DNA of 64,000 nt from an uncultured bacterium (GTDB lineage: Bacteria > Omnitrophota > Omnitrophia > Omnitrophales > Abzuiibacteriaceae), in NCBI GenBank assembly GCA_964387845.1, contig CAYLXA010000001.1:96001-160000 (forward strand), read 5' to 3'. The notes under the pieces were generated by a model, which ran no database searches, had not been told where the DNA came from, and saw only the letters and a list, made by a program, of their open reading frames with translations. This document shows positions 1 to 64,000 of the stretch, piece after piece. A program made the position numbers and the translations under genes. Position 1 is the stretch's first letter. Each line of letters begins with the position of its first letter.

Positions 1-611
1 AAAATATTACGAATATCTTTTTCAATCTTAGAAAGCTGAACTGCGCCGTCGTGCTGCGTGCTCACCACGATCGCATCGATACGGACCGGGCGGCCGTTTT
101 GATACTCAACCGTTACCTGGCTTTTAGCATCCGGCTTCAAATATGAGATTTCTTTTTTCTTACGCAAATTCGCAAGTTCCCGGACCAGCGCATGCGCCAA
201 GCTGATCGGAAGCGGCATGAGTTCAGGCGTTTCATTCGTCGCATAACCAAACATCATACCCTGGTCGCCTGCCCCGCCCTTATCAACACCCAGTGCGATA
301 TCCGCAGACTGCTGATGCACGTCGGTCATGATTTGGCAGGTTTTATAATTGAAGCTGTTTTTTAAATCATCGTAGCCGATATCCTGAATCACTTCACGCG
401 CGATCTTTTCAAAATTGACCTTAGCTTTGGTCGTGATTTCACCGGCAATAATCATCTTGCCGAATGTCGCCATGCATTCACAGGCGACGCGCGCGGCTTT
501 ATCCTGCGCTAAAATCGCATCCAAAATCGCATCCGAAACCTGATCGCACAGCTTATCCGGATGGCCTTCGCCGACTGATTCCGAAGTGAATAATTGCTTA
601 TCTTCAAACAT
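1..611 (-). CDS. metK: S-adenosylmethionine synthetase (methionine adenosyltransferase), N-terminal ~203 codons; 3' end lies beyond the window start
   Basis: The reverse translation starts at the ATG (plus-strand 'cat') at 609-611 and reads MFEDKQLFTSESVGEGHPDK...GGAGDQGMMFGYA. GHPDK and the GAGDQG loop are MetK signatures. The ORF runs off the window edge. Confidence 0.9.
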   Translation of the reverse strand, partial: MFEDKQLFTSESVGEGHPDKLCDQVSDAILDAILAQDKAARVACECMATFGKMIIAGEITTKAKVNFEKIAREVIQDIGYDDLKNSFNYKTCQIMTDVHQQSADIALGVDKGGAGDQGMMFGYATNETPELMPLPISLAHALVRELANLRKKKEISYLKPDAKSQVTVEYQNGRPVRIDAIVVSTQHDGAVQLSKIEKDIRNI

Positions 612-656
612 GGTTAAAGCTCCTTTCCATCATAATAAAATTCCTGCATCGGGTAA

Positions 657-1409
657 CTATTTGGAACCAGACTTGAGGCGGAACGCGCGGTCTGCATTCT
701 GATAGGACGCGTAATCGCCAATATCATACCAGGTTCCTTCGAAAGGAAAAGCGAAAACTTGGTCGTTTGCCACCAGCCACTGCACATAATGGCCCGGCGC
801 ATCCGGATTTTGATTTCCGGACAAATATCGATCAATCAACTTCAAACTTTCCTTTGGAAAGAAATAAAGGCCTGTCGACGCTAAAGTCGTGGTTGGATTC
901 GCCGGTTTTTCGAAAAACTGTGTAATTTTTCCGTTTTCATCCACCGCTACAAGCCCGTAGCGGCTCGCAAGCTTTAAGTCTTTGACATCATAAACGCCGA
1001 CGCTTGCATGCGGCCTGTGTTTCAGTGCGGTATTGGCAAAATCTTGAACGGACGTATCAAACAAATTATCGCTTGCAAGCACCAAAACATCATCCGAAAC
1101 TTTTCCGTGCTTCAACGCAAACTGCATATCGCGGATAGCGCCGAGCCGGTTTTCGTTGGTCGTGGTCCCGTCATTAATGACCTGCACATTTGTTTTTGAG
1201 TAATATTTTTCCTTCCAATCGCAAAACGCTTTGAAGAATTTATCGTTTGTGACAATCAAGATACCGTCAATAGACGGAATGCGGAGCACAAAATCCATCA
1301 AATGATTAAGGATCGGGCGGCCCGCAATATCAAGAAGCGACTTAGGTTTGTCTTTCGTAAGAGGATACAACCGTGTTGCGTACCCTGCGCAAAGAAAAAC
1401 TGCTTTCAT
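657..1409 (-). CDS. sugar-phosphate nucleotidyltransferase (NTP_transferase family)
   Basis: The track ORF is 657..1454, with the likely start at the internal Met (MKAVFLCAGYATRLYPLT, a G-x-G-T-R-L nucleotide-binding motif). The 15-codon upstream extension begins at a TTG. Confidence 0.7.
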   Translation of the reverse strand: MKAVFLCAGYATRLYPLTKDKPKSLLDIAGRPILNHLMDFVLRIPSIDGILIVTNDKFFKAFCDWKEKYYSKTNVQVINDGTTTNENRLGAIRDMQFALKHGKVSDDVLVLASDNLFDTSVQDFANTALKHRPHASVGVYDVKDLKLASRYGLVAVDENGKITQFFEKPANPTTTLASTGLYFFPKESLKLIDRYLSGNQNPDAPGHYVQWLVANDQVFAFPFEGTWYDIGDYASYQNADRAFRLKSGSK

Positions 1410-1450
1410 AAAAAACCTTTCGGTTTGGCAAAAGAGTGAAAACTTTGGAA

Positions 1451-3226
1451 TCAAAAGTCCAGCAGATCAGGGACAAGCTTGACAAATTCCTTTTCCAAAT
1501 ACTTCCTAACTTCTTCGCCGGTTTTAAATGTCATTGCCTTGTCGGCAATGGATTTAACGGATTTATAATTAACGGACCGGATTGCTTTTTTCACTTTCGG
1601 CAAGATAAAGGCACTCGTGCTGATACCGTCGATGCCCAAACCGACCAAAAGAAGCGCCGTGACCGGATCACTCCCCATTTCGCCGCAAATCCCGACCCAA
1701 ATTTTATTTTTCTTACCGTTTAGGATCACTTGAAGAATTAATTTGAGAATTGCCGGATGCGTCGGGTCGTACAGATAGGCAATTTTTTCATTCACGCGGT
1801 CGACTGCAAGGGCGTATTGAATCAGGTCGTTTGAACCGATCGAGAAAAAATCGCATTCTGTCGCTAAAATATCGCTCATCACGGCAGCGGATGGAATCTC
1901 AATCATGGCACCAACTTTGATTTTGTCGTCAAAAGGAATTTTGGCGGCTTTCAAATCATTTTTGACTTCTTCTAAAACTTCGTTGGCTTTCCGGAGTTCC
2001 GTCAAATTAGATATCATGGGATACATGATTTTGAATTTTCCGTAAACACTTGCACGTAAAATAGCCCGGAGCTGGGTTTTGAAGATATCGACGCGTGATA
2101 AACAAAACCGGATTGCCCGCAAGCCTAAAATCGGGTTAATTTCACGCGGAAGTTCCAGAGACGATAGAAACTTATCGCCGCCTAAGTCCAACGTGCGGAG
2201 CACGACATGCTGCGGCGCCATCTGCTCGGCCACTGTCTTATACGCCTCAAATTGCTCTTCTTCCGTCGGAAGATCCGTTCGGTTTAAATAAAAATATTCC
2301 GTACGGTAAAGCCCGATACCTTCCGCGCCATGCGCAATGACGGACGGCACTTCGTCCGGAAATTCGATATTGGCGCTTAATTGAATTTTGCGGCCGTCTT
2401 TGGTTTCAGCCGGCAGCAATTTGAGTTTATCAAGCTCCGAAATCAGTTCGCTGAACTTCTTTTCCTCGCGCGTATAGCGGTCGATGGTTTCAAGGTCCGG
2501 GTCGATGATGACCTGTCCGTGATTGCCGTCGATAATGACCGTGTCGCCGTTCGTTACTTCTTTCGAAACCCGGTCCAGGCCAACCACAGCCGGAATTTCG
2601 AGCGAGCGCGCCATAATGGCCGTATGGGATGTCGGGCCGCCGATATCGGTGGCAAAAGCGATCACGTTTTTTTTATCCATTGTGGCAGTGTCTGAGGGTG
2701 ATAAATCGTGCGCAATGAGGATCACGGGTTCTTTTAAATGCGAGAGAACATCCTTTTCGTGCCCCAGGAGATTCTGTAGAATCCGGCGGCCGATATCCTT
2801 GATGTCGCTGACCCGTTCTTTCAAATATTCGTCGTCAATCTGTGAAAATGCATGAAAATAGCGCTGAATTACGATCGAAAACGCGTACTCAACGGCAATG
2901 CGTTTCTCTTTGACCTGTGCGATCACGTCTTCGATCAACGTGCGGTCTTCAAGGATCAAAAGATGAGCGTTAAAAATATCCGAATGCTCGTGGCCGATCT
3001 CCTCGGATATTTTTCGGCGGATATTGAGAAGTTCGGCGCGCGTTTTGGTAAGCGCTTCCTCAAACCGGGCGATTTCGCGCGGAATGTTGTCTTCGCTGAT
3101 TGCGGTTTCTGGAATCGAGAAAAAGTCCTCGCTATGAAAAACGAGCGCCTTCCCTATTGCAACGCCGGGCGAAACGGCAATGCCGTGAAATGTCTGCACG
3201 TTATTCTTCTCCGAATTTCGTATCAA
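1451..3226 (-). CDS. ptsI: phosphoenolpyruvate-protein phosphotransferase (PTS Enzyme I)
   Basis: The 591-aa product has GGPTSHTAIMARSLEIPAVVG (phospho-His region), LRTLDLGGDK and GICGEM motifs typical of EI. Confidence 0.9.
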   Translation of the reverse strand: MIRNSEKNNVQTFHGIAVSPGVAIGKALVFHSEDFFSIPETAISEDNIPREIARFEEALTKTRAELLNIRRKISEEIGHEHSDIFNAHLLILEDRTLIEDVIAQVKEKRIAVEYAFSIVIQRYFHAFSQIDDEYLKERVSDIKDIGRRILQNLLGHEKDVLSHLKEPVILIAHDLSPSDTATMDKKNVIAFATDIGGPTSHTAIMARSLEIPAVVGLDRVSKEVTNGDTVIIDGNHGQVIIDPDLETIDRYTREEKKFSELISELDKLKLLPAETKDGRKIQLSANIEFPDEVPSVIAHGAEGIGLYRTEYFYLNRTDLPTEEEQFEAYKTVAEQMAPQHVVLRTLDLGGDKFLSSLELPREINPILGLRAIRFCLSRVDIFKTQLRAILRASVYGKFKIMYPMISNLTELRKANEVLEEVKNDLKAAKIPFDDKIKVGAMIEIPSAAVMSDILATECDFFSIGSNDLIQYALAVDRVNEKIAYLYDPTHPAILKLILQVILNGKKNKIWVGICGEMGSDPVTALLLVGLGIDGISTSAFILPKVKKAIRSVNYKSVKSIADKAMTFKTGEEVRKYLEKEFVKLVPDLLDF

Positions 3227-3497
3227 ATAATTTTGCGATTTCCATCATTACTTTCCTGGCATCCGGCCCCGAAGCCCTGATCTCGACATGACTGCCGATG
3301 CCGGCTGCAAGCATCATGACACCCATGATTGATTTTGCGTTCACTTTCTGCTTTCCTTTTTGAATCGTTACTTCACTGTGAAACCGATTAACTGTCTGGA
3401 CAAGCAGCGCTGCAGGGCGCGCATGCAAGCCCATTTTATTGCCGATCGTAAATTTTTGCTTTAAAACTTCGGCGGTTTTTTTACTGTCTTTTTCCAT
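3201..3497 (-). CDS. ptsH: phosphocarrier protein HPr
   Basis: The 98-aa product has GLHARPAA (active-site His15 context) and a region-2 Ser (KSIMGVMML). The start may be an internal codon (VLKQKF...). Confidence 0.85.
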   Translation of the reverse strand: MEKDSKKTAEVLKQKFTIGNKMGLHARPAALLVQTVNRFHSEVTIQKGKQKVNAKSIMGVMMLAAGIGSHVEIRASGPDARKVMMEIAKLFDTKFGEE

Positions 3498-4761
3498 TAT
3501 TGGAAACCGTTATTTTTTTGTGATAATAATCCACGATTAATTTTGCAAGCTTGATCGGATCGTGCCGCACTTGGCCGTCCAGCTTAAGCAGTTCGCCGGC
3601 CACCACTTCATAACCGCGCTCGCGAATCCTGTCGATATCCAGCTTTGCCGGATACGAACCCTGCTCTTTGTACTTCACCAAAATTTCTTCCGGAGCCGAC
3701 TGCATATTGACAATGCAGGCGTCCACGATCCTGGGATCCGTGTGACTGATCAGCGCTTCCAAATGGTCATACACACTGTACTGCTCGGTTTCGCCCGGCT
3801 GCGTCATGGCATTCACGACATAAACTTTGTGAGCGTCCGAGTCCAGAATCTTTTCCACAATGTCTTTGATCATCAAATTCGGCAGCACGCTGGTATAAAG
3901 ACTCCCGGGCCCCAGCACGATAAGCTCGGCGTTTTCAATTGCTTCCAGAGCTTCTTCGGCAGCTTGGCAATCTGCGGGCTTCAAACTCACCCGCTGAATC
4001 GGCTTTTGGTTGGTGGCGTTATAAGCCGTAATATCCGTCTCACCTTCCACTACTTTACCGTCCGTAAACTCAGCCACCAGACTGACCTGGCTCAAAGTAG
4101 ACGGAATCACGCGGCCGCGAATTGCAAGCACTTTGCTGGATGCTTTAATCGCCCGCTCGAAATCGCCCGTAACCATTGAAAGCGCGGTAATAAACAAATT
4201 GCCGAAGCTGTGGCCTTTGAGGCCAGATCCGTCCTCGAAACGGTATTGGAACAAATCGCGAATCAAAGGCTCCGCATCCGCCAATGCCACCAAACAGTTT
4301 CGAATATCACCCGGAGGCAGCACGTCCAACTCATCGCGCAAACGGCCTGAACTTCCGCCCGTATCGGTCACCGTCACAATCGCGGTTAAATTGCTGGTAT
4401 GCAATTTCAAGCCCGACAAAAGAACGCTCAAACCCGTCCCGCCGCCCACAACCACAATTCTGGGACCGCGCGATAAAAACCCGCGCTTCCTGCTTTCGTA
4501 AACAATGTGCGCCAAATCTTCACCACTTGCCGGCATGAGCGCCCGGACAAAAGTCCGGATCATGTTTTTCATTGCCGTGTAGACGAGAAAAATACCGATG
4601 ATTAAAAGAGCAAGCGCAAAACTCGACAGCAGCAAATTTTGCCGCGCAATCGTCCGGATGGCAGTCAGCGCAACCACAATCAGCAAACCCATTCCCAGCG
4701 CTGCGAGCATCACCCAGCGCTTGACGCCGATCCCGGGATAAAGCCACTTGAAAAATTTCAT
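3481..4761 (-). CDS. YvcK/CofD-like (UPF0052, gluconeogenesis factor family) protein with a ~100-aa N-terminal extension carrying two predicted TM helices
   Basis: VVVGGGTGLS...GPGSLYTSVLPNLMIKDI matches the YvcK/CofD fold. The N-terminus has two hydrophobic stretches (WVMLAALGMGLLIVVALTAI, LALLIIGIFLVYTAM). Confidence 0.8.
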   Translation of the reverse strand: MKFFKWLYPGIGVKRWVMLAALGMGLLIVVALTAIRTIARQNLLLSSFALALLIIGIFLVYTAMKNMIRTFVRALMPASGEDLAHIVYESRKRGFLSRGPRIVVVGGGTGLSVLLSGLKLHTSNLTAIVTVTDTGGSSGRLRDELDVLPPGDIRNCLVALADAEPLIRDLFQYRFEDGSGLKGHSFGNLFITALSMVTGDFERAIKASSKVLAIRGRVIPSTLSQVSLVAEFTDGKVVEGETDITAYNATNQKPIQRVSLKPADCQAAEEALEAIENAELIVLGPGSLYTSVLPNLMIKDIVEKILDSDAHKVYVVNAMTQPGETEQYSVYDHLEALISHTDPRIVDACIVNMQSAPEEILVKYKEQGSYPAKLDIDRIRERGYEVVAGELLKLDGQVRHDPIKLAKLIVDYYHKKITVSNNGKRQ

Positions 4762-5720
4762 TTCAATAAACCCGGCTTTTCCGCAGCCAAGCGGTTTGCT
4801 TCCATACGCTCAATCAACTTTTGATTAAATGCGCTCGCCGCATGATAACCCATCAGCTTGGCGCGCTGCGTCAGCGCGGCGACTTCCACCAAAATCGGAA
4901 TGTTGCGCCCGGGCCGTACCGGAATAATAAAATGCGGCAGCTTAATTCCCAAGATTTCATGCGACCGGTCTTCAAGCCCCAAGCGGTCATATTCGCGTTT
5001 TGCGCTCCATTTCTCGAGCGTGACGGTGAGCAGCACGCGCTTACGATTCAAAACCGCGCCGACACCGAAAATGGAATTCACATCGATAATGCCCAGACCG
5101 CGGATTTCCATGTGATGCTGCACCACATCGTTCACGGAACCCATTAGAATTTGCCCTTCACGCTTGATCTTCACCACGTCATCGGCAACCAAGCGATGGC
5201 TGCGCTCAACCAATTCCAGCGCACATTCTGATTTTCCGACGCCGCTCGAACCAAGTAAAAGCGTTCCGATTCCGTAAATATCCATCAGCGTTCCATGAAC
5301 ATCGACCATAGGTGCCAGCGCATTTTCGATAAAAACCGTAATTTGGCTGGCACAAATCGACGTCCGGTAAAGCGCTCTGAAAACAGGCACTTTGGATTTA
5401 GTCGCCTGATCCAAAAAATCCTTCGGAAGACTTTGGTTTTTTGCCAAGATAATGCACGGAATCCGGAAAGAAAAAAAACGGTTCAAATTTTGTTCGCGCT
5501 TCACGCCTTTTAATTTTGCCAGAAACCGGATTTCGGTTTTTCCCAATACTTGAATTCGGTCAAAAGCAAAATAATCATAGAAACCGGAAAATGCGAGGCC
5601 CGGACGGTGAATTTCCGAAGAACGGATTTTCCGGTTGAGTGGAACGGCCGGATTGAGCAGAGTCAGCTTCAGCCGGTCTTTCATTACCTGATAAAATTCT
5701 TGAACGTCTATGCTTAACAT
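4758..5720 (-). CDS. hprK: HPr kinase/phosphorylase
   Basis: The 320-aa product has a GSSGVGKSE Walker A motif and the HprK C-terminal domain (HHMEIRGLGIIDV). The start overlaps the yvcK end by 4 nt. Confidence 0.9.
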   Translation of the reverse strand: MLSIDVQEFYQVMKDRLKLTLLNPAVPLNRKIRSSEIHRPGLAFSGFYDYFAFDRIQVLGKTEIRFLAKLKGVKREQNLNRFFSFRIPCIILAKNQSLPKDFLDQATKSKVPVFRALYRTSICASQITVFIENALAPMVDVHGTLMDIYGIGTLLLGSSGVGKSECALELVERSHRLVADDVVKIKREGQILMGSVNDVVQHHMEIRGLGIIDVNSIFGVGAVLNRKRVLLTVTLEKWSAKREYDRLGLEDRSHEILGIKLPHFIIPVRPGRNIPILVEVAALTQRAKLMGYHAASAFNQKLIERMEANRLAAEKPGLLK

Positions 5721-5770
5721 AAAAGCAGGTTAAAGGATTTGAGGGTGAGCAGGTACCACATGCCGAAATT

Positions 5771-6235
5771 TTAACTTTTCTTTTCTTCTTCGTTCTTGAT
5801 CAAATCGTAAACTTCCTGCGATGTTTTGCACTTACGGATCAATTCGCAGAAATAAGTATCGCGGAGAAGCCTTGAAATTTGAGCGAGCGCTTTTAAGTGC
5901 GGTCCCGCGGTATCTTTTGGTGCAATCAATAGAAAAAAGATATAAACCGGCTCGCCGTCCAGAGCGTCGAAATTAACGCCTGTTTTGCTGATGCCCATCA
6001 CGGCCGTAAGTTCGCTCACTTTATCCGTTTTCCCGTGCGGAATCGCAATTCCCTGGCCGATACCGGTAGAACCAAGGCTTTCGCGTTCGATCAGCGCTTT
6101 CACGATTGCTTTTTGATCACCAATATTTTTCGCTTTGGCGAGTACGGTGACAAGCTCTTTGAGCGCGTCTTCCTTTTCGATGGCTTCCACGCCGATTTTG
6201 ATTGCATCCTTGTTTAAAATCTCATGAATCTTCAT
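5771..6235 (-). CDS. ptsN: PTS IIA-like nitrogen regulatory protein (EIIA-Ntr)
   Basis: The 154-aa product has GIAIPHGK (EIIA fructose/Ntr family active-site His) and sits in the lptB-ptsN-hprK context. Confidence 0.8.
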   Translation of the reverse strand: MKIHEILNKDAIKIGVEAIEKEDALKELVTVLAKAKNIGDQKAIVKALIERESLGSTGIGQGIAIPHGKTDKVSELTAVMGISKTGVNFDALDGEPVYIFFLLIAPKDTAGPHLKALAQISRLLRDTYFCELIRKCKTSQEVYDLIKNEEEKKS

Positions 6236-6277
6236 TCAAAAACCCCTCCATTGATGTGATGTTTATCAGTGCAGAAA

Positions 6278-7003
6278 TTACGCCAAAACAAAACGATCGC
6301 CCAAATAAATCTCTCTGGCTTTCTTGTCGGTTGCCAGAAAATGCGAAGTGCCCGAAACTTCGACCCTGCCTTCGTACATAATGTACGCCCGGTCCGTGAT
6401 GGCCAAGGTTTCCCGGACGCTGTGATCGGTAAGCAGAATGCTAAGCCCCTGCTCTTTCAGGCGCTGCAGAATCTTTTGAACTTCAATCACGGCAATCGGA
6501 TCCACGCCGCTGAAAGGCTCGTCCAACAAAATCAGCGAAGGGTTTGTAACGAGTGCGCGCGTGATTTCAAGGCGGCGGCGCTCTCCGCCGGAAAGCGTCA
6601 TCGCTTTATTCTTGGCCAGATGAGCAATATCCAATTCCTCTAAAAGTTTTTTAAGACGCCGGTCACGTTCGGTTTGCGGGATATCAAGCGTTTCTAAAAT
6701 TGCCATAATATTTTCTTCGACCGTTAGTTTTCTAAAAATGGAAGGCTCTTGCGAAAGATAACCGATCCCGAGCCGCGCACGCTTGTACATCGGCAGCACC
6801 GTAATGTCTTCGCCGCGGAAAATGACTTGGCCGCCGTCCGGTTGAATAATACCGGTAACCATATAAAAGGAAGTCGTTTTTCCGGCGCCGTTCGGCCCCA
6901 ACAAACCCACGATTTCGCCGCGCTGGATATTGATCGAAACGCGGTTGACAACCGTGCGGCCTTTGTAACTTTTAACCAAGTCTTTCGTTTCTAGTAAGTT
7001 CAA
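6278..7003 (-). CDS. lptB: LPS export ABC transporter ATP-binding protein
   Basis: Walker A GPNGAGKTT, ABC signature LSGGERRRLEI and Walker B ILLDEP are present. The gene is adjacent to an OstA-like gene. Confidence 0.9.
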   Translation of the reverse strand: MNLLETKDLVKSYKGRTVVNRVSINIQRGEIVGLLGPNGAGKTTSFYMVTGIIQPDGGQVIFRGEDITVLPMYKRARLGIGYLSQEPSIFRKLTVEENIMAILETLDIPQTERDRRLKKLLEELDIAHLAKNKAMTLSGGERRRLEITRALVTNPSLILLDEPFSGVDPIAVIEVQKILQRLKEQGLSILLTDHSVRETLAITDRAYIMYEGRVEVSGTSHFLATDKKAREIYLGDRFVLA

Positions 7004-7046
7004 AATATATCCTTCGGTTTAGGGATTCTCGGAGAGTCTTTTATTT

Positions 7047-7985
7047 TTATGGAGATTTTTTCTTCTGGTTTGCGGATTTACCCCATCCAAAAAAATCCAG
7101 GCTGGACGGGTCGGCACTTTCTTCGCTTTTGTGCTTTTTAGCAACGGCTTCAACATCGCCGCCCAAAATAATCCGGCCCTCTTCGGCCAAATAAATCGCG
7201 TTGTCGCTGTACGTCGTATTGCCTTCTTTATTTTTAATCACCACATTGCCCGAGGCAACCACCTTGTACACTTTTTTAGATTTTTCACTGTAATAAACGT
7301 CCATGTAATCGGCGTAAAGATTGCCGCGTTTATCGCGCGCCACCACATTGTCCGAGAAATGCGCGATGTTGGCTTGATAATCGATATCGAGCGGCCCGTC
7401 GCAAGTAATGATCGTTGGCGCATTTGCCTCTGAATTCGGATCCTGCACCACGACTGTCACGTTTTTCTTGAACTCAACTTTTTTCAGTTCCGAATCTCCC
7501 GTGGCGCCTTCGCCTTCCACATTGATATTGTCGCGTTTCACTTTTGCAGGAAGTGTGGTTTCTAATTTTTTAGTCGAAGGATGGATGTCCAATTCGTCCG
7601 TCAACAGCCGGGCGCCGGTATCGGTGGTGGCCACGACATTATTTTTTAAATGGACTTTGTTCGTAGCTTTGTCAAAAACGCCGTCATCGGCCGTGATGGT
7701 AATGGGGGTTTCCTGCGCGTAGGTCCTGGCGATCACATTTTTCAATACGATGTCAGAGGAGAGAATGTTGGCGGAATCGCCTTCGATTTCGAGCTCTTTG
7801 CTGCCGTTTGTGCCGTATTTCGAGAAGGAAAAGCTATAAACTTTCTGATTGTTCTTGTTTGCCTGATCCTCATTTTCCTGTGTTCCGGATTTGGCACTTC
7901 TTGCCGAAATTAAAAGCTGGATTTGAATGAAGCCCGCATATAACAGTGCAATCATCACGCAAATCCCGATTGTCTTCTTAACCAT
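7047..7985 (-). CDS. LptC/LptA-family (OstA-like) periplasmic LPS transport protein with an N-terminal membrane anchor
   Basis: The 312-aa product has an N-terminal TM segment and a beta-rich OstA-like region. It lies between lpxL and lptB, as kdsC-lptC-lptA-lptB loci usually do. Its length suggests an LptC+LptA fusion or a long LptC. Confidence 0.55.
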   Translation of the reverse strand: MVKKTIGICVMIALLYAGFIQIQLLISARSAKSGTQENEDQANKNNQKVYSFSFSKYGTNGSKELEIEGDSANILSSDIVLKNVIARTYAQETPITITADDGVFDKATNKVHLKNNVVATTDTGARLLTDELDIHPSTKKLETTLPAKVKRDNINVEGEGATGDSELKKVEFKKNVTVVVQDPNSEANAPTIITCDGPLDIDYQANIAHFSDNVVARDKRGNLYADYMDVYYSEKSKKVYKVVASGNVVIKNKEGNTTYSDNAIYLAEEGRIILGGDVEAVAKKHKSEESADPSSLDFFGWGKSANQKKKSP

Positions 7986-8001
7986 ATTAACTCCGCTTAA
8001 C

Positions 8002-8931
8002 TCACGTACTTTTCTGAACTTTTTCTTTTGCTTCTTCTTTCGGACGGCTTCGCCACCGCCGATGCATCCAAACCCACTGTTCCGGGTAACGCCTCACGTA
8101 AGATTCAATCACGTCCGAAACCCGTTGCGTGATTTTTAAAACCGCCGCTTCTTTGTCGGGTGCTGCTTCCGGCCAAATAATTTCATCACAAAAAAGTTTA
8201 TAACGCCCGCCCGCCCGAATCATAAAAAGCGGCAGAATCGGCGCGCCGCTCGCAATCGAAAGTTTTGCGGGCGCGCTCGGCGTATAAGCCAATCGTCCAA
8301 AGAACGGAACAAAAATTCCTTCCAAACTATCCACGTCCTGATCCGGCAGAACGCCTACAATTTGATTTTTCTTCAGCGCCGCCAAAATCGGCTTCGGTGA
8401 TTCATCCCGGTAAAACACTTTGGCGCCTGCGCCTTCGCGGATCTTTTCAAGTACACGGTTAAAAGGTTCGTAATAAATCCGCCGGCCGATAACGCCGCCC
8501 TCGTATCCGCGTGATGCAATAAAAACCGGGATCAATTCCCAATTTCCGATATGCCCCGTTGCGCAAATCAAACCGCGGCCGTTTTTAAGCGCTATTTCTA
8601 TCTTATCGAACACATGGCTCTCAGAGATAAGCGCATTCAAATCCTGCTTGGACAACTTTGGGATTCTGAGTGTATCAATTACGGTCTTGCCCAGATTTTG
8701 AAAAACTGACCGGCCAATCCGGTTAAATTCGGTAAATGTTTTGGGTGCGCCGAAAGCTATCTCTAAATGCTGAATAACTTTACGTCTTTCTTTGGGTAAA
8801 ATATGCCACGCGAGCCAGCCGGTGAAATCTGCCACGGCGAACATCAAGCTCCTGGGCAATATTAACGACAACCGTTCAAAGAGCAGAAGTAAAAGATAAA
8901 GCAGGTAACGGTAAGGTTTTTGTTTGCTCAT
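8002..8931 (-). CDS. lipid A biosynthesis lauroyl/myristoyl acyltransferase family (LpxL/HtrB-like)
   Basis: The 309-aa product has an N-terminal TM, the ATGHIGNWE acyltransferase motif and an LPS-locus context. Confidence 0.8.
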   Translation of the reverse strand: MSKQKPYRYLLYLLLLLFERLSLILPRSLMFAVADFTGWLAWHILPKERRKVIQHLEIAFGAPKTFTEFNRIGRSVFQNLGKTVIDTLRIPKLSKQDLNALISESHVFDKIEIALKNGRGLICATGHIGNWELIPVFIASRGYEGGVIGRRIYYEPFNRVLEKIREGAGAKVFYRDESPKPILAALKKNQIVGVLPDQDVDSLEGIFVPFFGRLAYTPSAPAKLSIASGAPILPLFMIRAGGRYKLFCDEIIWPEAAPDKEAAVLKITQRVSDVIESYVRRYPEQWVWMHRRWRSRPKEEAKEKVQKST

Positions 8932-9035
8932 TGATGTTTTCGAGAAGATTCACGCACACCTCTTCCGCCCTAACTGATAAAGCTTCAGATAATCTAGTGA
9001 TTATAGGAGAGCTTGGAGAGCCCGTCAAGGAAGGT

Positions 9036-9809
9036 TTAAGAGCCTGATTTTGACTCAGTAGTAGCACACAAAAAGACCCCTTCCTCCTTTAAAAAAGCAT
9101 AAATGAGAGAGCAAGGCGAATAGAGGTCTTCTTCCAATCCCGCTGCCGGCTGGCGAGCTTCCGGATAGCCCAAACGGCGGAACCACCGCGCCGATCGGTC
9201 AGTCACGGCTGCATTGTGATACAGAAAAAGCTCCGGAAAAGCTTTTTTGGGTTTGAGCGCCACATGATGACGGCCAAATTCGATTTCCGGAATCCCATCC
9301 TGACTTTCCCTGCTAAGCCCGGATGCCGGCCGGAATGCAACGATCGGGCGAATTTCAAGCCGTACATAATCGCCGTAACTGGAAAGAAACTGATAACGAA
9401 TAAAAACCGTATGTTCATCCGGCATCATCACAATCGCTTTCATGAGCGCCCATTGATCGATTCGGTAAATCCAAATCGGATTCGGCGCGAGATAAAAGTT
9501 TTCTAAGTATTCATAGCCCTTTGGGTAAATCGTATCCGAATACAAATGCGTCGACAGAGGAAACGACTTATCGCCTACGTGCAGAGTTTCTTCCAGGTTG
9601 GACAAAAGGACAACGTCGCCGGATTTTCCTGCGGGGACAACAAGCAAGCCGTGGCTGCGTTTGGTGTTGGCGCCCAAAATAGTAGAAGAAGCATAACCGC
9701 CTAAATTATTGCCTTCCCTCCACTCTTTCTGGCTGGCAACATCAAAATCCCGGCAGATCTTGGTCCGGACAGAGGTAAATTTTCCGCTCGGCTTTAATTT
9801 TGGATCCAT
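9036..9809 (-). CDS. glycogen debranching enzyme N-terminal domain (GDE_N) protein; apparently truncated, with no amylo-1,6-glucosidase catalytic domain downstream
   Basis: The 257-aa product resembles the N-terminal domain of bacterial amylo-alpha-1,6-glucosidases. The ORF ends 104 nt before lpxL and there is no C-terminal domain. Confidence 0.55.
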   Translation of the reverse strand: MDPKLKPSGKFTSVRTKICRDFDVASQKEWREGNNLGGYASSTILGANTKRSHGLLVVPAGKSGDVVLLSNLEETLHVGDKSFPLSTHLYSDTIYPKGYEYLENFYLAPNPIWIYRIDQWALMKAIVMMPDEHTVFIRYQFLSSYGDYVRLEIRPIVAFRPASGLSRESQDGIPEIEFGRHHVALKPKKAFPELFLYHNAAVTDRSARWFRRLGYPEARQPAAGLEEDLYSPCSLIYAFLKEEGVFLCATTESKSGS

Positions 9810-9861
9810 GCGGAGAAGACTACACCATGAGAGACAGATAAAACAAGAGAAAAAGGTAAAA

Positions 9862-10506
9862 CTAGGAGGAGCGCGCTGCTTTGAGTGATTCCAGCTTTTG
9901 CTGGAACTTTTTCGCGCGTTCGGTCACTTCTGCCCAATTGTGCGCGCGGATTAATGACTTATCACAAATAGCACTTCCGATTTCAACCACATTAGCACCA
10001 ACTTTGAGATATTCCAAAAAATTATCGCAAGTCACGCCACCGGAAACCATCAGCCGTGTAATCGGCAGCGCACGTTTCAAACGCTTCGCGAAACTGGGGC
10101 CGCCCAATACATCAATCGGATATAAGTCGATGAGATCAACACCTGAATTAAAAGCATCCATCGCCTCCGTGGCAGTCGCGGCACTTTGAATGACGAACAC
10201 ATTATTGTTTTTACCGACTGTAAGAATAATTTTATCAACAAAGTGGCTCGAAATAAATTTAGCGCCGGCGTTGATTGCGCGCTGCGCCATTTCGCCGTCT
10301 GTGACGGAACTGGCGCCGATCAGGTCGCCGTTTTTGGAAAGCGTCTCGATCAGGCGCGGCGCTTGAGGCACCGACATGGAAATTTCGAGAACTTTGAAAC
10401 CGCCGGCAAGAGCCGCTTTGGCAAGCTGCGCGGCATCGTCATGTTCGCTGGCGCGGACATTTGCGATTAATTTATGATCATCCAGAATTTTGAATACGTC
10501 TTCCAA
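9862..10506 (-). CDS. eda: 2-dehydro-3-deoxyphosphogluconate / 4-hydroxy-2-oxoglutarate aldolase
   Basis: The 214-aa product has an Eda-family TIM barrel with the Schiff-base lysine context (GANVVEIGSA / FKVLEI). Confidence 0.8.
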   Translation of the reverse strand: MEDVFKILDDHKLIANVRASEHDDAAQLAKAALAGGFKVLEISMSVPQAPRLIETLSKNGDLIGASSVTDGEMAQRAINAGAKFISSHFVDKIILTVGKNNNVFVIQSAATATEAMDAFNSGVDLIDLYPIDVLGGPSFAKRLKRALPITRLMVSGGVTCDNFLEYLKVGANVVEIGSAICDKSLIRAHNWAEVTERAKKFQQKLESLKAARSS

Positions 10507-10587
10507 CTTTTCCTAATTTCCTTTCCTGTGACGGACTGAAATTCGGATTATAGACCAACGAACCTGCGTGTCAATACAATATCGGTC

Positions 10588-12594
10588 CTAACCCTTCTTT
10601 TTTAAGACAGATTCCCGATGGAGCCCGTGTTTTTGCTCTAAATCACGGATTTCATCCCTAAATTTTGCCGCCAACACAAAATCCAGCGCGCTGGAAGCGC
10701 GTTCCATCCGGTTATATAAATAAGCGATTTGCGATTTCACTTCGAAATCCTTTTGATCTTCGCCGATCACTTCCTGCGTAAAATTTTCCGCCTTTTTCCA
10801 TTTTTCGATCCCTTCTCGGATTTCTTTACGGATTGTTTCGGGCTTAATATTATTTTTCTCATTGTAATCGCTTTGAATTTTGCGGCGGCGCGCTGTCTCG
10901 TCAATTGCGCGCTTCATCGAATCCGTCACTTTATCGGCATACATGATTACGCGGCCATTCACATGCCTGGCCGCGCGGCCTGCGGTTTGAATAAGCGACA
11001 CGTCGCTTCGCAAAAATCCTTCCTTATCTGCATCTAAAATCGCAACAAGCGACACTTCCGGCAAATCCAACCCTTCGCGCAGTAAATTAATTCCGACAAC
11101 GCAGTCGTATTTTTTAAGCCTAAGGTCGCGCAAAATTTCAACACGCTCAAATGCATCGAGCTCCGAATGTAAATAATGCACTTGAATTCCGACTTCCTTT
11201 AAATAGCGGCTGAGGTCTTCGGCCATGCGCTTCGTAAGTGTTGTGACCAAAACCCGTTCTTGTTTCTGCGAACGCGCTTTAATTTCAGCGATCAGATCAT
11301 CAACCTGCCCTTCGGTTTTACGGACTTCGATTTCGGGATCCATCAAGCCCGTCGGCCGGATGATTTGTTCGATTGTCTGCTGCGCGCGCTCATTTTCATA
11401 AGGCCCCGGCGTCGCGGAAACATATAAAGCCTGGCCCGTCATTTTCTCGAATTCGGCAAAATTAAGGGGCCGGTTATCCAGCGCCGATGGCAGGCGGAAG
11501 CCGTGCTCTACGAGAACTTTTTTGCGCGAAAGGTCGCCATGATACATGCCGCGGACTTGCGGAATGCTTTGGTGGGATTCATCGATAATGGTTAAATAAC
11601 CTTTGGGCATATAATCCAAAAATGTGTACGGCTTGGAGCCCGGCGCGCGGCCCGAGAGATGCCTCGAATAATTTTCGATGCCGGAGCAATAGCCGACTTC
11701 ACGCAGCATTTCGAGGTCGTACTTGGTGCGCGATTCAAGGCGCTTTGCTTCAAGATCCCTTCCCTGTCCGATCAAGACTTTAACATGCTGCGCGAGTTCC
11801 TCTTTAATCGCTTTCATCGCATCATTCAGCCGGTCGCTTGTCGTGACGAAATGTTTCGCCGGATAAATCGCGAGTTTCTTTAAGGACTGAACCGGTTTGA
11901 AAGAATTTTTGTCTAAAAGCGAAATGGATTCGATCAATTTTCCGCGAAATTGAATCCGGTAAGGGCTTTCGCCGTATGACGGAAACAAATCAACCACATC
12001 GCCGCGCGCGCGGACCGTACCGCGCTTGAAATCGGCGTCCTGGCGGTTATATTGAATTGCAATCACAGATTTTAAGAATTCATCGCGTAAAATCGCTTGT
12101 CCCGTTGCGATTTGAACCAGCATGCCCTGCCAATCTTCGGGAGCGCCCAAGCCATAAATGCAGGAGACGCTGGCGACCACGATACAATCCTCGCGCGACA
12201 AAGCCGCGCTCGTTGCTGAAAGCCGCAGGCGGTCGAGATCATCATTAATGGAAGCATCTTTTTCGATGTACGTATCCGTATGCGGTACATAAGCTTCCGG
12301 CTGGTAATAATCATAATAGGAAACGAAATATTCGACTGCGTTTTCGGGGAAAAACTCTTTGAATTCGCTATAGAGCTGTGCAGCCAGGGTTTTGTTGTGC
12401 GAAATCACAAGCGCGGGCCGGCCCCATTCGGCGATGACATTCGCCATCGTAAACGTTTTGCCGGAACCTGTCACACCGACCAAAACCTGCTCTTTTAAAT
12501 TTTGATTGAGGCCGCTCACAATTTTTTCGATGGCTTGCGGCTGATCGCCTCTGGCTTTAAAGGAAGAGACTAATTTGAAGGGAGAATTTGGCAT
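10588..12594 (-). CDS. uvrB: excinuclease ABC subunit B
   Basis: The 668-aa product has GVTGSGKTF Walker A, a beta-hairpin region, helicase motifs and the C-terminal UvrB/UvrC interaction domain. Confidence 0.95.
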   Translation of the reverse strand: MPNSPFKLVSSFKARGDQPQAIEKIVSGLNQNLKEQVLVGVTGSGKTFTMANVIAEWGRPALVISHNKTLAAQLYSEFKEFFPENAVEYFVSYYDYYQPEAYVPHTDTYIEKDASINDDLDRLRLSATSAALSREDCIVVASVSCIYGLGAPEDWQGMLVQIATGQAILRDEFLKSVIAIQYNRQDADFKRGTVRARGDVVDLFPSYGESPYRIQFRGKLIESISLLDKNSFKPVQSLKKLAIYPAKHFVTTSDRLNDAMKAIKEELAQHVKVLIGQGRDLEAKRLESRTKYDLEMLREVGYCSGIENYSRHLSGRAPGSKPYTFLDYMPKGYLTIIDESHQSIPQVRGMYHGDLSRKKVLVEHGFRLPSALDNRPLNFAEFEKMTGQALYVSATPGPYENERAQQTIEQIIRPTGLMDPEIEVRKTEGQVDDLIAEIKARSQKQERVLVTTLTKRMAEDLSRYLKEVGIQVHYLHSELDAFERVEILRDLRLKKYDCVVGINLLREGLDLPEVSLVAILDADKEGFLRSDVSLIQTAGRAARHVNGRVIMYADKVTDSMKRAIDETARRRKIQSDYNEKNNIKPETIRKEIREGIEKWKKAENFTQEVIGEDQKDFEVKSQIAYLYNRMERASSALDFVLAAKFRDEIRDLEQKHGLHRESVLKKKG

Positions 12595-12610
12595 TGCGTC
12601 CTACCAATAC

Positions 12611-14704
12611 TCAATGAGGCTTAAAACCGGCTTTTCGGAGGCCCGCCTGAATTTCCGGATTCTTCATGAACAGCCGCCAAATAAGGCCTGTTCTGTAGTT
12701 TTCAATGGCCAACACAATTGGGCCTTGATCAAGGCCGAGGTGATGCTCGCTCACCCAATTTTGTTTGGGATTGAGCGCATCCTTAAATCCGTAGGGGCCC
12801 CAAACTTTTTCGCCGTACTGGTCTTTGATATATTTCATGGCTGCAATTGAAAGCGGCGGCGTAAACATAATGGAAGTCGCGGCAGCCGTCGGCGCAATCG
12901 TGCCGTCATTTAAAACCGGAACCGCAGAACCCATGGGCGGCGCACCGTACGCCTTGTAACCGCCTGGCCCTTCGGAGGCCGTCAAACCCCAAAGTTCCGG
13001 CGGATAATCATTGGCCCTCATCGAGAATTCACGGTTAGCAAACGTTGCTAGAATTGAATTTTCAAAATAATTAGCATAAGCGTCTCGAATTCCGCGGAAA
13101 TCAACCCATAAATGCGAATATTGATGGGTGAAAAGCGGCGCGCATGCAATCAGCTCATACGGGCCGTAACTGCTTTTCTGGTAAGTAGAAGCCCATGCTT
13201 TCCAGCTTTCAGCCGGAATTGCATTGGCTGGCGCGCCCAACGCCAACAGATAAACAATCATGGCTTCATTGTAGCCGCGCAATTCAAACGTATTCGGGCC
13301 ATTTTTCTTGGACCAATGCCACGGCAAAAGGCCGCGCTCATCTTCCGACCGTTCCCGCTTAAGCAGCGCATCCCAATGAATCCCTCTGTAAAATTCGTCC
13401 ACTTTATCGCGAAACGACTTTTCCTCCGCTGTCGGGCCGCTGAAATATTGCTTCGCGGTCAAGGCGCCTGCGAGAAAAAACGATGTTTCAACCGAATCTC
13501 CCATCTCGATTTCCCAGATTTCTTTGCGGCCGGGCCCAAGCCAGTGCGGCAGGAGGCCTTGATACCGGTTTAATTGGTAAAGCGCAACATCCATCATCCG
13601 GTTTAAACGCTTGAGAGCTTCCTCCCGGCTCATCCACTTACGCTCGACGCCAATGACATAAGCCGGCATTTGAAACCCGCTCAAACCTGTCGAAAAAACT
13701 TCGCCGCTTGAGTGACGATCCTTCACAAAATAGGATTGAGATTCTACTTCATTGACAAAATAATCGAACGTGCTCTTCTGAATTTCGTCGAGAAATTTGT
13801 CGAAATTAAAACGATTGCGAATGGCAATAAGGCTCACGGGGCCTTCACTGCGTTTGCCGTGCGGATCGACTGTTACGCCCCTCAACCAATATTTCCCGCC
13901 CAAAAATCCGCCGACCGGCCATTCATATTCGTACGTCAGTTTGCCCTCATCAGGAAAACCTGCAAGATAAAACCAATGCTTTTCATCCCATGAAGCTTCA
14001 AATCTAAATTCTTCAAATTCACCCTTCTTCGGAACGCGTGTCGAAAGTTTCAACTTCGTCGTTTCACCGACTTCATACGGCACTCTGAACGGAACATCGC
14101 CGTTAATCATCACCGCTCCGGGCTTCGGGAGGTCTGTCTTACCGGCTTTAGCTTCATCCAACTCGATAAATTCCAAATCATCAATGTAAAGCGTGCCCAG
14201 CCGCGGCGCAGTCCGGCCTTCTTCGAAGACAAAAACAAATTCGGTCAGATCGTCTTTTTTCAAATGCGAATGATTGGAAAGTTGTGATACAGGAACCGTG
14301 ATTTGTTTCCACGCATCGCGCTCCGACTTTTCAACCACAAAGCTGTGAATAGCATCATCTTTGAGTTCAATTTTGAATGCGGATTGGCTTCCTCGAATCC
14401 AAAACCGGATCGCATTGAATTGTGGCGGAATTTGATTCGGGTAAAATCTCAGGAACGTGCCGCCGTAACCCTCGCTCACGTTGTATTCGATGGCAAGCAC
14501 CGTGCCGCGCTCGGCATCTTTAACCAGATTTGACCTGACATAAGGCACGCGTGCATTCGGTTTCCCGCCGCCCGTAAAGTTACCGCGCTCCTCAATGATC
14601 TTGGTTTTAGACATGTCAAAACTGTCCACCAGATAAGCATGCAGATGCAAAGGAAAGACAAAGAGAATGGCGAAAGTCAGGACGTAGCTATAAAAACGAT
14701 TCAT
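12611..14704 (-). CDS. secreted glycoside-hydrolase-like protein (glucoamylase-like / DUF3131 / GH144-like C-terminal domain) with an N-terminal CBM-like domain
   Basis: The 697-aa product has a signal peptide and an N-terminal beta-sandwich-like region (YIDDLEF). The C-terminal region (LFTHQYSHLWVDFRG, WGLTASEGPGGY) resembles the (alpha/alpha)6 glucoamylase-like family. Confidence 0.55.
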   Translation of the reverse strand: MNRFYSYVLTFAILFVFPLHLHAYLVDSFDMSKTKIIEERGNFTGGGKPNARVPYVRSNLVKDAERGTVLAIEYNVSEGYGGTFLRFYPNQIPPQFNAIRFWIRGSQSAFKIELKDDAIHSFVVEKSERDAWKQITVPVSQLSNHSHLKKDDLTEFVFVFEEGRTAPRLGTLYIDDLEFIELDEAKAGKTDLPKPGAVMINGDVPFRVPYEVGETTKLKLSTRVPKKGEFEEFRFEASWDEKHWFYLAGFPDEGKLTYEYEWPVGGFLGGKYWLRGVTVDPHGKRSEGPVSLIAIRNRFNFDKFLDEIQKSTFDYFVNEVESQSYFVKDRHSSGEVFSTGLSGFQMPAYVIGVERKWMSREEALKRLNRMMDVALYQLNRYQGLLPHWLGPGRKEIWEIEMGDSVETSFFLAGALTAKQYFSGPTAEEKSFRDKVDEFYRGIHWDALLKRERSEDERGLLPWHWSKKNGPNTFELRGYNEAMIVYLLALGAPANAIPAESWKAWASTYQKSSYGPYELIACAPLFTHQYSHLWVDFRGIRDAYANYFENSILATFANREFSMRANDYPPELWGLTASEGPGGYKAYGAPPMGSAVPVLNDGTIAPTAAATSIMFTPPLSIAAMKYIKDQYGEKVWGPYGFKDALNPKQNWVSEHHLGLDQGPIVLAIENYRTGLIWRLFMKNPEIQAGLRKAGFKPH

Positions 14705-15540
14705 TGCATCACCTCAATCGAAAAATCAAACGCACGCGGCGAGTGTGTAATGGCACCGACGGAAATCCGGTCAACACCGGCCTTGGCAATTTGCCGGACA
14801 TTTTTCATGGAAACACTGCCCGATACTTCGATGGCTGATTTTGAATGCCGCCGGACCAATTTCACGGCCCGTTTGATATTTGAAATCGAAAAATTGTCTA
14901 ATAAAATGACGGCCGGTCTTGCTTCTAAGATTACTTTTATTTCTTTTAAATGCTTCTCTTCGATTTCCAATATCACATTCTTGGCATGCAATCTCTTCAC
15001 CTTCCGCTTAAGATCCTGCACGTTTTTTGCAAAATGCCAGTGATTGTCTTTCACGAACCCCTGGTCCCAGAGCCCCATCCGGTGATTCTCACCGCCGCCC
15101 ATTTTAACCGCATACTTCTCGAGCTCTCGCCATAGGGGCGTTGTTTTGCGCGTATCGTAAATTTTAGCTTTAGTTCCTTTGACCTTCTTCACGAAATAAT
15201 GAGTTTCAGTCGCAATGCCCGATAGATGCGAAATAAAATTGAGCGCCGTCCGCTCGGCTCCGAGCATTGATGCTGCATGTCCCTTCATTTCGCAAATTTT
15301 TCCGCCGTGTGAAATTTTATCGCCATCCTTTTTAAACCATCGAAGCTTCGTTTTGGAATTCGCCGCGCGAAAAACCTCCTCAAAAACCGGCCTTCCGGCC
15401 AAAATACCGCTCCCCTTTGCGATCAGGGCTGCTTTTCCCGTCGCTTTTGGCGATACAAAAATCCGGGTCGTTACGTCGCCCGGGCCGATATCTTCTTTGA
15501 GCGCTTCGCGGATCAATTTTTTAGTCTTGGTCGAAAACAT
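14701..15540 (-). CDS. nadC: nicotinate-nucleotide pyrophosphorylase (quinolinate phosphoribosyltransferase)
   Basis: The 279-aa product matches the QPRTase family (LDNFS, GSVSMKN, GVDRISVGAITHS). Confidence 0.9.
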   Translation of the reverse strand: MFSTKTKKLIREALKEDIGPGDVTTRIFVSPKATGKAALIAKGSGILAGRPVFEEVFRAANSKTKLRWFKKDGDKISHGGKICEMKGHAASMLGAERTALNFISHLSGIATETHYFVKKVKGTKAKIYDTRKTTPLWRELEKYAVKMGGGENHRMGLWDQGFVKDNHWHFAKNVQDLKRKVKRLHAKNVILEIEEKHLKEIKVILEARPAVILLDNFSISNIKRAVKLVRRHSKSAIEVSGSVSMKNVRQIAKAGVDRISVGAITHSPRAFDFSIEVMQ

Positions 15541-15542
15541 GT

Positions 15543-18221
15543 TTACCGGCTCGTTAAAATCGCGAGATTTTCCTGATACGCTTTAAGTTCTTTTGCGGCG
15601 TTTTCTTTCTTTGTTTTTTCGTCCTCCACCACTTCTTCCGGAGCGCGGGCAACAAAATTTTGATTGGAAAGTTTCTTGTCGATTGAATCGATGTAACGCG
15701 CAAGTTCGTCGATTTTCTTGCGAGTTTTGGTTTCGGCTACTTTCAAATCATCTTGCTTAATATCCGTCACAAAAATTTCCATACTCGCTGATGCGCGGCC
15801 CACCATGCCGGGCTTTTTAGAAATCTTTCCGGCATAACTAAGCTCGGCAACACGCGTTAAACGTTTAATGGAAGATTCAAGGTCCTTCAACAAACCCAGA
15901 TTGTCTTTCGAATCAGAAGTCACCGTAACGCGTGTGGACTTTTCGGTTGCGATGCCCAATAGCGACTGAAGGTCGCGAATGCCGGAAACCGCTTCTTGAA
16001 ATAATGCAAACTTCTCGGATTCGGAATTAAAAATGAATTTCTTCTCGGCGGCAGGCCAAACCGAAAGCATGACGGACGGTTCTTCAAAAAGCGGGGTTTT
16101 GATGAGGCTCTTCAGTTTCTGCCAGATTTCTTCAGTCACAAACGGCATAAAAGGATGCAAAAGCCTGAGCGATCGCTCTAAAACATAAACCAAAACCGAA
16201 CGCGTCGTCTCGGCGCGCGCTTCGCCTTCATCGCCCATAAACGCAGGCTTTGCGAGCTCCAAATACCAGTCGCAGAAAGAATGCCAGAAAAAGTGATAAA
16301 TTGCGGAAGCCGCGTCATTAAAGCGGAATTGCTCGATGTATTTTGTGATTTCCTGGATGGTTTTCTGAAGTTCGGTCAAAATCCACCGGTCCGTCACCGA
16401 AAGTTCGTTTTCCTGAATCCTAATTTCCTTCAAATGCATGACGTTTGTGAGCACAAAGCGCGAGGCGTTCCAGATTTTGTTCGTGAAATTGCGTCCAAGG
16501 TCAAATTTCTCCTTGGACAAATAAGCATCTTGCCCGCTAGCGGTGAGCATGATGACCGAAAACCTTAAGGCATCGGCGCCAATTTCATCAATCACGGTCA
16601 AAGGATCAATCGCGTTGCCGAGTGATTTGGACATTTTCTGGCCGGAATCGGTGCGGACAGTGCCGTGAATATAAATGCGCGAAAACGGCTCCTTGCCCAT
16701 AAAAAAGAGGCCAGCCATGATCATGCGCGCCACCCAGAAGAAAATAATTTCGGGCGCGGTCACGAGGACTGAAGTCGGATAGAAATATTTGAGGTCTTTT
16801 GTTTTCTCTGGCCAGCCAAGGGTTGAAAACGGCCAAAGCCAGGATGAAAACCAGGTATCGAGCATATCGGGATCGCGCTTTAATTTTGAAGAGCCGCATT
16901 CAGGGCAAAGTTTCGGATCTTCACGCGTGACAATCGGCTTTTTACATTTATTTTCACAATACCAAACCGGAATCTGATGCCCCCACCAAATTTGGCGGGA
17001 AATGCACCAATCGCGGATATTATCCAGCCAGCCCGAATAAACTTTATTCCAACGCTCCGGAAAAAACTGAGTTTTCCCTTCTTTGTGCGCGCGGATCGCT
17101 TTCTCCGCCAGAGGCTTCATCCGCACAAACCATTGTTTGGATAAATAAGGCTCGACCACTGTATCGCAGCGGTAACAATGCCCGACAGCGTGCTTGTGGG
17201 AAACACGTTTCACAAAAAGCCCGAGCGCTTCCAAATCATGGATGATCTTTTTGCGCGCTTCGAAGCGATCCAGATTTTTATAAGCGCCGCCCGCTTCATT
17301 GACGGTTCCGTTGGGGTTTAAGACATTAATGACCGGAATTTCGGGATGGCGCGATTGAAACGCAAAATCGTTCGGATCGTGCGCCGGCGTAATCTTCACG
17401 ATACCGGTTCCGAAATCCATATCGACAAATTCATCGGCAATTACGGGGATTTTGCGTTCAAGAAGCGGCAGGATCACCTGCCGACCAATTAATTTTTTGT
17501 AACGGTCATCGTTCGGATTAACCGCAACAGCCGTATCGCCGAGCATCGTCTCAGGGCGCGTGGTGGCAACCACCACATGTTCTTTTGGGTTGTCTGCGAG
17601 CGGATATTGAATGTGATAAAGCGCGCCTTCGGTTTCTTTATGCGCGGCTTCTTCATCCGAAAGCGCCGTTTGGCAGCGCGGGCACCAATTGATGATGTAA
17701 TCGCCTTGATAAATTAGATCCTTTTCATAAAGTGTGACGAATGACTCGCGCACCGCGCGCGAAAGGCCTTCATCCATCGTAAAGCGCTCACGCGACCAGT
17801 CGCAAGAAGCGCCGAGACGGCGCAGCTGCTTAACGATCGTAGAGCCGTGGTCTTCTTTCCATTTCCAAACTTCCTCAATAAACTTTTCGCGGCCAAGTGT
17901 ATGGCGTGATTTCCCTTCTTTGGCGAGTTTTTTTTCTACCACATTTTGCGTTGCGATACCGGCATGATCCACACCCGGAATCCAAAGTGTCGATTTTTCG
18001 CGCATGCGTTCAAAACGAATCAAAATATCTTGAATGGTGTTGTTTAAAGCGTGGCCCATATGCAGAATTCCGGTCACATTGGGCGGCGGGATTACAATGG
18101 TAAAACGTTGTTCGGGAGGAAGCGACTCGTTTATCTTCGGAGTGAAAAACCCGGACGACTCCCACGCCGTGTACCACTTGGATTCGACATCCTTGGGCTT
18201 ATATTGTGAAGGTAAATCCAT
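15543..18221 (-). CDS. valS: valine--tRNA ligase
   Basis: The 892-aa product has a HIGH motif (PPPNVTGILHMGHAL), KMSKS (KMSKSLGN) and a C-terminal coiled coil. Confidence 0.95.
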   Translation of the reverse strand: MDLPSQYKPKDVESKWYTAWESSGFFTPKINESLPPEQRFTIVIPPPNVTGILHMGHALNNTIQDILIRFERMREKSTLWIPGVDHAGIATQNVVEKKLAKEGKSRHTLGREKFIEEVWKWKEDHGSTIVKQLRRLGASCDWSRERFTMDEGLSRAVRESFVTLYEKDLIYQGDYIINWCPRCQTALSDEEAAHKETEGALYHIQYPLADNPKEHVVVATTRPETMLGDTAVAVNPNDDRYKKLIGRQVILPLLERKIPVIADEFVDMDFGTGIVKITPAHDPNDFAFQSRHPEIPVINVLNPNGTVNEAGGAYKNLDRFEARKKIIHDLEALGLFVKRVSHKHAVGHCYRCDTVVEPYLSKQWFVRMKPLAEKAIRAHKEGKTQFFPERWNKVYSGWLDNIRDWCISRQIWWGHQIPVWYCENKCKKPIVTREDPKLCPECGSSKLKRDPDMLDTWFSSWLWPFSTLGWPEKTKDLKYFYPTSVLVTAPEIIFFWVARMIMAGLFFMGKEPFSRIYIHGTVRTDSGQKMSKSLGNAIDPLTVIDEIGADALRFSVIMLTASGQDAYLSKEKFDLGRNFTNKIWNASRFVLTNVMHLKEIRIQENELSVTDRWILTELQKTIQEITKYIEQFRFNDAASAIYHFFWHSFCDWYLELAKPAFMGDEGEARAETTRSVLVYVLERSLRLLHPFMPFVTEEIWQKLKSLIKTPLFEEPSVMLSVWPAAEKKFIFNSESEKFALFQEAVSGIRDLQSLLGIATEKSTRVTVTSDSKDNLGLLKDLESSIKRLTRVAELSYAGKISKKPGMVGRASASMEIFVTDIKQDDLKVAETKTRKKIDELARYIDSIDKKLSNQNFVARAPEEVVEDEKTKKENAAKELKAYQENLAILTSR

Positions 18222-18228
18222 ATTTCAA

Positions 18229-18314
18229 AGTGGTAAGTTTTAAGTAGTAAGTTTTAAGTTTGAAAGATGAATCATGCGATGACAATTTTACTTATCACTT
18301 ATAACTTATCACTT
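18229..18314. repeat. GTGGTAAG-family palindromic repeat (a degenerate copy) 3' of the cimA-like gene
   Basis: The sequence 'aagtggtaagttttaagtagtaagttttaagtt ... acttatcacttataacttatcacttaaac' has imperfect inverted arms built from GTAAG/TTATCACTT units. Confidence 0.65.
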
Positions 18315-19872
18315 AAACCTTAAGTAATTTGTACTCGATGGCTTCCACAAGCGCTTGCCAGCTTGCTTCAATGACGTTTTCAGAAACGCCGACAGTAGAC
18401 CAAGAGCCCTTGTCATCCTGAAATTCAATGAATACGCGGACTTTCGCTGCCGTGCCTGCTTCGGAATTGACAACACGGACTTTGTAATCCGTAAGGTGAA
18501 TTTTTTCGACCACAGGGTAAAATTTTACAAGCGCTTTACGCAAAGCGTTATCAAGAGCGTTCACCGGACCGTCGCCCTGCGCGACGGTGTGTTCTACTTC
18601 ATCGCCGACTTTGATTTCAACGGTTGCTTCAGACGTTGCGCCGCCGCCGTTCACTTTCTCATCCAACACGCGCACTTTTTGCACTGTAAAAAGCTGCTTA
18701 TATTTTCCGGTTTCTTTTTTGATCAAAAGCTCAAAACTTGCCTCAGCGGCTTCAAATTGATAACCTTGGTTCTCTAAATTCTGGACTTTTTCTAAAATCG
18801 CGCGTGTCGCGGGCGTATCTTTTGTCAAACCCAAATGCATTTCAGCGGATTTGGCGAGCACATTGGATTTTCCGCTTAATTCCGATACCAAAAAGCGCGT
18901 ATGATTGCCGACAAGGCCCGGATTGATATGTTCGTATGTCTTGCGGTTTTTCATCATGGCATTGACGTGCACGCCGCCTTTGTGCGCAAACGCAGAACGT
19001 CCGGTGAACGGCTGGCTGCCGCGTACGGGCATATTGCAAACTTCCGACACAAAATGCGAAAGATCGGTCAATCCCTTCAATTTTTTTGGGCTCAAAACTT
19101 TAAACCCTAGCTTGAGCTGCAAGAGCGGAATGATTGTGGTCAAATTCGCGTTGCCGCAGCGTTCACCGTAACCGTTGATTGTTCCCTGCACTTGAACGGC
19201 ACCATGTTCGATCGCCGTAACAGAATTGGCAACCGCAAGGCCGTCATCGTTATGGACATGGATCCCGAGCGGGGTTTTCACGGTTTTCCGAACCCGTTTT
19301 ACCGCGATGGCCACTCGATGCGGGATTGATCCGCCGTTTGTATCACACAGGCAGATCAAATCGGCACCGGCTTTGGCAGCTGCTTTCAATGTTTCGAGCG
19401 CGTATTTTTGATTTTCCCGAAAACCGTCAAAAAAATGTTCGGCATCATAGATCACAAATTTCTTTTTTGACTTGAGATAACGCACGCTGTCTTCGATCAT
19501 CGCAAGATTCTCTTTCAGCGATGTTTTAAACACTTCGCGGACATGAAAATCCCAGCTTTTTCCGAAAATCGTAATCACCTTCGTGTCGGCCTCAAGCAAC
19601 AATTTGATTTGTTCGTCAGAAGAGACTTTGACTCCTGCGCGGCGCGTAGATCCGAACGCGGCGATTTTCGCGTGTTTCAATTTGAGCTTCTTGGCTTCTT
19701 TAAAAAACGCCAAGTCTTTCGGATTGGAGCCCGGCCATCCGCCTTCGATGAAGTCGATGCCGAACTGGTCAAAACGTTTCGCCAAGGTGAGTTTGTCGCT
19801 TAAAGACAAGCTCACGCCCTCGCCCTGCGTTCCGTCCCTTAAAGTTGTGTCGTAAATTTGAACTTTTTTCAT
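18313..19872 (-). CDS. citramalate synthase / 2-isopropylmalate synthase family (CimA-like)
   Basis: The 519-aa product has an HMGL-like TIM barrel (YDTTLRDGTQ, HVHNDDGLAVANS) plus a LeuA-dimer regulatory domain. Length and context favour citramalate synthase. Confidence 0.75.
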   Translation of the reverse strand: MKKVQIYDTTLRDGTQGEGVSLSLSDKLTLAKRFDQFGIDFIEGGWPGSNPKDLAFFKEAKKLKLKHAKIAAFGSTRRAGVKVSSDEQIKLLLEADTKVITIFGKSWDFHVREVFKTSLKENLAMIEDSVRYLKSKKKFVIYDAEHFFDGFRENQKYALETLKAAAKAGADLICLCDTNGGSIPHRVAIAVKRVRKTVKTPLGIHVHNDDGLAVANSVTAIEHGAVQVQGTINGYGERCGNANLTTIIPLLQLKLGFKVLSPKKLKGLTDLSHFVSEVCNMPVRGSQPFTGRSAFAHKGGVHVNAMMKNRKTYEHINPGLVGNHTRFLVSELSGKSNVLAKSAEMHLGLTKDTPATRAILEKVQNLENQGYQFEAAEASFELLIKKETGKYKQLFTVQKVRVLDEKVNGGGATSEATVEIKVGDEVEHTVAQGDGPVNALDNALRKALVKFYPVVEKIHLTDYKVRVVNSEAGTAAKVRVFIEFQDDKGSWSTVGVSENVIEASWQALVEAIEYKLLKV

Positions 19873-19874
19873 TT

Positions 19875-30900: not shown

Positions 30901-33900
30901 CGGTAAAATTTTTTCAACTTCGTCTGCGCCCGTCAATATAAGAATTTCTTCACGAATCTGAGAAGCGAGGATAATAATATTTTTCAAATGTCCTTCCATA
31001 TCCGGCGGCAAGGCTCTTTTCACCTGATCCTTACCTTGTTTGCCAACATTAAAAAGCGCTAAACGCCCCGCAACTGTCCGCTGTTCCATTTTGACAGCTC
31101 TCTGGATTGCTGCTTGCGATAAGCGCCCGCTTCTCCCACGCGGTAAAACCAGATAAGCGCCTAAAATGTGCTCATCATAAAGATCGTAAATCGCATCCCG
31201 GATACTTTTATCTTCGCGCATCAGCTTGAAAATAGTCCAACGGCTGGTATTTGCTTTTTTACTGATGGTGTCGATGGTAACACGCTGTTTCTGATTTTTC
31301 CGAAGCTGCTGAAGAACGGCAAGAATTCTGTTTTTAAAAAATTGACGTACGGCTTGGCGCGCAGTTCTGTCTCGCCTCACATAAAGAAGAAATTTCTTTT
31401 CTTCAATGCCTGCTAACCGGGCTAATTTTGTATAAGTGACATAGGTCTTTTTTTGTTTAGTTTCCAAATACTGAATTACCCCAACAACCCTTGCCCGAAG
31501 CATGGTGCGAACTGCCTTCGCGATACTTTTATTTCTCCGAATTCTGTTGAATAAGGTTTTGAGAGAAACGCCTGCTTCTTTTGCGATTTCTTGTTTCTCG
31601 AGAGAAAAGTTAGCCCTGCGCTCCAAAATTCTTTGAATTGCTTCTTTGATTCTTTGATCAAAAAATTGATCAACGATTTTACGGCTAGGCTTGAATTGTT
31701 TGAGGTGTTGCTTGTAAAATTCCAAACCCAAGCCTGCTCTAGAAGCGATGTCAGAATCTGTTACTTTGGTTTTCGCTTTCTTTTGATAGAAAGCAAGTGC
31801 TTCTTTAATTTTGCGAGCCACAAAACGATGAATGCCACTACGCAGCACTTTGCTATCTTTTAGAATACGAGGCAACGCTTGACGATGTGTTCCAAAAGCA
31901 TCCGCCAAGGTTTGTGCCGTGAGCAAATCTTTGGAGCTATTGAGCTTCCGCAAGACTTCCCTGATCTGAACTTTCCGGAAACTTCCGGTTTTTAAAACCT
32001 GCATGCGTTCTGCCAGTTCCGGATCGCGCCGAAGCTGTTTGGGCAATGCATGATTGTTAATCCAGGCTTTCTTCCGCACATTCTGCGGCGTTGCTTGAAG
32101 TCCTTCTCGGTTAAGATCACGGATTGCATTGAGAATTCTTCGTGAGAAAAATTGGTTAACGGCTTCTTGAACTGCCCGGTTTTGATTTGTACGGTTTTGA
32201 ACCACATCCAGCGAAAGCCGCGATTCCCTTGCGATCGTCATAAAGCTTGTTTTGGATTTCTGGCTTGGTTTCACGCGGCTTAGCTTTTGCAGTGCGTCGA
32301 GAATCTCCGAATCATAAAATTCATTCAAAGCAGCTTGAACATTGACGTCCGACCGGACCAATGCTTTGAAATCGGGAACGGACAAGCCTGCTAAACTTGC
32401 GATCGTGCGTGTATTTCGAACTGTTATAGACCAATCACTTCTCAAATGCCGAAGTACGGTGCCCAGTTGGTTTGGTTTTGCCCGCCGAAGTTCGCTGCGC
32501 CGCTCAGCGCGATGATTGGCCGAAAGCTCGGCCATTTCCATAAGGATGTCGCGCAATCCTTCTTTTTGCACGGAAAAAACGGCGTGCAGCCACTGGAAAT
32601 CTTTTTGTAATTGTAGTGTAAAACTGCTTCCCAAAATTAGTTCGGCTACTTGCTTTTTCGCGTTATGGCTGGAATGCTGTGCCTTGCTGGCCCAAGATTT
32701 TGTCCGCGGCGGATTTGTATTGGACAATCGATATAAATAGAAAGAAAAACGCCTGATTCCGCTCATTATTTGTTGGAAAGTTTCTGAACTTAATGAATAT
32801 GAGTCGGAATTCATTGTAAATTTCGCATATTCATCCCGGAATTTATCTGACAGAACAGCAAAATTGCCGCTCACCTCACGCAAAACGCTCTCGGCCTCGG
32901 GATAACGGCGGGCAAGATATTTCAAATTTGTTTCCACATCTTCTATCAAGCGGCTGCCAACCGCAAACAACAACTGATGGCGGATAACAAAAGAAATCCC
33001 GTCCGGCTGGCTAACAGCATGAGGTGAGACTAAATCAAGATCTTCGTGATTGCGGTGCTGGAATTTCATTCCAACCCGCTGATTGACATAAATTTCGGTT
33101 AATAAATCAAGCAACATTTCATATCCGGCTGATCCGAGAGACACTTGCCTCTCCAGCCGGTCTATAAAGCTATGCAAATGGTTAAACAGGACATCATTCA
33201 TATGAGAACGCCATTGGCGTGACTGCATCATCCACAACACCACCGGCAGAAGCTCGTCATATGTACTCTCAGACAACAATTCTCTGAATCGATTGGCTTC
33301 GCCAATAAGATTGATGATAGGCAAATGTCTTTTTGTCACATAATCTTTGATGCGTTTCTCTAGGATACTTTTGGTATTGTAGTGATCAATCGTGAGTTCA
33401 AAATCATTCCGCAGCTCGGAGCGGGCCGGGTCTTCATCTTTGAAATCTAAAGCCTCTACAGACTCATCACGCCGGATTTCTTGCTCAAATGGAGTGACAG
33501 GTTCGGCCTCCACTTTAGGCCTATGGATAGAGTCTGCGATACGCAAAACATTGACCTGCTTATTCATCGAATCGGTCAAAGTAACAGTGGCGGCAAGCCG
33601 GCCTGCATGCTGCCGGACTTGTTTTAAAACAAATATTTTCTTATCAAGGCGCCTGGCCTCGGTTTTACTCCCGCTTGTATACGTTTTTTTCACACCCGTT
33701 ACGAGATAATCAATATGGCCTTCCACGCGATTAACACGCACGATATCCAGCAACTGAATTTGCCGTAGCGGTTCAGGCAGAAAAATAGATCTTTCATCTT
33801 GGATAATCTGCGACACTTCCTGCATGAGCTGATCGAGGCTTTGTAAGGGCACTACTTCTTGTGTATAGGCGGTCCGGTTTACCACGCGCCACTTTCTTCG

Positions 33901-35817
33901 AAAAGTTTGAATCCGGTCTCTCAGAAGCCGAATTTCATGAAGCTTCTCGGTATTAATACTTGCTTCCAGATGACTCGGGTGCGCCTGCGTAATTGTGTGT
34001 TGAATGTCAGATTCCGGTTCAAGTGAAATGGGAGCCGTATCCCTTGATTCATCCACTTCATCCAGCATGCGGTTCATGAGCGCTTTCAGAGCGTCCGTAT
34101 TTCCCGCCGCTTGTTTAGTATCTCTCTTCCAACTTTCTCTGACGCGCGGATCAAGCACAAGCGGGCTCAAGATTGAAAACAACCTAGAAAGTAATTGAAA
34201 TAAAGTCGCAGGATCGGTTTGTTGCGCTATTTGCTCCCGCGTACCGGGGATCTTTGGCTGAAGGTCTGATAATTTCTTGAGACGGTCGCTGCTGCCTGAT
34301 AAGAACCGTCCCACCGCATCGGCCTGTTGGGCTTCCGACCTTTCTTCGGCATATCGAGGGCCAGTGTCTTTTGGAACTTCCACTCCAGCTTGTTGAGCCA
34401 ATCGATTCAGATAAGCTTTGCCTTCGCGCTCATCTCTCGCCTTCCGTAAGCGCTCATCTTCCGCGGCTTCACGTGCAATTCTCGCCTGGTCTTGTTGATG
34501 CTTAATGTCCTCCGGATCCGGGAGCTTTGGCCGTTCATCTTCCGCCCGCAATTCGGATGAGGCGCGGGATGTGTTGTCGGTTTCATTGGATATCTTTGAC
34601 CCGTCTGAGTTTGATTCTTTACGGCTGCCATCGAGGACAAAATTCAATTGGCCGCTCAAGAGATCATCGACTTGGACTTCTCCATTTCGCGGCGTACTGC
34701 TGGGATCAATGATCCGATAGACGAACCCCGGCATGAGCGGCACATCGGCATGCCGCTTATGTTTACCATCAGCGTGGCGAACCACAGAACCTACAATGAT
34801 TTTGTCAGCCGTTAAATCTGGATCTTGAAAAACATATGATACGTCTGCGGCAAAACGCTGCGATCTTCCGACCGTCAGAACGATATCGCCGGGCTCGAGT
34901 TGTGAGGCATTGTCGATCGGTTCTGCTGTAAATCCTTGAAGAACTGAGGCAATAAATGCCGAATCCATGGGAAGTGACGGACGATAAAATCGCTCGACCA
35001 GTGGTTCTATAATCGATTGTTTCCACAATGGAAGCTGGGACAACCATTCCTTGGGGTATCTTTGCGCAAGGTTTTTATAACCTTCCCCAATGCTTGTGTG
35101 GAGGCCAATTCCGCCAATTGTCATCGGTTCTCGCTGATTCTCATCTTGCCGCAGCTCAGAGCGGGCCGACTTCAAAAGCTCCAACACTTCTTTGATCAAC
35201 TCGCGGTCATTCTTCGGAGAGAGAGAACCTGATTGAATTTTTCTCCCGATGATACCAAATTCTGACATTCCGGCTTGCTTTTCCAAATCAAAAAAGACAC
35301 CCGCCATTTCTGGGCTGGCATCAAGGCTTTTTATTTTTCTGCTAGACTCGTGGCGACGAAGAAATCGGGTTGCTTCATCTACCAATCTCTTATCAACTAA
35401 TTTCTTTTGAGTTGTTGGGAGTGTCGAATCACCTAGATCATCCAAATAACCATAAGGATGCTCTGAAGGACGTATTGTCACATAACCAGGCTTCCATTTA
35501 CTCGGATCAAGCGGCCGACTCCGCAGTTCGGAGCGGGATTTTCTGGCTTCAAGCTTCAAGCTTCCAGCTCCAGGTTTAACTGCTTGTGGCTTGTAGCTTG
35601 CAGCTTGTGGCTTGATTGAAACTTGCCCACTCGCGGCAATTTGCGCACTGTAGGGAAGCTGAAGATTAACGTCTTTTCGGAGGCCGAGATTGAAATTAGA
35701 TTTGGTAAGCGATTCGAAGAGAATCGGGGCGTCGCCGTAAGCGACCGTACTGGTCGTTAAAACCGTTGCGACGAGAACAAGGCTAATAAATTTGAAGATA
35801 GAAGATTTTGCCGGCAA
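24964..35817 (-). CDS. giant multi-module protein (3617 aa) with 12 (R/K/S)SELR junction motifs; modules include an HExxH zinc metalloprotease, a calcineurin-like metallophosphatase, HTH-like tandem repeats, a glycosidase-like domain and internal signal-peptide-like segments
   Basis: The ORF is uninterrupted for 10,854 nt. It has an N-terminal signal peptide. Nearby genes terminate normally, so the standard genetic code applies. Confidence 0.85.
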   Translation of the reverse strand: MPAKSSIFKFISLVLVATVLTTSTVAYGDAPILFESLTKSNFNLGLRKDVNLQLPYSAQIAASGQVSIKPQAASYKPQAVKPGAGSLKLEARKSRSELRSRPLDPSKWKPGYVTIRPSEHPYGYLDDLGDSTLPTTQKKLVDKRLVDEATRFLRRHESSRKIKSLDASPEMAGVFFDLEKQAGMSEFGIIGRKIQSGSLSPKNDRELIKEVLELLKSARSELRQDENQREPMTIGGIGLHTSIGEGYKNLAQRYPKEWLSQLPLWKQSIIEPLVERFYRPSLPMDSAFIASVLQGFTAEPIDNASQLEPGDIVLTVGRSQRFAADVSYVFQDPDLTADKIIVGSVVRHADGKHKRHADVPLMPGFVYRIIDPSSTPRNGEVQVDDLLSGQLNFVLDGSRKESNSDGSKISNETDNTSRASSELRAEDERPKLPDPEDIKHQQDQARIAREAAEDERLRKARDEREGKAYLNRLAQQAGVEVPKDTGPRYAEERSEAQQADAVGRFLSGSSDRLKKLSDLQPKIPGTREQIAQQTDPATLFQLLSRLFSILSPLVLDPRVRESWKRDTKQAAGNTDALKALMNRMLDEVDESRDTAPISLEPESDIQHTITQAHPSHLEASINTEKLHEIRLLRDRIQTFRRKWRVVNRTAYTQEVVPLQSLDQLMQEVSQIIQDERSIFLPEPLRQIQLLDIVRVNRVEGHIDYLVTGVKKTYTSGSKTEARRLDKKIFVLKQVRQHAGRLAATVTLTDSMNKQVNVLRIADSIHRPKVEAEPVTPFEQEIRRDESVEALDFKDEDPARSELRNDFELTIDHYNTKSILEKRIKDYVTKRHLPIINLIGEANRFRELLSESTYDELLPVVLWMMQSRQWRSHMNDVLFNHLHSFIDRLERQVSLGSAGYEMLLDLLTEIYVNQRVGMKFQHRNHEDLDLVSPHAVSQPDGISFVIRHQLLFAVGSRLIEDVETNLKYLARRYPEAESVLREVSGNFAVLSDKFRDEYAKFTMNSDSYSLSSETFQQIMSGIRRFSFYLYRLSNTNPPRTKSWASKAQHSSHNAKKQVAELILGSSFTLQLQKDFQWLHAVFSVQKEGLRDILMEMAELSANHRAERRSELRRAKPNQLGTVLRHLRSDWSITVRNTRTIASLAGLSVPDFKALVRSDVNVQAALNEFYDSEILDALQKLSRVKPSQKSKTSFMTIARESRLSLDVVQNRTNQNRAVQEAVNQFFSRRILNAIRDLNREGLQATPQNVRKKAWINNHALPKQLRRDPELAERMQVLKTGSFRKVQIREVLRKLNSSKDLLTAQTLADAFGTHRQALPRILKDSKVLRSGIHRFVARKIKEALAFYQKKAKTKVTDSDIASRAGLGLEFYKQHLKQFKPSRKIVDQFFDQRIKEAIQRILERRANFSLEKQEIAKEAGVSLKTLFNRIRRNKSIAKAVRTMLRARVVGVIQYLETKQKKTYVTYTKLARLAGIEEKKFLLYVRRDRTARQAVRQFFKNRILAVLQQLRKNQKQRVTIDTISKKANTSRWTIFKLMREDKSIRDAIYDLYDEHILGAYLVLPRGRSGRLSQAAIQRAVKMEQRTVAGRLALFNVGKQGKDQVKRALPPDMEGHLKNIIILASQIREEILILTGADEVEKILPKIRDLAAKERALQIPKEKSRAVGLLEYLRTQLGVVNLDYVISDETIHVEREPRGDFAKDADREPVRLFLSSRSELRSNRGKKIPSAVVSILLSIGAASLSGCGFYLLNPFAMFFPAPAPMTREDPRTMLKEWLAMGYATIVVHGREIKIADQGFPEQPYNQLNSGERASLEHYLNALPARLTKDLKVIATVPSQAIPGLNGLSLDSSTFILFTQPALFMSGSKTINERFFVVHDGVSETGKPASSRLVTLNLQGTVMHEMAHGIQNAASSAAKNYYENLYQQSLGDRDNFVSNYATTDYREDFSDTFMYWVQDPDTLFARAIRNAQNGKPLLLRKLFFVLHYFADRNGMNVWVNAVTEFGGITPGYWNIQVLENGGFQVGPFSFQTNSDGQVTNFQMSGPFGIAEQGDFPEPVDSLLVRFFKSSAWSIAVENKRLDDSRARSLNNPHLPRYLPVEEFTRLTGINPFQQLERDYFALITSNGDRIVYIKFDNGLFPNQRPEIQIHLYQKIKNGYGFITTQAYRRDVPFNGTAVPEDFGLNRIHFPEPEIRLNSNLKNSILLPWPARSELRGFFDDRSPQFYTIAMGVALAVAGLSYGWLTLLQAEFTEITRIRGFESISDVIGAEDLRRRMIISMIALTASSSLAIVYAFSAVKAWIASNRKQPKPAIKNEPAESIRPLTTLRALKRSELRQQDGLSRREFTGRFLGAVAAFLGLGSSVFAGPKQDSKSQKKKVKKPKAEKLNYDAFRKAQIERMLGYLKPGVGVDPKSGYAYDGLKGNEARKWTQPTIIGFQVEILAHQAAGDVPGRESAGHAKEALETLDRLLKQLLQDQQKFGRQVAPRGNTGLIPWFKLEPAVQADSTLIAYVDNANLTVSMMTAIGSLIRAKKKHPELSETIDQTIVQARQFLKVQEAGMGYTKMIGFQNGLLRGEVFAGEQGWRPDAYHIDRLFAEHGPKTALLTTYFIKLVPQVFTNLKPVFKLYKFRDGKERLVAAPWNGGAFQMGWAVPYVMKNKRFKIVYENFLKAAMDYAYQNGLPGFLSESVDPATEKYEGKIGFPFHETDEPTNYTISSLYGLDGFSLLAPKTILNWRASILKQLNKLAGPYGNFESATADGQVSKIYVGNHHLSSILGLIGKQSESIQVFLEAEGLTEKYNAFLDQVQLPEEAVKPFDIKFTKPPKLKRSELREESDKPEDIPLEGYALEGVSPDQVMTILKAGGKALRESYAESERKWLGDDPGALAEIAGVNSVAVFGDLHGATGNFTKRFEELGKEAFLQNPKNHIVAIGDYLHTIDEKKARNKKAYLESLRTLLILLQLKIKYPKQVHLLPGNHDYAHAGGTRPGKFDTDQTGQLENAIEDFVNAGPESASGLDSNTVYNFLLNYLAYVIRQMPIVLTIADKSKAKHRLAFVHAGPNQSYTSKEQVNEIKILHGTIDDVLWDRFYEPEFLEQFLSTLESEYLISGHTPPTDFEEADLYDAETHTAFINDHHIIIDSSRKSGMLLVRFKNSKAFQSSEKFIRAFAKPVEASPRSELRNISRTERRRAGKINAIKAKQSEDFPELLGKLRRRFNNINQFVGETRTNISSVDKEKLAQILEAKGIKTKAPEFLRKLGDKLTDLLLISDVEKHYQARYSEIPKLPESKDMIDRLTIEHLDRLNIQLGMLLNDMRAELIRSWRLMQQVQEKRSLLEERVQTVAAKSELRISITDINTELLGGADAKQVERVVVEEIRKIPDFTTQDAFKGEVSLLDRPFDLVMQRSSDAADTFDFRVVAKRKVKDAEPVARPNEVIAALGSLSTTVLTSEIFGKLKSLIEQSIKTDVDSTSFALKEAAANVVNLSLSDLSNTQIALAISGKTLRDESENNLTQALFWIANSLDQKVVIVDDTPFSKGIVKIVNDWLSEDKQIEVMPPYWSRVEDKLHEKGFTQIKVILAPGESLLRSYEGFDVSYAQNVTELLSVAGVSNIITAQVRSELRIAQMA

Positions 35818-35930
35818 AGTGGTTTAGCCTGCTTTCTTAAAAAGTGTTTAAATAGTACCATTTTACACCTAATATGGCAAGTTTATGACCCAATATTTAA
35901 TAATTACAGATAAAAATAGAAGGAAAATTA

Positions 35931-35990
35931 GTGGTAAGTGGTAAGCGATAAGTTGTTCGAATAACTTAAAACTTACCACTTAAAACTAGA
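35931..35990. repeat. GTGGTAAG-family palindromic repeat with a TTCGAA apex, 3' of the ferredoxin gene
   Basis: The sequence 'agtggtaagtggtaagcgataagttgttcgaataacttaaaacttaccacttaaaac' is a near-perfect hairpin. Confidence 0.75.
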
Positions 35991-36221
35991 TCAGCCATCA
36001 CTACCGATGGCTTCGACGGGACATTCTGTAATGGCTTGCTCGCAGCGCTCGCGTTCTTGATCGTTCGCGGGCTGCTTGTGGACATAGCTGTAACCGCTTT
36101 GCTCGTTGCGCTCAAAATTGGCGGGTGCCGTTTGACGGCAAAGATCGCAGTCAATGCACTGCGTATCAACATAAAAAGCGCCTTCAACGTTTCCTAGATG
36201 TTTATGATCTTTGTTAGCCAT
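35991..36221 (-). CDS. ferredoxin (single [3Fe-4S]/[4Fe-4S] cluster type)
   Basis: The 76-aa product has CIDCDLC...CP cluster ligands, a Cys-x2-Asp-x2-Cys...Cys-Pro pattern. Confidence 0.8.
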   Translation of the reverse strand: MANKDHKHLGNVEGAFYVDTQCIDCDLCRQTAPANFERNEQSGYSYVHKQPANDQERERCEQAITECPVEAIGSDG

Positions 36222-36355
36222 TTTCTTTTAAATTCAAATATCAAATTTCAAAATCTAAAACAAATTCTAAATTCAAATGTTTCAATACAGCTGTTTTGAA
36301 TTTAAGGATTTGGTTATTTGAAATTATTTTGAATTTTGATATTTGATATTTGAAT
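36222..36355. promoter_or_regulatory. AT-rich intergenic region with long imperfect inverted repeats (caaat/atttg units) between the fumarase gene (upstream) and the ferredoxin gene (downstream)
   Basis: The arm 'aaattcaaatatcaaatttcaaaat' pairs with 'attttgaattttgatatttgatatttgaattt'. A central small palindrome 'acagctgt' is also present. The region is a likely terminator or promoter. Confidence 0.4.
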
Positions 36356-37750
36356 TTACTTCTGTTTTGGGGTTGTCAATTCCTTGGGGGATAAAATTTT
36401 GTCGAGTTCGTCCTTGCTTAACAACTTTTTTTCTAAAATGATTTGCCGCATGGTTTTGCCGGTCTTCACGGATTCTTTCACTACCTCCGCCGCTTTGCTG
36501 TAACCGATATAAGGATTAAGCGCCGCCGCAATGCCGTAACTCTCTTCCGCATATTTTGAGCAGACTTCTTTGTTCGCCGTAATGCCGTCAATGCACATTT
36601 CTGCCAATGCCGAGCATGTGTTCTTTAAAATCTCTATCGATTGCAGCAAATTATGAATCACGGTCGGGATCATGACGTTGAGTTCCAGCTGCCCCGCTTG
36701 TGTCGCCATGGAAATCGCGGTGTCGTTGCCGATGACTTGAAAACAAACGATTGTCGTCATCTCGGGCATCACCGGATTGATCTTCCCCGGCATAATGGAA
36801 GAACCCGGCTGGCGCGCCGGCAATACAATTTCGTTAAAACCGGTCTTGGGACCTGAACTCAAGAGACGCAGATCGTTACAAATTTGGATTAAAACAAGCG
36901 CCAAGGTTTTCAACTCACCCGAAACCGCGCTGAAGTCAGAGGTGCTCTGCATTTTCTCGAAAAGATTTTTCGCAGAACGAAATTTAAATCCCGTAATTTC
37001 ACCAAGATTGGCAACTAGATCATTGCGATATTGAACGGTGGTGTTAAGTCCTGTTCCAACGGCCGAGCCGCCGATTCCCAAATCCAACAGATAATCCGAA
37101 ACATGCTTCACGCGATCAATGCAATTTTGAACGTTGCCGGCGTAGCCGCTAAACTCCTGGCCGAGTGTAATCGGCGCGGCATCCTGCATGTGCGTGCGGC
37201 CGGATTTCACAACATCCGTAAATTCCTTAGACTTTTTCTCGAGGGATTTCACCAATTTCTGAGCTGCCGGATAAAATTCGCCGAGTAGTTTCGTCACCGC
37301 CACCCGGAGTGCTGCAGGCATGACATCGTTGGTGGATTGGCCCATATTCACGTGATCATGCGAATGAACTTTTTTGTAATCGCCTTTTTCGTGGCCCAGG
37401 ATTTCGAGCGCGCGGTTCGTGATCACTTCATTTGTGTTCATGTGCTGCGAAACACCGGCACCCGACTGAAACACATCCACCGGAAATTCCTTGGCCAGCT
37501 TGCCGGCCATCACCTCTTCGGAAGCTTTGACGATGGCATCGCCGATTTTTTTATCGAGCGCACCGCGTTTCATGTTGGCTTTGGCAGCCGCGATTTTAAT
37601 GGCGGCAGTTGCCCATACAAATACGGGATGAAAACGAAGGCCTGAGATCGGGTAATTTTCGATAGCGCGCGCGGTTTCGGCGCCATAATAAACTTCAGAG
37701 GGAACTTGAAATTCTCCTAGCGAATCTTTTTCGGTCCGGGTTTTGGGCAT
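36356..37750 (-). CDS. class II fumarate hydratase / aspartate ammonia-lyase family enzyme (FumC-like)
   Basis: The 464-aa product has the GSSIMPGKINPV signature of the fumarase/aspartase superfamily. The neighbouring kor genes favour fumarase. Confidence 0.8.
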   Translation of the reverse strand: MPKTRTEKDSLGEFQVPSEVYYGAETARAIENYPISGLRFHPVFVWATAAIKIAAAKANMKRGALDKKIGDAIVKASEEVMAGKLAKEFPVDVFQSGAGVSQHMNTNEVITNRALEILGHEKGDYKKVHSHDHVNMGQSTNDVMPAALRVAVTKLLGEFYPAAQKLVKSLEKKSKEFTDVVKSGRTHMQDAAPITLGQEFSGYAGNVQNCIDRVKHVSDYLLDLGIGGSAVGTGLNTTVQYRNDLVANLGEITGFKFRSAKNLFEKMQSTSDFSAVSGELKTLALVLIQICNDLRLLSSGPKTGFNEIVLPARQPGSSIMPGKINPVMPEMTTIVCFQVIGNDTAISMATQAGQLELNVMIPTVIHNLLQSIEILKNTCSALAEMCIDGITANKEVCSKYAEESYGIAAALNPYIGYSKAAEVVKESVKTGKTMRQIILEKKLLSKDELDKILSPKELTTPKQK

Positions 37751-37774
37751 GATTGTTTCGGTCGTTGGGTAAAA

Positions 37775-38632
37775 TTATACGAAAATATCGGCAAGTTTTT
37801 CCAGATCGCCGCCGCGGGTTTCTTGCGCGCTTTTTTGTATCTTTGCAATGCGCTCTTCAAATGTCGTGGCTTCGCGGCGGTAAAAGATGCCTAAATATGT
37901 ATTTTCCTTATCAAGCGCCGTGGCAAATGCTTTCTGGCGGTTCGTCGGATCATAATCGGCCGGCAAATTTTTGATGCGCTGTGAAATGGGTTTGTAATTA
38001 TCGTTAAAAGTTGTGCACGGACTTAAAACTTCGAGTAAAGCAAAACCTTTGTGCTCGATGCCTTTTTGAATTAATTCAGCAAGCTCCTTGGGTTTTCCCG
38101 AATAGCCGCGCGCGACGAACGAAATATTATAAGCCACTGCCATCGCGATCGGATTCAAGGCTTCTTCTGCGTTGCCGTAAGGGGTTGTGCCGCCCGAGAA
38201 ATCTTCGGCCGTTGCGGATGATTGTCCTTTCGTAAGGCCGTACACTTCATTATCCATGACAATATAGCAAATATCGGGATTGCGGCGCGCAACGTGCGGA
38301 ATGTGTCCGCCGCCGATCGAATAGGCATCACCGTCACCGCCCACGCCCAATACTTCAATCTCGGGACGCGCAGTTTTGAGTCCGGTTGCCATCGGAAGCA
38401 CACGGCCGTGCACACTATGAAGACCGTAGACATTGACATATGCCGGAAGGCGGCTTGAGCAGCCGATACCGGAAACAATCGCGGCATTCTGCGGCTGAAT
38501 CTGCATTGCGGCAAACGCACGGTAAATACAAGTCAAAACACCAAAATCACCGCAACCCGGGCACCACACGGGATGCACATCTGTTTTGTAGCTTTGAATA
38601 TTAAACGCAGGTGCCGGCGTTGGTTCTACCAT
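37775..38632 (-). CDS. korB: 2-oxoglutarate/2-oxoacid:ferredoxin oxidoreductase beta subunit (TPP-binding)
   Basis: The 285-aa product has CPGCGDFG (Cys ligands) and GDGDAYSIGGGH (TPP-binding). Confidence 0.9.
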   Translation of the reverse strand: MVEPTPAPAFNIQSYKTDVHPVWCPGCGDFGVLTCIYRAFAAMQIQPQNAAIVSGIGCSSRLPAYVNVYGLHSVHGRVLPMATGLKTARPEIEVLGVGGDGDAYSIGGGHIPHVARRNPDICYIVMDNEVYGLTKGQSSATAEDFSGGTTPYGNAEEALNPIAMAVAYNISFVARGYSGKPKELAELIQKGIEHKGFALLEVLSPCTTFNDNYKPISQRIKNLPADYDPTNRQKAFATALDKENTYLGIFYRREATTFEERIAKIQKSAQETRGGDLEKLADIFV

Positions 38633-38642
38633 TTTTTTCTCC

Positions 38643-40382
38643 TTACTTCGAACTTTTGATGTATTGGCGCGTCACGCGCTCAACTTCATCGATAATTTCT
38701 TGAGGCGTAAACGGCAGCCCCGAAATTTTATTAAACGGAACCACTTCAATCTGGAATTTCTCACGGATCAAACGTGCGAATTGACCCAAATAATTTAACT
38801 CCGGAACAATAATTTTCTTGCACGAACGAACAAAAGTTTCCATTTCATGAACCGGCAGCGGATTGAGAACTCTCGGATGCAGCGCGCCTACTTTATACCC
38901 CATCGCCGTAAGACGCAAAATGGCTTCGCGAATGACTCCTTCCGTCGAACCCCAGCCCAAAATTCCGACATCAGGCTTATCGGATCCATAATGGCGGATC
39001 AACTCGGCACCTTTTAAGACGAGTTCTAATTTTTTAAAGCGCTTTTCCTGCATGGTGACGTGATTTTGCTGGTCCCAATTCGGAGATCCCTCCTCGCCAT
39101 GCTCAAGACCGGTTGCCGTGAAAATGCTGCCCGGCTCACCCGGAATTGCCATGGCCGAAACACCGGTCGGATTCAGACGATAACGTTTGTACGACTGTAG
39201 TTCTTCCTCAGAAGGCTTTCTCCGCTCTTCGATCAAAACCGATTTCAAATCAGGACGTGGAATGGTAGAGGTTCTTTGTGCGAGCGACTGATCGGACAAT
39301 ACAATCACCGGACATTGACAGCGAACTGCATAGTTAAACGCACGAATAATTCCATAAAATGAATCTTGAACACTCGTCAAAGCCATCACGATACGCGGTG
39401 CTTCGCCGTGGCCGCCATAGAGCGCCTGAAAAAGATCGCTTTGTTCTGTTTTGGTCGGCATGCCTGTGCTTGGGCCGGCGCGTTGAACGTCTACAATGAC
39501 GCACGGAATTTCGGCCATGCTGGCCAATCCTAACAATTCGGTCATCAATGACAATCCGGGGCCCGACGTGGCAGTCATCGACTTCACACCGCCATAACCG
39601 GCGCCAATCACCATCGATAACGCCGCAATTTCATCCTCTGCTTGGACGAGAGATCCGCCAAAGCGCGGCATTTCCTTCGAAAGCCATTCCATAATATCCG
39701 TCGCCGGTGTAATAGGATAGCCGGCATAAAAACGGCAGCCTGCGACGAGGGCGCCTAGCGCTAGCGCTTGGTTGCCTGAGATCACCAGCCGGTTATTCGC
39801 ATCTTTGCGGCCGACCGTGTAAGGATCTTTTTTCTCGACGTGCTGCTCGACATAATGATAGCCATGCTCAAGCGCTTTGACGTTTAAATTGACGATTGCC
39901 TCGCCCTTTTTCTTAAAACGCTTGGTGATCATGCTGACTAATTTTTCGAGAGGAAAATTAAATAGTTTCGCCAGAATGCCCAGGAAAATAATGTTTTTTG
40001 TCAGGTAGCTATTGAGTTCTTTGCGGGCCATATCGGAAACTGGAATCGCATACTGTATTTCCGGAACGCCTTCTTTCGGCTTGCAGGAGCTGGAATCGTA
40101 AACCAAAACGCCGCCCTGCTTGCGGATAGAATCAGCATGCAGATCGTATGCTTCTTGGTTAAAACAAACGAGAACATCAACGGCATCGCCTTTGGAGAAC
40201 AAGATTTCGCGGCCAACGCGAAGTTGATACATACAAGGCCCGCCTTTGATTTCGGCGGGATACGTGCGGAATGTGAAAATTTCGAGCCCGGCTTGCGCGG
40301 CTGATTGCGTTAAGATATCACTACAGCTGATAACACCTTCTCCGCCTTCTCCGGCCAATCTAAAAATAACGCTTTCTTCCAT
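38643..40382 (-). CDS. korA: 2-oxoglutarate/2-oxoacid:ferredoxin oxidoreductase alpha subunit (fused gamma+alpha domains)
   Basis: The track ORF extends to 40418 (MSGR...), which would overlap the upstream gene by 32 nt. The internal Met (MEESVIFRLAGEGGEGV) matches the usual gamma-domain start and leaves a 4-nt gap. Confidence 0.85.
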   Translation of the reverse strand: MEESVIFRLAGEGGEGVISCSDILTQSAAQAGLEIFTFRTYPAEIKGGPCMYQLRVGREILFSKGDAVDVLVCFNQEAYDLHADSIRKQGGVLVYDSSSCKPKEGVPEIQYAIPVSDMARKELNSYLTKNIIFLGILAKLFNFPLEKLVSMITKRFKKKGEAIVNLNVKALEHGYHYVEQHVEKKDPYTVGRKDANNRLVISGNQALALGALVAGCRFYAGYPITPATDIMEWLSKEMPRFGGSLVQAEDEIAALSMVIGAGYGGVKSMTATSGPGLSLMTELLGLASMAEIPCVIVDVQRAGPSTGMPTKTEQSDLFQALYGGHGEAPRIVMALTSVQDSFYGIIRAFNYAVRCQCPVIVLSDQSLAQRTSTIPRPDLKSVLIEERRKPSEEELQSYKRYRLNPTGVSAMAIPGEPGSIFTATGLEHGEEGSPNWDQQNHVTMQEKRFKKLELVLKGAELIRHYGSDKPDVGILGWGSTEGVIREAILRLTAMGYKVGALHPRVLNPLPVHEMETFVRSCKKIIVPELNYLGQFARLIREKFQIEVVPFNKISGLPFTPQEIIDEVERVTRQYIKSSK

Positions 40383-40386
40383 TGCA

Positions 40387-40818
40387 TTACTCCTCATGAA
40401 TATCACCCGGCCTGACATCTAACGGCTGGCGATACATAAAACCTTTTCCGACTTCGTGCCAATGATCGATCTTGTCTTCATCCAACTTCCAGCACAAATA
40501 AACGACTTTTCCGTCCATCAAGGAATAAAAATCAACGAGCCCCGTTTCCACATCTTTCAGAAGACAGCCAAACTCCTGAATTTTATCAATGGTTTCGTAA
40601 AAATCCGTCACGACATTTTGATGCTTTTTGACCAGGGACTCGATTTCTTTCTTCGAATTCGAGTTACCTGACCCGCTGACAATTTCGAGTGCATCAATCT
40701 GCGCTTCGATATGAACGGCTTGGCTTTGTTTTTCCTTTAACTGATGGATAAGATCTCTTAAAACGGGGATTAGCTGATTGGCTTCTTCAACTGTAAATAC
40801 CTTTAACTCATTATCCAT
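40387..40818 (-). CDS. DUF2203-family conserved hypothetical protein
   Basis: The 143-aa product has N-terminal coiled-coil-like segments and a C-terminal VVYLCWKLDEDKIDHWHEVGKGF motif typical of DUF2203. Confidence 0.55.
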   Translation of the reverse strand: MDNELKVFTVEEANQLIPVLRDLIHQLKEKQSQAVHIEAQIDALEIVSGSGNSNSKKEIESLVKKHQNVVTDFYETIDKIQEFGCLLKDVETGLVDFYSLMDGKVVYLCWKLDEDKIDHWHEVGKGFMYRQPLDVRPGDIHEE

Positions 40819-40961
40819 TCATGCCTCGGAACCGCTGATTTTTAGGATATCCTGACAATATATAGGAAGACCGGAAACCTGTTTCAAATATACAGCAAGG
40901 GACCCAGCCAATCAAGGGCTTTGTTACCTAACTGCTTTTAAAATTGAGTTTTCCGAAGATT

Positions 40962-41351
40962 TTAAGAACTATAAACAAGCCGACCGCCGAGATCGCTTGC
41001 CACCGAAACCAGAATGATTCCTAAGAGCGACCCAACTATCAAAATCAGCTTATAGCTGGCCTTCGCAGGATTCGCCTTATACCAATAAAATCCGCGCGCG
41101 GTATAAATAATAAACACGCAAACAGCCGCTACAAAATGATTCCGGATAGGGGGCGAAATTTCACCGGCATCCACATAACCCGCTATCATGGCAAGAACCA
41201 TGAGCGCGTAACCTGCTTTAAATGACAAAAACGCGAATTTCTTATAAGAATCGTCCTTCTTAAAATGCCAAAGACATAAAAGAAAGAATTCAAAGAAATA
41301 AAGCGCGATCGGAAAATGCACGGTCATCGGATGAAAATGAAGGTGCTCCAT
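40962..41351 (-). CDS. DUF2231-family small membrane protein
   Basis: The 129-aa product has four TM helices and the conserved N-terminal HPMTVHFPIAL motif. Confidence 0.55.
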   Translation of the reverse strand: MEHLHFHPMTVHFPIALYFFEFFLLCLWHFKKDDSYKKFAFLSFKAGYALMVLAMIAGYVDAGEISPPIRNHFVAAVCVFIIYTARGFYWYKANPAKASYKLILIVGSLLGIILVSVASDLGGRLVYSS

Positions 41352-41379
41352 AAAAGCCCTTTCTTAAGACGGTGCAGAA

Positions 41380-41655
41380 CTAATGGCTGTGTGAATGATT
41401 GTGTCCGACCACTTCTTTTTTAGTGCCATGCCCCAATATGGTAATAAATTTTTCAGGGTTTTTCTTAAACTTGTCAGAGCACATTTTGCAGCAAATACCG
41501 TAACGCTTGCCCTGATATTCCACAAATGATTTTCCGGAAACATCATCACCGCTCACGGGGCACATTTTATTTCCGGCGTCAATCAGTTCGGCTGCAAAAA
41601 GATTTGTTGAACCAAGTAACAATACAGTAAACATTGTTAAAATTATTTTCTTCAT
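41380..41655 (-). CDS. YHS-domain metal-binding periplasmic protein with a C-terminal His-rich tail
   Basis: The product has a signal peptide and a YHS motif CPVSG...YQGKRYGICCKMCSDKFKKNPEKF. It ends in HNHSHSH and sits immediately downstream of cusA. Confidence 0.7.
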   Translation of the reverse strand: MKKIILTMFTVLLLGSTNLFAAELIDAGNKMCPVSGDDVSGKSFVEYQGKRYGICCKMCSDKFKKNPEKFITILGHGTKKEVVGHNHSHSH

Positions 41656-44600
41656 GTCAAAGCTCCTTTCTGATTTAATTTTAATTCACGAGACTTCCAA
41701 ACCGCGTAAATCGCGGGATACACCAAAAGTTCGAGGATAAACGATGTCAACAGCCCACCGATCATAGGCGCCGCAATCCGTTTCATCACATCGGCACCGG
41801 CGCCCATCGTCCACATGATGGGAATCAAACCCATGAATGAAGTAACGACTGTCATCATTTTGGGCCTCACGCGCTTGACCGCTCCGTGGACCACAGCTTC
41901 ATCCAAATCCTCTTTGGTTTTCATTTTGCCGTTTTTGACCGCGTCTTGATACGCTAAATCTAAAAAGAGCAGCATGAAAACACCCGTTTCGGCATCGAGT
42001 CCCATTAGCGCAATCATGCCGACCCAAACAGCAATTGAAATATTGTAGTCCAGAATCCAAAGCAGCCAAACCGCTCCGATCAGCGAAAATGGGACGGCAA
42101 GCAAGACGATCCCTGTTTTCACCCATGATTTGGTATTGATATAAAGCAGGAAACAAATAATAAACAGTGTGAGCGGTATTACAATTTTCAAACGTTCTTT
42201 CACACGGATCATATTTTCATACTGCCCGCTCCAAAGCAGCGTGTAACCCGGCGTCAGCTTTAGTTCTCGATCGACGATTTTCTTCGCCTCATCAACATAG
42301 CTTCCAATATCGCGCCCTGTCATATCAACATATACGTACCCGGCCAACAAACCATTTTCATTTCGGATCATGGCTGGCCCGGAATTTAAGCGGATATCCG
42401 CAAGCTGCGCAAGCGGCACATGAGTTCCTGACGGCGTCGGCACAAAAACACGTTTTAGTTTTTCAATGTCATCCCGAAATTCACGTGAATAACGGACATT
42501 GACCGGATAACGTTCGCGGCCTTCGATAGTAGTTGTGATATTCTCACCGCCGATTGCAGTCATGATAACCAGCTGCGCATCATCAACTGAAAGCCCATAA
42601 CGCGCAAGTTCTTCGCGCTTCAAATCAAAATCCACAAAATAGCCGCCCGCCACCCGTTCCGCGTAGACGCTGCGTGTTCCCGGAACGTTTCGAAGAATCA
42701 TTTCAATATGCGTTCCGATTTCCTGGATCTTTTGAATATCATCGCCCAGGATTTTGATTCCGATCGGCGTTCGGACGCCTGTTGTTAGCATGTCAATCCG
42801 GTTTTTAATCGGCATCGTCCAGGCGTTTGTAGTCCCCGGAATTTTGAGCGCTTGATCCATCAGTTCAATTAATTCTTCGTGAGAAATACGCTCAGGCCAA
42901 ACACTTTGAAAAGGCCATTTGAAATGAGCCGGCAGCCACGAATGCCACCTTGGCTTGAAGCGCCATTCTTTTTCGGGCTTGAGCAGCACAACAGTTTCCA
43001 TCATGGAAAACGGCGCAGGGTCGGTCGAGCTTTCGATACGGCCGGATTTTCCGAACACACGCTCCACTTCGGGAAAACTTTTGAGGATTTTATCTTGTTT
43101 CTGTAAAAGTGCCTGAGCTTCGGTTACTGAAATTCCGGGCAAAGTGGTCGGCATGTAGAGAATGCTGCCTTCCCATAAGGGCGGCATAAATTCGGTGCCA
43201 AGACGCATATAAACCGGAATGGTTGTGAGCACCAATAAAAGCGCTGCGATAATTGTTTTCTTGCGGTGTCTTAGAACAAACCGGCACACCGGTTCATAAA
43301 TCTTAAATAAAACTTTGCTGACCGGATGTTTTTCTTCGGGATAGTAAGTGCCAACAAAAAGCGTGGTTGCCATTTTAGACAGCCATGTGAGCTTGATCCC
43401 CTCGCCCTTCCCTCGCTTCGAAGGAAAAAGATTGATGGTGAGGGGTTTGAACGGCTCCATGCGCGTAAAGAGCATCCGGATCGCAGGATCGAGTGTAATG
43501 GCCAAAATGGCGGCAATCGCCATCGCTAAATTCTTGGACCAGGCGAGAGGTTTAAAGAGGCGCCCTTCCTGATCCACTAAAGTGAAAATCGGCAAGAAGG
43601 CGACGGCAATCACAAGCAGTGAAAAGAAAATAGAGGGCCCGACTTCTTTTAACGCCTGAAGCCGGACTACATGGAAATCCCCTTTCCTACCGCCTTCTAT
43701 CCATTGCTCCAGCCGTTTGTATGCGTTTTCAACTTCTACGATAGCGCCGTCCACCAAAACACCGATTGAAATGGCGATGCCGGCAAGCGACATGATGTTG
43801 GATGTTAGGTTCATTCCGTTCAGAAGAATGAACGAAAGCAGCACCGAAATCGGAATGGTCACAATCGGAACAATCGCAGACGGAAAATGCCAGAGGAAAA
43901 TCATAATGATGATGCTGACAATAATCATTTCTTCAACAAGCTGATGTTTCAGCGTTTCAATCGCACGGACGATTAAATCCGACCTGTCGTAAAGCTCTAC
44001 CAATTCCACGCCTGGAGGAAATGAGGATTTCAATTCCTTAAACCGCTCCTTAACACGTTTGATGACTGTCAAAGCATTTTCACCGGAGCGCATGACGATG
44101 GTTCCTGTCACCACATCGCCCTCGCCGTTTAAGTCCGCAAGCCCGCGGCGGATTTCAGGCCCGATTGTCACAGTCCCGATGTGTTTCACCAAAATCGGCG
44201 TGCCTTTTTCATCGATACCGACTACAATATTTTCAAATTCATCAATTGTTTTCGCATAACCACGGCTCCGCACCATGTATTCCGCGCCTGAAAATTCAAG
44301 AAGCCTTCCGCCGACCTCCTGATTTCCTTTCCGGATCGCCTCTACCACGCGTGTGATCGGCATGTTGTAAGCCAAAAGCCGGTTTGGATCGATTGTCACT
44401 TGATATTGCTTCACAAATCCGCCGAGAGAAGCGACTTCGGCAACGCCCGGAACGCTTTGAAGGTTGTAGCGCAGAAACCAATCTTGAAAAGATCTTAATT
44501 CCTGGAGGTCGTGCTGCCCGGTTTTATCAACAATCGCGTATTGATAAACCCAGCCAACACCCGTCGCGTCAGGCCCAAGTTCGGTTTTGACACCGTCGGG

Positions 44601-45023
44601 AAGCTTTGGGATGATTTTGCTGAGGTATTCAAGCGTACGGCTTCTCGCCCAGTAAAGATCGGTACCGTCCTTGAAAATGACATAAACATAAGAAAATCCA
44701 AAATCCGAAAAGCCGCGGATTGCTTTCACATTGGGCGCTCCGAGCATCGCCGTCACGATCGGATACGTCACTTGATCTTCAATGATGTCGGGACTTCTAT
44801 CCCAGCGCGAATAAATAATGACCTGCGTATCCGACAAATCCGGAATAGCATCAAGCGGAATCCGCTTGAGCGACCAAATGGCTGCTAAAATGGCGCATCC
44901 AACAAGAATCAATACCAAAAATTTATTGTGCGCCGAAAATTCAATGATCTTCTCGATCACGCCTTCTTTTCTATTCGGATTAAGCTCCATGTTGATGGCC
45001 TCCGGCTCCGCCGATTTCTTCAA
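41652..45023 (-). CDS. cusA: CusA/CzcA-family heavy-metal efflux RND transporter
   Basis: The 1123-aa product has the HME-RND N-terminal consensus (FLVLILVG...DAIPDLSDTQVIIYS) and 12 TM helices. The start may be the internal MELNPN... at about 44990. Confidence 0.95.
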   Translation of the reverse strand: MKKSAEPEAINMELNPNRKEGVIEKIIEFSAHNKFLVLILVGCAILAAIWSLKRIPLDAIPDLSDTQVIIYSRWDRSPDIIEDQVTYPIVTAMLGAPNVKAIRGFSDFGFSYVYVIFKDGTDLYWARSRTLEYLSKIIPKLPDGVKTELGPDATGVGWVYQYAIVDKTGQHDLQELRSFQDWFLRYNLQSVPGVAEVASLGGFVKQYQVTIDPNRLLAYNMPITRVVEAIRKGNQEVGGRLLEFSGAEYMVRSRGYAKTIDEFENIVVGIDEKGTPILVKHIGTVTIGPEIRRGLADLNGEGDVVTGTIVMRSGENALTVIKRVKERFKELKSSFPPGVELVELYDRSDLIVRAIETLKHQLVEEMIIVSIIIMIFLWHFPSAIVPIVTIPISVLLSFILLNGMNLTSNIMSLAGIAISIGVLVDGAIVEVENAYKRLEQWIEGGRKGDFHVVRLQALKEVGPSIFFSLLVIAVAFLPIFTLVDQEGRLFKPLAWSKNLAMAIAAILAITLDPAIRMLFTRMEPFKPLTINLFPSKRGKGEGIKLTWLSKMATTLFVGTYYPEEKHPVSKVLFKIYEPVCRFVLRHRKKTIIAALLLVLTTIPVYMRLGTEFMPPLWEGSILYMPTTLPGISVTEAQALLQKQDKILKSFPEVERVFGKSGRIESSTDPAPFSMMETVVLLKPEKEWRFKPRWHSWLPAHFKWPFQSVWPERISHEELIELMDQALKIPGTTNAWTMPIKNRIDMLTTGVRTPIGIKILGDDIQKIQEIGTHIEMILRNVPGTRSVYAERVAGGYFVDFDLKREELARYGLSVDDAQLVIMTAIGGENITTTIEGRERYPVNVRYSREFRDDIEKLKRVFVPTPSGTHVPLAQLADIRLNSGPAMIRNENGLLAGYVYVDMTGRDIGSYVDEAKKIVDRELKLTPGYTLLWSGQYENMIRVKERLKIVIPLTLFIICFLLYINTKSWVKTGIVLLAVPFSLIGAVWLLWILDYNISIAVWVGMIALMGLDAETGVFMLLFLDLAYQDAVKNGKMKTKEDLDEAVVHGAVKRVRPKMMTVVTSFMGLIPIMWTMGAGADVMKRIAAPMIGGLLTSFILELLVYPAIYAVWKSRELKLNQKGALT

Positions 45024-46245
45024 GCGCAGATGTCAGGCGGCTTTCGGAATCAATTAAAAAATTTCCGCTTGTCACAGCCAGCTCGCCCTCTGACAAACCG
45101 TTTTTAATTTCATAAAACCGGTCGGTCTTCACACCAAGCGTGACTTCGCGCGGTTCAAACCGTCCATCCGGTTTCGAAACAAATACCACGTTTTTCTCTC
45201 CGGTCCTAAATACCGCCTCTTCCGATACGGCAAGCACATCGCCCAAATCAATTCGAAGCACCGCATTGACATACATTTGCGGTTTCAAAAAGCCTTCCGG
45301 ATTATCAAGCACAGCACGGATATTAATGGTTCTGGTCATCGAATCAATCACCGTATCCACAGCGCGGATAATGCCTTTCCATTTTTTTCCTGAAACAGCC
45401 GGGACTTCTACCTCGACCTCATTTCCGATTTTCACAAGCGGCATTTCATATTCATAAATCGGTGCATAAAGCCATGCGGTTCCGCCTGCTTCCGAATAAA
45501 GCAGTGAGCGGTCGGCTTTGCCTGCGGTTTCCAATTCTTGAATAATCTCATCGCTTAAGCCCATCAATTTCAATTTAATGCGCGCAGATTCCACAAGCTT
45601 CGCGGCTTGTTCCTTGATTTCCTGGATGGTACCGCCCTCTGCTTTTTTGAGCGATTCACGGGCTTGCAAATATTCTTCTTCGGCTTGGTAAAGCACGGGG
45701 TCATAGGCAATACGGCCTGCCGTGCGGATGGTTTTTGTCATCGGTATTTTTTTGACCGCCTCTGTCTTGACCCCGATGAGCTGCTGTTTTTCCGGATCCA
45801 ATTTGACATTGGCATAGCCGTCTGGCAGCAAATCTTTAATCACAACACCTAAATCTTCGCCGCAATGCGGACATTTTCCGGCGCGCGCAATTTCTTCTGT
45901 CATTGCAATCATGCATTGGCCCATTTTGCACTTATGAAGCAGGCAAATTTCACCCGGCTTCATACTCATGAGTTCCTTTAGCGTCATTTCACGCGGCTGA
46001 TTGGATCCGTGGGGCATATGCGCCTTTTCAGATTCGCCTCGCTTCACCAGGTTCATGTTGCATATCGGACAGCTGCCAGGCCGGTCAGACGTATAAGTCG
46101 GATGCATCGGACAATAATAAAGTGGCTTGCTTGCAGTTTTATGTGTTTGATTATGCATCTTTGGCGCTTGACGCATCCAAACTGCAGCGCCTACTATCGC
46201 GATGACAATTACCAAAAGCGCAATCAGTGTTTTATTTTTGTTCAT
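44980..46245 (-). CDS. cusB: efflux RND periplasmic adaptor (CusB-like) with an N-terminal CPMHP heavy-metal-binding domain
   Basis: The 421-aa product has YYCPMHPTYTSDRPGSCPICNMNL, the metal-binding domain fused to CusB-like MFPs, followed by biotinyl-like and beta-barrel MFP domains. Confidence 0.85.
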   Translation of the reverse strand: MNKNKTLIALLVIVIAIVGAAVWMRQAPKMHNQTHKTASKPLYYCPMHPTYTSDRPGSCPICNMNLVKRGESEKAHMPHGSNQPREMTLKELMSMKPGEICLLHKCKMGQCMIAMTEEIARAGKCPHCGEDLGVVIKDLLPDGYANVKLDPEKQQLIGVKTEAVKKIPMTKTIRTAGRIAYDPVLYQAEEEYLQARESLKKAEGGTIQEIKEQAAKLVESARIKLKLMGLSDEIIQELETAGKADRSLLYSEAGGTAWLYAPIYEYEMPLVKIGNEVEVEVPAVSGKKWKGIIRAVDTVIDSMTRTINIRAVLDNPEGFLKPQMYVNAVLRIDLGDVLAVSEEAVFRTGEKNVVFVSKPDGRFEPREVTLGVKTDRFYEIKNGLSEGELAVTSGNFLIDSESRLTSALEEIGGAGGHQHGA

Positions 46246-47501
46246 TGCTTCCCCTCTTTCGTTTGAGTCAACACGGTTAAGCCGCAGCAGCGTAGAAGAT
46301 CAACGTAAGCTTTTAGTGATTCTGTGTGAAATTGAATTTGCGCGAGTTTTGCGTTGAAGTAAACCCGCTCGCTATCGAGTAGATTTAAAAAATCAACATT
46401 TCCCGCCTCATAACCTGCCTGATCGGCAGAAAGCGCGAGCTTTGCCTGCGGAACAATTGCGGTTTCATAAAGTTCCGACATTTTGAGTGCGGTTTGGTAT
46501 CGATGATAAGAATCTTTGACTTCCCGGAAGGTTTTATTTTTTGTTTCCAACAAGTCAGCTTCGCGCGCCTCTTCAAGAAGTTTCGCTTCCTGGATTTCGG
46601 GAATAATCCGGTTTTGCCAGACCGGAAGATTGAAACGGATCGGCATCATCCATTCGCTATCGCCCTCCTTCGGTTTGATCAGCCGCGCTCCGATATCCAG
46701 ATCCGGAATATAGGAAAGCTGCGCGAGACGTTTCGTGTGAGCGGCCTTTTGGACTTCAGCTTCGGCTGCCTGAATTTCCTGCCGGTTTTCAACAGCAATA
46801 TTAATAAGCTCGACCAATGAATAATCCAAGACCGGCTTTTCGGGAAGGACCGCTTTTCCGATCGGCAGCATTGGGTCTCGGTTTAACAGCGCATTCAATA
46901 CGGCGACTACACTTTCGCGCTTTTGCTCAAGCTCATATAATTTTTCTAATGATAAAGAAAATTCCGCCTGAGCTTTTGCGACATCTCTTTGGTCACCCGC
47001 AAGATTGGAATACCGCGCGGAAGCTATGGACTCAAACCGTTTAAGCAATTCCTTAATTTCATTAATCGTCTCTAGCGAAGCATCGACATAATAGAGATCG
47101 TAATAAGCATCCGTCAGTCGCAGCAAAAGGTCGCGCTCGACAATTTCTTGTTTTAGCGATGCAATATCAGCGTCGTTCTTCGCAATTTTTCCTTTTTGAT
47201 ATAACTTAACTGGAAACGGAATCGCTTGTGAAACCATGTATTCACTCTCAGCAGTTCCTGGCGTGATTTCGGCCATCGGGTCCGGAAGTGCCGTCTCCTG
47301 CCAAATTTTTTTCCTGGCGGCAAGCAACTCGGCTTTAGCGCTAATGAGTTCCGGGTTCTGTTTGAGCGCAAGCTCGATTAAATCATCCAGCCGCACTTCC
47401 TGAAGCGGAGCGCTCGCCTCGTTTTCGGCGATTACATTTCCGGAAACTGAAATCGCCATCGCGACTAACACACACATTAATTTGTATAAAAAGTGGTCCA
47501 T
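46242..47501 (-). CDS. TolC-family outer-membrane efflux protein (CusC-like)
   Basis: The protein has two OEP repeats. The likely start is the internal MDHFLYKLMCVLVAMAIS signal peptide. The track ORF extends to 47543. Confidence 0.8.
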   Translation of the reverse strand: MDHFLYKLMCVLVAMAISVSGNVIAENEASAPLQEVRLDDLIELALKQNPELISAKAELLAARKKIWQETALPDPMAEITPGTAESEYMVSQAIPFPVKLYQKGKIAKNDADIASLKQEIVERDLLLRLTDAYYDLYYVDASLETINEIKELLKRFESIASARYSNLAGDQRDVAKAQAEFSLSLEKLYELEQKRESVVAVLNALLNRDPMLPIGKAVLPEKPVLDYSLVELINIAVENRQEIQAAEAEVQKAAHTKRLAQLSYIPDLDIGARLIKPKEGDSEWMMPIRFNLPVWQNRIIPEIQEAKLLEEAREADLLETKNKTFREVKDSYHRYQTALKMSELYETAIVPQAKLALSADQAGYEAGNVDFLNLLDSERVYFNAKLAQIQFHTESLKAYVDLLRCCGLTVLTQTKEGKQ

Positions 47502-47586
47502 TTTAAACTCCTGTTGATCAAAATAACTGTAAAATCTCCACACGCCGCTCGTTAAAGGTTTCGGCGCAAAGAAGTATTTTGAGAAA

Positions 47587-47964
47587 TCAAATCAGGAGCT
47601 GAACGGTCGCAAGCTTGGATAAGCTTGGCGGAGATATTTCGGAATGATTTAAAACGCTTGAAGTAAAGCCGGGTACAAAAACTGCTTTGGCCTCTGGTGA
47701 AATGGTTTTAAAACCGGAAACCAATTTTTCTACTTCAAAAGAATGAACGCCTGCAGCTTGATCCTTATTAATCACCATCGGCTTGTCGGTGCAGGCATTC
47801 TCGCCCGGGCAGCAGCAAGAATCGGCTTTGGTTATAATCACTTCATTCGCCGCCGCTTGTGCTGTGGGACAGTGACACAACGCCGCACACATAAAAACAA
47901 ATGTCGGCACTAAAAACACTGCTAACAAAATTCGTAATATTTTATTGCCGCATTTGGTTTTCAT
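47587..47964 (-). CDS. small secreted cysteine-rich hypothetical protein (possible metal-binding)
   Basis: The 125-aa product has a signal peptide and cysteine clusters CHC and ADSCCCPGENAC. It is the first gene of the cus operon direction. No homolog was recognised. Confidence 0.4.
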   Translation of the reverse strand: MKTKCGNKILRILLAVFLVPTFVFMCAALCHCPTAQAAANEVIITKADSCCCPGENACTDKPMVINKDQAAGVHSFEVEKLVSGFKTISPEAKAVFVPGFTSSVLNHSEISPPSLSKLATVQLLI

Positions 47965-48297
47965 AAAAACGCCTCAAAATCTAGTAAAAAACTAACACAG
48001 ACTTTGTTTTTCTGTCAAGAACCTCATGCCATTTATCGTCCTCTTTTGCCTAAAATATCAGCTGGCTGTTAAAAATTTTTTAGGTGTAAGGTGTGAATCA
48101 ATTTTTGCCTTATTTTCGCCCTCCAAAATCAATAAACCAAGCGAAAATGACTTTCTAAAACGCTGAAGAAAGTCAAATCGCTTTATCTGTCAAAATTTGA
48201 CAACACGTAATTGCCGTGCGACGCTCAAATTAGGTGCGTGAAAGGCTTTTGTTCGTAAAAAACAAAATGACGACACAAACCAGACCCTACAACAACC

Positions 48298-51200
48298 GTG
48301 ATGGACAATATGAAAAAGAGTACAAATTTTTTTGTACCTTTATTTAAATCTTTTCTAACTGGCTTACCAAAACGCGTTGTTACAGTTCTAGCCACTTTCT
48401 TCCTAGTCATTAACCAAGTCATTATTCCGGTTCCTAATTCCTTACTTCCCACGCTTAGCCCGGCAATCGCACAAGCTTCGGAAGATAACGGTACGACGGT
48501 GTCGATAGAAGCCTCCGGCGACGCTTATCTATCAAAGCAAAATCCGGATCAAAATTATGGCATTACGGATCTTATTACCGTAGACGGGCAAGACATTAAT
48601 GGAGACCCGAACACTGAGCTACGCGGACTGATCAAATGGAATCTTAGCCAATTGCCGGAAGGCAGTGTGGTCCAATCTGCCAGAATCATCCTTCATCTCG
48701 TCAACCACAGCGGCGGCAATGTTTATACCTTGCACAAATCTACGAAAGACTGGCACGAGGCGGATGTGACATGGAACAATGCAAGTGCCGACTTTGAATC
48801 AGCCTCTCTCGGCATACTGTCATCCAATATTTTAGGATTGCACAGCATCCCGTTGAATAGCGACGGAATTGCAGCCATTCAATCTTGGATCGATAATCCG
48901 GAAACCAATTTTGGATTTTTAATCCTCCCTGACGCAAACAGCACCAACGGCTTTGAATTTAAATCAAAAGATTCTTCTATTAAACCCGTCCTTGAAGTGA
49001 CAGTCACATTTCCTCAGGATGCTAGTTACAACGTTGAGATGTCAGTGAGTGGCGACGGCGCTATTTTCGTGAGCCCGGAACAGCCATTTGGATTTAACGA
49101 TAACGTTACGTTTACGGCGGAAGCCAACGATGGCTGGCAATTTGAAAGGTGGGAAGGCGATCTTGGCGGAGTGGAAAATCCGGCAACGATTCAAATTCAA
49201 AACAACATGAATGTGATGGCTGTTTTTCAATCTCTGGCTCCAGCTGAACCGCAAATGGGAATGTCGACTTGCGGTAACGGCGTGCTCGAAAATGGCGAAC
49301 AATGCGAGGGATCAAATCTGGGAGGTCAAAGCTGCTCAACTCTCGGGAACGGTTCAGGAACTCTTGTGTGTGCAAGCGACTGCACATTCAATATGGGCAG
49401 TTGCGCATTTGCGTGGCCGGCCGAGGCATTTGCATCAGCCGAAAACTTAACTTACATTGATTCTACCGGCTTTGGGGTTAATTTAAGCGGCGCCGCTTGG
49501 AATCCGGTATCACGAAAACTTTGGCTCGTTCGAAATGGCGGACCCGGCGGATCAAAATTGTGGGTATTGAGAGAAAATGGCAGCGGCGGATTTGAAGTTG
49601 ATTATAAAAATGGGCTGCGCGGTGAATGGTCCAATTTTAATGATTTAGAGGCTATTGCGCTGGCTGATTTTAATAATCCCGATGTGGTTTATTTATTAAT
49701 AGAAGGCGAAGAGCGCATTAAGAGATACAACATATCGACCTACGGCACGGCCATTCTTGAACGAAATTGGAACACAAGTCCGCATTTACCTTTAAATGGC
49801 GGGAGCGGCGCTGAAGCGCTTGCTTTTATTCCCGATTCATTTTTGACTGCGCAGGGCTTTGTAGATCCGGCCGGCAATCCGCGCACAAGTCAAAACGGAA
49901 TGGGCGGCTTGATGTTTGTCGGTCATCAAAACGGCGGACGGATTTATGTGTTCGACTTAAATCCTAATAATGACTCTTTCACCTATGTTGGCGCTTATCG
50001 AACAAACTATTCTGAAACTGCAGATCTGGCCTTTGATCGTTCAACCGGTTACTTGTATGTTTTTCATGGCGCCAATCATAATCATACTGAAGTGGTGTCT
50101 CTGGCTTCAACAGTAAACGGAAGTGAGCGAAAGCTTGTCACGCTGGTTGATTATAATCGCCCAACCGGAAGCGCAACAAACAGCAATATGGAAGGCATTG
50201 CGGTTGTTGAAACATCTGATTGTGCGGATGGAAAACGAGATTTCTTTTTGACGATTGATGACGGCGGCGCTGATTCCCTGTTCCGCTTCCGTAATTTTCC
50301 GTGCGGCTTGGCACGCAACAAAGCGCCTGTTGTGAATGCCGGATCCGATCAAACCATTACATTCCCGAACGCCGCTGCATTAAATGCAAGCGCATCCGAT
50401 GATCGTTTGCCCAATGGAACTATTACAACAACGTGGACACAAATTGGATTTGTGCCTGCGCCAGGTGTTTCCGGAAGCGGTGTCGCTACATTTGATGATT
50501 CAACCGCGTTAGCAACAAACGTTAACTTTGACTTGGCCGGCGATTACACGCTCCGCATGACAGTCACCGATGGCGAACTCTCAGCCGCGGACGATGTGAT
50601 TGTAACTGTCGATGAGGCAGCACGGCCTGTTACGTTTACCATTAATGCCTCGGCTGGATCTAACGGGTTTATTTCACCGATTGGAGAAGTTATTGTTGAT
50701 TCAGGCGCTAATCAAACATTCACAATCGCGCCAAATGCCAATTATCACATTGCCAATGTATTAGTAGACGGGGCTTCCGTAGGCGCGGTTTCAAGTTACA
50801 CATTTTCAAACGTAACGGCGAATCATACCATCGCGGCCAGTTTTGAAGTGAATACTTATACGATTGACTCCTCCGCGGGATCCAATGGTTCTATCTCACC
50901 CGCCGGTGTGACGACAGTGAATCATGGCGGTAGTCAAACCTTCACCATGACACCGAGCACAGGCTATCACGTAGCTGATGTGTTGGTGGATGGTGCATCA
51001 GTAGGTGCCGTGTCTAGCTATACCTTCAGCAATGTGACGGCTGATCATACGATTGAGGTGAGTTTTGCAGCAAGCAGTTTCACCATCACAGCTACAGCCG
51101 GCACTAATGGTTCTATCTCGCCAAGTGGTGATGTGGATGTTTCAGCCGGAGATGATCAGGTGTTTACGATAACGCCTAATTCTGGATTTCAAATTCAGAA

Positions 51201-54060
51201 CGTGACGGTTGATGGGCAGCCCGCAGGCGTTCTTTCAACCCATACATTTAGTAATGTCACCGCCAATCACACGATTCACGCTTCTTTTGTAGCAATAGAT
51301 CCTGTGAGAGATACCTACCTCCGGCAAAATACACCAACCACCAATTATGGAAGTGCAACCAGCGTCAATGTAGATGGCGATGAACCGGCAGGAACGGGAC
51401 ACGACGTGTTTGGTCTGTTGCGTTTTAACGTAGCACCTATTCCTGCTGGAAGCATCATTGATGCAATCGAATTAAGATTAAACATCACGAATGACACGCC
51501 GCACACTTACAGAATCTATGAAGTGAAGCGCCCTTGGTCTGAAGATCAGGCTACATGGAACCAAGCAGCAGCCGGTATGCCGTGGCAGGTTGCAGGCGCA
51601 AAAGGGGCCGAAGATCGTGGAGTAATTTTAGCAAATATAGGGCCTCTGGCTCTCGGACAACAGACCATTCTTTTGAATGACGCGGCTAAAAATATAATTC
51701 TCGGCTGGGCCAATAATCCTGCAAATAATCACGGCCTTATGATTGCAGACGAGGCAAGTACAAACGGTTTTGATTTTGCTTCCTTTGAATCGGCAACACC
51801 GCCACAACTCATTATCACCCATCGCCCAGGCTATACAATGACAACCAACGTCAATGGCAATGGGTCAGTATCAAAGAATCCGGATCAACAATATTACACA
51901 AATGGTTCAAATGTTACTTTAACCGCTAACGCAGGAGCCAACTCTGTATTCACCGGCTGGTCGGGTGACGCAACGGGAACCACCAACCCGCTTTCCGTTT
52001 CCATGAATAGCGATAAGAATATAACCGCTAACTTTACTATCAGAACCTATACACTCACGGCGTCAGCCGGTGCAAATGGTTCTATCTCACCCGCCGGCGT
52101 GACGACTGTCAATCATGGAGCGAGCCAGACTTACACCATGACACCGGCAACGGGTTATCACGTAGCCAATGTATTAGTAGACGGGGCTTCCGTAGGCGCG
52201 GTTTCAAGTTATACGTTTAGCAATGTCACAGCGGCTCACACGATCTCTGTCTCGTTTGCAATTAACACTTATACAGTCACCACCACGGCTACTTCAAACG
52301 GCACCATTTCTCTTTCGCCTAATCAAGCTTCGTATAATCATGGTTCAACGGTTACTGTGACCGCAACACCGAATAGCGGCTACACCTTCGCTAACTGGAC
52401 CGGTAGTCTCTCAGGTAGCGTGAACCCGGCCACACTCACGATGGACAGCAATAAAACCATCGGAGCGGTGTTCGCACAGATTCCGACGTTCACGATTACC
52501 CCGTCTGCGGGATTAAACGGTTCGATCTCTCCCGATACCATGGTCAATGTAATGGAAGGCGAGGATCAAACCTTCACCATCACGCCGGCGGCGGGTTATC
52601 ACATTGAAGATGTCTTGGTCGATGGCACCTCTGTTGGCGCAGTCGCAAGCTATACCTTCAGCAATGTGACGGCAAACCATACGATTGCAGCCAGTTTTGC
52701 GGTAAATACCTTCGCATTGTCGGCTTCTGTTTCAGGCAATGGCTCTATTTCAAAAAACCCGGACCAACCATACTACAACAACGGCTCTTCAGTGACTCTC
52801 ACTGCGAATGCAGGAGCTGATTCTGTATTCATCGGCTGGTCGGGCGATGCTTCAGGAACTGCTAATCCACTTTCGGTCACGATGAACGGCGATAAAAATA
52901 TTACGGCTAACTTTGCCGTTCGAACTTATTCATTGACCGCATCCGTTGAAGGAAGCGGCTCCATATCACCTTCAGGAGTTACATCGGTCAGCCACGGCGG
53001 GAGCCTAACTTACACGATAACCCCGGCAGCCGGTTATCGGATCCAATTTGTGAAAGTGGACGGCGTTTCGGTTGGCGCCGTTGAAAGCTATACGTTCAAT
53101 AACGTTACCGCCAACCATACGATTGCAGCAACTTTTTCAGTGAACACGTTCATTGTCTCTGCTTCTAACGGCAGTAACGGAAATATTTCACCCGTCGGAA
53201 ATACTCCGGTTAATGAGGGTGCTGATCAAACCTATGTGATTACTCCTGATTCAGGCTATGCTATTGAAGACGTGCGTGTAGACAATCAGTCGATGGGTGC
53301 AATTCCAAGCTACACCTTTAGTAATGTGACCGCCAATCACACAATTTCAGCAAGCTTCACCATGATTAGGCGCGCGTTAACCATTAGCACCAACCGCGGG
53401 CTTGGCGGAGCAGTCATTATCAATCCGGACAGCCCGGACGGCACTTATCTGCACGGCACGGAAGTAACCTTGACGGCTATTGCAAACCCCGGAAATATTT
53501 TCTCGGGATGGAGCGGAGACGCGGCGGGTTTGATTAATCCAGTCACAATCACCATGGACGCAGATAAAAATGTAACGGCTAATTTCAGCATGATCACTTA
53601 TTCGATAGAAGTTGAGACGACAACCGGCGGCGCGGTAGAAGTAAGCCCTGAAGGCCCACACTATTTGGGAGATGAAATTACACTGACAGCCACGCCGGAC
53701 TCAACTCACACCTTCAATGGATGGAGCGGCGACGTTACCGGTTCTGAAAATCCGATCTCAGTGACCGTAACGGGAAACATGAACATTGCGGCAAATTTTG
53801 CACCGATTACTTATACGCTCAATATAACCACAATCGGAAACGGAACCGTCACAAAAAGCCCGAATATGACGGATTACCCGGCAGGCACATCGGTAACCTT
53901 GACCGCGAACCCCGCGCGTTTCTGGAATTTTCTGCGCTGGACAGGAAACGCTTCGGGAACCAATCCGGTTATTACAGTTGTCATGGATGGCAACAAAAAC
54001 ATTCAGGCACGCTTTAAGCAGGGCCTAAGTCCATTCAGCGGCGGCGGCCCGGCATCGTAA
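48298..54060 (+). CDS. giant secreted surface/adhesin-like protein (1920 aa) with two DNRLRE-like domains, a Myxococcus-type cysteine-rich repeat, a PKD-like domain and about 15 tandem InlB B-repeat (Listeria/Bacteroides repeat) domains
   Basis: The product has a signal peptide. DPNTELRGLIKWNL and VFGLLRFNV lie in the DNRLRE-like regions. CGNGVLENGEQCEGSNLGG...C is the cysteine-rich repeat. APVVNAGSDQTITF...TVTDGELSAADDVIVTV is PKD-like. Repeated ...GSISP.G...V..G..QT.T.TP..GY.......DG.S.GAV.SYTFSNVTA.HTI...F units fill the rest. Confidence 0.85.
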   Translation: MMDNMKKSTNFFVPLFKSFLTGLPKRVVTVLATFFLVINQVIIPVPNSLLPTLSPAIAQASEDNGTTVSIEASGDAYLSKQNPDQNYGITDLITVDGQDINGDPNTELRGLIKWNLSQLPEGSVVQSARIILHLVNHSGGNVYTLHKSTKDWHEADVTWNNASADFESASLGILSSNILGLHSIPLNSDGIAAIQSWIDNPETNFGFLILPDANSTNGFEFKSKDSSIKPVLEVTVTFPQDASYNVEMSVSGDGAIFVSPEQPFGFNDNVTFTAEANDGWQFERWEGDLGGVENPATIQIQNNMNVMAVFQSLAPAEPQMGMSTCGNGVLENGEQCEGSNLGGQSCSTLGNGSGTLVCASDCTFNMGSCAFAWPAEAFASAENLTYIDSTGFGVNLSGAAWNPVSRKLWLVRNGGPGGSKLWVLRENGSGGFEVDYKNGLRGEWSNFNDLEAIALADFNNPDVVYLLIEGEERIKRYNISTYGTAILERNWNTSPHLPLNGGSGAEALAFIPDSFLTAQGFVDPAGNPRTSQNGMGGLMFVGHQNGGRIYVFDLNPNNDSFTYVGAYRTNYSETADLAFDRSTGYLYVFHGANHNHTEVVSLASTVNGSERKLVTLVDYNRPTGSATNSNMEGIAVVETSDCADGKRDFFLTIDDGGADSLFRFRNFPCGLARNKAPVVNAGSDQTITFPNAAALNASASDDRLPNGTITTTWTQIGFVPAPGVSGSGVATFDDSTALATNVNFDLAGDYTLRMTVTDGELSAADDVIVTVDEAARPVTFTINASAGSNGFISPIGEVIVDSGANQTFTIAPNANYHIANVLVDGASVGAVSSYTFSNVTANHTIAASFEVNTYTIDSSAGSNGSISPAGVTTVNHGGSQTFTMTPSTGYHVADVLVDGASVGAVSSYTFSNVTADHTIEVSFAASSFTITATAGTNGSISPSGDVDVSAGDDQVFTITPNSGFQIQNVTVDGQPAGVLSTHTFSNVTANHTIHASFVAIDPVRDTYLRQNTPTTNYGSATSVNVDGDEPAGTGHDVFGLLRFNVAPIPAGSIIDAIELRLNITNDTPHTYRIYEVKRPWSEDQATWNQAAAGMPWQVAGAKGAEDRGVILANIGPLALGQQTILLNDAAKNIILGWANNPANNHGLMIADEASTNGFDFASFESATPPQLIITHRPGYTMTTNVNGNGSVSKNPDQQYYTNGSNVTLTANAGANSVFTGWSGDATGTTNPLSVSMNSDKNITANFTIRTYTLTASAGANGSISPAGVTTVNHGASQTYTMTPATGYHVANVLVDGASVGAVSSYTFSNVTAAHTISVSFAINTYTVTTTATSNGTISLSPNQASYNHGSTVTVTATPNSGYTFANWTGSLSGSVNPATLTMDSNKTIGAVFAQIPTFTITPSAGLNGSISPDTMVNVMEGEDQTFTITPAAGYHIEDVLVDGTSVGAVASYTFSNVTANHTIAASFAVNTFALSASVSGNGSISKNPDQPYYNNGSSVTLTANAGADSVFIGWSGDASGTANPLSVTMNGDKNITANFAVRTYSLTASVEGSGSISPSGVTSVSHGGSLTYTITPAAGYRIQFVKVDGVSVGAVESYTFNNVTANHTIAATFSVNTFIVSASNGSNGNISPVGNTPVNEGADQTYVITPDSGYAIEDVRVDNQSMGAIPSYTFSNVTANHTISASFTMIRRALTISTNRGLGGAVIINPDSPDGTYLHGTEVTLTAIANPGNIFSGWSGDAAGLINPVTITMDADKNVTANFSMITYSIEVETTTGGAVEVSPEGPHYLGDEITLTATPDSTHTFNGWSGDVTGSENPISVTVTGNMNIAANFAPITYTLNITTIGNGTVTKSPNMTDYPAGTSVTLTANPARFWNFLRWTGNASGTNPVITVVMDGNKNIQARFKQGLSPFSGGGPAS
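50600..53900 (+). repeat. tandem in-frame coding repeats (InlB B-repeat units of about 225 nt) with long identical nucleotide stretches
   Basis: The stretch 'aatgtattagtagacggggcttccgtaggcgcggtttcaagtta' occurs identically at about 50757 and about 52170. Many other near-identical segments are present. Confidence 0.8.
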
Positions 54061-54093
54061 TTACATATTGAGTATTTCATACCTGATATTTCC

Positions 54094-54459
54094 TCAAAAA
54101 AGCGAAAAAGTCAGAAGCCCGAACGAAACCGCGACAAGCCCTAGAAGCCGGACTGCAAGCGCAGGCATTCCGGCGTAATGTTCCATAAATCCCTTCACCT
54201 TCTCGATATCGACCGCAAAAATAATGATGCCGCTCGTCAGAAACAAAACACCGAGCGCTGCGGCCGCCATCGGAATCGCGCTTTTGGATGAACTGAGCAG
54301 CAATAAAATACCGACGAAAAGGCGCAGAAAACCCGCATAATAAATCCGCTTTCCCTGGCTCATAAAATCAAAAATTTTACGGGTTACATTCGGAGAAACC
54401 ACAATCGTAAGCCCTAAGCCCGCCATCACTACTGCGAGCAATTTAATAATCGCGATCAT
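54094..54459 (-). CDS. hypothetical small membrane protein (4 predicted TM helices)
   Basis: The 121-aa product is strongly hydrophobic. No family was recognised. Confidence 0.4.
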   Translation of the reverse strand: MIAIIKLLAVVMAGLGLTIVVSPNVTRKIFDFMSQGKRIYYAGFLRLFVGILLLLSSSKSAIPMAAAALGVLFLTSGIIIFAVDIEKVKGFMEHYAGMPALAVRLLGLVAVSFGLLTFSLF

Positions 54460-54490
54460 AAAGCCTCCTTTGGTTAGGCTTTCATTCTAA

Positions 54491-55012
54491 TTACATTTTC
54501 CGGCTGTCGTAGGCCCAATGCAGAATAGCCTGGCGCTGGCGCTTGCGGCATTCCCAGTCGCCGCGAACGCAGTTCTTCCGGACCTGGACAATATGGCGCT
54601 TAATGGCAAGCCAGCGCTTAATTTGCCGGTCATCTTCCCCGGGAATCCGCCGGCCCATGAAGTAACGGCAATACCACTGAAACCAGCCGCGCGGGTCTTT
54701 ATCGCAGATCCACCTTTTCTTGCGCCATACTTTGAGCGGCTGGCTTGCGTTCACGCCGAAAAAATTGAGCTTGGCGTCATGTTTTTCCGGACAAAGTTTT
54801 GCCTGCCGGAACCAATCCGCCGGAAATTCCTTCCGGCAATCCGTCATGTATTTGCCGCCGAAAATACCGAGCCGGAGCATTTCCTTCGGCGTCAGTTCGG
54901 GTTTAAAGCGCGGATCGAAATTTTCTCCCGCCGGCTCCGTCAAAACGTAGCGGTAATTTTTCTGCATCTTGTCATTGACGGTAACGGTTTTACGCCGCTT
55001 TTTTTGCGCCAT
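54491..55012 (-). CDS. conserved hypothetical cytosolic protein (W/R/C-rich; PRGWFQWYCRYFMGRR motif)
   Basis: The 173-aa product has protein-like composition. The overlapping plus-strand ORF 54518..55030 looks like a low-complexity antisense artefact. Confidence 0.45.
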   Translation of the reverse strand: MAQKKRRKTVTVNDKMQKNYRYVLTEPAGENFDPRFKPELTPKEMLRLGIFGGKYMTDCRKEFPADWFRQAKLCPEKHDAKLNFFGVNASQPLKVWRKKRWICDKDPRGWFQWYCRYFMGRRIPGEDDRQIKRWLAIKRHIVQVRKNCVRGDWECRKRQRQAILHWAYDSRKM

Positions 55013-56468
55013 GCTCGGCCCTGTGTTTGATTGCGTTGATCATTCCCGCAAATACAAAATGATGAATCCAAAGAAGTGCAAACCAATACAGGATACCAAA
55101 AAGGCCTTTCGGAATGAACCGCGCTGTCTGCGACAGCATGGAGGATTGTGCGCTTGTCTGTGTTATTTTAAATTCCAAGACCGCAAAGCCAGGTAATTTC
55201 ATTTCCGCCTGGAGAACCAATCTTTTCTCCGGCTCCACCTTTGCGATACGCCAAAAATCAACCGCATCTCCCTGACGCAATTCGGCCGGATCCGTCCTTC
55301 CCTGTCGAAAACCGACGCCTCCGGCCAATCTGTCAAGCCAACCTCTCAACCTCCACAAAAAATCAGCGTGATACCAGCCCGTATGGCCTCCGATTTTTGA
55401 CAAAAGAGCCCAAATTTCTTTGACGGAAACTTGAATTGGAAGCGACCGGCTATCCACAAGCATCGTTCCGCCCGACCACTTTTGATCTGTCGGCCAAACC
55501 CATTCGGCAGGGCGAAATTCATCCGGCACTTTTTCATCTTCAACCAGCCGGTGCCGACTTCCTTCGATCGCGAGCCTAATGCTCTCGCGGGCGCCCAACA
55601 GCCGCTGCGGGATTATATTTTGAATAGAAGTATCACGGACCACCACGCGGTTCCTCAATCCCTCAGCAAGCGGAATAGCCAGCGACCGGTGGATCGGCGT
55701 TACAAAATGAATCCAGTAGGAACTCAGTTTGGGCGTCAAGACAGGGACCGGAATCACAAACCGCTTTGCGAGACCGGCTTCTTCCGCATAGATTTCCATG
55801 AGCTGCCGGTAGGTCACGACATCCGATCCGCCGACTTCAAAAGTTTTTCCCGCTGTATTCGGACTCTCGAGACTTTCGGCAAGGTAGTAAAGCACATTCC
55901 GGATAGCAATCGGCTGGCTTTCGGTGCTGACCCAGCGCGGCGTCACCATCGCAGGAAGCCGTTCGACTAAATAGCGCAAAATTTCGAAAGATGCGCTGCC
56001 GGTTCCGATAATCATCGCTGCGCGGAAAATCGTCGACGGAACCGGGCCTGAGGTGAGGATTTTTTCCACTTCGCGGCGCGACTTCAAATGCTTACTAAGA
56101 TTCTCGTTTTCCTCACCAAGCCCGCCTAAGTAAATAATTCTCTCAAGCCCGGCTTCGCCGGCCGCCTTTGCCATATTCTGCGCAGCTTGACGGTCCCTCG
56201 ATTCAAATTCCTTGCCGCCGGGAGCCATCGAATGGACCAAATAAAAAGCCGCGCCACAGCCCCGCGCAGCTTTGAGGATAGAATCATATTGAAGAACATC
56301 GGCCGAGGCGACTTCAATTCTGGAATGACGAAACCATGAGTAGGCTTTTAATTTTTCTGTCGACCTGGCCGCAGCCCGGACCCGGAAGCCCCGCTCGAGC
56401 AAAAACGGCACAAGCCGGGCGCCCACGTATCCGGTCGCGCCAGTCACTAAAATAAATTGATTTTTCAT
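54990..56468 (-). CDS. NAD(P)-binding SDR/NmrA-like domain fused to a C-terminal DUF2867 domain
   Basis: The N-terminus has VTGATGYVGARLV (a Rossmann GxxGxxG). The C-terminal roughly 150 aa match the DUF2867 pattern, a common SDR-DUF2867 architecture. Confidence 0.75.
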   Translation of the reverse strand: MKNQFILVTGATGYVGARLVPFLLERGFRVRAAARSTEKLKAYSWFRHSRIEVASADVLQYDSILKAARGCGAAFYLVHSMAPGGKEFESRDRQAAQNMAKAAGEAGLERIIYLGGLGEENENLSKHLKSRREVEKILTSGPVPSTIFRAAMIIGTGSASFEILRYLVERLPAMVTPRWVSTESQPIAIRNVLYYLAESLESPNTAGKTFEVGGSDVVTYRQLMEIYAEEAGLAKRFVIPVPVLTPKLSSYWIHFVTPIHRSLAIPLAEGLRNRVVVRDTSIQNIIPQRLLGARESIRLAIEGSRHRLVEDEKVPDEFRPAEWVWPTDQKWSGGTMLVDSRSLPIQVSVKEIWALLSKIGGHTGWYHADFLWRLRGWLDRLAGGVGFRQGRTDPAELRQGDAVDFWRIAKVEPEKRLVLQAEMKLPGFAVLEFKITQTSAQSSMLSQTARFIPKGLFGILYWFALLWIHHFVFAGMINAIKHRAEHGAKKAA

Positions 56469-56499
56469 CGTGCCCTTACGATTGTCAAAACTCAGGCTG

Positions 56500-57504
56500 C
56501 TAATTTTTTCCGACCAATTCGGGACTGACCATCATTTCTCTACGGACTTTTTTGTGCTGATAGTCGTCAATATTCTGCAGAGTCGTATGGGCAATATTGG
56601 CCATCGCGGAGTCGGTGAAAAAGGCCTGATGACCCGTAATTAGAACATTCGGAAATGTGAGCAGCCGCGCGAAAATATCGTCCTGAATCACATGATCGGA
56701 CAAATCCTCGAAGAAAAGGTCCGCTTCTTCTTCGTAGACATCGAGACCCAAATACCCGATTTTGCCCGACTTAAGCCCTTTGATGACTTCGCGCGTATCA
56801 ATCAAGGCGCCGCGGCTTGTGTTAATCAACATGACCCCCGGCTTCATCCGGCTCACCGCCTGGCCGCCGATCATATGCTTCGTTTCGGGTGTAAGCGGCA
56901 AATGAAGGGAGATGATGTCGCTTTTATTGAAAAGTTCGTCCAAAGCCACATACCGGGCGCGACATTCCGGATTCCGCATAGGATCATAGGCAATCACATC
57001 CGTGCTAAAACCCATCATGATATTCGCAAAGATATTTCCGATTCGGCCCGTCCCGATCACGCCTACGGTTTTTCCCGTCAATTCAAATCCGAGTAATCCT
57101 TCAAGCGAAAAATTTCCCTCATGGATCCGGTTGTGTGCGCGATAAAGTTTTCGGTTCAGTGCCAAAATCAACGCAACCGCGTGCTCGGCAACACCATGAG
57201 GCGAATAGGCGGGCACCCGTACAACGGTCATGCCCAAATCTTGTGCTTTTTTGATATCGACGTGATTGAAACCGGCGGAACGGAGCGCTAAAAGTCTCAC
57301 GCCATTCTGATGAAGCAAGCGCAAAACATCGGCGTTTAGTTGGTCATTGACAAATACACAAACCGCCTCAAAGCCGAATGCCAGTTTGCAGGTTTCGAGC
57401 GTTAATCGCGGTTCAAAATAAACGATCTTGTGCCCAAATTCCGCATTCGCCTTGTCGAAAAACTGCCGGTCATACGCTTTCGTACTGAAAACAGCTATTT
57501 TCAT
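56500..57504 (-). CDS. ldhA: D-lactate dehydrogenase / D-isomer-specific 2-hydroxyacid dehydrogenase
   Basis: The start is at the internal [12 protein letters not shown]. The product has [12 protein letters not shown]-binding and catalytic R/E/H residues typical of D-LDH. The track ORF extends to 57576. Confidence 0.85.
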
Positions 57505-57633
57505 ACCTCTATTCTCCTCCAAATCATATTGAATGCAATCTCTCTTTTGGAGAATAGAATAAAAAAATGGGGTCAACCCGCAGTGATTCTGATCACGCGG
57601 AAAAAAGAGGACAAACGCTTGAAGCTGAATAAC

Positions 57634-58962
57634 TTATGAGCCGCGCTTGGCTGATTGAGCCTGGAGCTGACCTTGGCGTGCGTAATCAATAGCTTCAGCT
57701 AATATGCGCGCAACTTCCTGAGGCGCGTGAAAACCCATTGAATTCTCGGCTGAAACAAAATCAAGCCGCCACTGGGCTTTTCGGTGCATTTCAAGAGCCG
57801 GCTGTAATTCTTCTTCACCTGCGCCGCGTTTTTTGGCCGCAACGATTTCATCGATCAGTGCCAACACGGCAGCCTCGGCGCGGTCCATCAACACTTGTGT
57901 TTTTTCCTGAATAGATTCGGCTCGGTCAAGCATTTCGCGCTCCGTAAAATGATGGCACGGAAGGCACGACCTCGACACATTCAAAAGCGGGCTGCGAATA
58001 TGATGATCCGTCACTTTTAGCGCGCCTTCACGCTGATAAGGCATGTGGCAATCGGCGCACGAAACACCGCTGCGCGAATGGATGCCCTGATTCCACATTT
58101 CAAATTCGGGGTGCTGGGCTTTCAGCATTTTCGCGCCCGTTTCGGCATGCACCCAATCCGTGTGGCCGACTTGCTCATAATAAGCTTCAATTTCTTCAAC
58201 TTTTAACCCATTCGCCCACGGATAAGTGAGCATTTTCTCAGGGCCCGCAAAATAATATTCAACATGGCATTGAGCACAGACAAACGTGCGCATCTCCTGC
58301 CGGGTTGCCATGGTGTTTGGGTCATAATTTTGAATGCCTTCGCGCTCTTTAACTTTTTTAATTGCATTCATAAATCCCGGACGCGTGACACGCAGGTCCA
58401 TCGTTTTCGGATTGTGGCAATCCGTACACGCGATCGGATGTTGGACATACTTCCATGCCTCCTCAAGCGGCATTTTATTCACCTTCGCAAATCCCGCCTG
58501 GATGTCCCCTTCACCGACTAATTCATAAACTTGTTTCATGCCGCCTGCGTGGCATTGGAGGCAAGCGCCCGGCTGTTTGAACTCTTTTGTCCGGAGCGTT
58601 TCCTGCTGATCCGACAAGGAATACGCATGGCCGCGCTCTTCCCGGTAATCAACACCGAATGCGTAACCCGCGAAGAAACGTTTCCACGCAGGATCTTCAT
58701 CCAGTTTCGAGAAAGCTTCGCTGCCGCCGTAGCGCGTGCGCGCCGTATCAACCGTGCGGATATAGCCGTCATACTGGCGCGGATAATTTTTTGCCCAAAT
58801 CGCGGGATCAATTGTTTCTTCCGTCAATTCGACGACGGATATGTTCCGCCACTTGGCTTCTTCTTTTCTTTCGCGAATATTCAAGAGCAGAGACGTAATA
58901 GCCCATGTAACTGCAGACGTCATCACAATAATAAGAAAGTAAACCGCCATTTTTTTGAACAT
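57634..58962 (-). CDS. nrfA: cytochrome c nitrite reductase, pentahaem catalytic subunit (ammonia-forming)
   Basis: The 442-aa product has an N-terminal anchor/signal and five CxxCH motifs (CLQCH, CTDCH, CAQCH, CADCH, CLPCH). It also has NrfA-typical spacing and Ca-site residues. Confidence 0.9.
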   Translation of the reverse strand: MFKKMAVYFLIIVMTSAVTWAITSLLLNIRERKEEAKWRNISVVELTEETIDPAIWAKNYPRQYDGYIRTVDTARTRYGGSEAFSKLDEDPAWKRFFAGYAFGVDYREERGHAYSLSDQQETLRTKEFKQPGACLQCHAGGMKQVYELVGEGDIQAGFAKVNKMPLEEAWKYVQHPIACTDCHNPKTMDLRVTRPGFMNAIKKVKEREGIQNYDPNTMATRQEMRTFVCAQCHVEYYFAGPEKMLTYPWANGLKVEEIEAYYEQVGHTDWVHAETGAKMLKAQHPEFEMWNQGIHSRSGVSCADCHMPYQREGALKVTDHHIRSPLLNVSRSCLPCHHFTEREMLDRAESIQEKTQVLMDRAEAAVLALIDEIVAAKKRGAGEEELQPALEMHRKAQWRLDFVSAENSMGFHAPQEVARILAEAIDYARQGQLQAQSAKRGS

Positions 58963-58972
58963 GCCTGGCTCC

Positions 58973-64000: not shown

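Follow-up and report, generated by a model that had tools for sequence, protein, structure and literature searches.

What are the short palindromes that stand at the ends of several genes in a compact operon of an uncultured Omnitrophota bacterium, and do they act at these gene ends or only accumulate there? In the window, that is, the whole 64-kb stretch of DNA analysed here, a first-pass annotation had described four intergenic elements composed of GTGGTAAG, GTAAGT and TTTTAAGTT units, and all four are confirmed in place with minor shifts of their limits (element 1 extends to 18322-18325, and element 3 begins at 24862/24863). The units themselves are real, but the actual pattern had been missed: each element is a short palindrome in which a short loop joins a left array of heptamers to a right array in inverted orientation, and the heptamers follow one another with a strict period of 7 nt. 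The four copies all lie within 18 kb of the window, which itself represents a small part of the genome:

Element 1, 18227-18325 (right end 18322-18325): left array 18228-18261, 28-nt loop, right array 18290-18322
Element 2, 21104-21184: left array 21107-21137, right array 21152-21183
Element 3, 24862-24960 (start 24862/24863): left array 24863-24908 with 6-7 units, TTCGAA apex 24911-24916, right array 24920-24957
Element 4, 35928-35990: left array 35930-35953, TTCGAA apex 35956-35961, right array 35963-35988

The left arms consist of 3-7 degenerate heptamers of the form TKNTAAG, in which TAAG recurs with the strict 7-nt period (3-6 exact copies); CTTA recurs in the same way in the right arms (3-5 copies), and TRF reports period 7 in 8/8 arms. 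Taken together, 39 units give the logo T(29/39)-K-N-T(36)-A(37)-A(39)-G(39). Two of the units, TGGTAAG and TTTTAAG, are present in 4/4 elements, and these, like CGATAAG, are free of GGG runs. Element 1 is composed of TGGTAAG TTTTAAG TAGTAAG TTTTAAG on the left and ACTTATC ACTTATA ACTTATC ACTTAAA CCTTAAG on the right, while the left arm of element 2 is a perfect 14-mer (AGTGGTAAGGGATA) repeated 2.2 times and its right arm is (AACTTAC) repeated 4.6 times. The elements measure 60-99 nt, with arm-to-arm loops of 12-32 nt and a GC content of 26-37%, and the TTCGAA apices noticed earlier in two of them are those of elements 3 and 4. Element 4 is identical in an independent assembly (L206) of the same strain.

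A chance origin of the TAAG arrays is excluded. The pattern TAAGNNNTAAGNNNTAAG, with three TAAG in 7-nt phase, has 18 matches compared to 0.00 in 100 dinucleotide shuffles, all of them inside the four elements, and the 10 matches of GTGGTAAG (0.51 expected) likewise fall within the elements in 10/10 cases. The cimA loci of 80 other genomes, 1.3 Mb in total, contain no such array. The hairpins implied by the first-pass annotation are borne out by folding: 4/4 elements form long imperfect hairpins on both strands, with RNA minimum free energies (MFE) of -21 to -40 kcal/mol and z scores of -2.7 to -6.8 (element 1, -21.2 on the mRNA strand and -24.1 on the + strand; element 2, -22.8/-24.3; element 3, -37.7/-40.2, z -5.7/-6.8; element 4, -25.3/-25.5, z -6.6/-6.3). 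Their stems are AT-rich and interrupted by internal loops every 7 nt. At the gathering score, Rfam 15 returned only a tRNA for the whole window and no family for the elements, whose sub-threshold matches are chance hits to miRNA-precursor hairpins. A known non-coding RNA or a riboswitch was rejected on this basis, and CRISPR, already discounted in the first-pass annotation, is rejected too, as the units are 7 nt long, contiguous and arranged in inverted arms, with no 24-48-nt repeats separated by spacers.

Element 3 and the reverse complement of element 4 agree at 49/53 positions, gapless and including the asymmetric inner units and the TTCGAA loop, compared to 47/58 in direct orientation. Together with the shared units this substantiates the earlier view that the elements are a real repeat family, and the presence of the same 53-nt sequence at no fewer than two sites in opposite orientation shows that it has spread between sites; gene conversion between sites could alternatively account for the similarity of elements 3 and 4. 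Differences between arms correspond to slippage steps of 7 or 14 nt, taken by each arm independently. No transposase, Y1_Tnp or RAYT gene was detected among the 41 window ORFs scanned.

The elements and their neighbours form a tightly packed arrangement, in which we also recognized a fifth hairpin that the first-pass annotation had not reported:

valS, 15543-18221, minus strand: valine-tRNA ligase, downstream of element 1
cimA, 18313-19872, minus strand: citramalate synthase (TIGR00977, 765 bits), upstream of element 1
AK, 19875-21098, minus strand: aspartate kinase, downstream of element 2
apgM, 21185-22387, minus strand: cofactor-independent phosphoglycerate mutase / proposed homoserine kinase, upstream of element 2
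hom, 23526-24803, minus strand: homoserine dehydrogenase, downstream of element 3
Giant ORF, 24964-35817, minus strand: 3617 aa with signal peptide and Metallophos domain, element 4 upstream and element 3 downstream
Ferredoxin gene, 35991-36221, minus strand: 4Fe-4S ferredoxin of 76 aa, between elements 5 and 4
Element 5, 36229-36358: hairpin of the type (AWWTCAA)n ... (TTGAWWT)n, filling the aspA-ferredoxin gap

All window elements lie 0-6 nt from stop codons. Element 1 fills the whole cimA-valS gap and overlaps the last cimA codons, so that the cimA stop TAA (18313-18315) is the TAA of a heptamer, in phase with the array, and the valS ATG (18221) follows 8 nt past the stem. Element 2 fills the apgM-AK gap, with the apgM stop TAG (21185-21187) 1-2 nt after the array and the AK ATG (21098) 5 nt from the stem. 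Element 3 is squeezed in, with the giant-ORF stop (TAA, 24964-24966) 3-6 nt from its array on one side and the -35 box of hom on the other (promoter TTGCAT-N17-TATACT, conserved in the congener; -35 read as ATGCAA on the + strand at 24856-24861, -10 at 24833-24838); the start codon is 58 nt away. Element 4 comes directly after the ferredoxin stop (TGA, 35991-35993; 0-2 nt to the array) and precedes the giant-ORF promoter (TTGCCA-N17-TACTAT, 35880-35852), with about 110 nt to the start. Element 5 repeats this architecture with another heptamer (period 7, ATTTTGA x 4.6; MFE -36.4/-37.6, z -7.4/-6.5); the aspA stop TAA (36356-36358) lies at the base of its stem and the ferredoxin ATG (36221) 8 nt from it. 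The tails of elements 1, 2 and 5 are TTTGAAAT, TTGAA and AAAAGAAA, each followed directly by the ATG; those of elements 3 and 4 are moderately T-rich on the mRNA strand. Two further features of the window were absent from the first-pass annotation, a GC-rich hairpin (23473-23525) and a heptamer array inside an ORF (35546-35614).

Comparison with relatives shows that the elements were gained or lost at the DNA level since the congener diverged. The congener (L201-L203) has the same gene order at about 82% nucleotide identity (77-87%) and does not carry the elements, and neither does L225. The cimA-valS spacer is 20 nt in the congener versus 91 nt in the window genome, and the apgM-AK spacer 9 nt versus 86 nt, with heavily diverged sequence at both junctions. 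In the congener, only 5 nt separate the giant-ORF stop from the -35 hexamer of hom, where the window genome has a clean insertion of about 96 nt; relative to L201, the insertion point lies between TAA plus 5 nt and CTTGCATTTT. No duplicated flank was found at this one clean site, which rules out a MITE with target-site duplication there and leaves the term 'mobile' unproven. A possible trace of the original cimA-valS spacer (CGCAT..CATC), noticed by eye within the loop of element 1, was rejected as too weak and had no counterpart at the other sites. The order hom-thrC-apgM-AK-cimA-valS is common to both congeners, and 4 of 6 junctions differ by a 50-100-nt hairpin. In another genus (L204/L205), the corresponding cimA-valS junction is occupied by arrays of another heptamer, TTAAGAA/TGAAGAG. 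The palindromes located downstream of cimA in L223/L224 are REP-like, GC-rich and headed by GTAG; only in L224 is cimA followed by valS. In public assemblies, the cimA product closest to that of the window shows 96% amino acid identity, and the exact protein has no record there. L206, a 10-kb contig of the same strain with identical sequence, starts inside one hairpin arm, and its other end is no more than about 70 nt from another hairpin. Presence and absence at the DNA level, the 49/53 copies and slippage by 7 or 14 nt together identify the elements as labile, dispersed DNA repeats.

The architecture extends well beyond this genome. A scan of metagenomes for TAAG-heptamer hairpins, which required the TAAG core, recovered at least 120 contigs, and 126 metagenome loci among the matches listed were analysed with the 4 elements of the window. 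The lineage specificity assumed in the first-pass annotation is retained for the TKNTAAG sequence family but not for the TAAG-core architecture, which is present in at least 3 phyla, with hairpins, among the matches listed, in Omnitrophota, Prevotellaceae and Gemmatimonadales, the last in a contig of 72% GC that keeps the TAAG core. The proposed tie to gene 3' ends is well supported: among the matches listed, 0/130 hairpins lie inside ORFs, 62 are located between co-directional, 26 between convergent and 4 between divergent genes (p=6e-5), the median distance is 3 nt to the upstream stop and 13.5 nt to the next start, and stops are often in register within the first units. The two arms of one hairpin agree at 0.60 of variable positions compared to 0.32 between hairpins (130 hairpins, matches listed), and with unit order shuffled the agreement is still 0.58; order barely matters, and strict mirror symmetry of the arms was dropped as marginal. 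In the 62 co-directional cases, sense and antisense strands fold equally well (32 versus 29, p=0.65) and G-U pairs number 126 versus 117, with no sign of selection on the transcribed strand; more G-U pairs or a lower MFE in the sense strand, expected from RNA-strand-specific selection, were not seen. Among the metagenome matches listed, 1 locus (a simple CTTAAGC repeat) is CTTA-first versus 126 that are TAAG-first. A universal TAAG-first preference was nevertheless abandoned, as viral contigs contain 20 CTTA-first sites from a separate CTTAGNN/NNCTAAG family, whose first arm carries TAG. Such CTTAG/CTAAG-core hairpins reach 7 per 11 kb in GC-rich viral contigs; viral contig L220 has 7 heptamer hairpins in 11 kb, or about one per 1-2 genes. 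Hairpins with other cores occur in Nitrospirota and candidate division FCPU426, and element 5 and several other-core hairpins have a first arm without stops.

Several known repeat systems invite comparison. REP/BIME sequences are dispersed imperfect palindromes of proteobacteria, extragenic and RAYT-mobilised, which are often located between co-transcribed genes and at 3' ends; their stem-loops are transcribed and protect upstream mRNA, their presence varies among relatives, and they leave no target-site duplication. Genomes with REPs typically hold tens to hundreds of copies, and the RAYT (Y1 transposase) gene usually has REPs at its flanks. The likeness to REPs drawn in the first-pass annotation holds for a dispersed intergenic palindrome. 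REPs are, however, 20-40 nt long and GC-rich with a conserved GTAG-type head and are not tandem heptamers, whereas the elements described here are 60-99 nt long, have 26-37% GC and are built from heptamers. No RAYT was found among the 41 ORFs scanned in the window, a small part of the genome. Correia elements of Neisseria are 100-155-bp MITEs with 26-bp terminal repeats and TA duplication, and the intercistronic RNase III sites of phage T7 are single-copy and conserved; such hairpins between cistrons are processed or stabilise the upstream message. Both have long imperfect intercistronic hairpins in common with the TAAG elements, but neither is built from heptamer arrays.

More similar are the GGGAATC-type heptamer arrays, (GGGANTN)n, of Xanthomonas campestris/axonopodis, with 70-75 inverted pairs per genome (Rehm et al. 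2015, PMC4692102). These arrays mostly have about 4 units and form opposite-strand, convergent, stem-loop-capable pairs; around 90% are intergenic, on average 28 nt from the upstream ORF versus 160 nt from the downstream one, they are rare between divergent ORFs, and repeat lengths and occupied sites vary among related species (PMC4692102). Like TKNTAAG, the Xanthomonas units are heterogeneous heptamers with 4-5 conserved positions, and period-7 arms, inverted pairing and stop-proximal placement are common to both. In contrast to the G-rich Xanthomonas core, which was studied for G-quadruplex formation (PMC4692102), the window units are AT-rich with a TAA stop inside; G-tracts are a trait of the Xanthomonas family and not of the architecture. 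Xanthomonas also belongs to another phylum, and the TAAG arrays are almost all paired. For Geobacter metallireducens, Aklujkar et al. 2009 (PMC2700814) describe tandem heptanucleotide and octanucleotide arrays as 'putative global regulator binding sites'; arrays of five tandem heptanucleotides, MTYCTGA, are one of four multicopy site classes mostly found in pairs, with alignments that loop between strands; the unit sequence differs from ours, and the arrays are read there as DNA regulator sites. The direct heptamers TAACTGA of Beggiatoaceae, cyanobacteria and Bacteroidetes (2-6 copies per set, intergenic) stop all three frames in forward sets, may overlap the end of the upstream ORF and frequently extend to within a few nt of the following start codon (MacGregor 2015, PMC4679880). 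In contrast to the TAAG arms, they are oriented to the downstream start and form no hairpins, with 169 direct sets versus 1 inverted in BOGUAY (PMC4679880). Cyanobacterial STRR heptanucleotides are also direct intergenic repeats, unlike the inverted TAAG arms. The exact unit strings were in no paper found, and in literature searches on Omnitrophica repeats and heptamer stem-loops the Xanthomonas, Geobacter and Beggiatoaceae papers came closest. The TKNTAAG hairpins represent a new family of a known, little-studied kind of repeat, the inverted heptanucleotide arrays.

With moderate confidence, we consider the four elements to be one family of dispersed intergenic palindromes, the Omnitrophota member of the inverted heptanucleotide-repeat arrays, with a REP-like role (a 3' stem-loop and three-frame stops) that we infer from their form and position. 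Their closeness to stop codons is largely explained by insertion into 5-20-nt spacers. The elements are confined to the few nt that separate a stop from the promoter or start codon that follows it. A near-perfect palindrome in such a tiny intercistronic spacer would be nearly harmless and would persist; with the stem extruded, the stop would directly adjoin the following start, and one TAA per 7-nt unit would offer stops in three frames to ribosomes entering from either side. When transcribed, the 25-40-bp imperfect stem-loop may behave as REPs, Correia elements and the intercistronic hairpins of phage T7 do: it would block 3'-to-5' exonucleases where the upstream cistron ends and perhaps serve as an RNase III site or a weak attenuator. 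Since the congener does without the elements, any function must be dispensable.

It is possible, albeit doubtful, that the hairpins are a neutral mutational by-product, in which 7-nt slippage seeded at a stop codon is followed by a template switch that generates the inverted arm. Presence or absence among congeners, independent expansion of arms by 7 or 14 nt, the cimA stop in phase with its array and folding without strand asymmetry all speak for such an origin, as does the same architecture with other heptamers in element 5 of the same genome and, at the same junction, in L204 of another genus; an excess of heptamer simple repeats in bacteria has been noted earlier (cited in PMC4679880 and PMC4692102). 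Independent origins in place, however, do not account for the variable positions shared across sites, such as the units TGGTAAG and TTTTAAG in all four elements and the 49/53 identity of elements 3 and 4 including the TTCGAA loop. Moreover, the stop-proximal bias persists where the spacer is long (elements 3 and 4), and the depletion between divergent genes among the matches listed suggests some constraint or targeting.

The first-pass annotation had named bidirectional terminators or mRNA 3' stabilisers as possible roles, and dedicated, possibly bidirectional, terminators that halt RNA polymerase at the ends of transcription units would indeed fit elements 3 and 4, which lie exactly between a stop and the next promoter (of hom and the giant ORF) and have a T-rich stretch after them on the mRNA strand. 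In addition, the class is depleted between divergent genes (4 versus 26 convergent, matches listed), and canonical terminators are not in excess in the region (31 versus 26.4 in shuffles), so something else may do the terminating. We nevertheless regard this explanation as unlikely. Elements 1, 2 and 5 are operon-internal, 5-8 nt before the start codons of valS, AK and ferredoxin with no room for a promoter, and efficient termination there would silence essential genes. A T-rich tail (6 or more T among the first 10 nt past the stem) follows only 11/112 hairpins, with a mean of 3.3 T versus 2.5 from composition, the stems are AT-rich with their 7-nt-spaced internal loops, both strands fold equally, and in the congener the corresponding junctions of the same operon, that between the giant ORF and hom among them, carry no elements. 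A canonical Rho-independent terminator, with a GC-rich stem and a direct U-tract, was therefore rejected as a general reading; the elements are probably not of this type.

Very improbable is the idea that the heptamer arrays are protein sites with one unit per monomer, recognised in DNA by a global regulator or nucleoid protein, or in single-stranded RNA by a cold-shock-type OB-fold protein, and we know of no candidate protein for TAAG heptamers. The near-invariant TAAG at 4/7 positions, next to loose pairing of the variable positions, would point to a constraint on sequence more than on structure, and the core is kept in the Gemmatimonadales contig despite its 72% GC; the Geobacter arrays were read by their authors as global regulator sites (PMC2700814), and CspB binds to heptamer repeats with one protein per unit (reviewed in PMC4679880). 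However, TAAG conservation across hits follows by construction from the search, element 5 has the same architecture with another core in the same genome, the congener has the same operon without the sites and no conserved regulon is apparent, and the elements are located after genes and not in promoter regions.

Beyond the reading of the four elements as dispersed, REP-like palindromes, a broader and improbable proposal is that inverted heptamer-array hairpins constitute one widespread, unnamed punctuation class of prokaryotes and phages, produced by a common generator with a 7-nt step (inherent in the replisome or due to a dedicated enzyme) and kept for three-frame stops on both strands and a processable stem-loop, which would insulate cistrons in translation, mRNA decay and possibly transcription. 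The TAAG cores in several taxa, the viral CTTAG/CTAAG cores and the other cores in Nitrospirota and FCPU426 fit this proposal; they would also fit hairpins that arose independently and neutrally.

The hairpins show how fast a compact operon can change in the few nt that separate its genes. For annotation, they account for unusually long spacers and for stop codons supplied by repeats, as well as for contig breaks in short-read assemblies of uncultured members of the phylum. The occurrence of the same architecture in several phyla and in viral contigs represents an under-described regularity: units step by 7 nt and keep a 4-nt core, in many cases with a stop codon in it, the arms are inverted, and the whole lies close to the stop of a gene.

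The four palindromic elements that the first-pass annotation had described as a repeat family at gene 3' ends are all present as described, and they follow a strict 7-nt period that it did not state. A fifth hairpin with the same architecture lies close by, and the features discussed here are as follows:

18227-18325, element 1, TAAG-heptamer hairpin
21104-21184, element 2, TAAG-heptamer hairpin
24862-24960, element 3, TAAG-heptamer hairpin, TTCGAA apex at 24911-24916
24964-35817, minus strand, giant ORF (3617 aa); N-terminal segment resembling a signal peptide, single Metallophos domain
35928-35990, element 4, TAAG-heptamer hairpin, TTCGAA apex at 35956-35961
36229-36358, element 5, (AWWTCAA)n...(TTGAWWT)n, architecture as in elements 1-4

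Tandem Repeats Finder reported period 7 (or 14/21) in all eight arms of elements 1-4. The left arms carry TAAG exactly every 7 nt (3-6 copies) and the right arms CTTA every 7 nt (3-5 copies), and phased TAAG/CTTA arrays are absent from the rest of the 64 kb. Three in-phase TAAG matched 18 times on both strands, compared with 0 in 100 dinucleotide-preserving shuffles, and GTGGTAAG matched 10 times (0.51 expected), always within elements 1-4; the unit logo is T-K-N-T-A-A-G (n=39 units). On either strand these elements form long imperfect hairpins whose small internal loops correspond to the variable positions, with RNA MFEs of -21 to -40 kcal/mol (z -2.7 to -6.8 versus shuffles). Element 5 reaches -36 kcal/mol (z -7.4), and because its unit differs, at least two unit families share one architecture in this genome.

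Between 657 and 47964 every gene lies on the minus strand. Read with transcription, the region around the elements runs aspA, element 5, ferredoxin, element 4, giant ORF, element 3, hom, thrC, apgM, element 2, aspartate kinase, cimA, element 1, valS. Elements 1, 2 and 5 take up their gaps entirely: the upstream stop codon lies in or at the stem base (at the stem base for element 5, in the aspA-ferredoxin gap), the cimA stop TAA being a heptamer TAA of element 1, and the stems end 8, 5 and 8 nt, respectively, before the next start codon. The starts of valS and aspartate kinase are borne out by alignment with the closest relative. Elements 3 and 4 begin 0-6 nt past a stop and lie 58 and ~110 nt ahead of the next start; element 3 adjoins the -35 hexamer of the hom promoter TTGCAT-N17-TATACT (hexamers kept in the relative, spacer diverged), and element 4 is located upstream of a promoter-like site, TTGCCA-N17-TACTAT. 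The window has six intergenic hairpins, five of the heptamer type and one GC-rich. They all fall within 18 kb (18000-36400), and some 15 gaps of 25 nt or more outside this interval contain no hairpin; new copies may arise near existing ones. The GC-rich hairpin, CCCTCACCCCACCCTCTCCCTCAGGGAGGGGG...GGGTGAGGG (23473-23525; MFE -35.8, z -4.2), separates hom and thrC, which overlap in the congener (TAATG). It is followed by AAGTTTGAGGAT with the GAGGA Shine-Dalgarno sequence of thrC, similar to the hom 3' end of the congener (AAGTGTTGAGGAT), as if the hom-thrC junction had been duplicated in the window. Two further structured intergenic regions, 62618-62743 (66% GC, MFE -67 over 141 nt) and 59922-60207 (MFE -104 over 301 nt, beside a tRNA at 59726-59799), matched nothing in Rfam, even at E<=1.

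By its cimA protein, the window belongs to the Omnitrophota; the best public match of this protein is 96% identical, and named matches at <=79% identity are Candidatus Omnitrophica. The 96% relative (L201-L203) has the same gene order and 77-87% nucleotide identity, and three junctions compare as follows:

cimA-valS: 20 nt in the relative, 91 nt in the window
apgM-aspartate kinase: 9 nt in the relative, 86 nt in the window
giant ORF stop to hom -35 hexamer: 5 nt in the relative, with a clean ~96-nt insertion between them in the window

No duplicated flank was found at this clean insertion, the site of element 3. Elements are missing from every junction of L225, a more distant Omnitrophota locus. 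At the cimA-valS junction of L204/L205 (11548-11808) there are inverted TTAAGAA/TGAAGAG heptamer arrays with a centre of ~170 nt; these loci belong to a CG11-like Omnitrophica genome, and a 43-aa ORF is called at the arrays in one assembly. GTAG-headed, GC-rich palindromes (TTGTAGGGGCG-N-CGCCCC), which look like classical REP elements, occur just 3' of cimA in L223 (4305-4400, where valS does not follow) and L224 (11570-11640, in the cimA-valS gap). The different occupants in different lineages thus mark the spacer 3' of cimA as a permissive site for palindromic repeats, and their turnover among relatives indicates that the elements are evolutionarily labile. L224 also carries a MITE-like structured element of ~150-200 nt (...CACAGCTGTATTCTCAGCAGTGCCGCACGAACTTCGCGGCATTCCCATTGGAAATTC...), repeated 3' of valS and 3' of dinB (14320-14700 and 15790-16400).

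A search for three TAAG in phase, 8-38 nt, and three CTTA in phase matched at least 120 metagenome contigs, with GC contents of 30 to 72% and unit flavours including TAAGCTG, TAAGAAT/TAAGAGT, TAAGTGG and TAAGCCG among the matches listed. One abundant TAAG flavour belongs to Prevotellaceae and a hairpin at 72% GC to Gemmatimonadales; adding the window brings the class to at least three phyla. Arrays of the GTGGTAAG type were found in unrelated contigs as well (GC 38-66%), and heptamer hairpins with other cores were found among cimA loci of Nitrospirota, candidate division FCPU426 and others. Viral contigs contributed 12 TAAG-first sites and a CTTAGNN/NNCTAAG family with up to seven hairpins per 11 kb. 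In a 64% GC viral contig (L220, IMG/VR UViG_3300040758_000286), seven CTTAGNN...NNCTAAG hairpins lie at 1930-10483, within 11 kb, about one per one or two genes, and L217, L218 and L222 are alike. A highly uniform family, AATTAAGAATTAAGAGTTAAGAATTAAGAAAA-loop-TTTTCTTAATTCTTAACTCTTAATT, was seen in L112 (4225-4312), L119, L081, L090, L153 and ~12 more loci among the matches listed; its variable loops frequently start with AAAATATGC, and at least one locus is from gut Prevotellaceae (Marseilla massiliensis / Prevotella sp. CAG:1124).

Among the matches listed (130 hairpins, four of them from the window), none lies inside an ORF; 62 are flanked by co-directional, 26 by convergent and 4 by divergent genes (convergent versus divergent, binomial p=6e-5). 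For co-directional cases in this set, the upstream stop is a median of 3 nt away and the next start 13.5 nt; the second value is an underestimate, since the longest ORF was used. About one third of the listed stops sit within the first units and in register with them (-3, -10, -17). Stop proximity is in part a matter of construction, because a TAA every 7 nt closes any entering frame within three units, and in part due to tiny ancestral spacers. The placement of elements 3 and 4 and the depletion between divergent genes nevertheless indicate a genuine stop-proximal bias.

Element 3 and the reverse complement of element 4 are identical at 49 of 53 ungapped positions, including the TTCGAA loop and the inner units, which differ between the two sides (TTTTAAG and CGATAAG), compared with 47/58 in direct orientation. 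Judged from this alignment, they are one sequence copied in opposite orientation, which means that it moved or was copied between sites; none of the 41 window ORFs scanned encodes a transposase. TGGTAAG and TTTTAAG units are present in all four elements. In element 2, a perfect 14-mer (x2.2) makes up the left arm and a different heptamer (x4.6) the right arm; the arms change independently of each other. Across the 130 listed hairpins, variable positions match at 0.60 between arms of the same hairpin versus 0.32 between hairpins, and still at 0.58 when unit order is shuffled within an arm. The arms thus share a common unit flavour and are not strict mirror images, which is consistent with slippage and homogenisation.

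The inverted copies, elements 4 and 3, border the giant ORF, which sits between ferredoxin and hom in the window and the closest congener. In L225 (4897-6478; cimA 79%) hom directly follows ferredoxin, so the 10.9-kb gene is a lineage-specific insertion. Inside it, at 35546-35614 (amino acids ~68-92, IKPQAASYKPQAVKPGAGSLKLEA), coding-strand (CAAGCYR)x5 ... (TTGAAGC)x3 arrays with weak hairpin pairing (MFE -24, z -2.0) may represent an in-frame heptamer-hairpin insertion, and recall Rickettsia palindromic elements. Window 25991-36259 is matched at 100% identity by an independent assembly of the same strain (L206, Logan SRR15237813). This contig begins in an arm of element 5, and its length puts the calculated other end ~70 nt beyond the giant ORF stop codon, inside element 3. 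Together with the many Logan contigs of ~4.05 kb from the Prevotellaceae locus, this suggests that short-read assemblies break at heptamer hairpins.

Bidirectional termination, also proposed in the first-pass annotation, is a weak explanation, and the hairpins are probably not canonical terminators. The stems are AT-rich, six or more T follow within 10 nt of the stem in only 11 of 112 hairpins among the matches listed, and three of the five window hairpins stop 5-8 nt short of the start codons of co-transcribed genes, most of them essential. The window has no excess of canonical terminators, and the hairpins show no tuning to the transcribed strand (sense versus antisense folding 32 vs 29, p=0.65; equal numbers of G-U pairs). 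The proposal of a REP-like family at gene 3' ends is supported. From the empty-site comparison, the elements are best read as REP-like dispersed palindromes, which would be tolerated in tiny spacers because an extruded stem would keep the stop beside the next start, the arrangement seen in empty sites. The best reading also includes three-frame stops provided from either side, which can be read straight from the sequence. The inferred role of a transcribed element, drawn from the analogy to REP and Correia elements and to the intercistronic hairpins of T7, is that of a 3' stem-loop of the upstream cistron, which would block exonucleases, perhaps be cleaved by RNase III, or attenuate weakly.

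The closest description is that of the heterogeneous (GGGANTN)n arrays of Xanthomonas, mostly of ~4 units, with 70-75 inverted pairs per genome. The upstream ORF is on average 28 nt away and the next one 160 nt, few of the arrays separate divergent ORFs, and their length and site vary between species (PMC4692102). For Geobacter metallireducens, arrays of five tandem heptanucleotides (MTYCTGA) are described as one of four site classes, mostly paired, drawn looping from strand to strand and interpreted by the authors as regulator sites (PMC2700814). Beggiatoaceae and cyanobacteria have direct heptamer repeats, TAACTGA, that provide stops in three frames (PMC4679880). A literature search for the window unit strings gave no match, and no Rfam model matches the elements. 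They are a new family of a known, poorly understood kind; both the phylum and the core, which contains a stop codon, are new for it. The regularity across phyla would gain in importance if one mechanism proved to generate all these hairpins or if they shared a role in punctuating operons.

Follow-up and report, generated by a model that had tools for sequence, protein, structure and literature searches.

A predicted exported, modular repeat protein of about 1,900 residues with an unnamed five-bladed propeller domain, encoded by an uncultured bacterium

The DNA analysed here, a stretch of 64,000 nucleotides from an uncultured bacterium (the window), contains a very long, repeat-bearing reading frame head-to-head with an efflux operon, and this locus raises the question of what kind of protein the frame encodes, how reliable its repeat array is and what the product might do. 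The frame of 1920 codons is uninterrupted, as an earlier note made from the sequence alone had reported. Curated domain families match it over nearly its whole length, so it is a real gene, encoding a predicted extracellular protein of about 1,900 residues (Table 1). Its start is uncertain by up to four codons, since the orthologous locus retains the surroundings of the GTG and of both alternative ATG codons (GTGATGG and ATGAAAAA); a protein of 1916 aa in the public collection (P0001) is identical to the product of the second ATG. Among 5.8 billion proteins, a single one shared the architecture described below, an orthologue of 1700 aa (P0002) that is 69% identical to the window protein over the first 1000 residues.

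Table 1. Positions of the gene, its modules and the associated sequence elements, counted from the first letter of the window
Feature	Residues	Position	Strand	Basis and remarks
Conserved intergenic block with two perfect dyads		48148..48202	.	Invariant amid variable flanks (intergenic alignment with locus L031)
Whole gene		48298..54060	+	1920 codons counted from GTG 48298
Alternative starts		ATG 48301, ATG 48310	+	ATG 48310 gives 1916 aa
Putative N-terminal export segment	1-59	48298..48474	+	Read from sequence; conserved in P0002
DNRLRE/CBM96-type beta-sandwich module 1	75-235	48520..49002	+	NCBIfam NF033679, Pfam CBM96
Isolated B-type Flg_new_2 unit B0	244-310	49027..49227	+	Pfam Flg_new_2 37.8 bits; custom HMM
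Single six-cysteine unit, motif CGNGvLEnGEqCEG	320-370	49255..49407	+	DUF4215/myxo_disulf_rpt-like, sub-threshold
Five-bladed beta-propeller (modelled), 297 residues	373-669	49414..50304	+	AlphaFold2 model, Foldseek
K319L-like PKD domain	681-771	50338..50610	+	Pfam PF22352
A-type Flg_new_2 units A1-A3	779-998	50632..51291	+	
47-nt exact repeat, copy 1		50752..50798	+	Inside unit A1
DNRLRE/CBM96-type module 2	1005-1174	51310..51819	+	NCBIfam, Pfam CBM96
Ten Flg_new_2 units B1 A4 B2 A5 B3 A6 A7 B4 B5 B6	1179-1906	51832..54015	+	
47-nt exact repeat, copy 2		52165..52211	+	Inside unit A4, same register as copy 1
C-terminal tail KQGLSPFSGGGPAS, 14 residues	1907-1920	54016..54057	+	Conserved in P0002 as KQGLAGFGGNTPGPAS

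The N-terminal segment consists of a basic n-region followed by the hydrophobic stretch VVTVLATFFLVINQVIIPV, and it may act as a signal peptide that is cleaved off or as a signal anchor. A candidate cleavage site between AQA and SE is at an unusual distance from the hydrophobic core, and for this reason the protein could stay anchored in the inner membrane, on its periplasmic side. Downstream of this segment, all named domain families except the cysteine-rich one passed their curated thresholds. The two DNRLRE modules matched NF033679 over its full length (94.9 and 90.1 bits; NCBIfam cut-off 34) and likewise CBM96, PF24517 (67.2 and 63.8 bits; Pfam cut-off 26), the K319L-like PKD domain scored 35.4 bits (cut-off 27), and Flg_new_2 (PF18998) matched the whole protein with an E-value of 3e-114 (373.5 bits) in 12 stretches. 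B-type repeat units reached at least 37.8 bits with this model, and of five A-type units scored, four reached 27-31 bits and the fifth 22.2, at a cut-off of 23.6. Pfam sub-matches to MlaD, ThiI and GCV_T_C were discarded as spurious, as they fell inside A-type repeats with zero independent stretches. The earlier note had named the DNRLRE, PKD-like and InlB B-repeat assignments correctly, and its description of a secreted protein built of extracellular modules agrees with the N-terminal signal or anchor segment and with the exclusively extracellular-type modules found; it overlooked the propeller. Its cysteine-rich repeat proved to be one six-cysteine unit, occurring once, which scored below the family thresholds of DUF4215 (13.5 bits against 27; E 0.09) and myxo_disulf_rpt (12.4 bits against 20.8; E 0.1). 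The likeness to DUF4215 is at the level of the motif, and one propeller relative (P0286) carries a significant DUF4215 match immediately before its propeller.

The repeat array comprises 14 Flg_new_2 units, seven of A-type and seven of B-type, which align in register with each other and are arranged as B, A A A, DNRLRE-2, B A B A B A A B B B. About 15 near-identical units sharing long identical DNA stretches had been claimed for this array, and neither the number nor the identity stood. Amino acid identity was 49-84% among A-type units, 32-72% among B-type units and 15-44% between the types (identity matrix), and the DNA of same-type pairs was at most 73% identical. Tandem Repeats Finder reported no arrays in the gene, and its longest exact DNA repeats measured 47, 26 and 23 nt, the first being a single pair. 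Two subtypes do exist, as claimed, and both recur in many other InlB B-repeat-containing proteins; their alternation is confined to the middle of the array. The two consensus strings proposed for them are likewise real but over-generalised, as they fit only the two most similar pairs, A2/A4 (84% at the amino acid level) and B1/B3 (72%). The reading from sequence alone thus overstated repeat identity, its protein consensus strings masking at least 27% DNA divergence between units. The AlphaFold2 model of unit A4 (pLDDT 97.8) was all-beta with eight strands. A Foldseek search of the PDB with this model gave no match at E below 0.29, and InlB was absent from the top 50, in a search that is weak on domains of 74 residues.

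Comparison with the orthologue indicated how such an array changes. P0002 carries 11 units, arranged as B, A B A A, DNRLRE-2, B A A B B B, and unit-by-unit comparison paired B0/b0, A1/a1, A3/a3, B1/b2, A4/a4, B4/b3, B5/b4 and B6/b5 as orthologous. A B-A block (B2/b1, A5/a2) stands before DNRLRE-2 in one of the two proteins and after it in the other, and the extra copies in the window protein are A2 (close to A4), B3 (close to B1), A6 and A7. With 14 units against 11 in the only known orthologue, the array changes over evolutionary time. The comparison of repeat number that had been proposed did reveal a difference, one between lineages, and the data compared showed no sign of strain-level slippage or phase-type variation. 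Scans of genome and metagenome collections added no further orthologues, two metagenome scans returning one JGI contig already known. Three other candidate loci (L028-L030) were rejected as orthologues, as they have only the PKD domain and repeat units in common with the window protein.

The propeller matched no Pfam or NCBIfam model, SdiA-regulated (PF06977) and Phytase-like (PF13449) giving nothing at E-values up to 1, and searches of PDB sequences with the single sequence and with the family profile yielded nothing significant, the best match of the profile being YjiK at a non-significant E-value of 0.83. Among 59 aligned relatives, weak Pfam matches did appear, to Phytase-like in 13 and to SdiA-regulated in 6. 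The AlphaFold2 model built on this 59-sequence alignment (pLDDT 94.9, pTM 0.93) has 20 strands, and its top Foldseek match was the C-terminal domain of YjiK (3qqz), on which the modelled five-bladed fold can be superposed; its nearest folds were YjiK, bacterial glutaminyl cyclases, NHL and GH43 five-bladed propellers. A five-fold inner-strand motif (NLSGAAW, DLEAIAL, GAEALAF, TADLAFD, NMEGIAV) was found in the domain, and 28 columns were invariant among the 59 sequences, including D449, E451, E469, E506, H543, Q544, D553, D580, H590, E632 and D654. Glutaminyl cyclase was rejected as the family, since the fold alone is common and no cyclase model matched in the Pfam and NCBIfam scans. We conclude that the domain is an unmodelled branch, and a remote relative, of the superfamily of YjiK/SdiA-regulated and Phytase-like propellers.

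This branch is widespread. An indexed search returned 264 proteins at E-values up to 1e-3, with identities of 42-62% among the 120 matches listed, and an exhaustive search matched 565 cluster representatives. The relatives came from Planctomycetota, Myxococcota, Acidobacteriota, Eisenbacteria, one Spirochaete and one archaeal (Methanosarcinales) MAG. Most are 'hypothetical proteins' of 350-500 residues, with the domain placed immediately behind a signal peptide. In other proteins the propeller is fused to CBM96, DUF4215 (immediately upstream), PKD, F5/8 type C, Big_9/cadherin-like or T9SS sorting domains, and these combinations point to a recurrent extracellular, carbohydrate-oriented theme across phyla. 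Three stand-alone propeller genes had no neighbourhood in common to hint at a substrate, and none of them adjoined efflux genes.

These modules are consistent with a Sec-exported or surface-borne multi-module protein that combines CBM96-type targeting, a head of cysteine unit and propeller, and a spacer of PKD domain and repeats, a reading to which we assign a probability of about 0.5. The protein would leave the cytoplasm through Sec and be extracellular or displayed on the surface, where the two CBM96/DNRLRE beta-sandwich modules would target it to a polysaccharide or another surface polymer. The six-cysteine unit, presumably knotted by disulfides, and the five-bladed YjiK-like propeller would form the working head, and the PKD domain together with the 14 diverged Flg_new_2 beta-sandwich units would act as a semi-rigid spacer whose number of units evolves as units are duplicated or lost and blocks move. 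Alginate is the ligand of the founding CBM96 module, whose identity to DNRLRE domains is about 30%, and DNRLRE domains occur in polysaccharide lyases as well (PMC9971899). As to the head itself, we lean slightly towards metal-dependent catalysis over pure ligand binding, on account of its conservation across phyla, its invariant acidic and histidine residues, its small secreted relatives and its CBM-type partners. We know of no experimental function for the YjiK/SdiA-regulated or Phytase-like propellers, so any activity given to the propeller head is a guess.

The host bears on the strongest alternative. It is most probably a diderm bacterium of the Omnitrophota, an assignment that rests on the named homologues of the homoserine dehydrogenase in the window (59-70% identical, all Omnitrophica/Omnitrophota), closer homologues (75-96%) being unnamed sequences. 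Large ORFs with adhesion-type domains are reported to be typical of this phylum and have been discussed in connection with a host-dependent lifestyle and cell-cell adhesion (PMC10066038). The window protein may be a purely non-catalytic adhesin, as the earlier note's term 'adhesin-like' implied, in which the propeller and the two CBM96-type modules serve as lectin-like heads, attaching the cell to a particle or to another cell, be it partner or prey, with the repeats as a stalk. We hold this reading tentatively, as a real possibility: every module is of a kind common in adhesins, NHL-type and YjiK-type propellers include binding modules, large proteins have been proposed to mediate cell-cell adhesion in Omnitrophota (PMC10066038), and repeat number, which commonly varies in adhesin stalks, differs between the two orthologues. 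It fits less well with the propeller relatives, most of which are small and secreted without a stalk or an anchor, and with the window protein, in which no anchoring signal was found, inspection of the C terminus of the 1920-aa protein giving no recognised sorting signal or anchor motif. Adhesin tips also usually diverge fast, and the head, the best conserved of the modules, retains 50-60% identity in several phyla and in one archaeal MAG. An enzyme or a specific receptor would account for such conservation no less well than an adhesin.

The neighbourhood suggests a different link. Upstream and divergent from the gene lie a 125-aa exported cysteine-rich protein, an outer-membrane factor (OEP), a membrane-fusion protein with a heavy-metal-binding domain (HlyD_D23 and HMBD) and an RND pump (ACR_tran). 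An outer-membrane factor, a membrane-fusion protein and an RND pump thus stand in one operon, which is of CusCBA type as classed by its domains, not by metal specificity, and the divergence from a cus operon described by the earlier note was borne out. The orthologous locus (L031) has the same head-to-head arrangement and operon order and a different downstream side. In the intergenic region shared by the two loci, the invariant block contains two perfect dyads, TGACTTTCT-N10-AGAAAGTCA and TGTCAAA-N-TTTGACA, present as the same inverted repeats in both; they may be operator or promoter elements of the large gene, the efflux operon or both. We read ATGACT and TCAAAT, 20 nt apart, as -35-like and -10-like elements on either side of the first dyad, in what would be a MerR-type geometry. 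No gene for a MerR-family or other regulator adjoins the locus, a consensus promoter scan around the gene was empty, and a terminator scan returned nothing useful.

Two readings build on these elements. In the bolder, the propeller would be an unnamed family of secreted enzymes (about 565 clusters from Planctomycetota, Myxococcota, Acidobacteriota, Omnitrophota and other groups) acting on a surface glycan or phospho-ester polymer, mounted here on a repeat stalk and induced along with copper efflux via the MerR-like dyad; we regard this combination as unlikely. The other, which we consider improbable, makes the product a metal-responsive envelope protein, co-regulated with the divergent Cus-like operon through the intergenic dyads. 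The conserved head-to-head arrangement, the two dyads and the apparent MerR-type geometry of the first would suit such a copper or heavy-metal link, but the two genomes that share them are closely related, so that the synteny may be plain inheritance, and the empty promoter scan and the lack of an adjoining regulator gene count against it. Some propeller relatives carry the Pfam 'Cu-binding_MopE' motif; this motif, however, resembles calcium-binding thrombospondin-type repeats, no metal-binding domain was detected in the window protein with Pfam or NCBIfam, and the stand-alone propeller genes do not lie beside efflux genes.

All of these readings presuppose a correctly assembled gene. The earlier note had considered the gene prone to copy-number change and misassembly, a warning that proved largely wrong and holds for one site, the 47-nt exact repeat. 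Its two copies are 1413 nt apart, a distance of 471 codons, and a recombination event joining them would therefore keep the frame. For comparison, we used a second assembly, Logan, of run SRR15237813, which may or may not be the read set behind the window. Two Logan contigs were 100% identical to window positions 37587-50781 and 52182-62674; the first ends 30 nt into copy 1 of the repeat and the second begins within copy 2, 30 nt short of its end. If k was 31, which we take to be the Logan setting, the contigs break as a de Bruijn graph is expected to at a repeat longer than k. Outside positions 50782-52181 (1400 nt), the contigs agree with the gene base for base, confirming about three quarters of it and eight whole units. 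The hazard is therefore real but limited to one point, and lies in one 47-nt repeat and not in the whole array. That the gene model is an assembly artefact, with a collapsed or expanded repeat count or a chimeric gene, is highly improbable: although the two exact copies bound an in-frame block of 1413 nt, Logan is interrupted at each of them and positions 50782-52181 are covered by one assembly, the Logan contigs agree perfectly elsewhere, all other units are divergent enough to be unique, a normal sequencing read is longer than 47 nt, and the orthologue keeps the core order a3, DNRLRE-2, b2, a4 across that block.

Returning to the reading of an exported protein with a propeller head, its parts can be set beside known systems. 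As in the Omnitrophota ORFs of the adhesion type, the protein is large, probably exported and built of adhesion-type domains; the 'giant' class of that phylum exceeds 20 kb (PMC10066038), whereas the window gene measures 5.8 kb, lacks multiple transmembrane helices and is mostly annotatable. Its two targeting modules resemble CBM96 (TM6-N4) and DNRLRE NF033679 in matching full-length, but the characterised CBM96 is part of an alginate lyase (PMC9971899) and the window protein has no detectable lyase or glycoside hydrolase domain. The array resembles that of 'InlB B-repeat-containing' proteins (PF18998/TIGR02543 List_Bact_rpt), with tandem units of about 70 residues that exceed the Pfam and NCBIfam cut-offs within a long, probably exported protein. 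The A-type units, by contrast, score only 22-31 bits, near the 23.6-bit cut-off. With the modelled, all-beta, eight-strand A-type unit, Foldseek, which is weak on domains of this size, did not retrieve the solved Listeria InlB B-repeat. Unlike InlB B-repeat proteins, the window protein combines two DNRLRE modules with a propeller, a combination known from one other sequence only.

The head, in turn, shares its predicted fold with the C-terminal domain of E. coli YjiK (3qqz, PF06977) at 12% identity and with the bacterial, plant-type glutaminyl cyclases (3mbr, 3nok) at 11-14%. It matches neither PF06977 nor PF13449, and the family differs from YjiK in its length of about 300 residues, its own set of invariant residues and a C-terminal cysteine pair. 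Seen against these systems, the whole protein adds another member to the large, modular, exported repeat proteins, and only the unnamed propeller family is a mildly new element. Because this family is conserved, can be folded with confidence, is unnamed in curated libraries and recurs beside carbohydrate-binding modules, it would be a sensible choice for a Pfam entry and for biochemical screens.

The region between the large repeat-protein gene and the head-to-head, minus-strand Cus-like operon contains an invariant block with two perfect dyads, TGACTTTCT-N10-AGAAAGTCA (dyad 1) and TGTCAAA-N-TTTGACA (dyad 2). Both dyads are kept in the orthologous locus on contig L031, and the sequence flanking the block is variable. 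By our own reading, dyad 1 has MerR-like -35/-10 geometry on the + strand; no regulator gene for the dyads was identified in the neighbourhood of the locus. The product of the operon's first gene has a signal peptide and clustered cysteines (CHC and CCC..C); no family match was found for it. The gene is conserved in L031 as a 124-aa gene, and its product may bind metal in the periplasm as a partner of the RND pump.

Coordinates of the features in the window and, where available, in L031
Feature	Position	Remark
Very large ORF, 3617 aa, second such in window	24964-35817 (-)	
125-aa protein gene, gene 1 of Cus-like operon	47587-47964	
Invariant block with two perfect dyads	window 48148-48202; L031 9857-9911	divergent intergenic region
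47-nt exact repeat, two copies	50752-50798 and 52165-52211	equal offset within A1 and A4

On the downstream side (window 54094-62617, L031 15409-15963), the pseudouridine synthase gene lies immediately 3' of the large gene in L031, whereas in the window about 8 kb separates the two. This segment contains two small unknown ORFs and genes for a DUF2867/NmrA protein, a 2-hydroxyacid dehydrogenase, an NrfA-type cytochrome c552 and an Exo_endo_phos protein, and represents a lineage difference by insertion or deletion. Within the large gene, the A-type repeat units A1 and A4 share the 47-nt exact repeat at the same offset despite only 66% DNA identity overall. The shared stretch has the look of a short tract of gene conversion.

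When the large protein was scanned against Pfam at full length, CBM96 was not listed, but both modules scored 64-67 bits when each was scanned alone; with the tool used here, true domains can go missing in full-length scans of long repetitive proteins. The sole Pfam match in the 3617-aa ORF was a calcineurin-like phosphoesterase domain (approximately residues 2888-3104), outside which the ORF is without annotation.

Related proteins of about 1100 aa (P0005-P0011) form a sub-family with the propeller of the large protein at the N-terminus (60-64% identity over the aligned domain). They also carry Ig-type repeats and MopE/thrombospondin-like Cys-Asp motifs, and their tails are quite unlike that of the large protein.
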